Source: Candidatus Methanogaster sp. (GTDB taxonomy: Archaea > Halobacteriota > Methanosarcinia > Methanosarcinales > Methanogasteraceae). Taken from it: a stretch of DNA of 56,010 nucleotides. The stretch covers positions 12,194-68,203 of the forward strand of contig PQXF01000009.1 of assembly GCA_003194445.1 (NCBI GenBank). Direction: 5' to 3'. The translations under genes and the position numbers were made by a program. This document shows, piece by piece, positions 1 through 56,010 of the stretch. Every line of letters starts with the position of its first letter. Within the stretch, counting starts at the first letter, position 1. The notes under the pieces are model-generated. The model saw only the letters and a list, made by a program, of their open reading frames with translations, was not told where the DNA came from and searched no databases.

Positions 1-71
1 GACGGTATGTTGACAATATGCATGTCTGTTGCAATTATTCGATCCCCCTGTTTGGCTGCTGGTAGTCCCAT
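1..71 (-). CDS. PAAR-type spike tip protein of the eCIS, N-terminal fragment (runs off the window edge)
   Basis: Not in the ORF track. Minus-strand ATG at 71 reads MGLPAAKQGDRIIATDMHIVNIP, a PAAR-like N-terminus, 2 bp after the Gp5/VgrG stop. Confidence 0.8.
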   Translation of the reverse strand, partial: MGLPAAKQGDRIIATDMHIVNIP

Positions 72-73
72 GA

Positions 74-709
74 TTAGTTGATGTTTACTGTTGCCCCTTT
101 GATGTTCATAGTTCCGGATGCCTTCAGATCCATCCCGGTAGATGCTTCAACTTTTGCTGAAGTCGATGCTTTTACCTCGAAATCATTCGCATTTATGCTA
201 ATCTTCCCATTTGGTGCGGATATCTCGATATCTTTGTCTGATTTGAAAGAAAGCTTGTTACTCTTTGTATCGATGGTTATTGTATTGTTTCCGGTTTTGT
301 CCGCTATCTCGATTTTTTCCGTCCCTTCTGTGTCATCAATAGTTATCGTGTGCCCGCTCCTGGATTTGATCATTCGTATATTGTTCTTGCCGTCGCTGTT
401 TGTTTCGGGCGGTAAATCGACGCCATTCCACAGCGATCCTATGACATAGGGCATATTTACGTCGCCATGCTCAAAGACCACGAGTACCTCATCATCAACC
501 TCTGGCAGAATGAAGATCCCTCGTTCTTTGCCTGCCATCGGAGACGCAACTCTCGCCCACGCGGATTCGTCATCGGTGCTCAGCCAGGGAAATTTCACTT
601 TAACCCTTCCGATTCCATCGGGATCTTTATTATTTGTTACAATTCCTACAACAACGCCATGCACTACCGATACATCGTCCCTGTATTCTATGATATCCAG
701 TAAACTCAC
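74..709 (-). CDS. eCIS spike protein, Gp5/VgrG OB-fold plus beta-helix (baseplate assembly protein V family)
   Basis: GIVTNNKDPDGIGRVKVKFPW...WARVASPMAGKERG...PEVDDEVLVVFEHGD..PYVIGSLWN motif; SRSGH; repetitive beta-strand C-terminus. Confidence 0.93.
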   Translation of the reverse strand: MSLLDIIEYRDDVSVVHGVVVGIVTNNKDPDGIGRVKVKFPWLSTDDESAWARVASPMAGKERGIFILPEVDDEVLVVFEHGDVNMPYVIGSLWNGVDLPPETNSDGKNNIRMIKSRSGHTITIDDTEGTEKIEIADKTGNNTITIDTKSNKLSFKSDKDIEISAPNGKISINANDFEVKASTSAKVEASTGMDLKASGTMNIKGATVNIN

Positions 710-1758
710 ACGCCAGTCCTCCTGACATTAAATGACGTAGTATATCCGGTGTTATCGATCGTGTGGAATGTCGAAGTGATATAGTAGCTGCCACTGAATC
801 TGCCAAGCCCTACAAGCTCGACAGTCCTGCCAGCCCTGATTTCGGGGATACCGGTACATCGCCCACTCCCTGTTACGGATTTGACAATATGTGTATTATA
901 CGTGGCAATGGCAATCTTCTCCGCGTCGGTTGCATCCAGAAGGTACTCGTTTACAACGGCGGACGATGATTTACCAAATGCCGATTCGGTCAGCTCTGTG
1001 CCGGTCTTTTCAGCCGCCATCTTCGAGACCTCATCACCCTTACGTGCCGTCGCTGATATTGGTTCTTTCTTCATGAAATCCCATCCCTGTACCGTGATCT
1101 CAGTGCCTCTGTATCGGGCACTTAATTTAGCGGAAAATTCAATAAGATCGGCTTTGTATTCAAGGGCAATAGATGCCGAGTCTCCTTCTTTTCCCGGTCT
1201 GAAATATAACGTCCTGTCATCAACATATACCTCGTATCGGATGCGCCTCGCTCTTTCCAGTAAAAATCCAAGGTCGCTCTGGTTGTTCTGGTATATATGC
1301 GGATAGGTGATCCCGGTATTCGTCACATTCGCGGAAAGCCCCCAGTCGCCAGCGATCATGGATGCTATATCACTGTCCTTCATATCAGAAAACGTTCGTC
1401 TCTTTGTACCGAAACGAAGCCGGTGTAATCTATCATAACCTCTAACTTCGATAATCGACATATTTTCACCAAAGAAGGGCTCTACGGAAGTGATCTCGCC
1501 AACTATCATCAACACCTCATCGTCCATACCCATATACAATTTAACCTCCCTGCCCAGGCCGAACTGTTCAAGGTCTATAAATTTCAGGGTACCTTCTTTA
1601 AAATCGTAGATCGAGAGTTTGAGAACAAACATAGATGCCATGTTGATCTCTTCTTCGAACCGCACACTCTCAACGGCAGCCAGTGTATCATACGAAAGTT
1701 CGACGCCGTCGACCTCAATTTTGAAAGTCGGGACCGTTAAAAGTGTTTCTGCTGACAA
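706..1758 (-). CDS. eCIS baseplate hub protein (phage late control D / Gp27-like, VgrG N-terminal half)
   Basis: RGYDRLHRLR..KRRTF.DMKDSDIA, QNNQSDLGFLLERARRI, GIPEIRAG.TVEL.GLGRFSG.YY motifs; overlaps the spike gene. Confidence 0.9.
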   Translation of the reverse strand: MSAETLLTVPTFKIEVDGVELSYDTLAAVESVRFEEEINMASMFVLKLSIYDFKEGTLKFIDLEQFGLGREVKLYMGMDDEVLMIVGEITSVEPFFGENMSIIEVRGYDRLHRLRFGTKRRTFSDMKDSDIASMIAGDWGLSANVTNTGITYPHIYQNNQSDLGFLLERARRIRYEVYVDDRTLYFRPGKEGDSASIALEYKADLIEFSAKLSARYRGTEITVQGWDFMKKEPISATARKGDEVSKMAAEKTGTELTESAFGKSSSAVVNEYLLDATDAEKIAIATYNTHIVKSVTGSGRCTGIPEIRAGRTVELVGLGRFSGSYYITSTFHTIDNTGYTTSFNVRRTGV

Positions 1759-1770
1759 AAGTGTAGACTC

Positions 1771-2442
1771 CTAATCCGGTATTATTATAACTCTCCCGAT
1801 ATCCTCCGAACGCGGGAAATTGAGCGGGTCGGTTATATTGTTTGCCTCTGCAACCTCCCTCCACAATGCCGGGTCCTTCAGTTCTTTTGCTGCTATAATG
1901 TCCAGCCTATCCCCTTCTATGACCGTTCTGACCTTCCTGCACGCCTCGACACCTTTATACTCCAGTATATCCCTTGCGCCAAGGACGGGCTTCATAGTGA
2001 TGGTCACTTTTGCCCTGACCGGAGTACCATCTGACAGAAACATGACGAAGTTTGTATCCACTTTTTCTATAACGCATTTAAAATTGAATTTCCCCCAGCT
2101 GAATAGACACACTGGCGGTCGTCTACTGTCTTTACCAGCAGTAGACGGAATCCCGAGTTCGGTGATTCGTTTTGTTCCTGCAATCTTTTTAACCTTCCCT
2201 GCCTGTCTGACTTCATGATCCTCCCTGACATCAACGCCAGCTTCATAAGTGTCGAACCATAGATCTTTGATGGTTAAACTCTCAAAGTTTGATCCCCCGA
2301 AAGTAGGAATTATGCCACGGTCACCAGTCCATGTGACACTTAACTTGTGGTCATACTCTCTCGGATTAAACATGACCTCTATAGTCTTTTCTTCTATTTT
2401 TTTACCATCATCATCTAAAACGTATATTCTGGCTCGTTCCAT
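1771..2442 (-). CDS. eCIS tube initiator, CIS tube domain plus LysM (Afp7-like)
   Basis: VMFNPREY, FDTYE, PPVCLFSWG, F.SDGTPVRAKV; C-terminal LysM GDRLD.IA....DPALWR.VA.AN.I.DP. Confidence 0.9.
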   Translation of the reverse strand: MERARIYVLDDDGKKIEEKTIEVMFNPREYDHKLSVTWTGDRGIIPTFGGSNFESLTIKDLWFDTYEAGVDVREDHEVRQAGKVKKIAGTKRITELGIPSTAGKDSRRPPVCLFSWGKFNFKCVIEKVDTNFVMFLSDGTPVRAKVTITMKPVLGARDILEYKGVEACRKVRTVIEGDRLDIIAAKELKDPALWREVAEANNITDPLNFPRSEDIGRVIIIPD

Positions 2443-3600
2443 TTATCTAAACCCCCTGCGCTCTTTTTCGATCATAATTCTCTTCTCAATTATCCGGTAT
2501 ACTTCGTTTGCAATCACGTCGATTCCACCACTCGTTTTCTCAGAAATATCCTTATCAGAGATCTTTTCAGACAGCTCTGACGAAATGTCTTTCTTTATGG
2601 TCAACTCCTTTGTATGCTCCAAGTCGTCTTTTGCATCGACCATTGTAGACTTTCTAAGAACCAGATCAGGTGCTCCCGTGGCGGGCGCCTTTGTTAGGTT
2701 GATGTGTCTTTCAGGAAAATTCGTCATGGGAGGTGCATGCCCAGGCCGTCTTTGCATCACGGTCTCCGGAACACTACCCGGTGATTCGTGATGTGATAAC
2801 ACGCTATCCGGTCTCTGTTTTATCGTACGTTGGTACCCAATCTGTTTTCCAAGTATGGTATCTGCGAACGTTTCTGAAACTGCCATCTCCGGTTCACCGA
2901 AGTGTCCTGGTCTTTGCATCACGGTCTCCGGAACACTACCCGGTGATTCGTGATCTGATAACACGCTATCCGGTCTCTGTTTTATCGTACGTTGGTACCC
3001 AATCTGTTTTCCAAGTATGGTATCTGCGAACGTTCCTGAAACTGCCATCTCCGGTTCACCGAAGTGTCCTGGTCTTTGCATCACGGTCTCCGGAACACTA
3101 CCTGATGATTCGTGATCTGATAACGCGCTCTCCGCTCTATTTTTTATCGTACGTTGGTACCCAATCATCCGGTTCGTTTCGAAGAATTTCGTCCTTGTTA
3201 TCAGATGCGGTCGCGATATATTCTTCGTGAACAGAGCAGTGTTCTCAAACCCCGATTCCCTGTCACCTGATGTTTGTTCCGGCTGCGTGGTGGCATTTAA
3301 ATATTGGTGGGTGTATTTCATAAGGTACTTATTTATCACTCTTGTGATGTTGATGGTTGCCAGTATCCCCATACCCCCCGTACCTCCTGGTCTTAAGAAT
3401 ATCAGGTATGGCGTTTTACCTGATCTGATGCGAACCCCGTATTTGCGGGCAACCCCTTCGGAAAAGGATAGACCGGATGTCTTTATTTCCGAGATGCTTG
3501 AGGGTTTGCTTTGTAATATTCTGAAATTTCTATCCATGCAGTTTAGAGTATATCCGACGAACCGGGGTATCTTTTCAGTCCCATATTCGGGTGATGCCAT
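2443..3600 (-). CDS. eCIS-associated low-complexity protein with 54-aa internal repeats and Afp6-like C-terminus (possible tape-measure-like component)
   Basis: Lies between the tube and LysM genes; C-terminal IDVIANEVYRIIEKRIMIEKERRG helix typical of this eCIS slot; start codon uncertain. Confidence 0.6.
   Translation of the reverse strand: MASPEYGTEKIPRFVGYTLNCMDRNFRILQSKPSSISEIKTSGLSFSEGVARKYGVRIRSGKTPYLIFLRPGGTGGMGILATINITRVINKYLMKYTHQYLNATTQPEQTSGDRESGFENTALFTKNISRPHLITRTKFFETNRMIGYQRTIKNRAESALSDHESSGSVPETVMQRPGHFGEPEMAVSGTFADTILGKQIGYQRTIKQRPDSVLSDHESPGSVPETVMQRPGHFGEPEMAVSETFADTILGKQIGYQRTIKQRPDSVLSHHESPGSVPETVMQRRPGHAPPMTNFPERHINLTKAPATGAPDLVLRKSTMVDAKDDLEHTKELTIKKDISSELSEKISDKDISEKTSGGIDVIANEVYRIIEKRIMIEKERRGFR
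2748..3166. repeat. 162-bp tandem repeat, ~2.6 copies, in frame (54 aa)
   Basis: tttgcatcacggtctccggaacactacc recurs at 2751, 2913 and 3075. Confidence 0.95.
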
Positions 3601-4003
3601 GGTGTGTCAGCACTATGGTCTCGGTAGCAACGGTGTTACTCGATGCATTGAAAGCCGGACCGTCCCACTTAAATGGGTATGCTTCGGCAAAACCCCATGC
3701 ACCTACTATTACTCCCGACTGGTTGCGAAGATATATTGTGCCGTTTTTCCGGACGATCTTCCCGTGTATCACATCTTGATACCATTTCCATAAGACATCA
3801 GAGTCTGTAAGTCCGTGTTTCAATGTGATATCAGTATATTTCGTTCCCTTGGGAAGCTTATACACGATATCGTTAGCTCCACCTTCTGTTACGGTTTCCA
3901 CCTCTGTTTCGATGCTTATGCCCGAGACTTCGGTAAATCCTCCGGCTATGATCCCGTCTATTTCTATCAGGAAATTATAAACGGTATATGGATCCGATCT
4001 CAT
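3575..4003 (-). CDS. eCIS tail tube protein (T4 gp19-like, Afp5-like)
   Basis: DPY..YNF.IEIDG...GGFTEVSG, EGG.N....LP, ITLKHG, A.P.KW.GP.FNA..N.VA.E motifs. Confidence 0.93.
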   Translation of the reverse strand: MRSDPYTVYNFLIEIDGIIAGGFTEVSGISIETEVETVTEGGANDIVYKLPKGTKYTDITLKHGLTDSDVLWKWYQDVIHGKIVRKNGTIYLRNQSGVIVGAWGFAEAYPFKWDGPAFNASSNTVATETIVLTHHGITRIWD

Positions 4004-4006
4004 CGT

Positions 4007-4225
4007 TCACCAGTGTGTTCCAGTTCCATGTGACTGCCCCTCCTTCCGTATATCAAGGATGCTCTTTGTCTCATTTGAGTTAAGTTCCCGATTTATGCGG
4101 CTTATTTCTTCACACCATCGCTGACGCTCCCTGTGTTCCATATTCAGTATGGTTTCGTAGTCCCAGTGAAAGTAGTATGCTAAGAAGGCTACCTCCTCGT
4201 AAATCAGGTCGGAGGGGTAGCGCAC
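4007..4225 (-). CDS. DUF6760-type small eCIS protein (likely gpT-like frameshift extension of the upstream chaperone)
   Basis: YP.D.IYEEVAFLAYYFHW....IL.MEH.ER.RW..EIS.IN motif; GTG start overlaps the upstream TAG. Confidence 0.85.
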   Translation of the reverse strand: MRYPSDLIYEEVAFLAYYFHWDYETILNMEHRERQRWCEEISRINRELNSNETKSILDIRKEGQSHGTGTHW

Positions 4226-4590
4226 TACCCCCCCTGGCCGCCCACCTCAACCTCGAACACGTGTTCGCATTTCGGACAAACAGCATTTACCGTATCAGCA
4301 CCATTTTCGTTGATCCGGTGATAGAGGTCCTGTAGATAGGCCATGTCGGAGACAAATAGACTCTCGATGACCCTTGGATTAACTACAGAAAGGCTACCAA
4401 GCCTTGTCACTACCCTGGATAGTAGGATGATGCTGAGGTAAGCAGGATTTGTCTGTACTCGGGGATCCTTTAGCGGTAGTATCTCATCCGCCGCCGTAGC
4501 TAGGCGCATAGCCCCTTCTTTGTGCAGATTTCCCTCATCATCCACATATCCTTGTGGGAGGTTAAATTCAAACTCTGTCTGAAGGCTCAT
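4225..4590 (-). CDS. eCIS tail assembly chaperone-like protein (gpG-like)
   Basis: TEFEF.LP.GYVD..G.LH..G.MRLATA.DEI.PL.DPRV..NPAYL..ILLSRV...LF..D..YLQ..Y..IN; C-terminal CPKC; directly after the tube gene. Confidence 0.8.
   Translation of the reverse strand: MSLQTEFEFNLPQGYVDDEGNLHKEGAMRLATAADEILPLKDPRVQTNPAYLSIILLSRVVTRLGSLSVVNPRVIESLFVSDMAYLQDLYHRINENGADTVNAVCPKCEHVFEVEVGGQGG
4228..4234 (-). promoter_or_regulatory. Putative -1 ribosomal frameshift slippery heptamer G GGG GGG
   Basis: Minus strand CAG GGG GGG TAG TGC; a -1 shift gives GGG GGG GTA GTG CGC TAC, in frame with the DUF6760 ORF. Confidence 0.6.
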
Positions 4591-5024
4591 TGTGTCCTAT
4601 CCATCCCTTCGTGAGCTATTTCCAGTGTTTCTATGGCGACATCATTCCCCTTGGCACTGAGATCAGGGGTATCATACTTGATAGGCCATGCTTCCTTGAA
4701 TTCCCAGCGAGCTGCCGCGTTACCTTCTTCGTCCATAAGGACTATAGCTATATTCTTCCTGGAATCGCCCATCTTTCCCTGCATAACCAGTTTTCTCCAG
4801 TTGAACAGCTCCAGAGAGTCGGTAATTCCCCATTTCAGGGTCAAATTCCCGTACTTGGTTAATCCGGGAAGTTTACGGACCGTTGTATCTTCGTTTCCTT
4901 CCCTATACTCTACCGGATCAGTGCTGATATCCGGAATCGTGACATCACTGAATCCTGCCTGGGTGATTCCATCGATTTCAAGCAGAAATCTGGAATTTCT
5001 GTAGGGATCCTTTCTTTCTGACAT
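4587..5024 (-). CDS. eCIS major tail tube protein (gp19-like, Afp1-like)
   Basis: RKDPYRNSRFLLEIDG...AGFS, EYREGNE....RKLPGL.KY.N.TLKWG, AWP.KY..P.L.A.GNDVAIE.LE.AHEG. Confidence 0.95.
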   Translation of the reverse strand: MSERKDPYRNSRFLLEIDGITQAGFSDVTIPDISTDPVEYREGNEDTTVRKLPGLTKYGNLTLKWGITDSLELFNWRKLVMQGKMGDSRKNIAIVLMDEEGNAAARWEFKEAWPIKYDTPDLSAKGNDVAIETLEIAHEGMDRTQ

Positions 5025-5040
5025 ATTTATCCTCCTCTAA

Positions 5041-6588
5041 TTACTCCGTTGCTGCAGATCCACCTGCCCACTGCGCTATCCGGAATATGACGAATTCAGC
5101 AGGTTTCGTCGGTGCAATTCCGATCATAACGATGAGTCTACCGTTGTCTATATCGTCCTGGGTCATTGTGGTCCTGTCGCATTTGACGAAGAACGCCTCG
5201 TCCGGAGTTAATCCCATGAGGGCTCCGCTTCGCCATATCGTCGTTAAGAACTGAGTAATCGACTGTTTTACTCTGGCCCAGAGTTTCTCGTTGTTAGGCT
5301 CGAAAACAACCCACTGAGTGCCCTGATCGATGGATCCTTCCAGATACAGAAACAGCCGGCGTACATTCAGGTATTTCCAGAGAGGGTCACTTGATGTTGT
5401 TCTTGCACCCCAAACCCTAATTCCCCTGCCAGGAAAAGCACGGATGCAGTTTACCCCTTTCGGGTTTAATATGTCCTGCTCTGCTTTGGTAAGGCTGAAC
5501 TGTAATCCCTGAGCACCCCTGATAACTTCGTTTGCCGGAGCTTTGTGAACTCCCCGCTCAGTATCGCTTCGAGCATATATCCCTGCAATATGCCCACCTG
5601 GCGGAACCAGTTTCTTGTTGTTTGTGACCGGGTCGATCACCCTGATCCACGGGTAGTAAAACGCCGCGTACTTGGAATCATTCGGGGGAGCAAGATTAGC
5701 AATAGCTCCTGCGCTCTGTGCCGCCTGTAATACCGCAAATCGGTCCTTCATATTCTCGCAGTGTTCGACGAGGTAATCGGTCAAGTTATTCGAGGTCTCA
5801 TCAGGTACACACAGGATGCTGATATCGTCAATCTCCTTGAAAGCGGCAAGACCCGTCCTCTCACCAGGTGCTGCAGCTTCATCACCTTTGTAATCTGAGG
5901 AGGTGATATCGTTTCCGGAAGTTCCATTCCCAAGCAGTTTAATCTGGTTTTCAGGCGAGCCACCTACTACCATCTCGACTTTTATCAGATTGGACGTGTC
6001 GTTGATCCTCTTCTCATAGTAGTCACTGGATGCTTCGGTCGGGGATAGGTTATCATAGACTTCAACAATATCAGGGAGGCTATCCTTCTGGGCATCTACA
6101 ATGTCTTCTGCAGTAAGGCTTTCGTCTTCAGTGCCTACCATGCTCTTCCAGTACTTCGCGGTCAGTTTGAAAAGCTGGTTTTTCCCCTCCTTATAAAGGG
6201 TTGCAGGTTCCACAATCACTGCGATGTTATCGCCCCAGTCTCCGGGACCGATAGCAGTGATCTTTATCACATCCGCTTCGGAACCGTCCTCTTCCAGTGT
6301 CAAGTTGTTAGATGACGTTCTTGCATTTTTGCCTATGATGCGACCTACAAAGCAACGCTGTCCACCGTTGCTAAAGAAGCCATTCACCCCATAAGCAAGA
6401 TATGATCCCTCAACGAATCCACCAAACTTATTCTGAAAATCTCCGAAGTTCGTTACGAACTGTGGGCTGATTGGTCCACGTTCGGTAGGTCCAAGGAATC
6501 CTGCTGTGCTTGTGCTCACGCCTTCTATCGGTTTTGCTCCGATTTCTATTTCTTCTATGTATACTCCTGGTGCCAAATACTCTGGCAT
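5041..6588 (-). CDS. eCIS contractile tail sheath protein
   Basis: MPEYLAPGVYIEE, AAFYYPW, PPGGH.AG.YAR.D.ERGVHKAPANE, WGART, YLNVRRL, VFEPN, KPAEFVIFRI. Confidence 0.97.
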   Translation of the reverse strand: MPEYLAPGVYIEEIEIGAKPIEGVSTSTAGFLGPTERGPISPQFVTNFGDFQNKFGGFVEGSYLAYGVNGFFSNGGQRCFVGRIIGKNARTSSNNLTLEEDGSEADVIKITAIGPGDWGDNIAVIVEPATLYKEGKNQLFKLTAKYWKSMVGTEDESLTAEDIVDAQKDSLPDIVEVYDNLSPTEASSDYYEKRINDTSNLIKVEMVVGGSPENQIKLLGNGTSGNDITSSDYKGDEAAAPGERTGLAAFKEIDDISILCVPDETSNNLTDYLVEHCENMKDRFAVLQAAQSAGAIANLAPPNDSKYAAFYYPWIRVIDPVTNNKKLVPPGGHIAGIYARSDTERGVHKAPANEVIRGAQGLQFSLTKAEQDILNPKGVNCIRAFPGRGIRVWGARTTSSDPLWKYLNVRRLFLYLEGSIDQGTQWVVFEPNNEKLWARVKQSITQFLTTIWRSGALMGLTPDEAFFVKCDRTTMTQDDIDNGRLIVMIGIAPTKPAEFVIFRIAQWAGGSAATE

Positions 6589-6639
6589 CTACTCACCTCT
6601 TTCTGGTTCATTTGGGTCAATACCCGGCTCCCGATCTCA

Positions 6640-7287
6640 TCAGGGATAGGTAATTGAGAGTGATGTGATTTTTCCTTCCTCGACTACCACGGATTCTATT
6701 TTTTTTCGGTAATCCGGATGCGCAATTTCGAGGATTGGGTTTTCTCCGTTTATAATCACCAGTTTCTTTTCGTCAATCGTTGTGACATCGTAATTCCCCG
6801 AATCCCTAAAATAGATGACGAATTCCCCATTTCCATTTGTTTTTGTCCGGATGTCGCGCTCTTTTACCTGTATCTCCGCTTCAGGCACGCCTCTGCCATA
6901 GGGGTCCCATAATGAGCCCCTTATCAAAGTGGAAGATGGCGGGAACCGGTAAGACGGGGTTGGTTTCAGCGTGATCGATACGACAGGGTTTCGTGGATCC
7001 AGATCGGCAAGCTGTACCTCTGTCACAGTTTCATCGAAATAATACGTTGCGCCCCGCACCTGAACGGTATAACTACTGTCCGGCAGATCAAAGAAGATAT
7101 AATATCCGCCGATAGTTCTGACCGGGGCCATATTCCAATCCTTTAACGAAACCTCGAGATCATCGGCGATTCCCTTGTTGCTATACTCGTCAACGAGATA
7201 AACCGCCAGTGAAAGCTTTCGGGTGATGCCTTCGAGCAATATCTTTTCCGGATGCCTTAATCGCCCAACCCTCACAACAGGCATCAT
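6640..7287 (-). CDS. eCIS accessory protein with carboxypeptidase-regulatory-like (Ig-like) domains
   Basis: Beta-rich; L.PTPSY.FP...TLIRG...D..G..V..A....TN.NGEF..YF; sits between Pvc16 and sheath. Confidence 0.7.
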   Translation of the reverse strand: MMPVVRVGRLRHPEKILLEGITRKLSLAVYLVDEYSNKGIADDLEVSLKDWNMAPVRTIGGYYIFFDLPDSSYTVQVRGATYYFDETVTEVQLADLDPRNPVVSITLKPTPSYRFPPSSTLIRGSLWDPYGRGVPEAEIQVKERDIRTKTNGNGEFVIYFRDSGNYDVTTIDEKKLVIINGENPILEIAHPDYRKKIESVVVEEGKITSLSITYP

Positions 7288-7847
7288 TTGAACCTCCTCT
7301 CTAAAACCCGATCTGCTCTTGTCTCCCGATCGGATCCTATCTGCACAGGAGTCACCAAATAACAGATTGACGGTCTAAACGGAGTATCCTGAAAGGTGCT
7401 CCATATCTTGGTCATATCATCCAGGTTCAGAAGGGTCTGAGAGATGTGGAGCTCTTCGTTGTTTTCCGCGAGGCTTCCTCTCAAAACCGACCCCCTGAGG
7501 ATCGGGTTATCATGGAATATCCACAGTGCCTTGCCCAGTATGCTATGCGCCTCCTTGGTCTTCTCGGTCTTATCCTGGACCCCCGATGAGGGGTAAGATG
7601 TTAGTAAATACGATAAATCAAGGGTTAATGGCGGATATCTGAGTTTGGATGTGTTTACCAGTTCCATCTCTCGGTTCTTCAGGTGAGCGTTCTCAACAAC
7701 CCGGTATAAAAACAGGGACAATCGAACAGCATCCGTAGCTTCAACCTCTCCTGGTGATGTCAGCACTATCGAATCAGGGGGGATCATGTCCGCCATCCGC
7801 TCCTTTAATAGTTCTACCATAGTCACTCCGACATCTGCTATCGCCAT
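7284..7847 (-). CDS. eCIS cap/terminator protein Pvc16/Afp16 (DUF4255)
   Basis: MAIADVG.T...LL, LSLFLYRV.EN..L.N, PPL.LDL.YL.T, LG......HD.PIL, IWS.F...PFRPS..Y.V.PV; start taken at the MAIAD ATG. Confidence 0.9.
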   Translation of the reverse strand: MAIADVGVTMVELLKERMADMIPPDSIVLTSPGEVEATDAVRLSLFLYRVVENAHLKNREMELVNTSKLRYPPLTLDLSYLLTSYPSSGVQDKTEKTKEAHSILGKALWIFHDNPILRGSVLRGSLAENNEELHISQTLLNLDDMTKIWSTFQDTPFRPSICYLVTPVQIGSDRETRADRVLERRFK

Positions 7848-7852
7848 GTAAT

Positions 7853-10036
7853 TCACTTCACCACCTCGTAATACTCTCCAAAGTCGCCCGGTGTGCACAG
7901 TTTTCCCATCTTCTGAAATTCCCTCTTCGTGGCTCTGACCAGATGTCCCATCTCAACAGTGGCAGAGTCTCCTGCCGCCAGAAAAGCAGCCGAAAGGGCG
8001 ATATTTTTGATATTGCCACCTGTTACTTTAAATCTAGCCAGAAATGTAAAATCAACATCATCTCCAAGTGGCGTTTCTTCAGGGAATATGCCCTCCCATA
8101 TCTTCTCCCGCAACTTTTCATCAGGGAGTGGAAACTCTATTACAAAGTGCATCCGGCGAAGGAACGCATCGTCGATATTCTTCTTGAAGTTGCTGGCGAG
8201 GATCACTACCCCGTCATACTCCTCCATCCTCTGAAGCAGATAACTTGTCTCGATGTTGGCATACCGATCATGAGAGTCCTTAACCTCTGACCGTTTTCCA
8301 AAGATTGCATCGGCTTCATCGAAGAACAAGATGGCGTTACTGGTCTCGGCATCCTCAAAGATTTTCTTAAGGTTCTTTTCAGTTTCGCCTATATATTTGC
8401 TGACCACGCCGGATAAATCAATCCTGTATATATCCAGTTCCACAACACCTGCAATGATCCCGGAAGCCATCGTTTTGCCCGTTCCGGATGGGCCTGAAAA
8501 GAGTGCATTTAGCCCCCTGCCCGACGACAATTTCCTGCCAAACCCCCAATCCGCATACACCTTTCCTTTATGTTTGATATATCCACTCACTTCCACCAGC
8601 TGTTCTTTTACGTCCTCCGGAAGGACTATGTCATCCCAGATGTGACGGGGTTCTATCTTCATGGCTAATCTAGTGAGTTTGTTGCCGGATTGTGCCTTGC
8701 ACCCCCCAAAAAGCGTATCCATGGACAAGACTGGTTCTCCGGAATTTTTCATCTCTGCGATGTTGCATGCTGAGAAGAGGGCGTCCTTCATCTGACCGGC
8801 ACTAAAGTTGAATTTGCTGGCAATATTCGCAATATCCACATCATCAGATACGTTATTACGCCCGTTTAAGAAGGTTTTCCACATTTGTTTACGAAGCACA
8901 AAGGACGGACGAGGAAATGCAAGACTGACAAATTTGTGCTTTTTGAGGACTAACGTCGGTTCCCACTGGGTCTCGCTAGATATGAAAATCCAGTTTGGAA
9001 AACGATCCAGCCTTTTAATAAGGTTTATCACAGCCGTTCCCTCATCATTGTCCGCCGCTTTCAACACCGCATCAAAACCCAGAAGGCACACCGATGATCT
9101 CTGTAGCAGGGCTTCACGAAGGATGGCATCCATTGTTTCAGGAAACTCACTCCCGATAACAGCCTTCATATCCACCATAAGCAGGGGTAGTTTCAATTCA
9201 TTGCAAACCACCTCTGACGCCATCTTCTTTCCAGTGCCATACGGTCCATGGAAGAAGAATATTACAGGAGTTTCCGTGCGAGAATACCATTTTATCAGAC
9301 TTGACAACCGGTTTTTTTCATCACCAGATAGAATAAGGTCTTCAAAACGATTTCGCATATCTGCCATATATGAAAAACTCCGAATTCTAGCATCCACCTC
9401 ATCAGATCCCATAAGAAAGTATAGTATCCTGTCATCTACTTTTATAGATCTGGACAAGATCGGTACCGGATCATCCAATCTCGGGGATGTGAGATGGACT
9501 ATGCGGTTTCGGATCAGAGGCGCAGCTGGAGAAAAACAATTTATGGCCGCAAACCTATCCTCTGTTGAGCTGAGAAGACCTAATACCAGATCAACACTGG
9601 GCTGTTTTCTAGTAACATCATCTTGAAGATAGGCGTAGAGTTTTTCGTATTGCAGATCAAGTTCCGGTGCCAGACATATCGCAAGAACGCCCATCTCAAA
9701 AGGGGTGAGATGAAACAGCTCCTCAAGCAGGTGGAGGCGCAGTTCTTTTCCGTTCTCGATGCTTTCGATTTTCTTTTTAGCAATTTCTCTGGTAAGTCTT
9801 TCGATTTCCCGGTGTTCTGTGGCAGAACATGCATCTGCCTCGTGGCCATAGAGGGTGGTTTGCAAAATAGCGTCCACTTCATCTCGCGATATGAATAATC
9901 CATGGAAACTGTTCGCGTTCACCTGCTCTACCCCATAATCATCAAGGTGCAGATGAACTATCTGCTTGATCCGGTAAAGCTCGTCGCGAATATGTTCAAG
10001 ATTGCTATTGTAAACACTCGTGTTGTGGTGGTGCAT
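7853..10036 (-). CDS. eCIS AAA+ ATPase (Afp15/Pvc15-like) with N-terminal winged-helix region
   Basis: LAPELD..YE.LYAYLQDDVTRK.PS; Walker A GPSGTGKT; VVSKYIGETEKNL; FFDEADA.FGKRSEVKDSHDRYAN. Confidence 0.95.
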   Translation of the reverse strand: MHHHNTSVYNSNLEHIRDELYRIKQIVHLHLDDYGVEQVNANSFHGLFISRDEVDAILQTTLYGHEADACSATEHREIERLTREIAKKKIESIENGKELRLHLLEELFHLTPFEMGVLAICLAPELDLQYEKLYAYLQDDVTRKQPSVDLVLGLLSSTEDRFAAINCFSPAAPLIRNRIVHLTSPRLDDPVPILSRSIKVDDRILYFLMGSDEVDARIRSFSYMADMRNRFEDLILSGDEKNRLSSLIKWYSRTETPVIFFFHGPYGTGKKMASEVVCNELKLPLLMVDMKAVIGSEFPETMDAILREALLQRSSVCLLGFDAVLKAADNDEGTAVINLIKRLDRFPNWIFISSETQWEPTLVLKKHKFVSLAFPRPSFVLRKQMWKTFLNGRNNVSDDVDIANIASKFNFSAGQMKDALFSACNIAEMKNSGEPVLSMDTLFGGCKAQSGNKLTRLAMKIEPRHIWDDIVLPEDVKEQLVEVSGYIKHKGKVYADWGFGRKLSSGRGLNALFSGPSGTGKTMASGIIAGVVELDIYRIDLSGVVSKYIGETEKNLKKIFEDAETSNAILFFDEADAIFGKRSEVKDSHDRYANIETSYLLQRMEEYDGVVILASNFKKNIDDAFLRRMHFVIEFPLPDEKLREKIWEGIFPEETPLGDDVDFTFLARFKVTGGNIKNIALSAAFLAAGDSATVEMGHLVRATKREFQKMGKLCTPGDFGEYYEVVK

Positions 10037-10108
10037 CAGATGAATAAATAGTCAAACAACCATGAGGCGCTCTTCCGAAGATGGGGTATCCATAGTACCC
10101 ATAAGTCC

Positions 10109-10456
10109 TCATTTCACATCCTCATCGCTGATTTGTTTGTATGCCTCCATCAAAATGTGATGGTCAGAGTGAGTACCACATCGTTTAAACCGGTCCACCA
10201 GCAACAAGAGTTTTTGAGTCAAATAATCGGTCAGATTTTTCTCTTCAGCAAATGCCATTGCGATGCTTTTCAATTCTTTTTTGGATAAATTTCTTCTGGG
10301 AAAATCCCCCTCAACCAGATTAAAAACATATCCGCACTCTGAATGCCCAAATGTAGGGGTTGACGGACCTGACGTCGTCTTAATGAAATCCTTGAACTTT
10401 GTACCCGGGTCGATGAATCTTCCGCACTCACATAATGTCCTATTGGATGTTGTCAT
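10109..10456 (-). CDS. Hypothetical protein with CxC...HxxC putative Zn site, upstream of and co-oriented with the eCIS operon
   Basis: ORF from MTTSNR; CECG and HSECG motifs. Confidence 0.55.
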   Translation of the reverse strand: MTTSNRTLCECGRFIDPGTKFKDFIKTTSGPSTPTFGHSECGYVFNLVEGDFPRRNLSKKELKSIAMAFAEEKNLTDYLTQKLLLLVDRFKRCGTHSDHHILMEAYKQISDEDVK

Positions 10457-10901
10457 ATCGGCACCCCTAAAGCCGGTCCAAGGTGACGGAACGACTCCTC
10501 TACCACAGGAGGTTTCATCGCACAATTGCTCGCCCCTGCATCTTAAACCGACACACATATATATGAGCGTTCTGCTATTTAAGCATTCTTGTGAACTCAG
10601 TAGTTCCGAATACCCCTACTTCCGAATACATTTATATTCTATAAAACATAGTCGCCTCACCCAACAAATGAGGTGATGGACGACTATACCTGACTTTCGG
10701 TGAATTGAAATAGCCTGTCCTTTTATCGTCACAGAACATATATAGAATTATCAATGATAACAACGCGATTGAAGAATAGACGTTTTAAAAGGGTGGAACG
10801 TGCCATACCTACGTGACATCTTTTGGACTGTAATTTACGTTTCGCCGAAAATCGAGATGTAACGATATATCGAAGAGGTGCATAAGCTGAATGACGGACG
10901 A

Positions 10902-11156
10902 TTACTGAGAATGGAGTACGTCATGCCACCGTGACACCTTTTGGTGATGTGTCGAGGCATCACCGAAAAGTGGGTCATATTTCCGACAACTATTCGAACT
11001 CAGATCCAAACCCAGCTCATCAAGCACAACCTGACAATCCTCGCCACGATCCCTGACCCGCATGATCCATTCGAGACGCTTACGACCTTCTTCAACCTGA
11101 TTTGAAGAAAACTCATCAGACAATGCATTCATCAACCCTTTCGGAATTTTCCCCAT
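10902..11156 (-). CDS. Hypothetical protein
   Basis: Short ORF starting MGKIPKG with plausible composition; no family recognised. Confidence 0.4.
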   Translation of the reverse strand: MGKIPKGLMNALSDEFSSNQVEEGRKRLEWIMRVRDRGEDCQVVLDELGLDLSSNSCRKYDPLFGDASTHHQKVSRWHDVLHSQ

Positions 11157-11440
11157 AATACAACCACCCATTATACATGAATTGATTAACTATAACACAG
11201 CATACACCTCGAGCTATACCCTCTTATATATTGTGCACAAAGATATACATGATTGGTTTGCGCAACACAGAACTTCGGAAAAAGTGCATATCCGATGACA
11301 TGGATATCCACCCATTTCTCCACAATTATCGAACCACCATGTCCAACAAAAACACCAATAACTCCATGATAGTAGAAGGTAAGTCTATTTTGATTCACCG
11401 AAATTCGAGTACAAACACCTGACGTTGCTAAATAGGCATA

Positions 11441-11755
11441 ATGGAGGTGATTGCAGAGTACTCAGGCGAGCAGGTAACGGTCGTAGAGACTGGTTGGATA
11501 GCTGAGGACGAGTTTGGCAGGAAACGACCAGCTACGGTCACATACGTAATATCCGGGTGGAATGTTATGGTTAATGCTGAAAGCGTTGCATATTTCAATC
11601 AAACCCTCCCTGTATACGCTGAGTTTGTCGATTTCATGGCTTTCGACCCAGGCAGCGCAACAATCACACGCAAGAACAGGAATGCGGTCCAGAAAGGAAG
11701 CTCGTTTAATGAGTACCTGGTCTCTGATCTGGGCGCATTCCAGTCAAACAGTTAA
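11441..11755 (+). CDS. Hypothetical protein
   Basis: 104-aa ATG ORF filling an otherwise empty interval; no family recognised. Confidence 0.5.
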   Translation: MEVIAEYSGEQVTVVETGWIAEDEFGRKRPATVTYVISGWNVMVNAESVAYFNQTLPVYAEFVDFMAFDPGSATITRKNRNAVQKGSSFNEYLVSDLGAFQSNS

Positions 11756-11841
11756 AAGAAGCTACAGGGGATGGAGCCACTATATCAGAGGCTCCACCGC
11801 TCTTATTTTTTTGATTGCCACAACCTATAGTCACGCACCTG

Positions 11842-13167
11842 CTACAGATCAACCACCCGAATCGCAAGACCTGCGACCTCCACAGCACTTCTCCCAAGAA
11901 TCCGCACCATCGCCTCTTTTCCGACGCCGCCCGCATCCCAGATCACCTGTGGCACAGAACCAGCCTCCGTAATCGCATACTCTGCACCCCAGTCCATCGT
12001 CTTGTGGTGCGGCGGCTCGTCCTTCCGGTCAAACGACGCCATCGTGTAGCCGCACTCCTCACAGGCAGAGATGACGCCTTCTGAATACCTGATATTCATC
12101 GCGCTTCTAATCATCGGATCGAACTGCATGACCGCAAGGATGAGCCGTGCGATGTGCGACGACGCACCGAACTCGGCGCATCCGACTGCGCGTGCCCTGC
12201 CACCGCCGATCTTGGCAATCCTTCCCCTGACTGCGGCAACGTCGCCTACCGATTGTGCCTCCGGAATCGCACTTCCGATGTTGCATCCGACCTCAGGGAT
12301 CAGTGACGCGAATGATCGAGAGCCCTCGATCGCTTTTACAGCGGCGCTGACATCAGCGATTGCACGGTACCGCGCAGCATCGCGGGTAACCCCCCGGGTC
12401 TGGTTGACCGGAGCAACTCCTCTGCCTATACCGGAAGAGTTCGCGATCGCTTCTTCGACAAAAACCTTTGCAGCAGTACATGCATCCGAAACAGAAAGTC
12501 CCTTCGCAAGATACGCTGCAAGCGCTGCCGAGTACGTGCAGCCTGCGCCATGTGTCCCTCCCGCGATAAGACCCCCTGCCCCCCGAATTAGTCGAGGGGA
12601 CTCGATCATACCATCGCTGCTCTCACAGAGCACGTCGGCGCCATCGAGATGCCCGCCAGTGATGACAGCAGCCCGGCATCCGAGTGTGGCGATTGCTGCC
12701 GCAGCACGCATCGCATCCTCAATACTCCGGATCCGGATGCCGGTTATGGCAGAAGTTTCATAGACGTTTGGCGTGACCGCGGATGCAAGCGGGATCAGAA
12801 CTGATACCAGTGCATCCAGCGCATCCTCTGCCAGTAGCGACCCGCCCGCCTCTGCAGCCATCACAGGATCGAGCACGAACGGGATGCCCTCAACCTCCCT
12901 TGCCACTGTGCGGACTATTCTCTCAGATGACAGCATCCCAATTTTTACATAATCAACTCTTATATCGCTTGTTACGGCACGGATCTGGTCGACAATCACA
13001 TCTTTTGGAAGATCATAGACGCGCTCCACCCCAAGCGTGTTCTGCGCGGTTACTGAGGTGATCGCGCAGGCGCCATGTATCCCGAGCGCGGCAAACGTCT
13101 TCAGATCAGCTTCTATGCCTGCACCGCCGCCGGAATCGGATCCTGCTATGGTCAGTATGCATTGCAT
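11842..13167 (-). CDS. thiD: Bifunctional HMP/HMP-P kinase and thiamine-phosphate synthase (ThiDN)
   Basis: [30 protein letters not shown]; C-terminal ThiN domain LIPEVG.N, FGASSH.AR, GKEAM. Confidence 0.95.
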
Positions 13168-13181
13168 ACACTATCGTTGCA

Positions 13182-13760
13182 TCATTTTTCGCTCGAAAGA
13201 GCCATCGCTGCGACGATCGAGTCAACACCGTCCAACCATTCTGCAACCAGCCCATCCGGCACGTCAAAGATGATCTCCGGCATGGGCTTACCAGATAGTA
13301 CCTGTGCACCAACCGTGCTTATGCATTCCAGCGCCTTTTCCGGATCATCCTCCTCTGTTTCGATCGCAGTCTTGACCAGTTTAGGAAGCGTAGTCCTCGT
13401 ATTGTATGATCCGCGGATATAGCATTCGCATGAAACAAGCGCGCCGAGCAGCGAAGATTGGAGCGACTGGATCATCATATCAACATCATCGTTAATCGGG
13501 GAAACCTCACATAGCACAATCTCGCTGATGCCTGAAATCGCATTTAACGCATTATCTGCTGACATTTTTTTCGCATTCCGTTCGGAAATGATATTCAGGC
13601 ATGAAAGTATAACATCATCCATCATATTGACAAACACCTCAGTACTGCTTCCGGATTCATCGTCTATCTGAAAGTTACTCTCTTTCACGTTCTGAATCCA
13701 ATTGTCCCAGCGTTCTTTTGTGTAATATTGAGCTTCAGTCTCTTTTTCTGACTTCTTCAT
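13182..13760 (-). CDS. DUF2150 family protein (methanogen marker-like)
   Basis: YYT.ERW.NW, GAQV..G, VAEWLDG.DSI.AAM. Confidence 0.85.
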
Positions 13761-13842
13761 GGTAAACTTCCTTCTGTATGTGGTCTGTTATTAATGTTAA
13801 CCTCAGCATACCCATATTAGAAAAGGCGATCAAGGGGGGTGT

Positions 13843-16446
13843 ATGAAGCGCGCTGATTTCATATACCAGGATATGCGCTGGCAGATGCTGACCCGGAACA
13901 GGGCAACGACACTGGGCAATCTATCCGAACTGAAAAACATCATCAGAGAGCATATCGCAAGCGAACTTCCGGTATCCGAACTGACTTCCAGTCTGATCGT
14001 TGCTTTGACTGAAACAGACGATACCGAAATCCTCGGCAAGGCAACTCTCGTGAGCAGGGATTTTTTGACAAAACTGACCGAGAATATAACCAAATTCCCA
14101 ACCGGCCAACTTCCGGTCTTGTTTGCATCCTTGCAACTCTTTGCAGTCGAGCCCGGGCAGTATGGACTTGAGACTACCGAGAACCCGGATTCGGAGATCA
14201 ACCGGATGACTGGCAGGGAGATTGAGGATCGCAAGAAGATGCAGAACACATACAAGGAGGCGCAGGACCTGCTGGCAGAGGCGAAGCGTCTGCGTGCTCT
14301 TGCCATAACAGCACTGCTTAAATTCTTTGGGCGGGATGAGTTTTCCGGTATAGATAATTATATAAAAGATGAATTACCACCTCTGATCACCGCTCTTAAC
14401 GCTGATGGGAGGTACAGGCCGTTTAGAACCTCGCTTGCCGCAAACATCAGTGACAAATTATATCGATTTGCCAATCGAACCGATGATCCTGCGCTTGCAG
14501 AACTGCTCCACAAATTAATTAGTAAAAAATATATAAAGTTCGGAACATCCGGGTTCAGGGCATTCGTGGACAAGGATTTCACCAGCGAAAGATCTGATTT
14601 CGTAACCGTTGCGATATGTAACGATCTCGAGACCTCCCAGAGTAAGGGCGGGATGCCCGTCGTGATCACTTATGACACACGGATCGGTGCACGGGAGTTT
14701 GCGCTTGAGAGTGCGAAGGTGTTTCTCTCGCGTGGGTTTCCTGTGCGGTTTGCAGAGGAGCCATCACCCACAGGCGCTCTGGTGTACTGGCTTAGGGAGG
14801 TGGAAGAGAATAATGCGGCAGGTGGCGAGAATATGACCCCGAGCCACAATCCACTCTCGACCCAGGGGCAGCGATGGAGCATGGAGAACGGCGATGTTGC
14901 CCCGACATCGGTCACCGACCGGATCGAGAGGGAAGCGAATATTCTGTGCATGAGAGATCAGCCCCCCCTGAAATATGATCTTTCGAAGGCGGAAGCGGAA
15001 GGCAAGTTTGTGTACGTTGATATGCGAGAGAAATACACCGCATACATCGCAGATTTCTTAAGATCGCAGAGACTGGACAAGCTTCTTCTGGGTTTCTATT
15101 CGCAGCCAGAGCACAGGTTCATCCATAACGCGATGAATGGTGTTGCAAGGGGCTATATCCAGGAAATATTCGAGAAACTCGGAATTCCCGCGGAATCCGT
15201 CTTTCCGATGGATTCAGGGAAGGACGATCTTTTAGGTCTCCGATTCTATGCCAATCCTGAGGAGCAGTGGCTTCTCCCGACTGCGGATCGATTGGAACGG
15301 GTCGGTGCACTCTTTGAGTGCGCAAACGATACCGACGGCGATCGCTGCGGTGGAATCCTTGACCGGGATGGTTTTATCAACCTTAACAAACTTCTTGCCA
15401 TGATCTGCGATTTCGTGATCAGGGGGCTTGCCTGGGAGAACCATATCGTGATACGGACCGGAACCACGTCCACTGCAATCGATGATGTGGTGCGGACACT
15501 ATCCGAGGACGGCGGATATGATATACCGACGCCGGAATGGGATCGGGTCAATTCGCTGATCCGGCATCCGTTTTACAGCATCAGAAAGGTTACTGGTGAT
15601 GTCGAATACGCGCTCACATTGCAACGGTTCCCGTGCATCGATACCGAGGTCGGCTTCAAATACATCTCTGCCGCGATGAAAAGATACGATCTGCCGGCAG
15701 CGGTTGCAGGCGAGGAGAGTGGCGGCTTCACGGTCAAGCGGTTCCCTGACAAGGACGGGATCATCGGTATATGTATGATCGCGTCCATGATCGCATGGCA
15801 CGAAAAGCCACCTGGTGAGATATGGCGGGAACATACGGAAAGGTATGGCGAAAAATACGACAAACGGCTCGACATCTGGGCTCCGAACAACCCAAAGGAG
15901 AATATAATCAATTCATGGCTCGACAACCCTCCAGAGTCGATCGCAGGGCAAGACGTGCTCTGGGCGGGTGGCACATACCACGACAAGGTCGAGTTCGTGC
16001 TGCAGGATCCTGGCGGGGGGACGATCTCCCGCCTCCTTGTGCGGGCGAGCGGAACTGAGGAGATAAACCGGATATACATTGAAAGCAGCGATGAACAGGT
16101 CTTGCAGGTCATCAGGCAGGCTGCGCTAGATCGGTTGAACGAGTTAATAATCGAGGACGTCGGGACTGCCGCGAACCATCACGATCTTTCTGACAGGATA
16201 GCCTCCACCGGCATGACGTTCATGACGGAATCCGACCGGAAGCGGTATTTCGATGCGGTTAGGGCGAGGATGGACGCGCTTGCTGCAACGGAGGGTGAAG
16301 AGCCGGGCACGATCTACAGGCGGGTGCTCCATCTGCTGACGCTTGACATAGACCGGGATGTCAATGTGCGGCATCTTGCATGGGGTGTTGACATCGGGGC
16401 AGAATACTATCAGAGGATCTTTGGACCGGAGTTGGGGGCTTTTTAA
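13843..16446 (+). CDS. Phosphohexomutase (PGM/PMM family) with long N- and C-terminal extensions
   Basis: IKFGTSGFR, YDTR, catalytic TPSHNP, metal loop DTDGDR, VGFKYI, GEESGG, DKDG, RASGTE. Confidence 0.9.
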   Translation: MKRADFIYQDMRWQMLTRNRATTLGNLSELKNIIREHIASELPVSELTSSLIVALTETDDTEILGKATLVSRDFLTKLTENITKFPTGQLPVLFASLQLFAVEPGQYGLETTENPDSEINRMTGREIEDRKKMQNTYKEAQDLLAEAKRLRALAITALLKFFGRDEFSGIDNYIKDELPPLITALNADGRYRPFRTSLAANISDKLYRFANRTDDPALAELLHKLISKKYIKFGTSGFRAFVDKDFTSERSDFVTVAICNDLETSQSKGGMPVVITYDTRIGAREFALESAKVFLSRGFPVRFAEEPSPTGALVYWLREVEENNAAGGENMTPSHNPLSTQGQRWSMENGDVAPTSVTDRIEREANILCMRDQPPLKYDLSKAEAEGKFVYVDMREKYTAYIADFLRSQRLDKLLLGFYSQPEHRFIHNAMNGVARGYIQEIFEKLGIPAESVFPMDSGKDDLLGLRFYANPEEQWLLPTADRLERVGALFECANDTDGDRCGGILDRDGFINLNKLLAMICDFVIRGLAWENHIVIRTGTTSTAIDDVVRTLSEDGGYDIPTPEWDRVNSLIRHPFYSIRKVTGDVEYALTLQRFPCIDTEVGFKYISAAMKRYDLPAAVAGEESGGFTVKRFPDKDGIIGICMIASMIAWHEKPPGEIWREHTERYGEKYDKRLDIWAPNNPKENIINSWLDNPPESIAGQDVLWAGGTYHDKVEFVLQDPGGGTISRLLVRASGTEEINRIYIESSDEQVLQVIRQAALDRLNELIIEDVGTAANHHDLSDRIASTGMTFMTESDRKRYFDAVRARMDALAATEGEEPGTIYRRVLHLLTLDIDRDVNVRHLAWGVDIGAEYYQRIFGPELGAF

Positions 16447-16529
16447 TTTCTTCGGGGAGATCGGGTCATGAAGAAAATTATTGAACCCATTTTCATAAAC
16501 TACCAAAAAAAAGTCTCGGAACTGATACC

Positions 16530-17162
16530 ATGAGAATCGTGATACCATTTAAGAAAGAGAACGCCAAATCCCGCCTCTCTGGCGTGCTAACACCAGATGA
16601 GCGCGGCCTGCTCGCGGTTGCGATGCTTTATGATGTGCTCGATGCAATCGATGGCTTCGCGGTCGATATCCTCACGCCATCGATCTTTGACGACGCGCGC
16701 ACCGATCCGCACATCCTGCTCAGTGAATCCGGATTAAACGATGCGCTAAACGAGTATCTATCCAATGTGGCAGAGTACGGATGCGATCCTGTCATGATCG
16801 TGATGGCTGACCTGCCGCTCCTGAAGAGCCGGCACGTGCGAGAGATTGCGAATTCGGACGCCGATCTGGTGATCGCACCCGGCAAGGGCGGGGGGACCAA
16901 TATCCTCTCTATCAAAGATCCGTCTCGGTTCAGAACGGATTACTACGGCACGAGTTTTCTTGATCATCTCAGAATCGCATGCGACAACGGTCTCTCAGTC
17001 GAGGTCTACGACTCGTTTGCAGCAGCGAACGACATCGATGAACCAGACGATCTCGTGGAACTGCTGATACATGGAACAGGAGAGGCTGCGCGTACGCTCG
17101 CAGATGATATTGGATTTGTTGTTGCGGTGCGCGATGGCAGGGCGCAGGTTGAGCGGTTGTGA
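16530..17162 (+). CDS. cofC: 2-phospho-L-lactate/PEP guanylyltransferase (F420 biosynthesis)
   Basis: IPFK..NAKSRLS.VL...ER, GLN.ALN, MADLPL, PGKGGGTN, DIDEPDDL.ELL.HG. Confidence 0.95.
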   Translation: MRIVIPFKKENAKSRLSGVLTPDERGLLAVAMLYDVLDAIDGFAVDILTPSIFDDARTDPHILLSESGLNDALNEYLSNVAEYGCDPVMIVMADLPLLKSRHVREIANSDADLVIAPGKGGGTNILSIKDPSRFRTDYYGTSFLDHLRIACDNGLSVEVYDSFAAANDIDEPDDLVELLIHGTGEAARTLADDIGFVVAVRDGRAQVERL

Positions 17163-17338
17163 TCGGTCAACCCGGTTTACGCTGCAACCTTTGTGCGAGG
17201 AGAATATTTATAAATATATACTGATCAATAGAATCCGCCAAATCAGCACTAAACCATGACAGCACACAACACAGGACGGACAGAACCACATCGTATGGCC
17301 GACGACACCGTGGTCTTGCGGTACACGGGTGATGCGAG

Positions 17339-17950
17339 ATGAAGCGAGTAACAATCATCGCAAAGGGCGAGGTGCAGAGAGTTGGATACAGAGACATTGT
17401 GGAAAAGATCGCTCGCAAACTACATTTGGCAGGTTATGTCGAGAATCTGAAACCTTACGATGTTAAGATCGTTGCAGAAGGAGATGAAAGAAGTCTCGAC
17501 GAGTTTCTAACTCGGATCCGGATAGACAAGCATCCGGTATCTCCGATATCTGTTGAAGATATTGATGTCGAATTCGGAGCAGCGACAGGCGAATTCGAGT
17601 ACTTTGAGATCAGGCGGGGCGATTGGACAGAGGAACTGAGAGCGTATGGACGTGGTAGTAGCGTTGCTCTATCGGTCTGTAGAACTTGGAATAGAATCTG
17701 TGGGAATCGGGAGAGAGATGCTCGGTAAGCAGGATCAGATGATCGACAAGCAAAACATTCGCACCCACGTCTTGACTGAGTTTCGGGATCAGACACAGCA
17801 GAACTTCGATGTTTTGGATGTGAAATACGAAAAAGATATCTGATGGTGTGGAGAGGGCCATTGATGAGATGCGTGACGAGGAGGGAATTGCGCGCATCGG
17901 TGAATAATCTAACAGATGCGATCGTCGAACTTGCAAGGTCCATAAAGTAA
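17339..17950 (+). pseudogene. Acylphosphatase-domain protein with C-terminal coiled coil, frameshifted
   Basis: GEVQRVGYR, GYVENL...V.IVAEG; reading continues ...WTEEL/(G)ERMDV after a frame break at ~17640, with further breaks near 17832 and 17880, ending LARSIK* at 17950. Confidence 0.75.
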
Positions 17951-18041
17951 GAGTTGGATATGGGGTGTCGCGTGAGTGATCAAAAGCAAGGGCACAGCAA
18001 TATCATTTTTCAGATACTATTGATCTGCTGTACTATATTTA

Positions 18042-18114
18042 AGCCTCGGGCGAGATTTGAACTCGCGACCTAGTGATTACAAATCACTCGCTCTGCCAGC
18101 TGAGCCACCGAGGC
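18042..18114 (-). tRNA. tRNA-Thr(UGU)
   Basis: GCCTCGGTGGCTCAGCTGGCAGAGCG-AGTGA-TT-TGT-AA-TCACT-AGGTC-GCGAG-TTCAAAT-CTCGC-CCGAGGC-T forms a cloverleaf; CCA not encoded. Confidence 0.97.
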
Positions 18115-18122
18115 GTCGCACA

Positions 18123-18512
18123 TTATGCAGGGATAAACTTGGTGCCATAGTATATGATACCAGCGGCACCATCTTCGCCAAGTTTCCTGAATATCGGCTT
18201 CACGCGCATCCCGATTGCGATCGCATCATTGTCGCAGACCACCTGTCCGGTCATGCGCGGACCCTCGTCCAGTTGGATGATCGCAAGTGGGTATGGTGTC
18301 TGCATATCGAATTCCTCAGATGCGGTATGGATGATCGTGTAGGTGACTACCTCGCCATGTCCTTTGAACTGGTATTCCTCGATGCTGCCATCCCTGCGGC
18401 AGTTAGGGCACATCGTTCTCGGCGGGAAGTAGTATTCGCCGCAGGTATTACACCTTGTTCCGATCAGGTTGTACCTGCTGCTGATATGTCTCCAGAATCT
18501 CGGTACACTCAT
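18123..18512 (-). CDS. DUF35 Zn-ribbon/OB-fold protein (thiolase/HMG-CoA synthase scaffold family)
   Basis: MSVPRFWR....RYNL.G..C..CG..YFPPR..CP.C, G.V.TYT, FRK..EDG..G.I.YG.KF. Confidence 0.92.
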   Translation of the reverse strand: MSVPRFWRHISSRYNLIGTRCNTCGEYYFPPRTMCPNCRRDGSIEEYQFKGHGEVVTYTIIHTASEEFDMQTPYPLAIIQLDEGPRMTGQVVCDNDAIAIGMRVKPIFRKLGEDGAAGIIYYGTKFIPA

Positions 18513-18628
18513 GTGATATATACTCTTGTGCAGTAACACTTAAAGATAGTTGCCTGTGCCAGCCAGATAACAATACTTATATATGCCGACACACGTATCC
18601 ATAATGCGAGGCATAGGAGGCATCCGCA

Positions 18629-19828
18629 TTGAAGATTGTAACAATCAAAACACCTGATCAGGTGATCATTCCCTTACAGCAGCATGATGGCGCGGTGTGC
18701 GATTCCTTGGTAAGTGTTGGCGATATCGTTTCTGTTGGTCAATTGATCGGCGACGGCGAGTTTCGGATACATTCGAGCGTTTCCGGAGAGGTTACAGCCG
18801 TTTCCGAACTGCCGCACCCGACTGGTAAAGATATTCTCAGTGTGGTAATCAAGACACACGACGGGGAAAAGAGAGAAATTGAACCGGTAAAATTGTCCAC
18901 AGGAAAGATAAGGCGCATCATCAAGGACGCCGGTATCATCGAACCGAACGGACATCCGACATTGCGCACAAAAGAAGATATCGACACGATCGTCGTCAAC
19001 GGGACGAATACCTGGGATCTGTCATCATACGAAGCGCTCATGCTCGATCATCCTTCTAGAATCGTATATGGATTGAAAGCATTGATGGAAACGGTTGGTG
19101 CTACGAAAGCGTTTATCGTAATCGAACTTGGCTCAGAAGCGCTGCACGTCATGCGAACCGAGACGATACCGGATAACAACATCAAGGTCATCGCGACACC
19201 GGGGTACTACCCACCGGGCACCGAAGACACGCTTGCTAAGAAGTTTGCGAAGAAGAAGGTGCCACGCGGTAGCATCCCTGAGGACAAAGGCGTTCTCGTT
19301 AGCAGCATCGCTGCCATGAAAGCGATATACGACGCACTTTGTGACGGCGAACCCATGATTAAGAAAGTGGTGACCGTTGCAGGCGCGGTAGGTTCTCCGA
19401 GAGACGTTCTCGTGGATATCGGCGCGCCGATTAGTCATGTGATCAAGGAATGCGGCGGATGTAGTGGAACGCCGGTAAAGATCATCGTAAACGGAGCAAT
19501 ACCTGGCGCGGCGCAGTACTCAGACGACGTTCCGGTCATCAAGACGACAACGGGAATCCTGGTACAGACCGAGAGCAATATCGAGCGCGAACCGCCGGCA
19601 CCCTGTATCAACTGCGCGTGGTGTGTGGACGAGTGTCCGATCGGACTGATGCCGCACCTGCTGTATGGATATGCTGACAGCGCGCAGTTTGACAAGTGTG
19701 CGGAATTATACATCGGTGACTGCGTGGAATGCGGTATGTGTGCGTACGTCTGCCCGTCCAAGTTACCAATCGTGCAGATAATCAGGTATGGTAAACATGG
19801 CGTTGCCGAGATGGAGGCGTTTAAATGA
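18629..19828 (+). CDS. rnfC: Rnf complex subunit C
   Basis: IPL.QH.G, IHSSVSG.V, CINCAWCVDECP and CVECGMCAYVCP 4Fe-4S motifs; first gene of the operon. Confidence 0.93.
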   Translation: MKIVTIKTPDQVIIPLQQHDGAVCDSLVSVGDIVSVGQLIGDGEFRIHSSVSGEVTAVSELPHPTGKDILSVVIKTHDGEKREIEPVKLSTGKIRRIIKDAGIIEPNGHPTLRTKEDIDTIVVNGTNTWDLSSYEALMLDHPSRIVYGLKALMETVGATKAFIVIELGSEALHVMRTETIPDNNIKVIATPGYYPPGTEDTLAKKFAKKKVPRGSIPEDKGVLVSSIAAMKAIYDALCDGEPMIKKVVTVAGAVGSPRDVLVDIGAPISHVIKECGGCSGTPVKIIVNGAIPGAAQYSDDVPVIKTTTGILVQTESNIEREPPAPCINCAWCVDECPIGLMPHLLYGYADSAQFDKCAELYIGDCVECGMCAYVCPSKLPIVQIIRYGKHGVAEMEAFK

Positions 19829-20682
19829 CATATACAATATCACCATTACCCCATGTGAAGAGCAAGGAGAGTGTGAAGAGTGTGATGTGGGGGACCGTCG
19901 CCGCACTGATTCCGATCACGATCGCGGCGATCTATCTCTTTGGGTTTCCTGCGCTAACGATCATTCTTGCAACAGTGATTGCGGCAGTTGTAACCGAGAT
20001 CATTATCTACAAGGCAGCATCCCAGCCGATCACCATAACTGACGGGAATGCTGTGTTGGTTGGTCTCTTGCTTGCGCTCCTCATGCCGTCAAGTGTCCCG
20101 ATCTGGGTTCCGGTCATCGGAGCCGCGTTTGCGATAGCTGTTCCAAAATACATCTTTGGTGGCACAGGGACACTGGTGTTCCATCCGACACTGGTCGGAT
20201 TTGCATTCCTGCTTGCTGCATGGCCCACGCTGATGGGAACCGGATCCGTACCGAATCTCGGCAGTTTCTCTGACCTATTCCTTGAGGCGGGTGCTGGCAG
20301 ACTTGCCGAGGCTTCGCCCATATTAGTCCTGCTCGGCGGTGCATTCGTCCTGTACAAGAAATATGTGGACCGGCGGGTGGCACTCAGTGCTACTATCTTG
20401 CTGTTACTCTTGATGCCGATCGTCGGGATGGGTGAAGAGCTTCCTTATGTGTTAACCGGCGGCTACTTCCTCGGACTGATATTCCTTGCGGCAGACCCGG
20501 TCACATCACCGGTGACAAAGAGGGGCAGACTGGTTTATGGGATCGTGCTTGCCGTGCTGATACTGATCCAGCTCCATTTCAATACCTATTTCGCAGGGAT
20601 GTGCTTCGCAGTGCTCATGATGAACGTCTTCAGTCCGCTCATCGACAGAAGCACCATACCAAAGCCGATCGGAGGGAAATAA
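19825..20682 (+). CDS. rnfD: Rnf complex subunit D
   Basis: SPLPH, D..A...GLLLAL..P, K..FGG.G...F.P, DPVTSP. Confidence 0.93.
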   Translation: MTYTISPLPHVKSKESVKSVMWGTVAALIPITIAAIYLFGFPALTIILATVIAAVVTEIIIYKAASQPITITDGNAVLVGLLLALLMPSSVPIWVPVIGAAFAIAVPKYIFGGTGTLVFHPTLVGFAFLLAAWPTLMGTGSVPNLGSFSDLFLEAGAGRLAEASPILVLLGGAFVLYKKYVDRRVALSATILLLLLMPIVGMGEELPYVLTGGYFLGLIFLAADPVTSPVTKRGRLVYGIVLAVLILIQLHFNTYFAGMCFAVLMMNVFSPLIDRSTIPKPIGGK

Positions 20683-20683
20683 A

Positions 20684-21232
20684 ATGGCAGAAACAAAAGA
20701 TTCCACTATAATGATACTTGTCAAGCTAACGCTCATTGCTGCGGTGGCAGCAGCAGTCCTGACAGCGACTTATGGTGTCACACAGGAACAGCTTGATAAG
20801 CTGGCAGAAGCGGCAGGCGGCCCTGACAAGCAACTGCTCAAGATGGGTATTGTCCCTGATGCCACCAAGTTCAAATCCGCGGGTGGTGAACTGTGCTACG
20901 AGGCATACAACGGTGGCGACCTGATCGGCTATGGAGCCATGACGGAGGTGCAGGGCATGCAGGACATGTTAACTCTCGCAGTCGGAGTGGACACTGATTT
21001 CGTAGTGACCGGAGTTGTTGTGGTGTCGCAGAAAGAGACGCCTGGAATCGGTGACAAGATTCAGAAAGATGAGGCGTTCACCGCGCAGTTCGCAGGTGTC
21101 GGTCCGGACGGGCTTGCACTCTCAAGTGACGGCGGAAAGATCGATGCCATCTCAGGTGCAACGGTATCATCAGGATATGTCACCGCCGGAGTCGTTGAAA
21201 TAATTGGAAAGATGCAAGAGGAGGTCTCGTAA
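20684..21232 (+). CDS. rnfG: Rnf complex subunit G
   Basis: N-terminal TM helix, ETPGIG, FMN-binding DAISGATVSS. Confidence 0.95.
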   Translation: MAETKDSTIMILVKLTLIAAVAAAVLTATYGVTQEQLDKLAEAAGGPDKQLLKMGIVPDATKFKSAGGELCYEAYNGGDLIGYGAMTEVQGMQDMLTLAVGVDTDFVVTGVVVVSQKETPGIGDKIQKDEAFTAQFAGVGPDGLALSSDGGKIDAISGATVSSGYVTAGVVEIIGKMQEEVS

Positions 21233-21946
21233 ATGGCAAACAAATCATTCATAGGGGAGATAATCCGGGGAATCATCAAGGATAACCCGGTATTCGTGCT
21301 CGTGCTCGGTCTCTGTCCAGTACTTGCTGTAACCACTTCGTTTGCAAATGGTTTTGGTATGGGACTGGCATTTACTTTTGTGATGCTCGGCTCAAACATC
21401 ATGGTCTCTCTCCTGCGAAAGCAGATCCCACCAGATGTCAGAATCCCGATATTCATTCTTATCATTTGTACCTTCGTTACGATGGTTGATATGCTGCTTG
21501 AGGCATATCAGCCAGATATGTACGAGCGGCTCGGCATCTTTGTGCCATTGATCGTTGTAAACTGTATAGTCATCGGAAGGGCGGAGGCGTATGCAAATCG
21601 AAATCCAGTATTTCCCTCGATAGCAGATGGGATTGGCATATCGATGGGTTTTATAATCGCACTGGTATTGTTAGGTAGCATCAGGGAATTTCTTGGGACT
21701 GGAACTATAGTGTTCGATCTGCTCGGCTATGATGTTGGAAAAGACATAATTATGAGGTTTCCTGCGATTGAACTCGTGATTGAACTCGTGATTGGTGTGC
21801 TTAGTCCCTACCTTCCACCGCCAGCAACCGTGATGGTCACGGCTCCCGGGGCTTTCTTAACGATCGCGGTACTGATGCTTCTATTCAAGATCATGGGTGA
21901 TCGTAAACGGATGAAACAACTCAGAAAGGAGGGTTACGAGATATGA
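21233..21946 (+). CDS. rnfE: Rnf complex subunit E
   Basis: NPVFV..LGLCP.LAVT, VRIP, PLIVVNC...GRAE, RE.LG.G, PGAF. Confidence 0.95.
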   Translation: MANKSFIGEIIRGIIKDNPVFVLVLGLCPVLAVTTSFANGFGMGLAFTFVMLGSNIMVSLLRKQIPPDVRIPIFILIICTFVTMVDMLLEAYQPDMYERLGIFVPLIVVNCIVIGRAEAYANRNPVFPSIADGIGISMGFIIALVLLGSIREFLGTGTIVFDLLGYDVGKDIIMRFPAIELVIELVIGVLSPYLPPPATVMVTAPGAFLTIAVLMLLFKIMGDRKRMKQLRKEGYEI

Positions 21947-22563
21947 TCGAAACACCAGGACTTATGCCGACAGAGGATCTCTTCCCGATCTTTGTGAATG
22001 CGATGTTCACAAAGAACTTCCTCTTGATCATGTTTCTCGGACTCTGCTCTTACGTTGGTCTGACCACCAACTCAGATACCTCAAAAGGCATGTCGATGGC
22101 GGTCACCTTTGTTATGACGATGTCGGCGATCCTCACGTGGCCCATATACTATTATCTCCTGAGCGATGCAAGTATTATAGGGAAGGATCTGACATTCCTG
22201 CGGACGATCTGTTTCATCCTCATCATCGCTTCATTTGTGCAGCTTGTCGAGTTCATCATACGCAAGTTCAGCCCGCCGCTCTACAAGTCGCTCGGGATCT
22301 ATCTTCCGTTGATCGCAACGAACTGCGCGGTTCTTGGTGTGGTGCTGATGAATATACAGGAGGGGTACACGTATGGCGCAAGCATTATATACGCGTTCGC
22401 GGCAGGGCTTGGCTACTCGTGGGTGATGCTTGCAACAGCGGCTGTGCGAGAGAAGTTGATTATGCGTAATGTTGACCTCTTCAACGGCTTCATCGGAGCA
22501 TTCTTTGCAGCGACGATGGTCGCACTAATTGTTGTCAGTTACTTTTCGGTGGTGAAACTATGA
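21943..22563 (+). CDS. rnfA: Rnf complex subunit A
   Basis: FLGLC, FIL.IA..VQ.VE, LGIYLPLI.TNCAVLG. Confidence 0.95.
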   Translation: MIETPGLMPTEDLFPIFVNAMFTKNFLLIMFLGLCSYVGLTTNSDTSKGMSMAVTFVMTMSAILTWPIYYYLLSDASIIGKDLTFLRTICFILIIASFVQLVEFIIRKFSPPLYKSLGIYLPLIATNCAVLGVVLMNIQEGYTYGASIIYAFAAGLGYSWVMLATAAVREKLIMRNVDLFNGFIGAFFAATMVALIVVSYFSVVKL

Positions 22564-23363
22564 CCGTTGATCTTATGAGTTTGATGCCGCCTGCAATCGT
22601 TGTGCTTGGAGCACTCGGATTTGCGATGGCAGGGATGCTCGTCTGGGCGTCAAAGGCGTTCTATGTTCCGACTGATCCGCTTGTTGATGCACTGATCGAA
22701 CTGATGCCCGGAGCAAACTGCGGAGCGTGCGGATATCCGGGATGTGCTGATGCTGCCGAGCATATTGTGGCAGGGGACGTCTCACCTGAGGTGTGTACTT
22801 CATGCGATGCAGAGACGTTTGAACTGATCGGAGAACTGCTCGGAGTGGATATCAGCGCAGCAGAGCCCATGTATCCGGTCACGCTCTGTCAGGGTGGCAC
22901 AAACTGCAAGGACAGATACGATTACATCGGCGCGGATACGTGCAGAGCCGCAATCCTGCTTTCGGGCACGAAGAAAGCCTGCTCATACGGATGCATCGGT
23001 CTTGGCGACTGTGTGCGGGCGTGCATGTTTGATGCGATCGAGATTGCGGATAACGGACTTCCGAGAATCAAGAAGTATAACTGCAAGGGCTGCGGCGCGT
23101 GTGTGACTGCTTGCCCGCAGGATGTGCTCCTCGTAACAAAGGAACACGGTCCGGTCTACGTGGTCTGTGCATCGCATGACAAGCCAAAGTATGTCAAAGA
23201 GATATGCGAGTTCGGATGCATAGGGTGCGGGATATGCAAGAAGAACTGCCCTGAGGGTGCAATCAAGCTTGTCCAGAAGGTTGCCGTGATCGATCAGGAG
23301 AAGTGTAACCAGTGCGGGACATGCATCGATGTCTGCCCGAGAAACGCAATCGTGAAGCTGTGA
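22560..23363 (+). CDS. rnfB: Rnf complex subunit B
   Basis: PGANCGACGYPGC, C.YGC.G.GDC...C.FDAI, several further ferredoxin motifs. Confidence 0.95.
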   Translation: MTVDLMSLMPPAIVVLGALGFAMAGMLVWASKAFYVPTDPLVDALIELMPGANCGACGYPGCADAAEHIVAGDVSPEVCTSCDAETFELIGELLGVDISAAEPMYPVTLCQGGTNCKDRYDYIGADTCRAAILLSGTKKACSYGCIGLGDCVRACMFDAIEIADNGLPRIKKYNCKGCGACVTACPQDVLLVTKEHGPVYVVCASHDKPKYVKEICEFGCIGCGICKKNCPEGAIKLVQKVAVIDQEKCNQCGTCIDVCPRNAIVKL

Positions 23364-23377
23364 TCTTTTATCAGTAC

Positions 23378-23409
23378 AACCACGGGATTTCCATATAAAT
23401 CTCGTGGTT
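23378..23409. terminator. Hairpin between convergent rnfB and HEPN genes, possible bidirectional terminator
   Basis: aaccacgggattt-ccatat-aaatctcgtggtt, 13-bp arms with one G-T pair, followed by a T-rich tract. Confidence 0.5.
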
Positions 23410-23423
23410 CTATAATTTTTTAG

Positions 23424-23957
23424 TTATGTTAATTTTGAAGACAGGTAATTGATAAATTGATGAGCCAAACGATAAAGATCATAAATCTCTTCGACAGTCT
23501 TTTCGATGGGGAATACAGCAAAATTGCCATGTACCAGTTCATTCCGTAAATTTCCTATCTCTAAAAAAGCCCGGATAGATTTTTCCAATTCTGAATTGTC
23601 TTTAACATCCTCACTGGCTTGGTCCTTAAATCCGTCACCGAATAACGAAAAAAATCTATTAGCGTTCCTGGCGCTCCAATCAAAATAAGTATGATATTGC
23701 CGCTCCACTGCTTTATTTTTCACAAAAGATATAATTATTAGATTATTACCAGAATTTTTCTCCACAAAACTTAATATTATATCCTTAATTTCATCTTCAA
23801 AATAACTTGCAGCCGAAAGCAGAAGAACCTTTTTAAGATTGTCATCCGCAACGATTTTTAAGGAGATCTCTTTGTTAGTCTCAAGATAATCAATCATCTC
23901 TTTAAATTCTTTGTACCTCGTCCCAACAATATCCCCATTACTACCCATAACAATCAA
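23424..23957 (-). CDS. HEPN domain protein (RiboL-PSP/MAE_28990-like), putative RNase effector
   Basis: LLLSAASYFE and the Rx4H motif RNELVH; low GC; 1 bp from the DUF262 gene. Confidence 0.85.
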   Translation of the reverse strand: MIVMGSNGDIVGTRYKEFKEMIDYLETNKEISLKIVADDNLKKVLLLSAASYFEDEIKDIILSFVEKNSGNNLIIISFVKNKAVERQYHTYFDWSARNANRFFSLFGDGFKDQASEDVKDNSELEKSIRAFLEIGNLRNELVHGNFAVFPIEKTVEEIYDLYRLAHQFINYLSSKLT

Positions 23958-23958
23958 C

Positions 23959-25140
23959 CTAACGAGATAATATTATTTCTCGGGCTCTTCTCAATCTAGT
24001 CTCTACATTCGTTTTACTTGATGTCTTTGATATAGTAGCGTTTTTGACATCTTCGTCATTCTTAAGTGTGTTTAATTGTTCTGTGGTTATGGAGGGGACA
24101 TTAAGAGACTTTTCATCATAAGATGCTCCACAAACCGCAGTGAAGACTGCTTCATAAATAGAGATGTTGATTCTGTTAGTTTTTCCTGTGAATGCTCGCT
24201 CATCTAAATTTTGGCAGCTATTCAGGAACGAATCGAACAAATTTTCCAGATGCTTAACCTTTTGTTCTGAGAATGATTTTGCATCATTTGAAAATTTATT
24301 AAGAAATTTTACCATCGATGGTTTGTAATTACCCCCATCTACTAACATCGCAAAACCTCGCAACAATATTTCAACATCCTTCATGTGGAGATCCGGTTCC
24401 GGACTACCGATCAACCGTCTCCATCTTGTATCAAGATCAATCCGATATAGCATATCGTAAAAGTCAGAGTGATATAAACTTGTTCGTATTTCCTGCGGTG
24501 TTAGATTCATCCCTCCTGTGTTTAAGCGATTAAATATCTCATAAATTACAGAGTCGTCATCTGGCGGAGAGTTTTGTTTTATAATAATATTTCTTATCGT
24601 CCTCATTTCAAAAGTGTTTTTATACTCTCCGAGAGTCTCATAGTTCAATTTGTTCAATTTATTCTTCTTATCTGGCAATTTCTCTGGCAATTTGAGTTTG
24701 AAATTGCTGAAATAATCATCGTTGTGCAATATATCGTCAGGGATTCTACCCCTCTCGTCGAATATTCTTCTCAATTCATACCTTTTTTCTCTTTTAGGAA
24801 ATCTCATTTTTATAAAATAATAAATAGTCATTAACCGTTGTTGTCCATCAACCACTAAAAACTCATTTTTGGATTTTTCATATAGAAAAATCTGAGGTAC
24901 GGGTATTCCAAATATTATCGATTCTATCAGTTTGGATGCCCTCGTCAGATCCCAGACGTAGTTCCTTTGAAAAACCGGAACTTTGAATATTTCAGATTCA
25001 ATAAAATCAAAAATGGTTTTAATATTGAAATCGTTTGGAAACGTCGTAATGTCATATTCTGTTAGAGAATCGTCTTCATCGGCGTCAGTCTCATCTTCGA
25101 TTTCAAGCGAATTTTCATAGCTGCCATCCATATTTATCAC
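23959..25140 (-). CDS. DUF262 (GmrS/ParB-like NTPase) domain protein
   Basis: P.FQRNYVW, LIES...GIP.P, VVDGQQRL, IF.RLNTGG..L..QEIR. Confidence 0.92.
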   Translation of the reverse strand: MINMDGSYENSLEIEDETDADEDDSLTEYDITTFPNDFNIKTIFDFIESEIFKVPVFQRNYVWDLTRASKLIESIIFGIPVPQIFLYEKSKNEFLVVDGQQRLMTIYYFIKMRFPKREKRYELRRIFDERGRIPDDILHNDDYFSNFKLKLPEKLPDKKNKLNKLNYETLGEYKNTFEMRTIRNIIIKQNSPPDDDSVIYEIFNRLNTGGMNLTPQEIRTSLYHSDFYDMLYRIDLDTRWRRLIGSPEPDLHMKDVEILLRGFAMLVDGGNYKPSMVKFLNKFSNDAKSFSEQKVKHLENLFDSFLNSCQNLDERAFTGKTNRINISIYEAVFTAVCGASYDEKSLNVPSITTEQLNTLKNDEDVKNATISKTSSKTNVETRLRRAREIILSR

Positions 25141-25274
25141 CTTGTATCTATTTATTAACCATCACTATTATATGAACAGTACGTGATTACAGCTCATATC
25201 GTTTCATGCAGTGTAATCAGTATCATCCATGACACTTAAATTTAACCAATCTCTATATTCCCGGTCACTGCCTG

Positions 25275-25500
25275 AAGGAACCTTGTCCGGTCTATGTGGT
25301 CTGTGCATTGCACGATAAGGGCAAGTATGTCAAAGAGATATGCGAGTTCGGATGCATCAGATGCGGGATATGCAAGAAGAACTGCCCTGAAGGCGCAATC
25401 AAGCTTATCCGGAAGGTTGCTGTGATCGATCAGGAGAAATGCAACCAGTGCGGGACCTGCATCGAGGTGTGCCCGAGGAACGCGATCGTGAAGCTGTGAT
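25275..25500 (+). repeat. Diverged copy 1 of the rnfB 3' end (226 bp, matches 23139-23364)
   Basis: Ungapped manual alignment, about 25 mismatches in 226 bp, about half of them synonymous; ends at the same IVKL-TGA; followed by a perfect 10-bp-arm hairpin gatggactcc-caata-ggagtccatc (25498-25522). Confidence 0.95.
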
Positions 25501-25603
25501 GGACTCCCAATAGGAGTCCATCGATGCCACTGCCTGCAAGGGCAGGGCATTAGCGGAGGTATATGTTCCCGAGCGGTTAGATTCAGGCAATGGTGAACGC
25601 AAA

Positions 25604-25685
25604 AGACGGATCAACGCCGAGTTCGGAACAACGATCCTCCTGATCAGCCGCTATCTCGGGTTCGTGAGGGGAATTTCACAACCGC
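25604..25685 (+). pseudogene. Remnant of the C-terminal part of an AtwA-like (MCR component A2 family) ABC ATPase
   Basis: Translates RRINAEFGTTILLISRYLGFVRGISQ, resembling the switch region (RIN.EFGTTI...SH...FV.E.S) of methanogen AtwA-like ATPases, from recall. Confidence 0.55.
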
Positions 25686-25853
25686 GAGATTACACGGTAT
25701 TTGCGTCAATGCAAAACATATCGCCAAGGAGAGGGGCGGCGCAGCAATTACACGAGATCCTTTTCTGTGCCAGTCCCGAGACTTTGGGGGTGTTGCTCGA
25801 TTAACTTTATGTGAGATGGGGGTGTGGCTATTAGCACTGCAAAGGTGATTGTT

Positions 25854-28800
25854 ATGAACCGAGACACCCAGACATTCCACTCAAATACTCTTTTACGACC
25901 GACTATCAGCGTGTGCACACTCCTGATGCTGATTATTGTCGCGGCAGGCGTGGCGGCGGCAGGCATGCCGCCTTTGCCGTACTTCAGTCAGTGCGACTCC
26001 CGATGGGAAAGCGACAAACTGGGCGGCGACGGTCCAACAATATGCAGTCAGGGCTGTGCGCTCACATCTGCCGCGATGGTGATGGTATACTATGGCGTGG
26101 ACACCGATCCGAAGCGGCTGAACAATGCAATTGGGCGTGGGGGCTATGACGCAGGCTATAATATCTACTGGTCTGCTGTCAGGAACGTTTGCCATGATGA
26201 GATCAATCAGATCGAGTATTCTCCGGGAACGGTCAAGCCTTTTGACACGACTGTGCTGAACACTCACCTTGATGCAAAACATCCGGTCATCGTTAATGTG
26301 GGAGGTCACTTTGTGGTGGTGACTGGCAGATCAGATGGGACGTACTACATCAATGACCCAATTTCAAGCGCCAAATCTACGTTGGACGATTATCCAAGCA
26401 GAGTCGGGATGCATATCTACACTGGCAATCCGCCGGACATAAACAAACCTCTCGTCGGCGACTGGAACGGCAATGGAACCGATACAACCGGCATCTACAA
26501 TTACACGACCGCAAATTTTTCGCTTGATAGCGGGTTAAACATCAGTTTCGGCATCTCTGGCGATATTCCGATCACAGGAGACTGGAACGGGGATGGATAT
26601 GACACTATCGGTGTCTTCCGTCCATCGACTGCTCAGTTCTTCCTTGATTATGATAACGATGGCGTTTCTGATATGAACGCAACGTTCGGAGTTATCGGCG
26701 ATGTTCCGGTTGTTGGAGACTGGGACGGCGACGGGGATGATAACATCGGCGTATTTCGACCGAATCATTCTGATACCGGACTTACGATGTTCTTCCTTGA
26801 TCTTGACAACAGCGGTGGATCTGCGGATATGAGCGTGGCGTTTGGCGAGCCTGAGGATCTGCCTGTTATCGGGGACTGGGACGGCGACGGGGATGATAAT
26901 ATCGGGCTGTACCGCCCAGGCAGTACTACCGGCGTATTTTATCTGGATATCGATAACGATGGCGGGGCTGCTGATATCGTGACGCCTGGGTACGGGGATC
27001 TCGGAGATATTCCGATTGCAGGAGACTGGGATGGTGATGGCGAGGATAATATCGGAGTTTATCGACCTGAGACCGGGGAGTTTTTCTTGAATGCTGAGAT
27101 GCCGACTGATGTGGGATTAGTAGCAGAATGGCATTTTGATGAGGGTTCTGGCAACATTTTAAATGATAGTTCAGGAAATGGAAATGATGGGGTAATTTAC
27201 GGCGCAACATGGACAGCAGGGAAATCTGGTCACGCGTTGAGGTTCGATGGAAGCGGTGATTATGTAAACATACCAACCACATCTGATCTCAATCCTGTTG
27301 ATGGCTCTTGGACCGTTGAAGCATGGATAAACATACCAACGCTCCCTCCTTCGGATTATACTTATCCTGTGATGGCGAAACATAATGGCGATATGGATAA
27401 TGGATATACCCTACACATCTCTGGCACCACTAGAACTGTTAACTATATGGTTGACCATTATAAAGGTCCCGTTTACAAAGCTAACAGCATAATTTCAATA
27501 AATACATGGTATCATGTTGCTGGCGTTTTGGATAGGACAACAAACACTTTAAAAATATTTGTAAACGGATCTCAAATGGATTCGACCTCAATATCAGGAC
27601 TTGGGACTATTAATCCGTCAAACCCACTCTGGATTGGTAGATACAATAGAGCAGCTCGTTCAAGGTATGAATACTTCAATGGCACAATAGACGAAGTTCG
27701 CATCTACAACAGGGCATTAACCGCAGATGAAATAAAAGAACATTACGGGGAAATATCTACTTCCGATGGCTTTGATTATCCAGTCGGTGCACCATATATT
27801 ACACAGGCAAATGATGGAGATGGTTGGTACAATGCACAAGATTTTCGAGTTAATAATCATTTAGGAGAAGATTGGAATGGAGAAGATGGTGGGGATACTG
27901 ATTGTGGAGAGCCAGTGTATGCAGTTTCGGAGGGAACGATAGTTTATGCTGCCGATGCGGGATCCGGCTGGGGCAATGTTATGATTGTTCGCCATGAACT
28001 GCCTGATGGAACACAGGTAGAATCTTTATATGCACATCTCCAAAGCATGAGTAAGACCCGTGGAACTGTTGAAAGAAGGGAACAAATAGGAACTATTGGA
28101 AAAGATGGCTGGCCATATTGCCATTTACATTTTGAAATGCGGTTTTCAAATTGTTCTTCATGGGGAAGTCCTGGACCGGGATATAGCACAGATGCGACGG
28201 GTTGGATCGACCCTTCCGATTTTATTGATTTGCATCGCCCCCCTAACTTTCCTGTGGACTGGGCATATTCTGATTTGATTACAATTCAAGAGAATTCCGG
28301 CTCTGATCTGACTGATTACCAGATTCGGGTCGAGTTGAACTCATCAAATTTTGATTTCTCGAAGACACAGTTAGATGGTGCGGATATCCGGTTTGCGAAA
28401 CTGGATGGGACTTTGCTGAGTTACTGGATCGGGACGTGGAACTCGACTGGCGAGAGCGCGAAGGTCTGGGTCAAGGTGTCGAGTATTCCAGCGAGTGGTA
28501 CTGCAACGATCAGGATGTACTACGGAAATTCGGTCGCTACAAGCGAGAGTAACGGAATTGCGGCGTTTGAGTTCTTTGATGATTTTTCAACGTATACGCT
28601 GGCAAACTACGATACTGAATGCAGTGGTATGAATCCCCCAATTGTATGCGGTTTTGATTGGGATAGTATTAATGAGCAGTTAATAGTTTCGTGTTTGGGC
28701 GGTGATTGTCCGAATTATGGAAATAGGTTTTATCCCAAAAATCTCAATTTGACAAATTCGGTTGCAAGCTGTGATTTTAAGATCGTAGAAGAATATGATC

Positions 28801-29402
28801 CTGATACCTTCTTTGCGATTTTTTTGCGGTACCAAAACAGATCCGAAGGTTATGCAACACGATACTCCACTAAAAATTACGTTTCGCCCCTCATAGGTAG
28901 GCATACTGATGAAGGATTACTGGTCATAACCTCACCGGACCCAAATGCAAATGGAAAACTGTTTGATTGGACATATCGCACTCCTTTATCTGAGTATATT
29001 AATACAAACACATGGTACAACATGGAGTTTGCAGTTTGGGACGATAATCTGAAACTCTCTTTGAATGGCATCGAAAAACTTTCTTGTATGGATGATGATA
29101 TTACCATAAATGGCGGCGTAGGATTTGAATTCCATGACAATGGGGGTCGAATTGATAACATCATTGTCCGCCAATACACAGCCCCCGAGCCGACCGTAGA
29201 CCTGCTACAGAAAGGCGACCTCAACTCTGACGGCAAACTCACCCCCGCAGACCCCGCGATCGCGCTTGCAATCGCAGCCGGCGGTTCCGCCTCGTGCGAC
29301 CCGTCAATGCTCGCCGCCGCCGATGTCAGTGGCGACAACCGCGTCACCTCGCTCGACGCACTGATGATCCTGCAGGCGGCGGCAGGAGCGACAGAACTAT
29401 AA
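25854..29402 (+). CDS. Secreted multidomain protein: signal peptide, C39-like peptidase, GDWxGDG beta-propeller repeats, LamG, M23 peptidase, DUF2341, lectin-like domain, dockerin
   Basis: PYFSQ.D.RW..GC..TS.AM...GGHFVV..G..INDP (C39-like); five GDW[ND]G[DN]G repeats; W.FDEG.G...D.SGNGN.G and F.G.IDEVRIYNRAL (LamG); HLGEDWN, YAHL, HLHFE (M23); DIRF...LSYWI..W...VWVKV (DUF2341); GDLNSDG...ADVSGD..VTSLDALMILQ (dockerin). Confidence 0.88.
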   Translation: MNRDTQTFHSNTLLRPTISVCTLLMLIIVAAGVAAAGMPPLPYFSQCDSRWESDKLGGDGPTICSQGCALTSAAMVMVYYGVDTDPKRLNNAIGRGGYDAGYNIYWSAVRNVCHDEINQIEYSPGTVKPFDTTVLNTHLDAKHPVIVNVGGHFVVVTGRSDGTYYINDPISSAKSTLDDYPSRVGMHIYTGNPPDINKPLVGDWNGNGTDTTGIYNYTTANFSLDSGLNISFGISGDIPITGDWNGDGYDTIGVFRPSTAQFFLDYDNDGVSDMNATFGVIGDVPVVGDWDGDGDDNIGVFRPNHSDTGLTMFFLDLDNSGGSADMSVAFGEPEDLPVIGDWDGDGDDNIGLYRPGSTTGVFYLDIDNDGGAADIVTPGYGDLGDIPIAGDWDGDGEDNIGVYRPETGEFFLNAEMPTDVGLVAEWHFDEGSGNILNDSSGNGNDGVIYGATWTAGKSGHALRFDGSGDYVNIPTTSDLNPVDGSWTVEAWINIPTLPPSDYTYPVMAKHNGDMDNGYTLHISGTTRTVNYMVDHYKGPVYKANSIISINTWYHVAGVLDRTTNTLKIFVNGSQMDSTSISGLGTINPSNPLWIGRYNRAARSRYEYFNGTIDEVRIYNRALTADEIKEHYGEISTSDGFDYPVGAPYITQANDGDGWYNAQDFRVNNHLGEDWNGEDGGDTDCGEPVYAVSEGTIVYAADAGSGWGNVMIVRHELPDGTQVESLYAHLQSMSKTRGTVERREQIGTIGKDGWPYCHLHFEMRFSNCSSWGSPGPGYSTDATGWIDPSDFIDLHRPPNFPVDWAYSDLITIQENSGSDLTDYQIRVELNSSNFDFSKTQLDGADIRFAKLDGTLLSYWIGTWNSTGESAKVWVKVSSIPASGTATIRMYYGNSVATSESNGIAAFEFFDDFSTYTLANYDTECSGMNPPIVCGFDWDSINEQLIVSCLGGDCPNYGNRFYPKNLNLTNSVASCDFKIVEEYDPDTFFAIFLRYQNRSEGYATRYSTKNYVSPLIGRHTDEGLLVITSPDPNANGKLFDWTYRTPLSEYINTNTWYNMEFAVWDDNLKLSLNGIEKLSCMDDDITINGGVGFEFHDNGGRIDNIIVRQYTAPEPTVDLLQKGDLNSDGKLTPADPAIALAIAAGGSASCDPSMLAAADVSGDNRVTSLDALMILQAAAGATEL

Positions 29403-29438
29403 TCCGGAACTGTTCAATCCCACAAAAAGAGGCTTTCG

Positions 29439-29756
29439 ATGAAATTACTGGAGAATCTAAAGAAGTCGATATCCAGAAGTCGATATAACATCAGCCTGCA
29501 CGCAAAAAACGAGATGAGCTTAAAAGAAGACGATATATCTGAGAAAGAATTGATTGAATCAATACTGGGCGGAGAGGTAATAGAGAACTACACAGACGAC
29601 AAGCCATTCCCAAGCTGCCTCGTATTCGGAAGGACTGATGAAGGCAGACCGATACATGTGGTCTGTGCGTACTCGAAGGAGGATGATGTGGCAATAATTA
29701 TAACAACTTATGAACCAGATGTGATTAGATGGATCGATTACAGAAGGAGGGTTTAA
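29439..29756 (+). CDS. DUF4258 (BrnT/RelE-like) putative toxin
   Basis: S.HA..EM, GEVIE.Y.DD.P.PS.L.FG....RP.H.VC, IT.Y.PD...W.D...R. Confidence 0.88.
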   Translation: MKLLENLKKSISRSRYNISLHAKNEMSLKEDDISEKELIESILGGEVIENYTDDKPFPSCLVFGRTDEGRPIHVVCAYSKEDDVAIIITTYEPDVIRWIDYRRRV

Positions 29757-30032
29757 ATGATCGTATCAAAATGCGCGATATGCGGCGGAAAAGTTGAAGA
29801 AAAAGAGGTCAGTGAGACGGTGAGGGTCGGAAATGACTTCGTTGTGGTGGAGAACGTCATAGCAGGTGTATGCGCTGGATGTGGGGAGCGATATTATCCG
29901 CCAGGAGTTGTTGATAGACTAAGAGATATCGAGATGCATGCAATGGATCGGGGGGCATTGAAGGGGCTGCATATAGTGGGGCATACATACAGGATAAACT
30001 ATGGCGCCCCAATTCATGGCATTTCTGTTTGA
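29757..30032 (+). CDS. YgiT/MqsA-type Zn-finger putative antitoxin
   Basis: C.ICGG...V..V.A.VC..CGE.YY; abuts the DUF4258 gene. Confidence 0.88.
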   Translation: MIVSKCAICGGKVEEKEVSETVRVGNDFVVVENVIAGVCAGCGERYYPPGVVDRLRDIEMHAMDRGALKGLHIVGHTYRINYGAPIHGISV

Positions 30033-30061
30033 CCCCTCTGTGCGTGGCTTACCACTACGTT

Positions 30062-30241
30062 GCGACCTTAGCCACGACGACCAGATTACCTCCCAGACGC
30101 CGCGCTTGCAATCGCAGCCCGCGGTTCCGCTTCGTGCGATGCCGCACGCTCGCCGCCGCTGACGTGAGTGGCGACCACCGCGTCACCTCGCTCGACGCGC
30201 TCATGATCCTGCAGGCGGCGGGTGGGAGAATAACGCTGTGA
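30062..30241 (+). pseudogene. Degenerate dockerin remnant duplicating the 3' end of the exoprotein gene (about 29215-29400)
   Basis: cgcgcttgcaatcgcagcc..gcggttccgc..cgtgcga and AAADVSGD.RVTSLDALMILQAA match the upstream dockerin, with indels. Confidence 0.85.
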
Positions 30242-30322
30242 CAACCCCACGCTTGCGAACAGACTCGTGCACTCGGACGATTGTGGCCGTAACAATCGCA
30301 TCCGCCGTGGTATGCTTTGTGT

Positions 30323-30573
30323 GTGCGGGACCTGCATCGATGTCTGCCAGAGGAACGCGATCGTGAAGTTGTGAGTGGGTGTGTGCAATTGCTCACACCA
30401 CGATCTCGTGCCGTACACCTGGCTCAGGGTTCTACTTGTGCACCTTCCATAAGACCTCTTCGCCGAACCTGTCGATCAACTGCAAGGTTCTCCGGAGCAC
30501 GGTCTTTGGTCCGAGCACCGCGCCCGGGTCTCTCGGGATCGTCGATGTAATCGGTCTCCATCATGAACCTGCT
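30323..30573. repeat. Copy of the rnfB/tatD convergent junction: rnfB last 52 bp (30323-30374) plus tatD 3' ~200 bp (30375-30573, matches ~35795-35994)
   Basis: gtgcgggacctgcatcgatgtctgcc..aggaacgcgatcgtgaagttgtga followed by near-identical tatD sequence through tcggtctccatcatgaacctgct. Confidence 0.93.
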
Positions 30574-30653
30574 CGATGAGCTGTTCGGCGATCTCGACCC
30601 GGTAACGCTCCGTTATGTCACCAACTCGCTGAAATGGATCAATACCCGAGTTT
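30572..30653 (+). pseudogene. Second remnant of an AtwA-like ABC ATPase (Walker B/D-loop region)
   Basis: Translates LDELFGDLDPVTLRYVTNSLKWINT, cf. recalled LDEPFGDLDP.TLR.V.NSLK.IN. Confidence 0.65.
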
Positions 30654-30731
30654 CTCATCTTCCAGCTCTTATCGCTTAACAGAAATTCCTCTCTTCCGGA
30701 TGCTCTGACCTAATCACACGGTCCGGAAATC

Positions 30732-32408
30732 TTAAAAGTACCTGATCTGATACCTGTACCCCTGCTCCACCAAAAATAGCTGCCGATTACTCCCGAACGT
30801 CTGTTCAACGGTACCTTTCGAGACCAAGGTGTAGAAATGAGATGCATGTTCTTTCGGACGAAGAATGCGCCCCAACCGTTGCGCCTCCTCCTGACGCGAA
30901 CCATAAGTGCCTGATATCTGAATCATAACACTGGCATCAGGCAGATCCACGGAAAAGTTTGCGACCTTGGATACCACAAGCGTATTGATCTCACCCTTCC
31001 TGAACTCGTCATATAGCTTCTCCCTATCATCCTGTTTGGTCTTACCGGTGATGATCGGAAGCTTTAGTGATTTGGCAAGCTTCTCTATCTGCGAGATGAA
31101 TTGACCGATGATCAGGACGCTCTCGCCTGCGTGGTTCTCCAGGAGCTCGCACACAAGCTCTTTCTTGCGCTCGTTCTCTGCTGCGATGCGAAACTTAGCC
31201 CGTTTATCAGCATGAGCGTAGTTAAGCTCCTCTTCAGGCGAAAGCGGGACGCGATACTCGGTACAGATGGCTTCTGCGATGTAGCCGCGGCTCTCAAGCG
31301 TCTTCCACGGAACATCGTACCGCTTCGGACCGATCAGCGCAAAGACATCCTCCTCCTTCCCATCCTCGCGCACCAGCGTCGCAGTAAGCCCGAGCCGTCG
31401 TCTGGCTTGAATTTCTGTTGTTGCACGAAATACCGGCGCCGGGAGTATATGCACCTCATCATATATAATTAGCCCCCAGTTATGCTCGGTAAAGATCTTT
31501 AAGTTGTGAAGCGGACTATCCTTTGTTTTACGGTGTGTTAGCATCTGGTATGTGGTGATTGTGATCGGCTTAATCTCTTTGATGCGCCCGGTATACTCGC
31601 CGATCTCCGCTTCGTTGACGCTGGTCTTTGCGATAAGTTCATCGCGCCACTGCGCAACAGAGACCGTATTGGTGGCGATGATCAACGTGTAACTTGATAC
31701 CTGTGCCATCGTTCCAAGCCCTATAATCGTCTTACCAGAACCACACGGAAGAACAATCACTCCACTGCCACCGGTTTTATCTCCTGCACAGTAAAAGAGA
31801 TCTACAGCCTCCTCCTGGTAATCGCGCAGCGCAAATGAGTCGCCTCCGAGATCAATGTCGCGCAGAGTAATGTCGAATCGTTCGCCGTCCAGATAGCCGC
31901 ACAGGTCCTTGACAGGGTAGCCCGCCTTTATCAACGCATGCTTAAGATCGCCGCGTCTTGCTTGCGGTATGAATAGTCCGGGAATGTTGCCGTTATCCAC
32001 CTCCACCCAGAAGCCTTCCAACGACTCGTTGTTACTGATTCGTTCCAGAATAGGGGAGTCTGTAACAACAAGCTCCAGATAGCCCTCTGCGACTTTGGCT
32101 TTCTGTAACACCAGCTTACCATAAGTCTCGTACCACTCCCTCATATCAGTGATGACATTTGACGGAACGCTGTAACGCGAGAACTCTTCAAGACCGCAAG
32201 TGATCTCTTTAAACGGCACATCCAGTGCTGCCGCATTCCAGAGCGAGAGCGGCGTTACCCGATATGTGTGGATGAACTCTGGCGATTTTACCAGCTCTGC
32301 AAATAGTGATAGGAAATCCCGGCATTCTACGTACCCCGGGTGCCCGACCTCAAGCATCAACGTGCGATCACTCTGGATTATGAGTGGCTTTTGTGGTTGT
32401 GAGCTCAT
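30732..32408 (-). CDS. Bacterial-type XPB/Rad25 SF2 helicase/translocase
   Basis: PLIIQSDRTL.LEV, ELVKSPE..HTYR.TPLSLWNAAA, LPCGSGKT, DEVH, LGLTATLVREDG, GSRQEEAQRLGRILRPK. Confidence 0.95.
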   Translation of the reverse strand: MSSQPQKPLIIQSDRTLMLEVGHPGYVECRDFLSLFAELVKSPEFIHTYRVTPLSLWNAAALDVPFKEITCGLEEFSRYSVPSNVITDMREWYETYGKLVLQKAKVAEGYLELVVTDSPILERISNNESLEGFWVEVDNGNIPGLFIPQARRGDLKHALIKAGYPVKDLCGYLDGERFDITLRDIDLGGDSFALRDYQEEAVDLFYCAGDKTGGSGVIVLPCGSGKTIIGLGTMAQVSSYTLIIATNTVSVAQWRDELIAKTSVNEAEIGEYTGRIKEIKPITITTYQMLTHRKTKDSPLHNLKIFTEHNWGLIIYDEVHILPAPVFRATTEIQARRRLGLTATLVREDGKEEDVFALIGPKRYDVPWKTLESRGYIAEAICTEYRVPLSPEEELNYAHADKRAKFRIAAENERKKELVCELLENHAGESVLIIGQFISQIEKLAKSLKLPIITGKTKQDDREKLYDEFRKGEINTLVVSKVANFSVDLPDASVMIQISGTYGSRQEEAQRLGRILRPKEHASHFYTLVSKGTVEQTFGSNRQLFLVEQGYRYQIRYF

Positions 32409-34120
32409 AGAATATCCTCGGTCTTGATTGTGTAATCTAACAGTTTCTTACTGACTTTCTTTACCTCTGGTTCGTAACGTTTGTCAAAGGAGAGTGTCAA
32501 TTTACCCCAATCAGCAGCAACCGGGCATCCGGCAACTATAAGTCCATTTCGGAACTCTTCCATCAATTCTTTTGCCGGGAAGTGAAATGTGATCCGAACT
32601 TCCCGTTTGATCGTCACACGTTTCTTTGTTTTTGCTTTTGTCTTTGATTTCGCTTTTGAAACGCCCATATCGCGTCTGGGGAATACCGTGTCTGTACCGT
32701 CCGGGAGGCGCGTAAAAGCCGAAGAGCGATGTTTTATGCGGAGAGGGATCAACTCCTTCTGCAGAAGATGCGCAAACAACTGGTCGGGCGAACGCACGAT
32801 CTTAATTGCAGGCGATATGGATCCGATCGTGAATTCGTCGAGTTCAGGCAAATTGCGATCTCCCTCGAGAAGCACGACATCCTCGTAGAGTGTGAATGCT
32901 TCTGAAGCCCCAGCCCACTCTTCGAGTTCGATTCGAACATTCTGTGGCAGTTTCTGACCGCTCATCTTCTCCAGGAGCTTGATCACATCAAAATCTTCTC
33001 TTTCGCTTAATTGGGTCAGAACCTTCTTTTTCCGAAGTTTTAAGATGTTTGCTCTGTCTTTTGTTACGACATCCGCAAGTTTTGTCAGTTGCGTAAGAAT
33101 CAGAACCGGATACAATTCCGATTCCACATGTATCTCAAAATTCGGCTGCACTGTAACTTTGGGCTCTATGATCTCATGGCTCATCACGTGCAGGAACAGA
33201 TCATTGATCCGAAACGCCAGAAGCTGATTCATCTCGGGCAGAAGTCCTTTATACTCTGTTTCGGAGTAGGCAACCTCGATATATCCTAAAATAAGGGGCA
33301 ATCCTTCAAGGAATCGTTCCACAAAGCGACCTTCCACTCGCTCAAACGCATCCGCATCACCCTCTGAAATCTGCATCCTCTCGCCCCACCTCTCCTTTTG
33401 CTCCTGAAAGTTGCCATACCGACCCTTCTTTGCATACTCTTTATGTGAATATTTGGGATTCTCCGGAATGAGGAAGAATGGATGATGTTCTTTCAGATAT
33501 CGGATCAATGAGGCTGTAGTATACCAAACACCAGGCGTGCAGGATTGCAAAACCTTGGTAATAAACCGTCTTGCTTTGCCAAAGTCTAATCCCGGAATAA
33601 TGCCAGTCCCCGATCCCCAGGTCGAGAACCCGGATAGCCTGCCAAGTATACTTGTCTCGTAAAACTCATTTTCACCATCGGGATAATTTTTTATTACTAC
33701 GTCCTGAAGCTTCTTCTCCTGCTCTATTAACGGTAAACTGATGAACTCTTCGTATCTTTTGGTATCAACGTCGATGTAATTGTCAGGAAATGACGGTTCA
33801 CTGCTGTAATACCCCATATACCTCCCCTCGGTGTCATAGTTTACGAACTTGAATGTGAGCGCCAGGCAATCGACATAATCTATCCAGTCAGAACGTCCGT
33901 ACGCCTCTACTTCTTCTACCAGATAAGAATCGCTCATGAGTTTTGCCAATCGCTTTTGATCAGACTTGTTCAACTCATTACTCCGGTGTAACCGTTTTAC
34001 ATCGCGCTCTTTCACATACTCAACAAAAGCATGTAGATCATGGCGCAGATCGCACTGGTTGGAAACAATGCTCAGTTCGTCGATATCCGCCTGGGTTAAG
34101 TCTGGTTTTGGTTGCATCAT
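32405..34120 (-). CDS. Helicase-associated (Helicase_C_3, XPB-NTD-like) domain protein
   Basis: VTVQPNFEI, L..LA......., LPQNV..ELEEW motif; overlaps the XPB start. Confidence 0.8.
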   Translation of the reverse strand: MMQPKPDLTQADIDELSIVSNQCDLRHDLHAFVEYVKERDVKRLHRSNELNKSDQKRLAKLMSDSYLVEEVEAYGRSDWIDYVDCLALTFKFVNYDTEGRYMGYYSSEPSFPDNYIDVDTKRYEEFISLPLIEQEKKLQDVVIKNYPDGENEFYETSILGRLSGFSTWGSGTGIIPGLDFGKARRFITKVLQSCTPGVWYTTASLIRYLKEHHPFFLIPENPKYSHKEYAKKGRYGNFQEQKERWGERMQISEGDADAFERVEGRFVERFLEGLPLILGYIEVAYSETEYKGLLPEMNQLLAFRINDLFLHVMSHEIIEPKVTVQPNFEIHVESELYPVLILTQLTKLADVVTKDRANILKLRKKKVLTQLSEREDFDVIKLLEKMSGQKLPQNVRIELEEWAGASEAFTLYEDVVLLEGDRNLPELDEFTIGSISPAIKIVRSPDQLFAHLLQKELIPLRIKHRSSAFTRLPDGTDTVFPRRDMGVSKAKSKTKAKTKKRVTIKREVRITFHFPAKELMEEFRNGLIVAGCPVAADWGKLTLSFDKRYEPEVKKVSKKLLDYTIKTEDIL

Positions 34121-35538
34121 TCATTCCTCGCCTTCTTGACCACGTGCCCCGACGCGCTCACTATCTTCTGAATCGCCGGGAGAACGCCACAGGGAAAGGC
34201 GATATAATCATCCGGAAGCGATACAAGTTGCGAACCGTTGCATGACTTTTCGATCTGCACCTTAAGGCTCAGATCTTTTACCTGTGCAACCATCAGGTCT
34301 TCATGAATGATCTGTTTACCCCATCTCTTTTCAGCAATCTCAATTGCACTGCGAAAACCAGATGAATTCTCTCTGAGCCACTCAAAAATACCTTCTTTTC
34401 GAACCGTCGTGAGCGCATCCCCAATCTTAATGATATCTGCGGTTGCTCGCAGGTTGGCGTTATGAATATCCATGAGTGCGATCGAAGCTATCACTTCCAG
34501 TGCGGTATAAGGGATTTTCACCAGATCCAGCACTACCGTACCATCGGGCGCAATCTGTAGGTACTGATCAGGCGTTGGTGCGGCTGCGTCGTCTAAGGAA
34601 TCATCAGGTAACCGATAGTATGCCGTCATATCCACCACGACTTTTACAAGGCAGCCCCACTCCCAGCCCGCCTCGCAGATCTGTTCGCAGGGGTGATTTA
34701 CATCATCTCCTGTAAATATCTTGAGTATCACTTCGAGACCGTCGGCGGGTAGCCATTCATGCTCTCCAAGTTGTGCAATTGCATAGAGTGCAGCATCAAC
34801 GGGAGCCATATCATCGCTCGGATAACCTGGATAACCCCGATCCTCAGTATCGGTTTTAATAGACGCACGCATGCAAGCTTTCTGCCAATCCAACAGGTAT
34901 TTTGCTCTGAACTGTTCGCGCCCGATAGACAGATTACCCTCGTTGATTGTAAGTTTGAACGACCGTCTGTCTGATTTTGATAATGGAGATGGTCTTTTTC
35001 TCTCCCCTCCCGCAAGCTCAAGCAGTTTATCACGCAGAACTTCTCTCTTGAACTTTCCGGTTTTTTTGAATTTGGAAGCCTTGACGAGTGGTGGAAGAAA
35101 ACTCCCGAATTCCGGAGGAAAATAGAATTGTAAGCGTTCCATCTTGGTAGACTTTCCATATGTTTCTCGCTCTATGGCGATGAGTACACCCTTTCGCACC
35201 AGATTACTCTTCACTTTTTTGAATGTTTCTTTATACCGTTTGGTAAAAGTCATGTAATAATATCCTTTTGTGGATTCTGCGCAACCATATAATCTCTCGA
35301 AGTACTCGATACCAACTTCCTCCTTAATCTTATCAAGCAAGTGGAGGAACACAACTTCCTTGTAGGTTAATGAGTCCAGTACTTCCTTTATGCCAATCGT
35401 GGAGATGAAGAAGTTCTCAAAGACGTCACGAGAAGTCGCCTCTTTGGCAGAAAAACCGCGGCTTTTGCAGATCGCCTTTATATCGGAGTCAGTGATATCG
35501 CTTTTACACATCTGCTTCAGCATACTTTGCGTATCCAT
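34117..35538 (-). CDS. Hypothetical protein, first gene of the XPB operon, possibly with a degenerate Helicase_C_3-like domain
   Basis: Likely start MDTQSML at 35538; overlaps the next gene; LQIAPDGTVVL segment resembles the QPNFEI strand. Confidence 0.7.
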   Translation of the reverse strand: MDTQSMLKQMCKSDITDSDIKAICKSRGFSAKEATSRDVFENFFISTIGIKEVLDSLTYKEVVFLHLLDKIKEEVGIEYFERLYGCAESTKGYYYMTFTKRYKETFKKVKSNLVRKGVLIAIERETYGKSTKMERLQFYFPPEFGSFLPPLVKASKFKKTGKFKREVLRDKLLELAGGERKRPSPLSKSDRRSFKLTINEGNLSIGREQFRAKYLLDWQKACMRASIKTDTEDRGYPGYPSDDMAPVDAALYAIAQLGEHEWLPADGLEVILKIFTGDDVNHPCEQICEAGWEWGCLVKVVVDMTAYYRLPDDSLDDAAAPTPDQYLQIAPDGTVVLDLVKIPYTALEVIASIALMDIHNANLRATADIIKIGDALTTVRKEGIFEWLRENSSGFRSAIEIAEKRWGKQIIHEDLMVAQVKDLSLKVQIEKSCNGSQLVSLPDDYIAFPCGVLPAIQKIVSASGHVVKKARNE

Positions 35539-35700
35539 TGGAATAGCCTCTCTTTGGGTATACCTTAAGTCCATATGTCGATGACTTTTGTCCCTTCTTT
35601 TTAGACGCGGGGCATCGATCATAATACTTACCAAATCTCGTGGATTTCGCACAATGATATAATTCCATTAACATCAAAACACACAAGTGGATCAGGTGCC

Positions 35701-35781
35701 TGCCATGATCGATCAAGAGAAATGCACTCAGTGCAGGACATGCATCGATGTGCGCCCGATAACATGATTGTGAAACTGTGA
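35701..35781 (+). repeat. Diverged copy 3 of the rnfB 3' end, directly facing the true tatD stop
   Basis: tgccatgatcgatcaagagaaatgcactcagtgcaggacatgcatcgatgtgcgcccgataacatgattgtgaaactgtga aligns with 23282-23363. Confidence 0.88.
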
Positions 35782-35814
35782 GTAAATGAGCCGGTGTGCG
35801 GTGTGGGCAGTTGC

Positions 35815-36654
35815 TCATACAACGATCTCGATGCCATACACCTGCTCAGGGTTCTCCTTGTGCACCTTCCAGAAAACCTCCTCACCGAACTTATCGACCA
35901 ACTGCAAGGTTCTCCGGGGCACGGTCTTTGGCCCAAGCACCGCGCCGGGTCTCTCGGGGTCGTCGATGTAATCGGTCTCCATCATGAACCTGCTTCCCTC
36001 GATAAGCGCGCTCTCGATCGCGCCCTTGCCTGCAAGCACCCCCGGAAAGAGCCCTTCGCGTTCAAAAACATGTATCAGCGGCGGAGCATAATGCTTGACC
36101 ACCTTTCCGGGCGAAATCCCGGATCTCTTCGCAATCGCGGTAAGATCCGCGATCACTGCCGCGTCCGCAGTCTCGGTGTGGAGTTGCACAGCGCATCCGG
36201 CGTCACGCGCGAGAGTCATGCCGTAAGCCATGATGCGGTTGGACGCATCCCACGCGCTTCCAGAGACCTCGTAATGCGGTCTTCCGGTCTTGATGGCTAT
36301 CGCCTCATTCTCACAAACGAAACGTTGTGCGATCTCGAGCCCGGCAATCATCAACTCCTCTGCCCGCGTCTGCCCCACGCGGTCGGATAGCACCGTGATC
36401 TCGGCGGGATGGACGCCAAGCACAGGAAACGCGGTAACTCCAATATCAGACCGGTTCACCTCACGCGCGATACTGATCGTCTCTTCGAAGACCGGTTCGT
36501 AGTCACTTGGCTTTGTTATCGCAATACCAAGTGTCCATGATGGCTTTGATACAAGGATGATGTGTGTGCCACCCGCGCGGGCAAACTCCTTGACCGCCAT
36601 GAGTCCCTTTCCCCGGCGATCGAGATGGATATGATTGTCAGTTATCGGGATCAT
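35815..36654 (-). CDS. tatD: TatD-related metallohydrolase (archaeal)
   Basis: DNHIH, GVHPAE, GRPHY, QLHTE, KHYA, METDY.DDP.RPGAVLGPKTVP. Confidence 0.9.
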   Translation of the reverse strand: MIPITDNHIHLDRRGKGLMAVKEFARAGGTHIILVSKPSWTLGIAITKPSDYEPVFEETISIAREVNRSDIGVTAFPVLGVHPAEITVLSDRVGQTRAEELMIAGLEIAQRFVCENEAIAIKTGRPHYEVSGSAWDASNRIMAYGMTLARDAGCAVQLHTETADAAVIADLTAIAKRSGISPGKVVKHYAPPLIHVFEREGLFPGVLAGKGAIESALIEGSRFMMETDYIDDPERPGAVLGPKTVPRRTLQLVDKFGEEVFWKVHKENPEQVYGIEIVV

Positions 36655-36664
36655 GGATCAGAAA

Positions 36665-37228
36665 TCATAACAATCCAAGTTCATCGAGATCATTTACAAT
36701 TTTGATGACGACAAGTTTCGAGTCTTCCGGAGTTTTGCATCCTGTGATAATCATTTTACCAGATCCAAATAGCAACACGACCGATTTCGGCTCTTTAATC
36801 CGGTAAACAAGTCCCGGAAACTGCTCTGGCTCGTATTCAATGTTTTCGAACCCAAGACCCATCGAAACGGCATCGAGATTGATCACGCATCCAAGGTCGG
36901 CAGATGAAACGATATTGTGTAGAACAAGTTCGGTCTGTCCCTCTGTACTGGTCCCGATCTCTTCAAGTTTCTCAAATATCTTTGTTACCCCGATCTTTAC
37001 ATCTGAGATCTTCTTTGCACCCGTACACACGATCTTCCCGCTTCCGAAGACAAGAACCGCAAGCTTTGGCTCTTTGAGGCGATAGATCGCTCCGGGAAAT
37101 CTCTTTTTGTTGTATTCAGCTCCCTCTATCAACTGTGACACGCGTTCGAGATCGATGGTGCTTGTTATCGAGGTGGACGCAACCACATTCTCGATTTTGA
37201 TCGTTTTTGGGATATTTTCAAGGGACAT
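36665..37228 (-). CDS. tbp: TATA-box binding protein
   Basis: IENVVAS, FPG.IYR..EPK...LVFGSGK.VCTGAK; second repeat YEPEQFPGLVYR. Confidence 0.97.
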   Translation of the reverse strand: MSLENIPKTIKIENVVASTSITSTIDLERVSQLIEGAEYNKKRFPGAIYRLKEPKLAVLVFGSGKIVCTGAKKISDVKIGVTKIFEKLEEIGTSTEGQTELVLHNIVSSADLGCVINLDAVSMGLGFENIEYEPEQFPGLVYRIKEPKSVVLLFGSGKMIITGCKTPEDSKLVVIKIVNDLDELGLL

Positions 37229-37403
37229 ATAGCAACCTTCGGCACAATATTTCAGTGGAGATGGTATTAGTTGTATGAATTGATATATTAACCTTACTGA
37301 AAATGGAATGGGGCTGTCAACCACTACCGCACTGCCACACCAATAAGGTTTTAAATCATTACACCAACGATCATCTCAACCCTATTAGATAACAGGAGGA
37401 TAA

Positions 37404-38390
<987 letters not shown>

Positions 38391-38395
38391 GTGAT

Positions 38396-39439
38396 TTGCC
38401 GCCAAAGATTGTAGAGGTCATCGAGAATGGCGTCTGCGCGGCTTGCGGGGCATGTGAAGCAACATGCCCCTTAAACGCCGTTCACGTAGAGTCTGAGGCA
38501 GATGTGCCTGAAGATGAGGCTCGTCCCCCAAGCGCAAGCAGACGCGATCCGAATAATCTAACTTACTATATTCACGGCGCAGCATGTGAGGTCTGTGAGG
38601 ACTGTCTGACCTGTTCAAGGGTTTGTCCTGTCGTGGACGGATTCCCTGAGGATGAGTTTGACAACGTCCGAAGCTTCAGGGGAGGAAAGAGTGAGCTAGA
38701 GGGGCAGGACGGTGCTGTCGTGTCAGCAATTCTCAAATCCTTATTCGAGCAGGGTGAGATCGACTGTGCTGTCGGTATCAAGCGGGACGACGACTGGAAT
38801 ATCGAGCCATTCATGCTGACGAAGGCGTCAGATGTTGATTTATCAAAGGGCACGAAGTACAGTTCAGCGCCGGTTCTTGCGCAGCTCAAGGAGGCTATGA
38901 CTAAGTACGAGAAGATCGCAGTTGTTGGAGTACCGTGTCAGGCACACGGCGCAGCACTCATGCGCGAGAACATGACCGACCGAATCGTGCTTGTGGTGGG
39001 CATTCTCTGCATGGAGAGCTTCACAAGCGAGGTGCTCCGCGAAAACATCATCCCTGATATCATGGGCCTCAATCTCAAGGAAGTCGTGAAGATGGACTTC
39101 GGAGGAGGTAAGTTCTGGGCATTCACCAAGAACGGTGATAATGGTGATGAGCCTGAACCTCATAATGTTGCGATCAAGGAAGTCGCACCGCTTGCACGAA
39201 CACCGTGCCACCACTGTCTAGATTACACAGCCTACTATGCGGATATCTCGGTCGGATCGGTAGGCGCGCCAGATGGATGGAACTCGGTCATCGTCAGAAC
39301 CGAGGCCGGAGAGAAGTACTTAAACAAAGTGAAAGGCATCGAATACATGGATGACCCGAAGCCAGGGATGTTCCTTATAAAGAAACTTGCAGACCAGAAG
39401 CACAAGAATAATGCGCCAAAGGAAGGAGAAGCGCATTAG
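38396..39439 (+). CDS. fpoF: F420H2 dehydrogenase subunit F (FrhB family with N-terminal ferredoxin motifs)
   Basis: [53 protein letters not shown]; downstream of mer. Confidence 0.9.
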
Positions 39440-39947
39440 CCGTGCTTTTTATATCGGGCGCTTTCAGCCATACCACATAGGACATCATACTGTCCTTGAA
39501 AGCATCGCCGGCGAGGCTGACGAAATTATCGTCGGGATCGGCAGTGCACAGCGTAGTCATGAGATAGAGAATCCGTTTACCGCAGGCGAGCGTGTAGTTA
39601 TGGTCTCACGTTCGCTGAAAGATTTAGATATTGATTGTTACGTAATTCCGATCGAAGATATACAGCGAAATGCAGTCTGGGTCTCTCATGTGAGATCCAT
39701 GACCCCCTATTTTGATCTCGCGTACACCAACAACCCGCTTGTTTTCCGGTTGTTCGAGGAGGCAGGAGTTCAGGTCAAGCGTTCTCCAATGCACCAGCGG
39801 GATCTCTATTCCGGAACCCTTATACGAAAAAAGATGCTCTCTGGCGAGGATTGGGAGCATCTCGTACCTGATGCTGTGGCAGAGACGATTGATGATATCA
39901 GGGGGATCGAGCGGATCCGGGATATTGCACGAGATGATATAAAGTAG
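39411..39947 (+). CDS. nadM: Nicotinamide-nucleotide adenylyltransferase
   Basis: GRFQPYH.GH, GSAQ.SH...[13 protein letters not shown]; start uncertain (ATG at 39411 overlaps the fpoF end). Confidence 0.93.
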
Positions 39948-40032
39948 TATCTGAAGGAAACTTTTTAATTTGCTCTGGTCGGTTGAAAACATGATGCCAA
40001 CCCGGCAAATACAAATATGATTAGATAGGTGT

Positions 40033-40104
40033 AATCAGTGAAATCGGTGTTAATCTGTGGCTAAAACAGTATCAGCCACATATTAACGCAGATGGACACA
40101 GATT
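40033..40104. repeat. Imperfect palindromic (REP-like) element, copy A
   Basis: aatcagtgaaatcggtgttaatctgtggct-aaaacagtatc-agccacatattaacgcagatggacacagatt. Confidence 0.8.
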
Positions 40105-40261
40105 AGCGGTGTAAACGACTTTTCAGATCGATAGTTCTCCATTATGGCAGTTGTGGTTGCGTAAGACAATCCGGCGTTCCCAGAAAACAATAAAAAGACT
40201 CATCTGAAGCTTGTTTGGACGTTACTGTGACCTTTTAAACGAGGAACTATTGTCTGAAGTT

Positions 40262-41008
40262 TCATCCGGACGAGCATAGAGCATCGTGCAGCCGCACCAC
40301 ATCCCCGATCACGACGATCGCAGGAGCCTTAACCCCGCGATCCTTTGCGATACCGACGATCGTGCTTAAACTTCCTGTGGTCACCACCTGATCATCCCGT
40401 GTTCCGCGCTCGATTATCGCAACAGGCGTATCAGGGTCACTGCCATACCGCATCAATTCCGGGATGTACGTGCCAAGCGTGCTCACCCCCATCAGGATCA
40501 CGAGCGTGCCCAACGACTGCGAAAGCCATTCCCAATCGAGCATCGATCCGTCTTTCTTCTGCTCATGCCCTGTGATGATCGTTACCATCGATGCGCTATC
40601 CCTGTGCGTAATCGGGATGCCAGCATACGCGGGAACCGCTATTGCCGACGTGATGCCGGGCACCACCTCGAACTCAATCCCGGCTCTCCGAAGCTCCAGT
40701 GCTTCCTCGCCACCCCTTCCAAAGAGGTATGGGTCGCCGCCCTTCAGACGAACCACCATATTTCCCTGCGATGCGTAATCGACCAGCAACCGGTTGATCT
40801 CATCCTGTGAAAGTGTGTGGTCGCCTGCGTATTTGCCGACATCGATCAGTTCCGCGCTTTTCGGAAGCGAGTTAAGTATTTCAGGTCCGGGCAGTTGGTC
40901 GTACACGATCACGTCCGCCTCCTTGGTAAGGCGCAGCGCCTTGATCGTCAGGAGTTCGGGGTCGCCGGGACCGGAGCCGACCAGATAGACCTTCCCATTC
41001 GGATGCAT
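40262..41008 (-). CDS. cobA: Uroporphyrinogen-III C-methyltransferase
   Basis: [49 protein letters not shown]. Confidence 0.95.
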
Positions 41009-41050
41009 GGTAATCCCACTTGCATTAAGCATAATAACAGTTTCGTGAAT

Positions 41051-42224
41051 TCACGCTGTAACGGTCGGGACTCCATTCTCATCCCATCCCCGCTTTTCGT
41101 AATACATCGTAAGCGCACTCTCGAAATACTCACGATCCAACAATTCTCCTGCGTGTGGTCCGGTCTTGATCGGTGTAGTGAATGCCCGCTCGGATGGATA
41201 ATCATCCTCCCTTTTGACTCCAAGTTTTACGTTGATCGTGCGTGTGAGGTCATGGAGGTGGCTTGACAGCTCGAACATATCCCCAAGTGTTAATGAAACT
41301 CCTGTTGCCGCCGCGAATAACTCGGCATAGATATGCTCATCGGGCAGCAGAAGCAGGAGGTGTCCCCGATCTCGTATTTCAACATCGCATCGTCGTTTAT
41401 CGTATCAGCGCCATCGAAATGGGCATCGTTGAAGTTGTGGGTCGGCATCGCACCAACGGAGTTGATGTAATCGATGACCGACATCAAGCCCTGCTGCTGC
41501 CATAACTCGAAGAGATCGCGGCTCTTCAGGTAATCAAATGCCTGGTCGCCTGTGTTGACGAGCGCATCCATGTCATGAACTGGCAGATCATGCGATCCCC
41601 TTATTGCTACTGCTTTTAAGTTCTTTGAGCCAAAGATTGCACCCATGCCTGTGCGCCCGGCATTCCGGCTCCATTCAGTGTTGATACATGCGAATTTGAC
41701 GAGATTCTCTCCGGCAGGACCGATCACGGCAACCCGGGTCTCGATGTCGCCCATGTCCTCCTTGACAGCGCGCTCGGTATCGGAACTGGTCTTGTCCGCA
41801 TAAGCGGATGCACTTCTGATCTTGATATCCTCGTAATCGATGCAGATCACAGAAAGCGCGTCTGCCTTGCCCTTGATTACCAGTGCATCGTATCCCGCCT
41901 GCCGCAGTTCCACTCCCAAAAGCCCGCCCATGTTACTATCGCCGTATATGCCTGTTAGCGGCGAGATCGATATGAATGAGGTCTTGCCTGATGCCGGAAG
42001 GTACAAGCCAGAGAACGGACCCGGCGCAATCACTATAATGTTCTCGGGACCGAGCGGCTTTAGATCCGGGTGCTTCATGAGGTTGTCGAACACGATCTTC
42101 GCGCCCCAGCCCCTGCCGCCGATGTATTTCAGCGCGAACTCGTCATCAACATCGGTTACGACCGATTTGCCCTGCTCAGGTCGATATTCAATATCTTTTT
42201 TGTGTAACCGCCTTTGATCTCCAT
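41051..42224 (-). pseudogene. Aldehyde:ferredoxin oxidoreductase (tungsten AOR family), frameshifted and internally deleted
   Basis: MEIKGGYTKKILNIDLS, then a frame break to GKS...YIGGRGWGAK; SPLTG..GDSN.GG, IGPAGEN, GRTG.GA..GSKNLKA; truncated after CFCCP; C-terminal remnant REDD..SER...YYE.RGWDENG.P. Confidence 0.88.
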
Positions 42225-42358
42225 CTCGATGCCTCGTGTTTCTGTGTCACTTTATCCGTACTTGATAAAGTAAGTTATGGTTGCGTCGAACATACTTGGT
42301 CGGGTTTTGGGGCACAATCGAGAACTCCAGTGAAAACACTCTGATTTTGTGGTAACCA

Positions 42359-42455
42359 AATTCGTGTAATTCGCGTCATTCGTTGTCATTCGTGAATGCG
42401 TAGCATCGGCGCAGCAATCTCTCGGTGCTGATTTTATCACGAATGCCACGAATCG
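42359..42455. repeat. Short ATTCG/CGAAT repeat tract with an inverted partner
   Basis: aattcgtgtaattcgcgtcattcgttgtcattcgtg ... cacgaatgccacgaat. Confidence 0.55.
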
Positions 42456-42530
42456 AGTAAATCACTGGATTTTAGACAGTGTATGGTTGTGGTAAATAAG
42501 CACTGAACGTGGAAGCGATTAGATTTATGA

Positions 42531-42604
42531 AATCAGTGGAATCGATGTTAATCTGTGGCTAAAAACCCTTATCAGCCACAGATTAACGCGGATGAACACA
42601 GATT
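42531..42604. repeat. Imperfect palindromic (REP-like) element, copy B
   Basis: aatcagtggaatcgatgttaatctgtggct-aaaaacccttatc-agccacagattaacgcggatgaacacagatt, same orientation as copy A. Confidence 0.8.
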
Positions 42605-42859
42605 GGAGGTTATCTGCTCAACACGATATTTATTCAAAGGATTCTATATGGTATTTGGGCGTATTCGATCCCACCATCAAAGATTAAATGGCTTAAACGC
42701 CAGCGTCAGATTGACATCCCCAGATAGCCAAAAGATTTTATAATGAAGCGTGCCTTTTATCCACTGAGGTTTATCTTCATAGCTACAATCGCGCATGGGA
42801 GCTCCATAAGCAAAATGAATGAACCGGATGCTGGAAGAGGCAGTGCAGGAGTTTAATCA

Positions 42860-43579
42860 ATGCTGATCGAACTGCGAATACAACAACTTGCAGATAACAT
42901 CCGCAAGGATATGGACCTGCTCAACGATTACGAGGACAAACTGCGATACGAGACTGATCCGCGCCGTCTGGCAAGATATCGCACGGAGATCGAACGCCAG
43001 CACGAGTCCTTGAGCCGCTACCAGCAGGAGTACGATGAACTGCGCGGGCCGGTGACCGGCGAGCCGCCAGCAGGGATGCAGGACAGCGCAGATATGTTGC
43101 GGCAGATGGATGCCAAACTGGATGGTCTTCTGAGCGGTCTGAAAGACATACATGGCGATTTGGTGGACTTTCGCAAGACTCTGCTCGCCCGCTTCGATGA
43201 CAGCGAGCAAGTGATCGTCTCTACGGTCGTTCAGCGGCTCGATCAAAATCAATTGGCTACGGTGCGGAGCATACTGGATGAAATAGAATCCAATCGTCTT
43301 CCGGAAAACGAGCTTCAAGAGACTTTAAGCGCGGTTTTACAAGCTCTATCTGAAATTAAACAGAACGAGGCAGGATGTTACGACTCCCGACTGGTGAGCG
43401 AAGCTGCGAACCTGTCAGAGGTGGTCGATAATCCGAAACTCGATGTGAATCACAAGCTCAAGGTTTCAATCCCAATTATACCGCTCATTCTAAAATACGA
43501 AACCGAGGTCGGACTGAAGAGTGGACTGAACCTGAAAAACGCATTGCAGAGATTGAAAGCATGGCGAGGTAGGGGATGA
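42860..43579 (+). CDS. Helical protein with an N-terminal domain shared with the downstream NB-ARC protein; putative effector/adaptor
   Basis: N-terminal LLNDYED.LRYETDPRRLARYR.EIERQ; C-terminal KLKVSIPIIPLILKYE.E..L motif; ATGA overlap with the next gene. Confidence 0.8.
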   Translation: MLIELRIQQLADNIRKDMDLLNDYEDKLRYETDPRRLARYRTEIERQHESLSRYQQEYDELRGPVTGEPPAGMQDSADMLRQMDAKLDGLLSGLKDIHGDLVDFRKTLLARFDDSEQVIVSTVVQRLDQNQLATVRSILDEIESNRLPENELQETLSAVLQALSEIKQNEAGCYDSRLVSEAANLSEVVDNPKLDVNHKLKVSIPIIPLILKYETEVGLKSGLNLKNALQRLKAWRGRG

Positions 43580-45567
43580 ACGAAGACCTAATCGAAGAGC
43601 GTCTGAAAGCTCTTGAAGGCAACATCCGCGAGGATATGGCCCTGCTCAACGATTACGAGGATGAACTGCGATACGAGACTGATCCGCGCCGTCTGGCAAG
43701 ATATCGCAGGGAGATCGAACGGCAGCGCGAGTCACTCGTACAGTACCAGCAGGAGTATGGCGAACTGCAGAAGCAGGCGACACCGGCAGAGATGCGGAAC
43801 GTAACTGATCTCTTGCAGCAGCAAGACATGAAACTGGAGGATATCCGGAAATTGCTGCCGCCAGTCTGGAACGTTTCTCACCACCGCAACCCAAACTTCA
43901 CGGGTCGGGAGGACATCCTATCAGAACTCAGGTCAGCTCTCACTTCAGGAGAGCCTGCCGCGTGGAAACAGGCTCTAACCGGTATGGGCGGTGTGGGCAA
44001 GACCCAGCTTGCTGTGGAGCATATCTACCGCCATAAGCCTGATTACAGGGTCATCTGGTGGATCCGGTCTGAAGAGCCGGCTGCGATGGCTGCCGATTAT
44101 GCCAGTCTTGCCGCCAGTCTGGATCTGCCAGAGAAAGACTCCATCGACCAAACAGAGATGGTCAGGGCTGTAAAGCGTTGGCTTGAGCATAATTCGGACT
44201 GGCTGCTCATCTTTGATAACGCGAATTACCAGAGAGCGATCCGCGACTACATCCCGCTGGGAGGGGCAGGTCATGTGATTATCACCTCCAGAAACCCGGA
44301 CTGGGGCAGTGTAGCCGGACTGCTTCCGGTTAAGAAATTTGATCGAGCCGACTCGATTAAGTTCCTCTGCAAGCGTACCGGGCAGGATGATCTGGATGCT
44401 GCTGATGCGCTCGCAGGCGAACTTGGCGACCTGCCTCTGGCTCTCGAGCAGGCAGGATCCTACATCAAGGCGACAGGAACCGCGCTTACGGATTATCAGG
44501 AACTCTTCCAGTCCCGGCGGAAGGAGCTATGGGGGGACGAATCTCCTCCGCCGGACTACCCGGACTCGGCTGCTACCACATGGTCTCTTGCAATGGATGA
44601 CGTCAGGGAAGAATCCGAGGAAGCCGCGGATCTGCTGAACCTCTGCGCGTTTTTGGCTCCGGACGAGATCCCTCTTGATATGTTGGGCGAGGGGGCAGAA
44701 CAGATCCCCGAGCCGCTTGCATCGACATCATCCGACAGACTGGCTATGAATCGAGCGATACGGGTACTCGGGCGGTACTCCTTGATCGATGCAAGTGACG
44801 AATCCCTCTCAGTCCATAGACTGGTTCAAGCAGTGGTGCGGGACCGTTTGGGTGAAGACGATGGAGATGGGTGGGCAGAGACTGCTGTGAACCTCTTGAG
44901 TGCAGTTTTTCCCTACGATAGTGATGACGTGCGGACATGGCACCGGTGCGAATGTCTACTGCCTCACACTATGGCGGCGGCTGCCCACACCGAAGCACGA
45001 GAGGTGGCACCAGAAGAAACAGCGTATATCTTGAATCAAACAGGCTCGTATTTGTGGGGACGCGCTGAGTTTGCCGAGGCTAAATCTCACCTTGAACGGG
45101 CTTTGGTTCTTGCTGAAAAAGCGTATGGAAGAGACCATCCAAGCGTAGCCATCCGCGTCAACAACCTCGGCAGAGTCCTGCAAGACCTTGGTAACCTCCC
45201 CGCGGCAAAGGAGTGCTTTGAGCGTGCGCTTGCGATCGATGAAGAGGTCTACGGAAGTGACCATCCAAACGTAGCCATCCGCGTCAACAACCTCGGCAGC
45301 GTCCTGCGAGCTCTTGGTGACCTCCCCGCGGCAAAGGAGTGCTATGAGCGTGCGCTTGCGATCGATGAAGAGGTCTACGGAAGAGACCATCCAAATGTAG
45401 CCATCCGCGTCAACAACCTCGGCAGCGTCCTGCAAGATCTTGGTGACCTCCCCGCGGCAAAGGAACACTATGAGCGTGCGCTTGAGATATTCCGGAGGTT
45501 TCTCGGAGAGGATCATCCATCCACAGTAACGGTGCGAAACAATCTCGAGTCGCTTGCAGACGTTTGA
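43576..45567 (+). CDS. NLR-like STAND protein: shared N-terminal domain, NB-ARC NTPase, winged helix, TPR repeats
   Basis: RNPNFTGRE, Walker A GMGGVGKT, WLLIFDNA, IITSR, GDLPLALEQAG, VHRLVQ, 42-aa TPRs. Confidence 0.93.
   Translation: MNEDLIEERLKALEGNIREDMALLNDYEDELRYETDPRRLARYRREIERQRESLVQYQQEYGELQKQATPAEMRNVTDLLQQQDMKLEDIRKLLPPVWNVSHHRNPNFTGREDILSELRSALTSGEPAAWKQALTGMGGVGKTQLAVEHIYRHKPDYRVIWWIRSEEPAAMAADYASLAASLDLPEKDSIDQTEMVRAVKRWLEHNSDWLLIFDNANYQRAIRDYIPLGGAGHVIITSRNPDWGSVAGLLPVKKFDRADSIKFLCKRTGQDDLDAADALAGELGDLPLALEQAGSYIKATGTALTDYQELFQSRRKELWGDESPPPDYPDSAATTWSLAMDDVREESEEAADLLNLCAFLAPDEIPLDMLGEGAEQIPEPLASTSSDRLAMNRAIRVLGRYSLIDASDESLSVHRLVQAVVRDRLGEDDGDGWAETAVNLLSAVFPYDSDDVRTWHRCECLLPHTMAAAAHTEAREVAPEETAYILNQTGSYLWGRAEFAEAKSHLERALVLAEKAYGRDHPSVAIRVNNLGRVLQDLGNLPAAKECFERALAIDEEVYGSDHPNVAIRVNNLGSVLRALGDLPAAKECYERALAIDEEVYGRDHPNVAIRVNNLGSVLQDLGDLPAAKEHYERALEIFRRFLGEDHPSTVTVRNNLESLADV
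45133..45519 (+). repeat. 126-bp near-identical tandem repeats encoding TPRs (3 copies plus a partial)
   Basis: gaccatccaa..gtagccatccgcgtcaacaacctcggcag at 45133, 45259 and 45385. Confidence 0.95.
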
Positions 45568-45576
45568 GGACAGGCT

Positions 45577-46992
45577 CTACGAATAGACCGCCCGCCGGTA
45601 CGACCCGAGCACCTTTAACCGCGCAACCGTCCCCTCGATCGACTGCACAGCCTCATGGATCTTGCCGTCGTGGATGTGCCCCTGAAAGTCGATATAGAAG
45701 AGATAATCCCCGAGTGCCTTTCTGGTCGGGCGTGATTCGATCTTCGTGAGGTTGATATCCCGCGATGAAAACTTGCCAAGCAGTTCGTGGAGTGCGCCTG
45801 GGCGGTCCTTGTGCAGATCCACGATGATCGAGGTCTTGTCCTGCCCTGACGTTTGCGGGACTGTGGTTCCAAGCACGATAAATCTGGTATGATTCTCATC
45901 AACGTCCTGAATCTCTTCAAAAAGTATTTTAAGTCCGTATCTCAGCGCAATATCCGCGGATGCGATCGCCGCGACCCCCTCCTCGCCCGATGCAAGTTCC
46001 GCGGCGTGTGCTGTGCTTGCAGCCACCTGAATCTCTGCATCGCTAAAGTGCCTCTGCAAGAACCGCCTGCACTGCGCGGTAGCCTGTGGATGTGAGACGA
46101 TCGTCTTGATGGGCGCGGTCTCGCTCTTTACAAGCAGGGAGTGTTGTATCGGAAGGATTATCTCGCCTACGATCGTTACATTGTACTTCAGCAGCGCATC
46201 GAGCGTTGCCCCGACCGATCCCTCGAGCGAGTTCTCTACCGGAACAACTCCGAAATCTGCCCGGTTTCCAACAGAAGATGCGATCTCGCCGACGTCACTG
46301 AAGTACACAAACTCGGCAGGCTCGGTACTCCACCTCTTTGCTGCCTGTTCGCTGAATGTGCCTGCAGGTCCGAGTACCCCGATCGTTATCTTGCGGTCGC
46401 CGCGGTTTATTGCGCTGCCGACCACGACAGAGAAGAGATCTGCCATAGCTTCGGGAGGATTCTCGGTCGTGCCTACCGCGATCCGCTCATCAGGGTACGC
46501 TACATACTCGCATACCGCAACAGGGGTTGCGAATCCGTGATCCAGCAGGAACTTCGAGACCTCCTGCAGATCAAACCGCGCATCAGGAAGGACGAAGACG
46601 GTCTTGCCAAGTTCGAGTTCGGATAGAATCAGTTCCTTTGCGCGATTGATATCGCGGGCATGTGCCGTCACCGCGGCAAGCTCGGTCTGCTCGATCTTGA
46701 GTCTTGCAGCAACGACCTGCATCGATGAGATCCCGGGCACGATCGTGTCGCCCGCCTTTGCAAACCGTCCGAGGCCGGAGAGCATTGGGTCGCCTGTAGA
46801 GAGTACCGCGGCACCGTCAGGCAGTTCCGAAATCCTCTTGTAGTCCTTGATCTCATGGCAATCGCACCTGATATGATCCTTCGCAAGTTCTATCGCACGC
46901 TTCGATCCATAGACTACGGATGCATTCTCGATGGCATCCGCCGCCTCTGCGGTCAACAGATTCCTGCCTGCGCCAACGCCTACGATCTTCAT
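45577..46992 (-). CDS. Fusion of cobalt-precorrin-7 C5-methyltransferase (CbiE) and prephenate dehydratase (PheA, with ACT domain)
   Basis: N-terminal IVGVGAG...LT, LSTGDPM.SGLG, PGISS; C-terminal LGP.GTFSEQAA, PVENS.EGSV, SHPQA..QC, N.TRF, DRPG.L, NLTKIESRP. Confidence 0.92.
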   Translation of the reverse strand: MKIVGVGAGRNLLTAEAADAIENASVVYGSKRAIELAKDHIRCDCHEIKDYKRISELPDGAAVLSTGDPMLSGLGRFAKAGDTIVPGISSMQVVAARLKIEQTELAAVTAHARDINRAKELILSELELGKTVFVLPDARFDLQEVSKFLLDHGFATPVAVCEYVAYPDERIAVGTTENPPEAMADLFSVVVGSAINRGDRKITIGVLGPAGTFSEQAAKRWSTEPAEFVYFSDVGEIASSVGNRADFGVVPVENSLEGSVGATLDALLKYNVTIVGEIILPIQHSLLVKSETAPIKTIVSHPQATAQCRRFLQRHFSDAEIQVAASTAHAAELASGEEGVAAIASADIALRYGLKILFEEIQDVDENHTRFIVLGTTVPQTSGQDKTSIIVDLHKDRPGALHELLGKFSSRDINLTKIESRPTRKALGDYLFYIDFQGHIHDGKIHEAVQSIEGTVARLKVLGSYRRAVYS

Positions 46993-47269
46993 CGTGGAAA
47001 CTGTTGCGGCGAATAGTATTAACGAGTTGGGTTCATCCGGATCGAGTTGGCAGCCCCTAAACGAAAACCTTAAATATGCTGCTGCCTTATGAAATGGGTT
47101 AAATCATGAAAAGTATGATTAGAACAATGGGTTTGGTAGCTTTGACATATATAGTGATGGTGAGGCGGAAATAATTGTCTCTCTTTTTCACCCGTTGCTG
47201 TACATATCCGTGCATTCGAACACCTATGCAAGCCGGCAGCGCATCACGATTGGAGACTGAGGTGAGAAG

Positions 47270-48097
47270 ACGGATCTGATAACAGCAATAATCATACTCG
47301 CAATCACTGGCATCGCGGTCGGGCTTGCAAGCGGGCTGCTCGGCGTCGGCGGGTGTTTCATCATGGTTCCGGTGCAGTTCGGGGTATTCCAGGCGATGGG
47401 CGTTTCTCCGGATATTGCGATCCTGCTTGCGTTTGGGACGAATCTCCTTGTCGTGCTGCCAACCGTTGCAAGCAGCGCAGTGGGGCACAGCAAGAAGGGC
47501 GCGGTCTGGTGGCGGGCTGGCATCTTTCTCGGCATTGCAAGCGCTGTTGGCGCAGTGATTGGCGCTACGATTGCGGCGCATCTGTCTGTCGAGGTGCTGA
47601 CGGTTTCGTTTGGCATAGCGGTTCTTGCTGGCGCCATCAGGATGCTCACCGCGAATCCGCCAGCGATTACGGAAGAGCCGAAGGATCGCCCGCTTCTCTG
47701 GATGGCGTGCGGCTTTCCGATCGGCATCGTATCAGGTATCGTCGGGATCGGTGGCGGCGTATTGACGATTCCAGTGATGGTGCTTCTGCTCAAGTTCAGG
47801 ATGCATCTGGCAGTCGGAACATCGAATGCGATGATGATGGCAACAAGCATCGGCGGCGTTATTGGTTATGTCGTAAACGGGCTTGGAGTCGAGGGGCTGC
47901 CTGCGTACTCGATCGGATATGTGAATCTTGTGTCATGGCTTGCGCTTGCGATGACGAGCGTACCGATGGCGCAGGTCGGAGTCATGGCTGCGCACAGACT
48001 GCCTGCTAAGGAACTGAAGTACGTCTTCATCGCTGTGATGGTGTATATGGGGCTTAAGATGATCGGGGTGTTTGGGTGGCTTGGACTGCCGATATGA
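47270..48097 (+). CDS. TSUP (TauE/SafE) family permease; conserved N-terminus begins at ACG 47270
   Basis: G.ASGLLGVGG...VP, A.GT.L, SG..GIGGG....P, A.GTS; first TM helix lies upstream of the ORF-track ATG. Confidence 0.88.
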   Translation, partial: TDLITAIIILAITGIAVGLASGLLGVGGCFIMVPVQFGVFQAMGVSPDIAILLAFGTNLLVVLPTVASSAVGHSKKGAVWWRAGIFLGIASAVGAVIGATIAAHLSVEVLTVSFGIAVLAGAIRMLTANPPAITEEPKDRPLLWMACGFPIGIVSGIVGIGGGVLTIPVMVLLLKFRMHLAVGTSNAMMMATSIGGVIGYVVNGLGVEGLPAYSIGYVNLVSWLALAMTSVPMAQVGVMAAHRLPAKELKYVFIAVMVYMGLKMIGVFGWLGLPI

Positions 48098-48126
48098 GGA
48101 CTGTATGAGGGTATCAACCTGACATT

Positions 48127-48495
48127 TCAACACCGGTTCGGATGGGCGGTCACCCGGGTCCACAGAGCAACTCTTCTGCCAAGATCGGTCGGATAGTAGA
48201 TCAGGTAATTCCCTTCCTGCCGTGCGCACACGAGACCACCATCCTTGAGCACCGAGAGATGGTACGACATCTTCGAGTACGCATATCCGGTCATCGCAAC
48301 GAGAAGACAGACGCACATCGGCTGCATGAAGAGCGCAAAGAGCACCTTGACCCGCACAGGATCGGATAGCGCACGTGCAACCAAGACAATAGCCCCGATC
48401 TTCCGGTCAGCAGGCAGCGATCCCGCGATTCCAGCGATCCCGCCTTTCCCTTCCAGGTCACACCGGATCGAATCCGGTATCTCAATTGCGTCCAT
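48127..48495 (-). CDS. arsR: ArsR/SmtB family transcriptional regulator
   Basis: ALSDP.R...L..L...PMCVC.L, S..SYHL..LK..GLV....EGNY..Y; divergent from the ars genes. Confidence 0.88.
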   Translation of the reverse strand: MDAIEIPDSIRCDLEGKGGIAGIAGSLPADRKIGAIVLVARALSDPVRVKVLFALFMQPMCVCLLVAMTGYAYSKMSYHLSVLKDGGLVCARQEGNYLIYYPTDLGRRVALWTRVTAHPNRC

Positions 48496-48496
48496 G

Positions 48497-48565
48497 ATTT
48501 CAAAGCTATTTCAAAGCTATTTGAAACCACAACATTGAAGTGGTATTACAAACATTATTGAAATA
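48497..48565. promoter_or_regulatory. Putative ArsR operator region
   Basis: tttcaaagcta direct repeat, palindrome ttcaaa-gcta-tttgaa and related attacaaacattattgaaat in the divergent intergenic gap. Confidence 0.5.
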
Positions 48566-48627
48566 ATGTCAGGCACCATAAATAACGTTTGCCATTCGTG
48601 CAATCGGATTTGGGAGACCAAAGTACC

Positions 48628-49671
48628 ATGACAATCGAAACATTGCTTCTGGCTGGCATCGAAACCCTGGAAGAGTATCTTGCGCTGCATGTGCTGATGT
48701 GTCTCGTGCCCGCATTCTTCCTTGCAGGCGCCATCGCCTCGCTCTTCTCAAAGGAGTCTGTGCTGCGCTACTTCGGTGCTGATGCACCCAAATACCTCTC
48801 ATACAGCGTGGCATCGGTAAGCGGCGTGCTTCTGGCGGTCTGCTCCTGCACGGTGCTGCCGCTCTTTGCCGGAATCTACAGACGGGGTGCAGGCATCGGT
48901 CCTGCGTCGACGTTCCTGTTCTCGGCGCCCGCGATCAACCTGCTTGCAATCGTCTACACTGCGCAGATACTCGGCTTTAAGATCGGTGCTGCACGTGCGG
49001 TGGCTGCTGTCGGCATCTCAATCGTTATAGGGCTCATCATGGCTACGGTCTTCCGAAGCGAGGATAACGCGAAGAGCCGGATGATCTCGGCTGCTGGCGA
49101 GGGCGAGATCAACCCGCTGCACCAGACCGGCATCTTCATGCTTCTCCTCGCCATCCTTGTGCTCGGCGGCATCGTTGAGGCGTGGCTGTGGCGGGGTCTG
49201 ATCATCGGACCGCTGGTGCTTCTGACGGCTTATGTCTCAAGAAAGTGGTTTGATGATGAGCAGATCCACGACTGGATGTACGAGACATGGGATCTCACAA
49301 AGAAGATATTCCCGCTCTTGCTGGTGGGCGTATTCTTTGCAGGCATAATCGTTGAACTGATACCATCAGACCTTGTTGTGCGATTTGTCGGAGGAAACTC
49401 GGTACGGAGTAATCTGATCGCAGCGGTTGCCGCGGCACTGATGTACTTTGCAACACTCACAGAGGTCCCGATCATCGACTCGCTCACCCGGCTCGGAATG
49501 GGCGAGGGACCTGTGCTTGCAATGCTTCTTGCAGGACCTGCGCTATCGTTTCCGAACATGATCGTGATCAGCCGTGTGATGGGTGTCAGGAAGGCGTCAG
49601 TCTATATCACACTCACTGTAATCCTTGCTACCATAGCCGGATTCGTGGCTGGAACTACTATATGGAGATAA
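48628..49671 (+). CDS. arsP: ArsP-type (DUF318) permease
   Basis: HV..CLVPAFF.AG, LAVCSCTVLPLF, FLFSAPAIN, MYFATLTEVP, GP.LS.P. Confidence 0.88.
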   Translation: MTIETLLLAGIETLEEYLALHVLMCLVPAFFLAGAIASLFSKESVLRYFGADAPKYLSYSVASVSGVLLAVCSCTVLPLFAGIYRRGAGIGPASTFLFSAPAINLLAIVYTAQILGFKIGAARAVAAVGISIVIGLIMATVFRSEDNAKSRMISAAGEGEINPLHQTGIFMLLLAILVLGGIVEAWLWRGLIIGPLVLLTAYVSRKWFDDEQIHDWMYETWDLTKKIFPLLLVGVFFAGIIVELIPSDLVVRFVGGNSVRSNLIAAVAAALMYFATLTEVPIIDSLTRLGMGEGPVLAMLLAGPALSFPNMIVISRVMGVRKASVYITLTVILATIAGFVAGTTIWR

Positions 49672-49675
49672 GAAT

Positions 49676-49930
49676 ATGGATATAATTGTAAAGGTATTTG
49701 GATCAGATCCCCCTTGCGCCAAATGCAAGGTGGCTCATGACATCGCAAAGAAAGTTTCGGAGAAGATCGGAACGGGCGTCGTCGTTGAAAAGCACAGCGC
49801 TCTTAGTGAAGAAGGCGATAAGTACGGAATCATGATGACTCCGACTGTTGTTATCAACGATGAGATCGCGGTCGTTGGCAAGGCACCATCTGAGAAGAAA
49901 CTGGAAGAGATCATCAGATCGAAGATGTGA
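49676..49930 (+). CDS. Small thioredoxin-like protein (MTH895/ArsE family)
   Basis: PCAKC, YGIMMTP.VVIN......GK.PS. Confidence 0.85.
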   Translation: MDIIVKVFGSDPPCAKCKVAHDIAKKVSEKIGTGVVVEKHSALSEEGDKYGIMMTPTVVINDEIAVVGKAPSEKKLEEIIRSKM

Positions 49931-49956
49931 AATGAGACTGAAATTCGAGGTGAATC

Positions 49957-50715
49957 ATGAAGAATGAAAAAGAGATTAAACAATTTGTAAAGGATCGATA
50001 TGCCAGTGTTGCATCAAATGAGGGTTCTTGTTGCTCATGTTGCAACTGCGACACAGACATTGTTGAACATGCAAAATCGATGGGATATTCGGAGGCAGAA
50101 ATCAGAAATATCCCGGAAGGATCTGTGATGGGGCTTGGTTGCGGCAACCCAACCGCACTGGCAGAATTAAAAGCAGGCGAAACAGTTTTAGACCTTGGTT
50201 CTGGCGGAGGCGTGGATGTTTTTCTTGCAGCCCAAAAAGTCGGTGAGACCGGGAACGTTATCGGCGTGGATATGACGTCTGAGATGCTTGAAAAGGCAAG
50301 AGATAACGCAAAGGTGGGCAGCTACAAGAATGTTGAGTTCAGGGCAGGCGAAATAGAGAACTTACCTGTTGAGGATGATTCTATCGACGTTGTCATAAGT
50401 AATTGCGTCGTCAATCTCTCCCCGGATAAATTAGCCACCTACAGGGAAGTATTCAGGGTTTTAAAGCCGGGTGGCAGGGTTCTTATATCTGACATTGTAA
50501 CCGAAGGAGAACTCCCCGAGGATATCAGGCAGAGCTTTGACGCGTGGACAGACTGTATCGCAGGAGCTCTGGAGACGCAAGAATATCTGGACACGATTAC
50601 GAAAGCGGGTTTCCGAGATGTTACGGTCGTTGCCAAACACCCTTTTTACGAGCCTAGAATGGACGACAGACTTGCAGGGAAGATCGTTAGTATTCAATTA
50701 CGAGCATATAAATGA
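49957..50715 (+). CDS. arsM: Arsenite S-adenosylmethionine methyltransferase
   Basis: SCC.CC, GLGCGNP, LDLGSG.G.D, GVDMT.EM, SNCV.NL.PDK, W..CIAGAL. Confidence 0.93.
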   Translation: MKNEKEIKQFVKDRYASVASNEGSCCSCCNCDTDIVEHAKSMGYSEAEIRNIPEGSVMGLGCGNPTALAELKAGETVLDLGSGGGVDVFLAAQKVGETGNVIGVDMTSEMLEKARDNAKVGSYKNVEFRAGEIENLPVEDDSIDVVISNCVVNLSPDKLATYREVFRVLKPGGRVLISDIVTEGELPEDIRQSFDAWTDCIAGALETQEYLDTITKAGFRDVTVVAKHPFYEPRMDDRLAGKIVSIQLRAYK

Positions 50716-50724
50716 GGTGATACA

Positions 50725-50997
50725 ATGGTAGGCGGATGTAGTTGCGGCTCTCCAAGGGAAGTGAAGCGGACGCTTGTAAATATCGGCGATGCCACCATCG
50801 GTCTTGCAAAGCTGGACCGGGTCTTTGAAGAGTTGTACAACTCTAAAAAGAGTCCCAACGATGTCGATGGTGAAGAGATCGTAGATCTGGCATCGTTTTA
50901 CAATTATATTCCACCGCATTTGGTCGGGGCGTATGCTGAGGCACTGCTGGAGGAATATAAGGAATTCTACAGGGATAAGGAGTGTACAACGGCATGA
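50725..50997 (+). CDS. Hypothetical protein of the ars cluster (N-terminal CSCG; NYIP motif)
   Basis: GAGGTGA Shine-Dalgarno upstream; operon spacing. Confidence 0.7.
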   Translation: MVGGCSCGSPREVKRTLVNIGDATIGLAKLDRVFEELYNSKKSPNDVDGEEIVDLASFYNYIPPHLVGAYAEALLEEYKEFYRDKECTTA

Positions 50998-51027
50998 AAT
51001 TTGTTGAGCGTGATTCGAGTGAGGGAT

Positions 51028-51489
51028 ATGAACAGAAATAAATATATATTATTGGTTGCAATCGTACTGCTCTCAAGCATGTCTATGGCATGTGTCACGG
51101 AAGATGATGCGGCGCCAGATAAAGGCGGCTCTGCCAACGTGGTCACACCCGGAGATTCTGAAAGCAAGGAAAGCCAGACCGAACCCGCGGTCGAGATCAT
51201 TCTCTTCCACGGGACACGCCGGTGCACCAGTTGTATTGTAACAGGGCAGTTGCTGAATGAGGTATTGCACACCTACTACAGTGGCGAGGTAGAGAATGGG
51301 ACGATCACGTTTCGAGAGGTGAACGCAGAGACTGATCGAAAGACCGCGGCAGAGTATGGTGTCAGATACGTATCGGTATATATCAATCATGAGATATATC
51401 CTGATGCATTAGCAAACTATGCGGATCCTGATCGTTTCGCGGAGGAAATGCGAAAAAAGATCGATGAGGCGCTGCTGAATGGATCTTAG
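51028..51489 (+). CDS. Exported thioredoxin-like protein (ArsF-like)
   Basis: Signal peptide with lipobox-like Cys; FHGTRRCTSC motif. Confidence 0.75.
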   Translation: MNRNKYILLVAIVLLSSMSMACVTEDDAAPDKGGSANVVTPGDSESKESQTEPAVEIILFHGTRRCTSCIVTGQLLNEVLHTYYSGEVENGTITFREVNAETDRKTAAEYGVRYVSVYINHEIYPDALANYADPDRFAEEMRKKIDEALLNGS

Positions 51490-52174
51490 TCTTGCCACTG
51501 TGCTTCTGGCTGGATTTGTGGTCTCGATTGAGCCGTGCGCCCTGACAATTGATCTCCTGATCATAGGATATATAACGGGCGTAGAAGATGACGATAAAGT
51601 CTCAACAGGCTGGATCCGGGGTTTTCTTGCGGGTCTTGCGTTCATCACCGGCAGATCGATCACTTATGCTGCGATGGGTGTCTCTGCCGCATTTATCGGC
51701 ATCCATGCGAGCAGCACGGTGCAGGCATACTCAGGGCTTGCGGCTAGTATCATCATGGGACCTGTGCTGATATTAGTCGGGCTTCTCATGCTCGATGTGA
51801 TCAATCTCAACATGGCGGCAGGACACGATGTGCTAAGAGCGGCAAGGGACAGGCTGGTCAAACATGGAATTCTTGGCGCACTGGTCCTGGGCGTGATCTT
51901 CGGGCTTGCGATCTATCCATGCAGCACGCCGATCCTGATTGCGCTCCTAACTATGGTGGCGGTTAAGGCAGACATCGTACACGGCCTGGTGCTGATGCTT
52001 GCTTATGGCATGGCGCTTGGTGCCCCGATACCATTCATTGCAAGCGGCGCGGTCGGGGTGAAGACGTACGCAGAAAAGACAGCACATCTCGGGATATGGT
52101 TTAAGAAGGTGGCTGGTGTGCTGCTTGTTGCTTTTGGGCTGTATTATCTTCTGCCGTGGATTTGGAGTGCTTAG
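51479..52174 (+). CDS. CcdA/DsbD-like membrane protein (ArsG-like)
   Basis: Six TM helices; EPC and PC.TP.L motifs; LG..FG. Confidence 0.8.
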   Translation: MDLSLATVLLAGFVVSIEPCALTIDLLIIGYITGVEDDDKVSTGWIRGFLAGLAFITGRSITYAAMGVSAAFIGIHASSTVQAYSGLAASIIMGPVLILVGLLMLDVINLNMAAGHDVLRAARDRLVKHGILGALVLGVIFGLAIYPCSTPILIALLTMVAVKADIVHGLVLMLAYGMALGAPIPFIASGAVGVKTYAEKTAHLGIWFKKVAGVLLVAFGLYYLLPWIWSA

Positions 52175-52186
52175 CGAAGGTTGATC

Positions 52187-53110
52187 ATGGCTACACATCA
52201 CCATCACAGCAATCGCGGTTCCGGGCTTAAGTATGCGATCGGTATAACATCAGCCATCCTTATCGTTGAACTGGTTGGTGGCGTGTGGACGAACAGTCTC
52301 GCACTCCTGAGCGATGCCGCTCATGTATTTACAGACGTAATAGCACTTCTTTTGAGCTGGTTTGCGATGCGGATCTCGCTTAAGCCTGCAACACCCACAA
52401 AAACGTATGGTTACCACCGGAGTGAGATTCTTGCAGCCCTTGTTAACGGGGTCATGCTGTTTGCAGTATCTGCGCTCATTCTCGTTGAGGCGTACCAGAG
52501 AATCCAGAACCCGGAGCAAATAAAAAGCCTTGAGATGATGGCGATTGCAATAGTTGGACTGGTTGCAAACCTCCTTTCAGCATACTATCTGCGGGGCAAC
52601 AGTGCCAATATCAACCTGAGAGCAGCGATGTACCATGTGCTTGGTGATGCGCTCGCATCGGTCGGGGTCATCGCAGGCGGGGTTCTGATCTGGTGGACCG
52701 GATGGTATGTCATCGATCCGGTGATAAGCGTCGTAATCTGCGGAATCATCGTTATCGGTGGGCTCGGTCTGGTCCGAGAATCGGTGAATATCCTGATGGA
52801 AGGTGCTCCTGTTGGCATGGACCCAAATGAGGTCGCAGAAACGATATCCGGTATTGAAGGGGTGATAGGGTTGCATGATCTTCATCTGTGGTGCATCACT
52901 CCTGAGATCCCCAGCTTGAGCGCACATGTGCTGGTCGATGATATCGCATGCAGCAGCGCAGATGCGATACGGGATCGTATCAACGATGCGATACTCGGAC
53001 GGTTCGGGATTGTGCATACGACGCTCCAGTTCGAGTATAGCGAATGCGGGCACAATACAGTTCTGTGTATGCAATGCAGTGTGATTCACAAACATGAACA
53101 GAATCTATGA
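52187..53110 (+). CDS. Cation diffusion facilitator (CzcD/ZitB-like)
   Basis: SLALLSDAAH...D, TYGYHR.E, N.RAA..HV.GD, HDLH.W, H.TLQ.E. Confidence 0.95.
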   Translation: MATHHHHSNRGSGLKYAIGITSAILIVELVGGVWTNSLALLSDAAHVFTDVIALLLSWFAMRISLKPATPTKTYGYHRSEILAALVNGVMLFAVSALILVEAYQRIQNPEQIKSLEMMAIAIVGLVANLLSAYYLRGNSANINLRAAMYHVLGDALASVGVIAGGVLIWWTGWYVIDPVISVVICGIIVIGGLGLVRESVNILMEGAPVGMDPNEVAETISGIEGVIGLHDLHLWCITPEIPSLSAHVLVDDIACSSADAIRDRINDAILGRFGIVHTTLQFEYSECGHNTVLCMQCSVIHKHEQNL

Positions 53111-53251
53111 GATACGAAAACATTGGTGAAGATTAGATCGACACTCGGTCTTGAGAGTTTACCTGTGGGTGTGAAGAAACAATTGGTTGAAGAAGGTATA
53201 TTAAAGGTTAAATAAGCATCATGGTGCATAAACAAGAGAGGGGGATTAATT

Positions 53252-53701
53252 ATGTCTGAAGACGACAAACATGAACAGATGAAACAAATAAAGCGGCTGG
53301 CAATCGCAGGAGTTTTGATCAGTATGGCATTGATGCTTACAGGATGCGTAACCACATCCATCGCCGATTCGGTGGAGATAGAGAACGTGACCACAGATGA
53401 AGGCACGTACCACTCAGGGGAGATCATGAACATTACAGTGCTGCTCAAATCCGCAACAGACGTGAGTGGGGTCTACACCAATGTATCAGGGATCACGAAC
53501 AAGCGGGGCAAGAACATGCTCTTTAAGGAGACCACGACAAACCTCACCCGCGGGCTTAATAACGTGACGTTCGCATACAAGATGCCTGCGTGCTCATCCT
53601 GCTCAGGAATATCCGGGGGAACATATCATTTCAACGCTTCGGTGGTTTACGGTAACGTTACGGTAGGAAACTCGACATGTAGTATTGTCCTGAAACAGTA
53701 G
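53252..53701 (+). CDS. Hypothetical lipoprotein with CxxC
   Basis: LTGC lipobox-like motif; PACSSCSG. Confidence 0.65.
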   Translation: MSEDDKHEQMKQIKRLAIAGVLISMALMLTGCVTTSIADSVEIENVTTDEGTYHSGEIMNITVLLKSATDVSGVYTNVSGITNKRGKNMLFKETTTNLTRGLNNVTFAYKMPACSSCSGISGGTYHFNASVVYGNVTVGNSTCSIVLKQ

Positions 53702-53705
53702 ATAC

Positions 53706-55085
53706 ATGGCTGGATATGAGCATAAGAAGATTGCTGCGGCTATGATCATCGCCGCATTTTTGGTAGCAACGCTTACAGCTACAGCAGACGATGCAGGCGG
53801 GCAAGTGAGTATAATAATCTTCTTTGATCTGGATTGTTCGCACTGCAAGGATGCTGATAGGGTGCTGGACCGGATCGAAGGGCAGTTCGGGGACCGGATA
53901 CTCATCAGCGAATACAATTCCAACACGGCTACCGGAATTGAGCTGATGGATGGATACGGGATCGTTGAGGTGCCTTCGGTGGTGGTACAGGAGAGGGAGG
54001 TCATACTGTACAGCGACTACGAAAACAATCTCTCAAAACTGGAGAGCCTTCTCGTAAGTTCGATAAATAACGCGCTTTATGATCCGGAGATCGAGATATA
54101 TAAGGAGATCAGTCCTGTCAAGCTAAATCCCGGTGAGAACGTTACGGTAACGATCTCTATGGAAAACAAGAAGAATATAACGACGGATGTGATGCTGATC
54201 GACAGTTATCCCGGTTTTTTCAGTATAATAGAAGGTGAAACTGCATGGAACGGGACATTGTCTCCTGGAGCGGTGAAAAACATAACTTATGTGGCTCGTG
54301 TCGATCCGAAAGCACACTCGGGAAATCATAAGATAGAAGGCGCGCAGATAAGCTGCCGAAGCAGGGGTACTGATAAAAGTTCGGTTTCGAATACGGCAAT
54401 CATTCAAATATCGGTAGCGTTGACTTTGTTTACGGTGTTTCTGGCAGGATTGATAGCAGGGGCAAATCCCTGCCTCTTTGCAGTGGTGGCGTTCATGGCG
54501 GCGATGATACTATCGAATACCGAAAAGAAGCTCGAGGTTATCAAATTCATTGTTTTCTTCTCCTTCGGGATATTTCTGGTGTATCTCCTGACCGGAATCG
54601 GGCTTTTGTCGTTTGCAAGCGATCTTGGTTCATTAAACCTTGTTCTCGGCGCGATCACCATAGCACTGGGCAGCATGCACATCTATGACTACTTTTACAT
54701 AAAGATAAAGGCGAAATCACTCTTCGAGAGTTCCAAGTTTATGAAAGGCGTGATGGAACGGATGGTCAAGGAGAATAGTACCCTCTCCGCACTGGGTCTG
54801 GGCGCCCTATTCTCGCTTGTGAAAGCACCGTGCGTGGGCGCGATCTACCTGACGATACTAAACCTCATCGCGGTACAGAAGGCGGAACTCGAGGGGATCG
54901 TATATTTATGTATGTATAATTTTGGTGTGATTCTTCCCATACTGATAATCGGAACCGCTATCGTCGTTGGGTTAAGTCCAACAAAGGTGGATCGGTTCAG
55001 GAAGGAGAAGAGAGCTGTGATAAGGCTGGTGACCGGAATAATTCTGGTTGCGCTGGGGGTGTTCTTGACGTTTGGTGTGATCTGA
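53706..55085 (+). CDS. Thioredoxin-like (CSHC) plus Ig-like plus CcdA-type membrane domain protein
   Basis: Signal peptide, CSHC, G.NPC and KAPC.G..Y motifs, six C-terminal TM helices. Confidence 0.8.
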   Translation: MAGYEHKKIAAAMIIAAFLVATLTATADDAGGQVSIIIFFDLDCSHCKDADRVLDRIEGQFGDRILISEYNSNTATGIELMDGYGIVEVPSVVVQEREVILYSDYENNLSKLESLLVSSINNALYDPEIEIYKEISPVKLNPGENVTVTISMENKKNITTDVMLIDSYPGFFSIIEGETAWNGTLSPGAVKNITYVARVDPKAHSGNHKIEGAQISCRSRGTDKSSVSNTAIIQISVALTLFTVFLAGLIAGANPCLFAVVAFMAAMILSNTEKKLEVIKFIVFFSFGIFLVYLLTGIGLLSFASDLGSLNLVLGAITIALGSMHIYDYFYIKIKAKSLFESSKFMKGVMERMVKENSTLSALGLGALFSLVKAPCVGAIYLTILNLIAVQKAELEGIVYLCMYNFGVILPILIIGTAIVVGLSPTKVDRFRKEKRAVIRLVTGIILVALGVFLTFGVI

Positions 55086-55094
55086 TCGAGCGCC

Positions 55095-55657
55095 ACAAAA
55101 TTGTACTAAAATCAAATTCTTGGAGAGTTACAGCGCTCTCGATCACAAAATCGATGCAAAATTGCGCATCTTCCACTGTAGGAACTATTTTGGAATGCCG
55201 CTTGAACTTTATGAACGCGGTAACAGCGAGGATCACCACATAGGACGCTGACTTTAGGCAGGATTCTGACTTTGGGAGTTAACAGGCGAAATTTAACATA
55301 CTTCTGAGAATATAAGTTTAAACTAAGAATGTTTATATCTTTATGAATGTCTTCTAATCCATTGATTACGTCATCGGCAAAAGAGTCCACCTCCGATCCA
55401 AAATCACATTACGTAGATATTAATGTTGGTATATACGACCCATCAGAAAAGAGAGCGAAGCACCCGTATTGTTCACCTTTTCTGCTTTCATAATCATCAA
55501 TGAGTTGCGCGAATGCGAAAGCAACATTTTTGATGGCATCAGCGACTTTACTTTCCCTGAGCAATGTCTCCACTTCCTCAAGTTTATTATTCACATCTTC
55601 ACATTGAACCAAATCGATTAAGGGGATATCAGAGAATTCGATTTTAAATATTGTCGA
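55095..55657 (-). pseudogene. Disrupted hypothetical gene (C-terminal half only), truncated by an IS
   Basis: IFKIEFSDIPLIDLVQC...; in-frame TAA at 55409-55411, same frame resumes at 55408; later frame break to ...VEDAQFCIDFVIESA. Confidence 0.6.
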
Positions 55658-55658
55658 C

Positions 55659-56010
55659 TGAACATAAGTATGAGAAAGATTGACCGCGTGAAGAAGCGAT
55701 TTGCCGAGGAAGGTATTGAAATTGCCCTTAATGGGAGGAAAGGAAGTCGCATCTATGCTAAAAAAAGTCGACGGTGATTTTGAAGCCCATTTGGTTGCAT
55801 TGAGTTGCAGTGAGCCACCCGAAGGCTTTGCGAGATGGTCTATGAGGTTATTAGCCGACAAGGTTGTCGAGCTTGAGTATATTGATAGCATTTCTCATGA
55901 AACGATACGCCGCATCCTAAAAAAAACGAAATCAAGCCTTGGAAACGAAAAGGGTGGGTAATTCCACCGGAGCAAAACGGCAACAATGTTTGCAAATATG
56001 GAAATGGTGT
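55659..56010 (+). mobile_element. IS630-family transposase fragment (5'-truncated, frameshifted; continues beyond the window)
   Basis: RKIDRVKKRFAEEG..., LVALSCSEPPEG.ARWS.RLLA, ISHET.RR.LKK, A-run then NEIKPWKRK.W.IPP in another frame. Confidence 0.88.

What the first reader, a model, noticed from the sequence alone, without database searches (positions are those of the whole stretch)
23139..35994. Integrase-free cassette array at the rnfB/tatD junction, punctuated by diverged copies of host gene ends
Seen: rnfB | DUF262-HEPN | rnfB 3' copy (226 bp, ~89% identical by hand count, about half the changes synonymous) | exoprotein + TA | rnfB 3' (52 bp) + tatD 3' (~200 bp) | XPB operon | rnfB 3' (~80 bp) | tatD. 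All rnfB copies end exactly at the stop codon, hairpins follow the first two, and no recombinase or transposase lies within. Inference: the synonymous bias means the copies diverged as functional alleles in related lineages and arrived with their cargo. Defence and interaction cassettes would then accrete serially at a convergent-gene junction using housekeeping gene 3' ends as anchors, like an integron or tandem island array without attC sites or a tRNA target. The direct repeats would also allow cassettes to be excised or swapped.
Basis: partly seen in the sequence, partly recalled or inferred. Interest (0 to 1): 0.82.

Follow-up and report, generated by a model that had tools for sequence, protein, structure and literature searches.

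The report
Integrase-free cassette stack behind rnfB
In a methane-metabolising archaeon, three unrelated gene cargoes sit stacked between two housekeeping genes, each bounded by a leftover copy of a housekeeping gene's end, a pattern best explained by ordinary homologous recombination rather than by a dedicated integrase.

Summary
Between convergent rnfB and tatD lie three cargo blocks: HEPN + DUF262; a 1192-aa dockerin exoprotein + DUF4258/YgiT pair; and an XPB three-gene operon. Diverged rnfB 3' copies of 226, 52 and 81 bp separate them, plus one tatD 3' copy. Of 17 related genomes fetched, 4 have a clean empty rnfB|tatD junction, 1 has all three blocks, and others have subsets or different cargo. 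The boundaries always fall at the rnfB copies. The first copy differs from the intact gene mostly at synonymous sites (dN/dS 0.11); the oldest decays neutrally. No recombinase lies in the array. No tyrosine or serine recombinase was found anywhere in the 3.6-Mb genome. The same signature (gene, cargo, downstream copy of the gene's 3' end) recurs at about 23 other loci.

Best reading (0.6): recombinase-free pop-in and pop-out by homologous recombination, stacking cassettes. This mechanism is already described for one island, the Methanococcus maripaludis MIC island (PMC6181927). I therefore rate it a new variant of a known kind: serial, combinatorial and genome-wide. Circles and excision could not be tested, because only contigs were served.

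The parts
22560..23363 (+). Intact rnfB, last gene of the rnf operon. Its last 225 bp (23139-23363) are the master copy of the repeat.
   Evidence: Pfam and NCBIfam hits; repeats
23364..23425 (+). Hairpin plus T-run that starts directly after the rnfB stop; it marks the start of cassette 1 ('hp1').
   Evidence: Fold z -4.5. The same sequence follows intact rnfB in G009, G022, G006 and G018.
23424..25140 (-). Cargo 1: RiboL-PSP HEPN (23424-23957) and DUF262/GmrSD_N (23959-25140), a predicted defence pair with 35-38% GC against about 50% in the flanks.
25275..25499 (+). rnfB 3' copy f1: 89% identical, open frame, ends at TGA.
   Evidence: The junction upstream of f1 is shared with G009 and G006 contig 80.
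25500..25555 (+). Double hairpin that starts cassette 2 ('hp2').
   Evidence: Fold z -6.5. It follows intact rnfB directly in G003 and G011.
25824..29402 (+). Cargo 2: 1192-aa secreted multidomain protein (C39-like, LamG, M23, DUF2341, dockerin).
   Evidence: A 2.2-kb tract is about 100% identical to G009.
29439..30032 (+). DUF4258 (29439-29756) and YgiT zinc-finger protein (29757-30032), a toxin-antitoxin-like pair nested in cassette 2.
30101..30241 (+). Copy of the exoprotein gene's 3' end (dockerin part). It runs to an equivalent stop codon.
30323..30374 (+). rnfB 3' copy f2 (52 bp).
30375..30573 (-). Copy of the intergenic hairpin (30375-30392) and of the last 181 bp of tatD (30393-30573); the tatD copy has an internal stop.
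30732..35652 (-). Cargo 3: XPB helicase (30732-32408) and two partner proteins of 571 aa and 511 aa with no Pfam family. Their ESM Atlas look-alikes are mostly bacterial clusters, part of which carry Helicase_C_3.
   Evidence: XPB was found in 10 of 26 genomes and in none of the 4 empty-site genomes.
35701..35781 (+). rnfB 3' copy f3, the oldest and most decayed.
35782..36654 (-). Native intergenic hairpin (35782-35814) and intact tatD (35815-36654).

Best explanation
The interval is a stack of three or four cassettes added one behind another to the convergent rnfB|tatD junction. No dedicated recombinase is involved.

Proposed mechanism: a DNA piece that carries a cargo plus a stretch of the conserved gene end recombines with the resident gene through the host's homologous recombination. 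This happens most simply as a circle through one crossover (Campbell type, 'pop-in'). The result is an intact gene, then the cargo, then a 5'-truncated copy of the gene end. A new arrival lands next to the intact gene and pushes older cassettes outward. The inferred order of arrival is XPB first, then exoprotein/TA, then HEPN-DUF262. Recombination between any two copies removes the cassettes between them cleanly ('pop-out'), gives back an empty junction, and releases a circle that can be passed on.

Shown: the anatomy; presence or absence bounded by the repeats across species; purifying-selection divergence of the younger copies; recombination tracts; absence of the two main recombinase families; and recurrence at other genes.

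Inferred: the circular intermediate, the transfer route, and the very first duplication at each cassette. For that first step, microhomology-mediated joining has been proposed for the MIC island (PMC12667266, passages).
For: 1. Geometry. The XPB cassette is bracketed by two copies of a 290-bp stretch that spans both gene ends. The left copy stops inside tatD at junction position 511. The right copy starts inside rnfB at position 222. This is the product of one crossover with a circle; a double-crossover replacement cannot make it.

2. Comparative data, 17 relatives fetched:
- Empty junction in G001, G002, G004 and G005.
- XPB only in G010 and G007.
- All three cassettes in G009.
- Cassette 2 directly behind intact rnfB in G011 and G003.
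- Cassette 1 first in G022.
- A fourth cargo (DUF4352) in G013 and G017; its characteristic start also follows rnfB copies in G012, G018 and G020.
- Each cassette type always begins right after an rnfB copy.

3. On the right-flank tree, G003 (occupied) nests with the empty G004 and G005 (support 97/96). G010 (occupied) sits in the same well-supported clade (100/100) as the empty G001 and G002. This requires repeated gain or loss.

4. Divergence of the copies. dN/dS of f1 against intact rnfB is 0.11. For f3 in G000 against f3 in G009 it is 1.15. G003's f3 differs from its own intact end at 1 of 82 bases, whereas f3 of G000, G009 and G010 are 15-21% from every other copy. G003's copy was therefore refreshed recently.

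5. Recombination traces.
- G000 and G009 are 88-97% identical in general but about 100% identical over 26958-29157.
- The two G000 copies share a variant seen in no other genome.
- Four f1 copies (G009, G018, G020, G006 contig 80) share a 1-bp insertion, yet their 3' parts carry different allele types.
- Intact and fragment copies show complementary block mosaics.
- The junction upstream of f1 is shared by G000, G009 and G006 contig 80.

6. Recombinases. PF00589 gave 0 hits in G000, while 14 of 14 control genomes ring. PF00239 gave 0 hits, with 12 of 14 controls ringing. In family f1, 10 of 18 genomes have any PF00589 hit; those in G006, G009 and G011 are short pieces with stops. Other families of the order score 11 of 12.

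7. Generality in G000.
- Among 99 gene-plus-fragment direct-repeat pairs, 17 end within 12 bp of a stop codon: 16 have the fragment downstream and 1 upstream. Nine more run 13-143 bp past the stop, all downstream.
- Inverted pairs give 3 such cases out of 7.
- Examples annotated: cobB-like | dockerin protein | fragment | pheT; geranylgeranyl reductase | reverse transcriptase + AAA-TPR | fragment; ABC ATPase | unknowns | fragment; SpoIIM-like | ATP-grasp + 7TM | fragment.
- Relatives have empty sites at two of these: G003, G004 and G006 for the reductase locus, and G004 for the cobB locus.

8. Precedent. The MIC island has 221-bp repeats made of a gene's 3' end, no transposition enzyme, spontaneous loss by recombination, and a proposed circle with re-entry (PMC6181927, passages).
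Against: - No circle, excision junction or mixed population was seen. The four runs laid are contigs only. In the source sample the contigs break exactly at words shared by the repeats, so neither the linear order in G000 nor excision can be read from them.
- At least four cassette types start 0-5 bp after the stop codon and begin with a hairpin. Homologous recombination alone does not predict this. It may reflect selection for an intact rnfB in an 18-33-bp spacer plus unalignable donor spacers, but it also fits a structure-specific enzyme.
- G000 is 91.6% complete, and plasmids and viruses are often not binned. Only two recombinase families were searched genome-wide; DDE, HUH and Cas1-type enzymes were not.
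- The allele mosaics are patchy, not one clean crossover.
- XPB identities roughly follow the flank tree, so vertical descent with repeated loss explains much of its distribution.
- The genome-wide scan uses naive ORFs. Of the 23 further loci, only 5 were annotated and 2 compared with relatives. Some may be decayed tandem paralogues.
- The XPB cassette has two different left ends in different genomes, which I cannot explain.
Confidence: 0.6

Rival explanations
1. The cassettes are remnants of site-specific integrative elements (or elements mobilised in trans) that target the rnfB 3' end or terminator hairpin. Their integrases were lost, or sit on an unbinned element. Tandem accretion then works as at tRNA genes or at the fda 3' end in streptococci.
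For: Every cassette starts 0-5 bp after a stop codon, with a hairpin beside it. Tandem stacking with partial target copies is the classic picture of repeated site-specific integration (tycheposon preprint 10.1101/2020.12.28.424599, passages). G000 is 91.6% complete. A short tyrosine-recombinase pseudogene lies on the G009 contig, though more than 20 kb beyond the far end of that genome's array.
Against: There is no integrase in the array, and no PF00589 or PF00239 hit in 3.6 Mb. The repeats are long and of different lengths (52, 81, 226 and 290 bp), with allele switches at several positions inside them. About 23 other loci use different anchor genes with repeats of 50-470 bp, which would need many target specificities. 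Integrases are scarce across the family.
Confidence: 0.2
2. The duplications arose once each, in an ancestor, by illegitimate or microhomology-mediated insertion. The array was then inherited vertically, and today's variety comes only from deletions between repeats. There is no horizontal spread of cassettes.
For: XPB protein identities roughly track the flank tree. f3 decays neutrally in place. G018 and G020 show partly deleted cassettes. A microhomology origin is proposed for the MIC island (PMC12667266, passages).
Against: f1 against intact rnfB has dN/dS 0.11, so most of that divergence arose while both were functional genes in different lineages. There is an approximately 100% identical 2.2-kb tract between G000 and G009 against an 88-97% background. 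G003 carries a fresh f3, 1 of 82 different, in a G004/G005-like background whose nearest kin are empty. The GC content of cassette 1 is 35-38%. The reductase and cobB insertions were found only in G000 and, for the reductase, G011 among 25 genomes.
Confidence: 0.13
3. The array is an assembly chimera: alternative strain versions of one junction were strung together at shared rnfB words.
For: G000 is a 169-contig metagenome bin. The source sample's contigs break at exactly the shared words 23192-23216 / 25328-25352 and at the dockerin and tatD repeats, so the graph is ambiguous there.
Against: The same order stands on a 40.9-kb contig of another species-level genome (G009), whose copies are more diverged, and partly in G003. 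Depth of the source contigs is even across the array (X1 20-31, X2 35-48). A bubble between strains would rejoin at tatD, not at an rnfB end. The copies differ by 8-20% (the 52-bp copy by 8-10%), so they are distinct sequences.
Confidence: 0.03

Closest known systems
MIC island of Methanococcus maripaludis (PMC6181927, passages read; follow-up PMC12667266, passages read)
   Same: It is an island in a methanogenic archaeon. It is bounded by direct repeats of about 221 bp that are the 3' end of a conserved gene and a partial copy of it. It encodes no transposition or integration enzyme. It is lost by recombination between the repeats, leaving a clean hybrid gene. A circle plus re-entry by homologous recombination has been proposed.
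   Different: The MIC island is one island with near-identical repeats (219 of 221) at one gene. Here three to four cassettes are stacked, with 80-92% identical copies of two convergent genes' ends. Content is combinatorial across at least 13 species-level genomes, some cargo is defence-type, and about 23 further loci in the same genome show the signature. Loss was shown experimentally there, not here.
Minimal mobile elements of Neisseria, and recombination-driven hotspots (PMC3787668, passages; PMC5635113, abstract and passages)
   Same: Variable whole-gene cassettes lie between conserved flanking genes, without mobile-element genes. They are exchanged by homologous recombination in the flanks.
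   Different: Those models use double crossover in both flanks and replace content; they leave no partial copies of the flank genes. Here content is added serially, and each addition leaves a truncated gene end. The hosts are archaea not known to be transformable.
Tandem arrays of integrase-borne islands at tRNA genes, such as tycheposons (10.1101/2020.12.28.424599, passages); also accretion of ICE/CIME at the fda 3' end in Streptococcus thermophilus (recalled, not read here)
   Same: New arrivals push older elements outward. Partial target copies punctuate the island. Old elements lose their integrase. The cargo includes defence genes.
   Different: Those need a tyrosine recombinase and a short att core. 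Here no such enzyme was found in the array or in the genome, and the repeats are long, of unequal length and mosaic.
Integrons
   Same: Serial cassette accretion at one site; hairpin-forming sequence at cassette borders.
   Different: There is no IntI (0 PF00589 hits), no attI, and no shared attC-like element. The hairpins of the cassette types are unrelated in sequence. Cassettes carry their own orientation and promoters.

Membership tests
Recombinase-free island bounded by a duplicated gene 3' end (MIC-island type) | Direct repeats made of the 3' end of a conserved gene and a 5'-truncated copy of it, flanking non-homologous cargo. | tested here: met
   copies of 226, 52 and 81 bp of rnfB and 181 bp of tatD.
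Recombinase-free island bounded by a duplicated gene 3' end (MIC-island type) | No integrase or transposase encoded in the island. | tested here: met
   Pfam, NCBIfam and PADLOC on all 10 long ORFs. The two unknown proteins look like XPB partners in the Atlas search. There were 0 PF00589 and 0 PF00239 hits in the genome. Other recombinase families were not searched genome-wide.
Recombinase-free island bounded by a duplicated gene 3' end (MIC-island type) | Clean loss by recombination between the repeats, restoring an intact gene and empty site. | tested here: inconclusive
   Four relatives have scar-free empty junctions, and occupied and empty genomes are interleaved on the flank tree. Loss as an event was not observed.
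Recombinase-free island bounded by a duplicated gene 3' end (MIC-island type) | Excised circular form. | not testable with these tools
   Only contigs were served for the four runs laid.
Site-specific integrative element array (tRNA-island or CIME type) | Tyrosine or serine recombinase in at least some cassettes or in the genome. | tested here: not met
   None was found either in the 20 proteins scanned from the downstream regions of G014, G006, G017 and G013.
Site-specific integrative element array (tRNA-island or CIME type) | One short conserved core at which all crossovers occur. | tested here: inconclusive
   Copies share the last 52 bp. Allele switches lie at several places in the 226-bp repeat, but all copies end at the stop codon.
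Integron | IntI integrase, attI site, attC sites with conserved structure. | tested here: not met
   There were 0 PF00589 hits. The hairpins differ between cassette types.
Minimal mobile element / recombination hotspot | Different gene cassettes between the same conserved flanking genes in close relatives, with no mobility genes. | tested here: met
DUF262-HEPN defence pair (PADLOC NsnA-like) | DUF262/GmrSD_N protein next to a HEPN nuclease. | tested here: met
   GmrSD_N 9e-33, RiboL-PSP HEPN 2e-22, NsnA 1e-62. Defence activity was not tested.
Archaeal XPB (NCBIfam NF045503) | Score over the curated cut-off; XPB domain order. | tested here: met
   811 bits against a cut-off of 610. It is accessory here: present in 10 of 26 genomes and 0 of 10 outside family f1.

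The most novel reading that the evidence does not exclude
In this integrase-poor family of methane-metabolising archaea, recombinase-free pop-in and pop-out at the ends of housekeeping genes is a main route of accessory-gene gain. Any excised circle that happens to include a conserved gene end can enter a relative's chromosome through RadA-type recombination. Convergent junctions survive best, and repeated use builds integron-like stacks of defence and cell-surface cassettes. The truncated gene ends then act as portable homology arms that let cassettes move between species.
Probability: 0.4. Interest if true: 0.75.

Novelty: new variant of a known kind. Interest (0 to 1): 0.6.

Why it matters
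Uncultured methane-oxidising and methanogenic archaea have large accessory genomes but few recognisable mobile elements. A recombinase-free, repeat-bounded cassette mechanism would explain three things:
- how defence systems, toxin-antitoxin pairs and dockerin surface proteins are gained, stacked and shed in such lineages;
- why islands sit at convergent gene ends;
- why truncated housekeeping gene ends litter these genomes.

It also gives a simple sequence signature (gene, cargo, downstream 5'-truncated copy of the gene end) for finding recent acquisitions in metagenome bins. Finally, it extends a mechanism so far documented for one corrosion island to a general, serial process.

Tried and rejected
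- Reads. All four runs laid were contigs, so no start, end, circle or excision junction could be read. The two 'skips' from the first rnfB copy to tatD (X3 25470>35807, X6 25450>35766) carry 18-30 other letters. The X3 letters match the decayed f3 of a G010-like relative; I read both skips as relatives' junctions, not excision.
- PDB sequence searches of the 571-aa and 511-aa proteins found nothing at E <= 1. I did not fold them.
- Control for orientation. My first run was flawed, because the target cap dropped same-contig hits. It is discarded and replaced by the per-contig run.
- Simple native-versus-foreign test. I asked whether the intact 3' end is always foreign and the fragment always native. 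This gave no consistent answer at the reductase and cobB loci or at rnfB, so I make no such claim.
- G014 and G006 contig 27 have housekeeping genes after rnfB. I treat this as different synteny or rearrangement, not cargo.
- Literature. Seven searches ran (one search failed on syntax). They found no description of stacked gene-end-bounded cassettes in methane-oxidising archaea. Subscription journals and supplements were not visible, so this is not proof of absence. The supplementary figures of PMC6181927 and PMC12667266, which hold their models, were not seen.

Full report
**What is there.** The window is part of contig C169 of a 3.6-Mb, 169-contig metagenome bin, 91.6% complete. The organism is an archaeon with McrA, an Rnf complex, TBP and F420 enzymes. 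An ANME-2-like affiliation is my guess, not a tool result.

The rnf operon ends with rnfB (22560-23363, + strand). Convergent tatD (35815-36654, - strand) and TBP follow 12.4 kb later. Between them lie three cargo blocks:
- Cargo 1: RiboL-PSP HEPN plus DUF262/GmrSD_N (PADLOC NsnA 1e-62).
- Cargo 2: a 1192-aa protein with C39-like, LamG, M23, DUF2341 and dockerin domains, followed by a DUF4258/YgiT pair.
- Cargo 3: XPB plus two proteins of 571 and 511 aa without a Pfam family.

The two unknown proteins resemble mostly bacterial clusters, part of which carry the XPB-type Helicase_C_3 domain (Atlas leads). Nothing points to a recombinase.

**The repeats.**
- A 226-bp copy of the rnfB end (89% identical) follows cargo 1.
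- A 52-bp copy follows cargo 2, joined to a copy of the intergenic hairpin and of the last 181 bp of tatD.
- An 81-bp copy follows cargo 3, next to the true intergenic hairpin and tatD.
- The second block aligns with the third as one 251/264-bp unit.
- All rnfB copies end at the stop codon.
- Strong hairpins follow the first two.
- The tatD copy has an internal stop.
- The genome holds no further copies.

**Relatives.** rnfB was found in 28 of 41 genomes searched. I fetched the downstream region from 17 relatives, as 18 loci, and mapped the window's proteins and an empty-junction probe onto them.
- G001, G002, G004 and G005 have rnfB and tatD 21-29 bp apart (stop to stop), with one hairpin and no scar.
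- G009 has the whole array in the same order.
- G010 and G007 have only the XPB operon.
- G011 and G003 have cassette 2 directly after intact rnfB.
- G022 has cassette 1 first; its contig then ends.
- G018 and G020 have cut-down versions.
- G013 and G017 carry another cargo (a DUF4352 protein). Its characteristic start also follows rnfB copies in G012, G018 and G020.
- G014 and one G006 contig have housekeeping genes after rnfB.

What follows an rnfB stop codon falls into a few sequence types, each tied to one cargo. Each type is found behind intact rnfB in some genomes and behind a fragment in others. The units are therefore [hairpin-cargo-rnfB fragment], present or absent independently.

XPB is accessory. 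It was found in 10 of 26 genomes, in none of the four empty-site genomes (73-94% complete), and in 0 of 10 genomes outside the family.

On a tree of the right flank, occupied G003 nests with empty G004 and G005 (support 97/96). Occupied G010 lies in the same well-supported clade (100/100) as empty G001 and G002. This requires several gains or losses.

**How the copies evolved.**
- The 226-bp copy and the intact end differ at 25 sites, 16 of them synonymous (dN/dS 0.11). Intact genes of different species give 0.06-0.11.
- The oldest copy (f3) compared between G000 and G009 gives 1.15, which is neutral decay.
- f3 of G003 differs from its own intact gene at 1 of 82 sites. f3 of G000, G009 and G010 are 15-21% from every other copy. 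G003's copy has therefore been refreshed recently.

Cassette 1 has 35-38% GC against about 50% in the flanks.

**Traces of homologous recombination.**
- G000 and G009 are 88-97% identical along the region, but about 100% identical over 26958-29157 inside the exoprotein gene.
- The two long rnfB copies of G000 share a variant seen in no other genome.
- The f1 copies of G009, G018, G020 and G006 contig 80 share a 1-bp insertion in their 5' part, yet their 3' parts carry different allele types.
- Intact and fragment copies within G018, G020 and G009 show complementary blocks.
- The junction between cargo 1 and f1 is the same in G000, G009 and G006 contig 80. This indicates one origin followed by exchange.

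The mosaics are patchy rather than a single clean switch. I read them as repeated exchange and conversion, not as proof of one crossover.

**Geometry.** The XPB cassette is flanked by two copies of a 290-bp stretch that spans the rnfB end, the spacer and the tatD end. The left copy stops at position 511 of the junction, inside tatD. The right copy starts at position 222, inside rnfB. One crossover between the chromosome and a circle carrying that stretch gives exactly this product; double-crossover replacement does not. The later cassettes repeat the pattern with 52 bp and 226 bp of rnfB, each landing next to the intact gene. The toxin-antitoxin pair is a nested case: it sits between the exoprotein gene's end and a copy of that end, and both run to a stop codon.

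**Recombinases.** None lies in the array. A six-frame search of the whole genome found:
- no tyrosine recombinase domain (14 of 14 control genomes ring);
- no serine recombinase domain (12 of 14 controls ring).

In the family, 10 of 18 genomes have any PF00589 hit; those in G006, G009 and G011 are short pieces with stops. In other families of the order, 11 of 12 have hits. I did not search DDE, HUH or Cas1-type enzymes, and unbinned elements cannot be excluded.

**Generality.** A self-comparison of every G000 contig gave 471 local direct-repeat pairs. In 99 of them, one copy lies in a long ORF and the other is a fragment.
- In 17 pairs the repeat ends within 12 bp of the stop codon. The fragment is downstream in 16 and upstream in 1.
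- In 9 more pairs the repeat runs 13-143 bp past the stop, all with the fragment downstream.
- Inverted pairs number 34, with 7 gene-plus-fragment cases, of which 3 include a 3' end.
- Offsets cluster at -4 to +4 bp from the stop: 15 of the 101 pairs in the first run.
- About 7 loci show the mirror case, a 5' fragment upstream of a gene.

Without the rnfB/tatD array this leaves about 23 loci. I annotated five of them:
- cobB-like | dockerin protein | fragment | pheT;
- geranylgeranyl reductase | reverse transcriptase + AAA-TPR protein | fragment;
- ABC ATPase | three unknowns | fragment;
- an unknown 177-aa gene | archaeal ATPases and LamG/DUF11 proteins | fragment;
- SpoIIM-like | ATP-grasp + 7TM protein | fragment.

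At the reductase locus G003, G004 and G006 have the empty site. At the cobB locus G004 has it, while G001 and G003 have about 1.1 kb of other content. Some of the unannotated loci may be decayed paralogues.

**Assembly.** In the sample flagged as a possible source of this DNA, Logan contigs tile the array at even depth but break at words shared by the repeats. They neither prove nor disprove the linear order. Independent support comes from the same order on a 40.9-kb contig of G009 and partly in G003.

**What is known.**
- The closest case is the 12-kb MIC island of Methanococcus maripaludis. It has 221-bp direct repeats made of a conserved gene's 3' end, no transposition enzyme, spontaneous loss by recombination between the repeats, and a proposed circle that re-enters by homologous recombination (PMC6181927, passages).
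- A later paper proposes microhomology-mediated joining for the origin of those repeats (PMC12667266, passages).
- Neisseria minimal mobile elements and recombination-driven hotspots share the recombinase-free exchange, but replace content and leave no gene-end copies (PMC3787668; PMC5635113).
- tRNA-island arrays share the stacking but need integrases (preprint 10.1101/2020.12.28.424599).

My searches found nothing on stacked gene-end-bounded cassettes in methane-oxidising archaea. Supplements and subscription journals were not visible.

**Verdict.** The mechanism is best read as homologous-recombination pop-in and pop-out (0.6). A hidden site-specific enzyme (0.2) and purely vertical descent with deletions (0.13) are the main rivals. 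It is a new variant of a known kind. What is new is the serial stacking at a convergent junction, the combinatorial content across species, the defence and surface cargo, and the sign that this is a general route of gene gain in an integrase-poor lineage.

Noticed in passing
window 29261-30241: The DUF4258/YgiT pair is itself bracketed by the exoprotein gene's 3' end and an 88% identical copy of it that runs to an equivalent stop. This is a nested instance of the same signature. G003 has a different DUF4258/YgiT pair (36-39% identity) at the same place.
   Followed up: partly
whole genome G000 and family f1: No tyrosine or serine recombinase domain was found in 3.6 Mb, not even a Xer-like one. 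Across the family, hits are few and some are broken, while sister families have 1-17 per genome.
   Followed up: partly
window 26958-29157 versus L038 (G009): A 2.2-kb tract inside the exoprotein gene is about 100% identical between two species-level genomes that are otherwise 88-97% identical here. This indicates recent exchange.
   Followed up: partly
window 30574-30731 versus L040, L050, L054: The XPB cassette has two unrelated left ends. In G010, G007 and G006 contig 80 it has a hairpin element directly after an rnfB stop. In G000, G009 and G003 it has the tatD copy plus about 100 bp of other sequence. This is unexplained.
   Followed up: partly
window 5041-10036: A phage-tail-sheath-like protein (5041-6588) and an AAA ATPase with a winged-helix domain (7853-10036) lie here, looking like part of a contractile injection system cluster.
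   Followed up: no
window 40019-42610: Direct repeats 40019-40110 and 42517-42610 (84%) bracket a tetrapyrrole methylase gene and a 267-aa N-terminal piece of an aldehyde:ferredoxin oxidoreductase. This may be another rearranged or inserted block.
   Followed up: no
window 2748-3166 and 42860-45567: There are 162-bp tandem repeats (96%) inside a 385-aa ORF without a family. Two adjacent genes (42860-43579 and a TPR/DUF7779 STAND-like protein at 43576-45567) share a 157-bp N-terminal repeat. The 126-bp tandem units at 45124-45488 lie in the TPR-rich 3' part of the second gene.
   Followed up: no
L047 and L054 (G006 contigs 27 and 80): In G006 the intact rnfB plus the cassette-1 hairpin is followed by unrelated housekeeping genes. 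The rnfB fragment plus XPB operon sits on another contig. This is either a rearrangement at the repeat or an assembly break.
   Followed up: no

Follow-up and report, generated by a model that had tools for sequence, protein, structure and literature searches.

One logic, in which the sensor and its partner carry the same domain, is common to the death domains of animals, the amyloid motifs of fungi and the effector-associated domains (EADs) of bacteria. In fungal HET-S/NWD2 and bacterial BASS/Bell, an NLR shares an amyloid signalling motif with the adjacent effector, and in the HET-s/BASS type this is a short amyloid-forming motif common to the effector C-terminus and the NLR N-terminus. The CARD-CARD contact in Apaf-1/caspase-9 is a death-fold homotypic adaptor, and the death fold is a six-helix bundle. 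A preprint (10.1101/2024.11.07.622273) deals with NLRs whose amyloid signalling motif is shared with an adjacent effector, and passages of another paper treat bacterial death-like domains (PMC8195603). EAD coupling is set out in passages of Kaur, Burroughs, Iyer and Aravind (eLife 2020, PMC7159879) on NTP-dependent conflict systems of multicellular prokaryotes. According to these, a core NTPase carries a small, mostly all-alpha, non-enzymatic domain at one terminus, a neighbouring gene of the same operon encodes a second copy, and the two neighbouring copies resemble each other more than they resemble those at other loci (PMC7159879). Also relevant are the Lamassu/ABC-3C systems (passages of PMC10586767) and the single-chain antiviral STAND proteins Avs and bNACHT (passages of PMC13581612).

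Here we analyze two overlapping genes in a window of 56,010 nucleotides, the whole stretch of DNA studied, from Candidatus Methanogaster sp. We put the probability that they form a two-gene, adaptor-coupled STAND (NLR-like) system in this archaeon at roughly 0.6.

Anatomy of the gene pair

Gene 1 (42860..43579, + strand) encodes 239 aa and gene 2 (43576..45567, + strand) 663 aa, and the ATG of gene 2 overlaps the TGA of gene 1 as ATGA; both reading frames exist as the earlier note on this DNA had described them. The products begin with homologous segments, hereafter N-dom, covering aa 1-62 of gene 1 (42860..43045, + strand) and aa 1-65 of gene 2 (43576..43770, + strand). BLASTP aligns aa 2-88 of gene 1 with aa 5-88 of gene 2 at 56/87 identical residues (64%, E 5e-30). 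Counting on this alignment reproduced the previously claimed 41/49 identical residues between aa 13-61 and aa 16-64, and over 60 core residues the two N-doms are 75% identical. At the DNA level, one direct-repeat family spans both N-dom regions (194 nt, 81% identity, spacing 725 nt), with copy 1 at 42863..43056 and its mate, copy 2, at 43588..43781, both on the + strand. The N-terminal similarity is far above chance level and is conserved at other loci.

In gene 1, N-dom is followed by a linker and a C-terminal domain (C-dom, aa 70-239, 43067..43576, + strand). The AF2 model of the protein is all-helical (mean pLDDT 87.7), with N-dom as an antiparallel two-helix hairpin (residues 2-30 and 34-62, pLDDT 84-91) and C-dom as a seven-helix bundle (89 sequences, pLDDT 94.1, pTM 0.83). 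Conserved positions of the hairpin include L20, L21, Y24, R29 and P34. No described family and no solved fold corresponds to either domain. Gene 1 has no family match in Pfam, NCBIfam or PADLOC, and a Pfam hmmscan assigned no enzyme family to the small N-dom (~62 aa, two modelled helices) and no catalytic signature to C-dom. Likewise, the N-doms of both proteins match no named EAD (EAD1-11) and no death-like Pfam family (hmmscan, E ≤ 1); direct alignment with EAD7 gave an hhalign probability of 0.04, the other EADs being compared through Pfam hmmscan only. Among solved structures, N-dom retrieves generic helical hairpins only (VIA-align, Z ~10 over 60-68 residues). C-dom has no clear relative there (best Foldseek E 0.22), and a wide VIA-align comparison gave no informative fold match, with a best Z of only 5.9 over 63 residues; a CARD-like chain scored Z 5.2 at rmsd 5.0, within the noise range for helical models. 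No description of the combined N-dom/C-dom module was found in the main-text literature passages searched.

Gene 1 belongs to a large family, with 215 close homologues of ~240 aa; clustered at 50% identity, the family comprises at least 929 clusters, from archaea, cyanobacteria and other bacteria. The family offers a handle on many unannotated proteins of ~235 aa. Some source annotations label its members EzrA- or EnvC-like, names that denote no more than a coiled coil. The top-conserved motif in the alignments is HKLKVSIPIIPLILKYETE (aa 198-216, 43451..43507, + strand). Among 17 family sequences, H198, K199, L200, K201, P205-L211, Y213, E214 and E216 are invariant; among 65 diverse ones, P205 is invariant and L200, I207, P208, Y213, E214 and W229 are each at least 90% conserved. 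As the earlier note had observed, the protein ends in ...HKLKVSIPIIPLILKYETEV... followed by a basic helix. The note's suggestion of a possibly membrane-targeting C-terminus is not supported by the model, in which the motif forms helix 196-217 within the bundle (pLDDT 94). The highest 19-residue Kyte-Doolittle mean is 0.87, and thus no transmembrane segment is predicted.

Gene 2 has the tripartite layout of STAND proteins, in which N-dom is followed by a nucleotide-binding module (aa ~103-430, 43882..44865, + strand) and a TPR region (aa ~470-663, 44983..45564, + strand). The Pfam NB-ARC match is weak (21.4 bits, cut-off 23.5, aa 114-298), while DUF7779 (E 6.3e-14, aa 345-428), TPR_12 (E 8.9e-53) and TPR_10 (E 2.9e-40) match strongly; PADLOC returned a generic TPR match only. 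Pfam detected no enzyme family, in line with the earlier reading of gene 2 as NB-ARC plus TPR without an enzymatic effector. The ATPase motifs are intact: in 25 gene 2 homologues, the Walker A motif GMGGVGKT (aa 136-143, 43981-44004, + strand) is invariant at M137-T143 and at least 90% conserved at G136, and D214 in the Walker B region LLIFDN does not vary. Gene 2 qualifies as a STAND/NLR-like NTPase of the NB-ARC type, a class in which a P-loop core with Walker A and Walker B precedes helical and winged-helix modules. By analogy with other STAND proteins, the TPR region is the presumed sensor.

Two NB-ARC+TPR paralogues in the same genome, C95 and C103, have TIR-like N-termini (E 2.6e-7 and 0.0022, respectively, against solved TIR domains), and C95 shares 48% identity with gene 2 in the part that starts at aa 94. 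The N-dom of gene 2 thus occupies the effector slot where these paralogues hold TIR, which would leave gene 2 without a recognisable output unless gene 1 is present.

The pair is represented in RNA libraries. In three metatranscriptome runs, 91-94% of the sampled words were present, and identical contigs, all from one study, cover 42775-45174. One contig (42954-43693) bridges the junction between gene 1 and gene 2, though a contig across two genes does not prove a single transcript and the libraries may contain DNA. Depth was 1.4-2.2 in the upstream spacer (42403-42669) versus 105-174 in the next bin, and contigs break at the homologous repeat points 42954-42968 and 43679-43693.

Recurrent pairing and exchange of partners

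The comparison covered 40 loci, namely the window's own, 15 from genome contigs and 24 from metagenome contigs. They contain 32 stand-alone gene-1-like reading frames with at least 200 nt of downstream DNA, and at 29/32 a gene starting with N-dom lies directly downstream (≤150 nt), with a 4-nt overlap at 20 loci. A profile built from just N-dom matched 6/401 genomes of the phylum (E ≤ 1e-5). All six carry two copies and no more, which are neighbours with a common orientation and lie ~720 nt apart, and there were no single copies among the 401 genomes. Searches with gene 1 gave the same picture, as its own genome holds two adjacent N-dom matches and no other, and so do two bacterial genomes queried with the gene-1 protein or profile.

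The partner varies among loci while gene 1 stays constant. In most loci N-dom precedes NB-ARC+TPR. Elsewhere, it is joined to NB-ARC+APAF1_C+WD40 (L038), to CTD10, the docking domain of ABC-3C/Lamassu (L043), to a KAP NTPase (L077), to an FGE-sulfatase domain (L053), to NACHT (P0149) and to HD-CE (P0126). In cyanobacteria, a gene-1 homologue immediately precedes PDC-M68, a PADLOC candidate system whose PDC-M68A is the N-dom+CTD10 protein (E 4e-34 to 4e-35) and whose PDC-M68B is an LmuB-like ABC ATPase (E about 1e-200). Only the cyanobacterial homologues have such an LmuB-like ATPase beside them. PDC-M68 goes unmentioned in the main text of the preprint that was checked.

In a scan of 66 long proteins, the gene-1 module or C-dom proved to be fused to STAND-type ATPase families, EAD7, DUF4062, TIR_2 and Cap17-like_N, with Response_reg in 2/66 and GUN4 in 1/66. 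The whole module is found behind TIR, DUF4062 and Cap17-like nucleosidase domains, and including its own N-dom it is fused directly behind NTPases, EAD7, TIR and DUF4062. Single chains combine the gene-1 module with NACHT/NB-ARC+TPR (P0124), or N-dom, NTPase and C-dom together (P0122, P0149). C-dom without N-dom forms the C-terminus of HEAT-repeat proteins and of one AAA_35+EAD7 protein. In one methanogen genome, judging from the surrounding reading frames, these HEAT-repeat proteins are solitary, with transporter and methyltransferase genes around them.

Strict adjacency, swapped partners and the effector slot together support the view that N-dom behaves as a dedicated coupling module, which would link a constant small protein to a variable, usually STAND/NLR-like, partner. 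The earlier note had proposed to test for recurrent pairing and for effector swapping; its interpretation is partly supported, namely for the coupling module and the partner exchange, whereas the membrane-targeting tail finds no support.

Proposed mechanism and alternative explanations

From this architecture we infer binding, an order of events, an immune role and an action of C-dom. Gene 2 would be both sensor and switch, with the TPR region as the presumed ligand-binding part, the NB-ARC-type ATPase as the oligomerising switch, and a 60-residue helical hairpin in place of an enzyme in the effector slot. Gene 1 presents the same hairpin ahead of a seven-helix, non-enzymatic C-dom. Upon activation, gene 2 would oligomerise and cluster its hairpins, which could then co-assemble homotypically with those of gene 1 and thereby gather several C-doms. 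The gathered C-doms would either perform the output or switch it on. C-dom is most likely a non-enzymatic executioner or assembly module, an assignment we hold with low confidence. Because the whole module is fused behind TIR, DUF4062 and Cap17-like domains, a role in assembly or activation is just as conceivable for it as one as effector. Similarly, its fusion with its own N-dom behind NTPases, EAD7, TIR and DUF4062 suggests that N-dom may be an integral oligomerisation part of the module and not only a bridge, and that C-dom need not kill.

The same fusions bear on an unlikely alternative, the most probable of those considered. Gene 1 might be a regulator whose hairpin caps that of the NLR-like protein, keeping it off as an inhibitor or guard, or tuning its threshold, while the output lies elsewhere, in the oligomerised N-dom or in an unlinked factor. 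The pairing data fit this too, C-dom has no enzymatic or membrane signature, and the fusions to TIR_2, DUF4062 and Cap17-like_N effectors place the module at the usual position of a regulatory or activation domain. However, the hairpin of gene 2 sits in the TIR slot of a protein with no recognisable output of its own, and C-dom occurs in cis at NTPase ends and after EAD7, which passages of PMC7159879 give as typical effector positions. Moreover, an inhibitor should co-vary tightly with its own partner, and this is not seen. In the matrix of N-dom identities, 3/13 loci have their own partner as top match by row, and 2/13 by both row and column. Own-partner closeness is clear only at the distant bacterial locus L045 (60% versus ≤38% elsewhere), and a gene-conversion patch contributes to it in the window.

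Somewhat less probable is a housekeeping role in signalling or scaffolding outside immunity, in which an AfsR/MalT-like regulatory TPR ATPase and a coiled-coil structural protein share a dimerisation hairpin, for example in organising ANME aggregates. The flanks of the pair agree with this, as the seven reading frames scanned (TP_methylase, two AOR fragments, a TP_methylase+PDT+ACT fusion, TauE, an ArsR-type HTH and ArsP_1) are housekeeping genes and not a defence island. The solitary HEAT-repeat proteins of the methanogen, known from the reading of their neighbours, the EzrA-/EnvC-like labels and the few Response_reg and GUN4 fusions point the same way. On the other hand, the distribution is patchy and mobile-looking. 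Any match at all was found in 24/301 genomes of the class, N-dom in 6/401 of the phylum, and the flanking genes of the window are common to 0/15 other loci. The pair is mainly archaeal in this data set (ANME-2, ANME-1, Methanotrichaceae and Ca. Methanolliviera), and ANME-1-named homologues are 70-73% identical to this ANME-2c-like gene 1 protein. The repeated association with TIR, DUF4062, Cap17-like_N, EAD7, HD-CE and a Lamassu-like candidate defence system also argues against a housekeeping role.

The FxSxx-COOH system is defined by a radical-SAM maturase and FxSxx-COOH precursor peptides. That gene 2 is a maturation protein of this system, with gene 1 as an accessory, is implied by the name of the NCBIfam equivalog NF040586 (FxSxx_TPR), which it matches at 470.7 bits (cut-off 300). 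This is very improbable, since the match is limited to the NB-ARC+TPR chassis (aa 103-657) common to the TIR-bearing paralogues, and 0/7 neighbouring reading frames scanned is a radical-SAM maturase or peptide gene.

The age of the shared domain was estimated from synonymous differences between the paired N-dom copies. Over 60 core codons their proportion is 0.27 here versus 0.43-0.99 in 12 other loci, where protein identity within the pair is still 38-77%. Within the direct repeat, a stretch of ~95 nt is ~94% identical. The low value of 0.27 suggests a recent gene-conversion patch, contained in repeat copy 1, over an old shared domain; the near-identity is peculiar to this genome and partly due to that patch. 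Gene-1 orthologues differ far less at non-synonymous than at synonymous sites (e.g., 0.06 versus 0.28). That the shared segment is a functionless product of recent local duplication or conversion, and gene 1 a decaying fragment, accords with the low difference and the ~95-nt stretch but is scarcely credible given the old pair at 12 other loci, the constrained orthologues and a full-length gene 1 conserved in 215 homologues and 929 clusters. With recurrent pairing at 29/32 loci, the decaying partial duplicate raised in the earlier note is excluded.

The adaptor-coupled system remains our preferred reading, and a broader claim can be made tentatively. N-dom and C-dom might constitute a signalling and execution module that is new to prokaryotic immunity and widespread in it, given the 929 or more clusters, and whose homotypic hairpin plugs into at least three unrelated chassis (STAND/NLR-like proteins, KAP NTPases and Lamassu-like SMC/ABC ATPases) and whose C-dom is a new non-enzymatic executioner acting by induced proximity, as in MLKL, HeLo and plant coiled-coil domains. 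If true, this would add a new adaptor and a large new family of non-enzymatic partner domains for wiring prokaryotic NLR-like or SMC-like sensors to outputs. The logic of one domain on sensor and partner would then also operate in uncultured methane-oxidising archaea of tight consortia. As these have no genetic system, only comparison and heterologous experiments give access to their immunity; thanks to the homologues in bacteria, including cyanobacteria, laboratory strains can serve to test the idea.

Comparison with described systems

With Avs and bNACHT, gene 2 shares the tripartite STAND architecture and the C-terminal repeat sensor. Unlike in these single chains, the effector is not fused; an adaptor stands in its place, and the candidate output is the upstream gene. 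The Lamassu likeness lies in the cyanobacterial arrangement, where the gene-1 homologue is followed by genes for the N-dom+CTD10 protein and the LmuB-like ABC ATPase, and where the LmuA-like protein has N-dom in place of its usual N-terminal part. In contrast, no ABC ATPase adjoins the pair in the window, and its core is a STAND NTPase.

The pair resembles death-fold adaptors in its logic, as an NTPase oligomer would nucleate a partner via the same small helical domain, and the partner at L038 has an Apaf-1-like NB-ARC+APAF1_C+WD40 architecture. However, N-dom is modelled as a two-helix hairpin instead of a six-helix bundle and matches no death-like family. As in amyloid-signalling NLRs, two genes form a unit, and an element thought to transmit activation is common to the N-terminus of the NLR and the small protein encoded next to it. 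Here, that element is a ~60-residue hairpin, N-terminal in both proteins, rather than a short amyloid motif, and gene 2 contains nothing equivalent to the C-terminal motif of gene 1, since BLASTP gives a single significant segment, the N-terminal one.

The pair differs from described EAD couples in that its constant partner, a helical bundle of 170 residues, shows neither a known fold nor an enzyme signature, that adjacent N-dom copies are generally not each other's closest relatives, and that the pair is mainly archaeal here. Nevertheless, N-dom occurs once at the NTPase terminus and once in the adjacent gene product (29/32 loci; 6/6 genomes), it is small, non-enzymatic and all-alpha, and it is linked to variable partners. 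One relative even carries EAD7 directly ahead of C-dom. Association with TIR, caspase-type and similar domains and with aggregate-living organisms, as described in passages of PMC7159879, is a further likeness. The N-dom pair fits the established EAD principle.

Paired genes, shared hairpin and recurrence

Gene 1 (42860-43579, 239 aa) and gene 2 (43576-45567, 663 aa) both lie on the plus strand and are joined by an ATGA overlap. BLASTP found a single significant segment between their products, aa 2-88 of gene 1 against aa 5-88 of gene 2, with 56 of 87 residues identical (E 5e-30). This alignment bears out the stretch of 41 identical residues out of 49 reported in the earlier note, whose observation of paired genes with a common N-terminal domain is confirmed. 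At the DNA level, the stretches coding for the two N-termini are direct repeats of 194 nt, 81% identical and spaced 725 nt. The shared domain is a helical hairpin, followed in gene 1 by a helical C-terminal domain (C-dom, aa 70-239). Gene 2 encodes a P-loop NTPase of the NB-ARC/STAND type, with strong matches to the DUF7779 and TPR families, an NB-ARC score slightly below cut-off (21.4 bits), and Walker A (GMGGVGKT) and Walker B regions that are kept across 25 homologues. NCBIfam NF040586 matches it at 470.7 bits, but its name reflects the NB-ARC and TPR chassis only, and PADLOC assigns a generic TPR model only. Gene 1 has no family match in Pfam, NCBIfam or PADLOC.

To follow the pairing, domains were marked with phmmer in 15 loci of species-representative genomes and in 24 metagenome loci. 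A hairpin-first gene lies at most 150 nt downstream in 29 of 32 stand-alone gene-1-like ORFs, and the identical 4-nt overlap is found in 20; this count includes the window's own locus, takes only ORFs followed by 200 nt or more of sequence, and its rows are not independent, as some loci possibly come from closely related genomes. Loci without both domains in one ORF (L041, L045, L086, L092, L093 and L094) were left out. The exceptions are L074, with 2.8 kb between the gene-1 homologue and the hairpin gene, and L081 and L084, which are N-terminally extended forms with no downstream partner. The gap in L074 (2039-4812, about 2.8 kb, before a hairpin and NB-ARC gene in a metagenome locus) may be an insertion.

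A hairpin-only profile built from 30 sequences was searched against a phylum-wide sample of 401 genomes (E <= 1e-5); it matched six of them and gave zero matches in the remaining 395. Each of the six has exactly two copies. These share a contig and a strand and sit about 720 nt from each other, a short ORF and a long ORF carrying one copy each. Within its own genome, the gene-1 protein finds two adjacent hairpin matches, those of genes 1 and 2, and no others, and in two bacterial genomes the gene-1 family profile finds one adjacent pair apiece and no further hairpin match. Recurrent pairing had been set beforehand as a check on the proposed immune pair, and the outcome is favourable in both the comparison loci (29/32) and the profile-positive genomes (6/6). 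Two loci differ in other ways. In an uncultured bacterium (L045/L048, G302:C147:9616-10338), the gene-1 homologue is cut by two in-frame TAG codons next to an intact partner gene, which may represent a broken gene or TAG read-through. In L093 (120-3402), the order is reversed, with a 976-aa protein of hairpin, NB-ARC, DUF7779 and KAP NTPase followed by a second hairpin-first gene truncated at the contig end.

Gene 1 belongs to a sizeable family. A word-index search returned 215 proteins at E <= 0.001, and among the 120 matches listed, lengths are 131-277 aa (mostly about 240 aa) and identities to gene 1 are 62-90%; source names of close homologues include Candidatus Methanogaster sp. ANME-2c, ANME-2 and ANME-1, which makes an ANME-2c-like archaeon of the Methanosarcinales the probable host. 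When 1.84 billion cluster representatives were searched exhaustively with a profile, 929 proteins scored E <= 0.001; of these, 530 reached <= 1e-10 and 194 reached <= 1e-30. A word-index search for longer proteins with the C-dom gave 3, restricted by its word filter, and the profile search is the better census. In a language-model atlas, gene 1 adjoins clusters of unnamed 229-237 aa proteins, mostly from Cyanobacteriota, and of 251 cyanobacterial genomes sampled, 15 matched the gene-1 profile and five encode a full-length homologue. Non-synonymous change in the hairpin of gene-1 orthologues is far below synonymous change, e.g., 0.06 vs 0.28 for the closest relative. Judged by its homologues, gene 1 is a conserved protein and no remnant. 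In one homologue, P0041 (277 aa), the alignment shows about 39 residues of the C-dom duplicated in tandem, and the precomputed family PF27018.1 is, among the gene-1 matches listed, attached to this protein only.

Hairpin identities were compared in a 13 x 13 matrix of loci over 60 core residues. A locus's own partner is the best match of its row in only 3 of the 13 loci, and of both row and column in 2, i.e., adjacent copies are generally not each other's closest relatives. Gene-1 hairpins are mutually 70-98% identical, and gene 1 and gene 2 hairpins mostly 53-78% (archaeal loci except L038 and L040). The distant bacterial locus L045 has a clear locus-specific similarity (60% vs at most 38%). 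The window's own hairpins are 75% identical, with a synonymous-difference proportion of 0.27 vs 0.43-0.99 elsewhere, which indicates a recent gene-conversion tract between them; this accounts for the near-identical look of the copies.

Expression and genomic setting

In three metatranscriptome runs from one study, 91-94% of sampled words from 42700-45700 are present, and contigs from these runs agree fully with the window over 42775-45174 (up to 45223 in one run). One RNA contig (42954-43693) bridges the junction of the two genes. Depth is 1.4-2.2 in the upstream spacer (42403-42669) vs 105-174 in the next bin, which is consistent with a transcription start shortly upstream of 42860, although contigs of this kind are no proof of transcription or of one continuous transcript. 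RNA runs X4-X6 contain 0.05-0.06 of the words, and run X7 (0.05) has only short pieces with several differences and probably holds relatives. A sigma-70 promoter and terminator scan, with a model that is uninformative for an archaeon, found sites no more often than in shuffled sequence.

The genes flanking the pair are ordinary: tetrapyrrole methylase, a broken aldehyde:ferredoxin oxidoreductase, a methylase-prephenate dehydratase fusion, TauE, an ArsR-type regulator and a permease. The broken oxidoreductase gene (41051-42093, minus strand) lies just past the spacer of about 770 nt upstream of gene 1; one ORF holds AFOR_N and AFOR_C positions 8-76, a 75-aa ORF holds 312-376, and about 235 AFOR_C profile positions are absent between the pieces. 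On the other side, a 471-aa ORF (45577-46992, minus strand) has the unusual combination of tetrapyrrole methylase (aa 3-177), prephenate dehydratase and ACT. The window's flanking genes do not recur at any of the 15 other loci, the sole matches being an AOR paralogue of 35% identity at two of them. Homologues named ANME-1 are 70-73% identical to the gene 1 protein, and gene-1 and hairpin matches are patchily distributed among the genomes searched. No mobile-element gene was seen adjoining the pair, and a scan of 36000-50000 found no tRNA. Collectively, the change of context, the ANME-1 similarity and the patchiness are in keeping with a putative mobile cassette, which is how defence genes usually occur.

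Partner swapping, fusions and the effector slot

The commonest partner of gene 1 consists of hairpin, NB-ARC and TPR. Other partners link the hairpin to NB-ARC, APAF1_C and WD40 (L038), to a KAP NTPase directly (L077) or behind NB-ARC and DUF7779 (L093), to NACHT (P0149), to HD-CE (P0126), to an FGE-sulfatase domain (L053), or to CTD10, the effector docking domain of ABC-3C/Lamassu (L043, L069 and L070). Swapping of what the shared domain is linked to is therefore seen, with partners that vary while gene 1 stays constant. In cyanobacteria, the gene-1 homologue is followed by the hairpin-CTD10 gene and an LmuB-like ABC ATPase, and PADLOC calls the latter two its candidate system PDC-M68.

The own genome holds two more NB-ARC and TPR paralogues of gene 2, on contigs C95 (L097:3719-6247, minus strand) and C103 (L098:185-2575), both with a TIR-like N-terminus. 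The C95 paralogue shares 48% identity with gene 2 starting at aa 94, and the domain ahead of this part matches solved TIR domains (E 2.6e-7); for the N-terminus of the C103 paralogue, there is a weak match (E 0.0022) to TIR of the plant NLR Roq1. TIR and hairpin are therefore alternatives on one NB-ARC and TPR chassis, and in this domain layout the hairpin of gene 2 occupies the effector slot.

The whole gene-1 module is also found within longer proteins. Among 66 long proteins taken from the exhaustive profile search, we found AAA_22 (9), DUF4062 (7), AAA_35 (6), EAD7, ATPase_2 and AAA_16 (5 each), TIR_2 (3), and Cap17-like_N, WD40, HEAT_2 and Response_reg (2 each). In P0124, a gene-1-like module is fused to a NACHT/NB-ARC and TPR protein, and P0122 and P0149 run from hairpin through NTPase to C-dom in a single chain. 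Without the hairpin, the C-dom ends an AAA_35 and EAD7 protein in an Anaerolineae genome and HEAT-repeat proteins in other methanogens. The latter (L009-L023, e.g., L012:1480-3174, minus strand, and L009:325-1944) are 480-760 aa long and have the same PIIP motif; these genomes, from methanogens of the class, also encode the C-dom alone in short ORFs of 85-166 aa, and in one complete methanogen genome the HEAT and C-dom gene lies among transporter and methyltransferase genes (ORFs annotated by eye).

The fusions link the gene-1 module to the conflict systems of Kaur et al. (2020; PMC7159879). The domain orders of the fused proteins show that the hairpin accompanies the C-dom even without need for a bridge, and that the module can follow genuine effector enzymes. 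On this basis, the hairpin is most readily understood as a putative homotypic oligomerisation element common to sensor and partner, and the C-dom may act in execution, assembly or activation.

Structure models and comparison with known systems

The AlphaFold2 model of gene 1 (65 diverse sequences) is all-helical, with a mean pLDDT of 87.7 and a pTM of 0.65. A two-helix hairpin (2-30 and 34-62) and a less confident linker precede helices 71-109, 114-124, 129-143, 149-168, 176-189, 196-217 and 222-234; residues 70-239 modelled by themselves reach a pLDDT of 94.1 and a pTM of 0.83 (89 sequences). In VIA-align, the hairpin matches very many unrelated helical hairpins at Z of about 10, and a wide search with the full model gave only generic hairpin matches at residues 1-87. 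Foldseek found no PDB match at E <= 0.001 for the full model or the C-dom (best E for the C-dom 0.22), and the C-dom has no convincing structural relative in Foldseek or VIA-align (best Z 5.9 across 63 residues). Apolipophorin-III, a CARD-like chain, TIPE1 and similar matches (Z 4.7-5.4, high rmsd) were set aside as helical-bundle noise. For the predicted complex of gene 1 aa 1-92 and gene 2 aa 1-94, with alignments supplied, the score was 0.01 (mark 0.32), a value that weighs on neither side of the question of binding.

The most conserved element of the gene-1 family, HKLKVSxPIIPLILxYExE, is modelled as helix 196-217, neither strand nor free tail. As the top 19-residue hydropathy mean in gene 1 is 0.87, no transmembrane segment is predicted, and the PIIPLIL motif, considered as a possible membrane anchor, was rejected as a transmembrane segment. 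The membrane-targeting C-terminus suggested in the earlier note is thus without support; the PIIPLIL region may conceivably be a buried helix freed upon activation.

Among known systems, an amyloid-motif system and a death fold were both rejected for this pair. By Pfam sequence match (E <= 1) the hairpin falls outside the named EAD and death-like families, and hhalign finds it unrelated to EAD7. The available portions of the literature searched, including PMC7159879, PMC8195603, PMC13581612, PMC10586767 and 10.1101/2024.01.29.577857, whose supplementary domain lists may bear on novelty, gave no account of the hairpin or the PIIPLIL bundle. The paired architecture, the small alpha-helical non-enzymatic domain and the variable partners of EADs are all present in the hairpin pair; adjacent copies, which in EADs are closest to each other, give the best match of the row in 3 of 13 loci. 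The interpretation first proposed is supported in part. Comparative data give good support to an adaptor-like link between a constant small protein and a putative NLR-like sensor, with binding and ligand sensing as putative steps; the membrane part is unsupported, no transmembrane segment being predicted. The bacterial relatives make such a pair testable. In its domain organisation, the arrangement of gene 1 and gene 2 conforms to the EAD principle.
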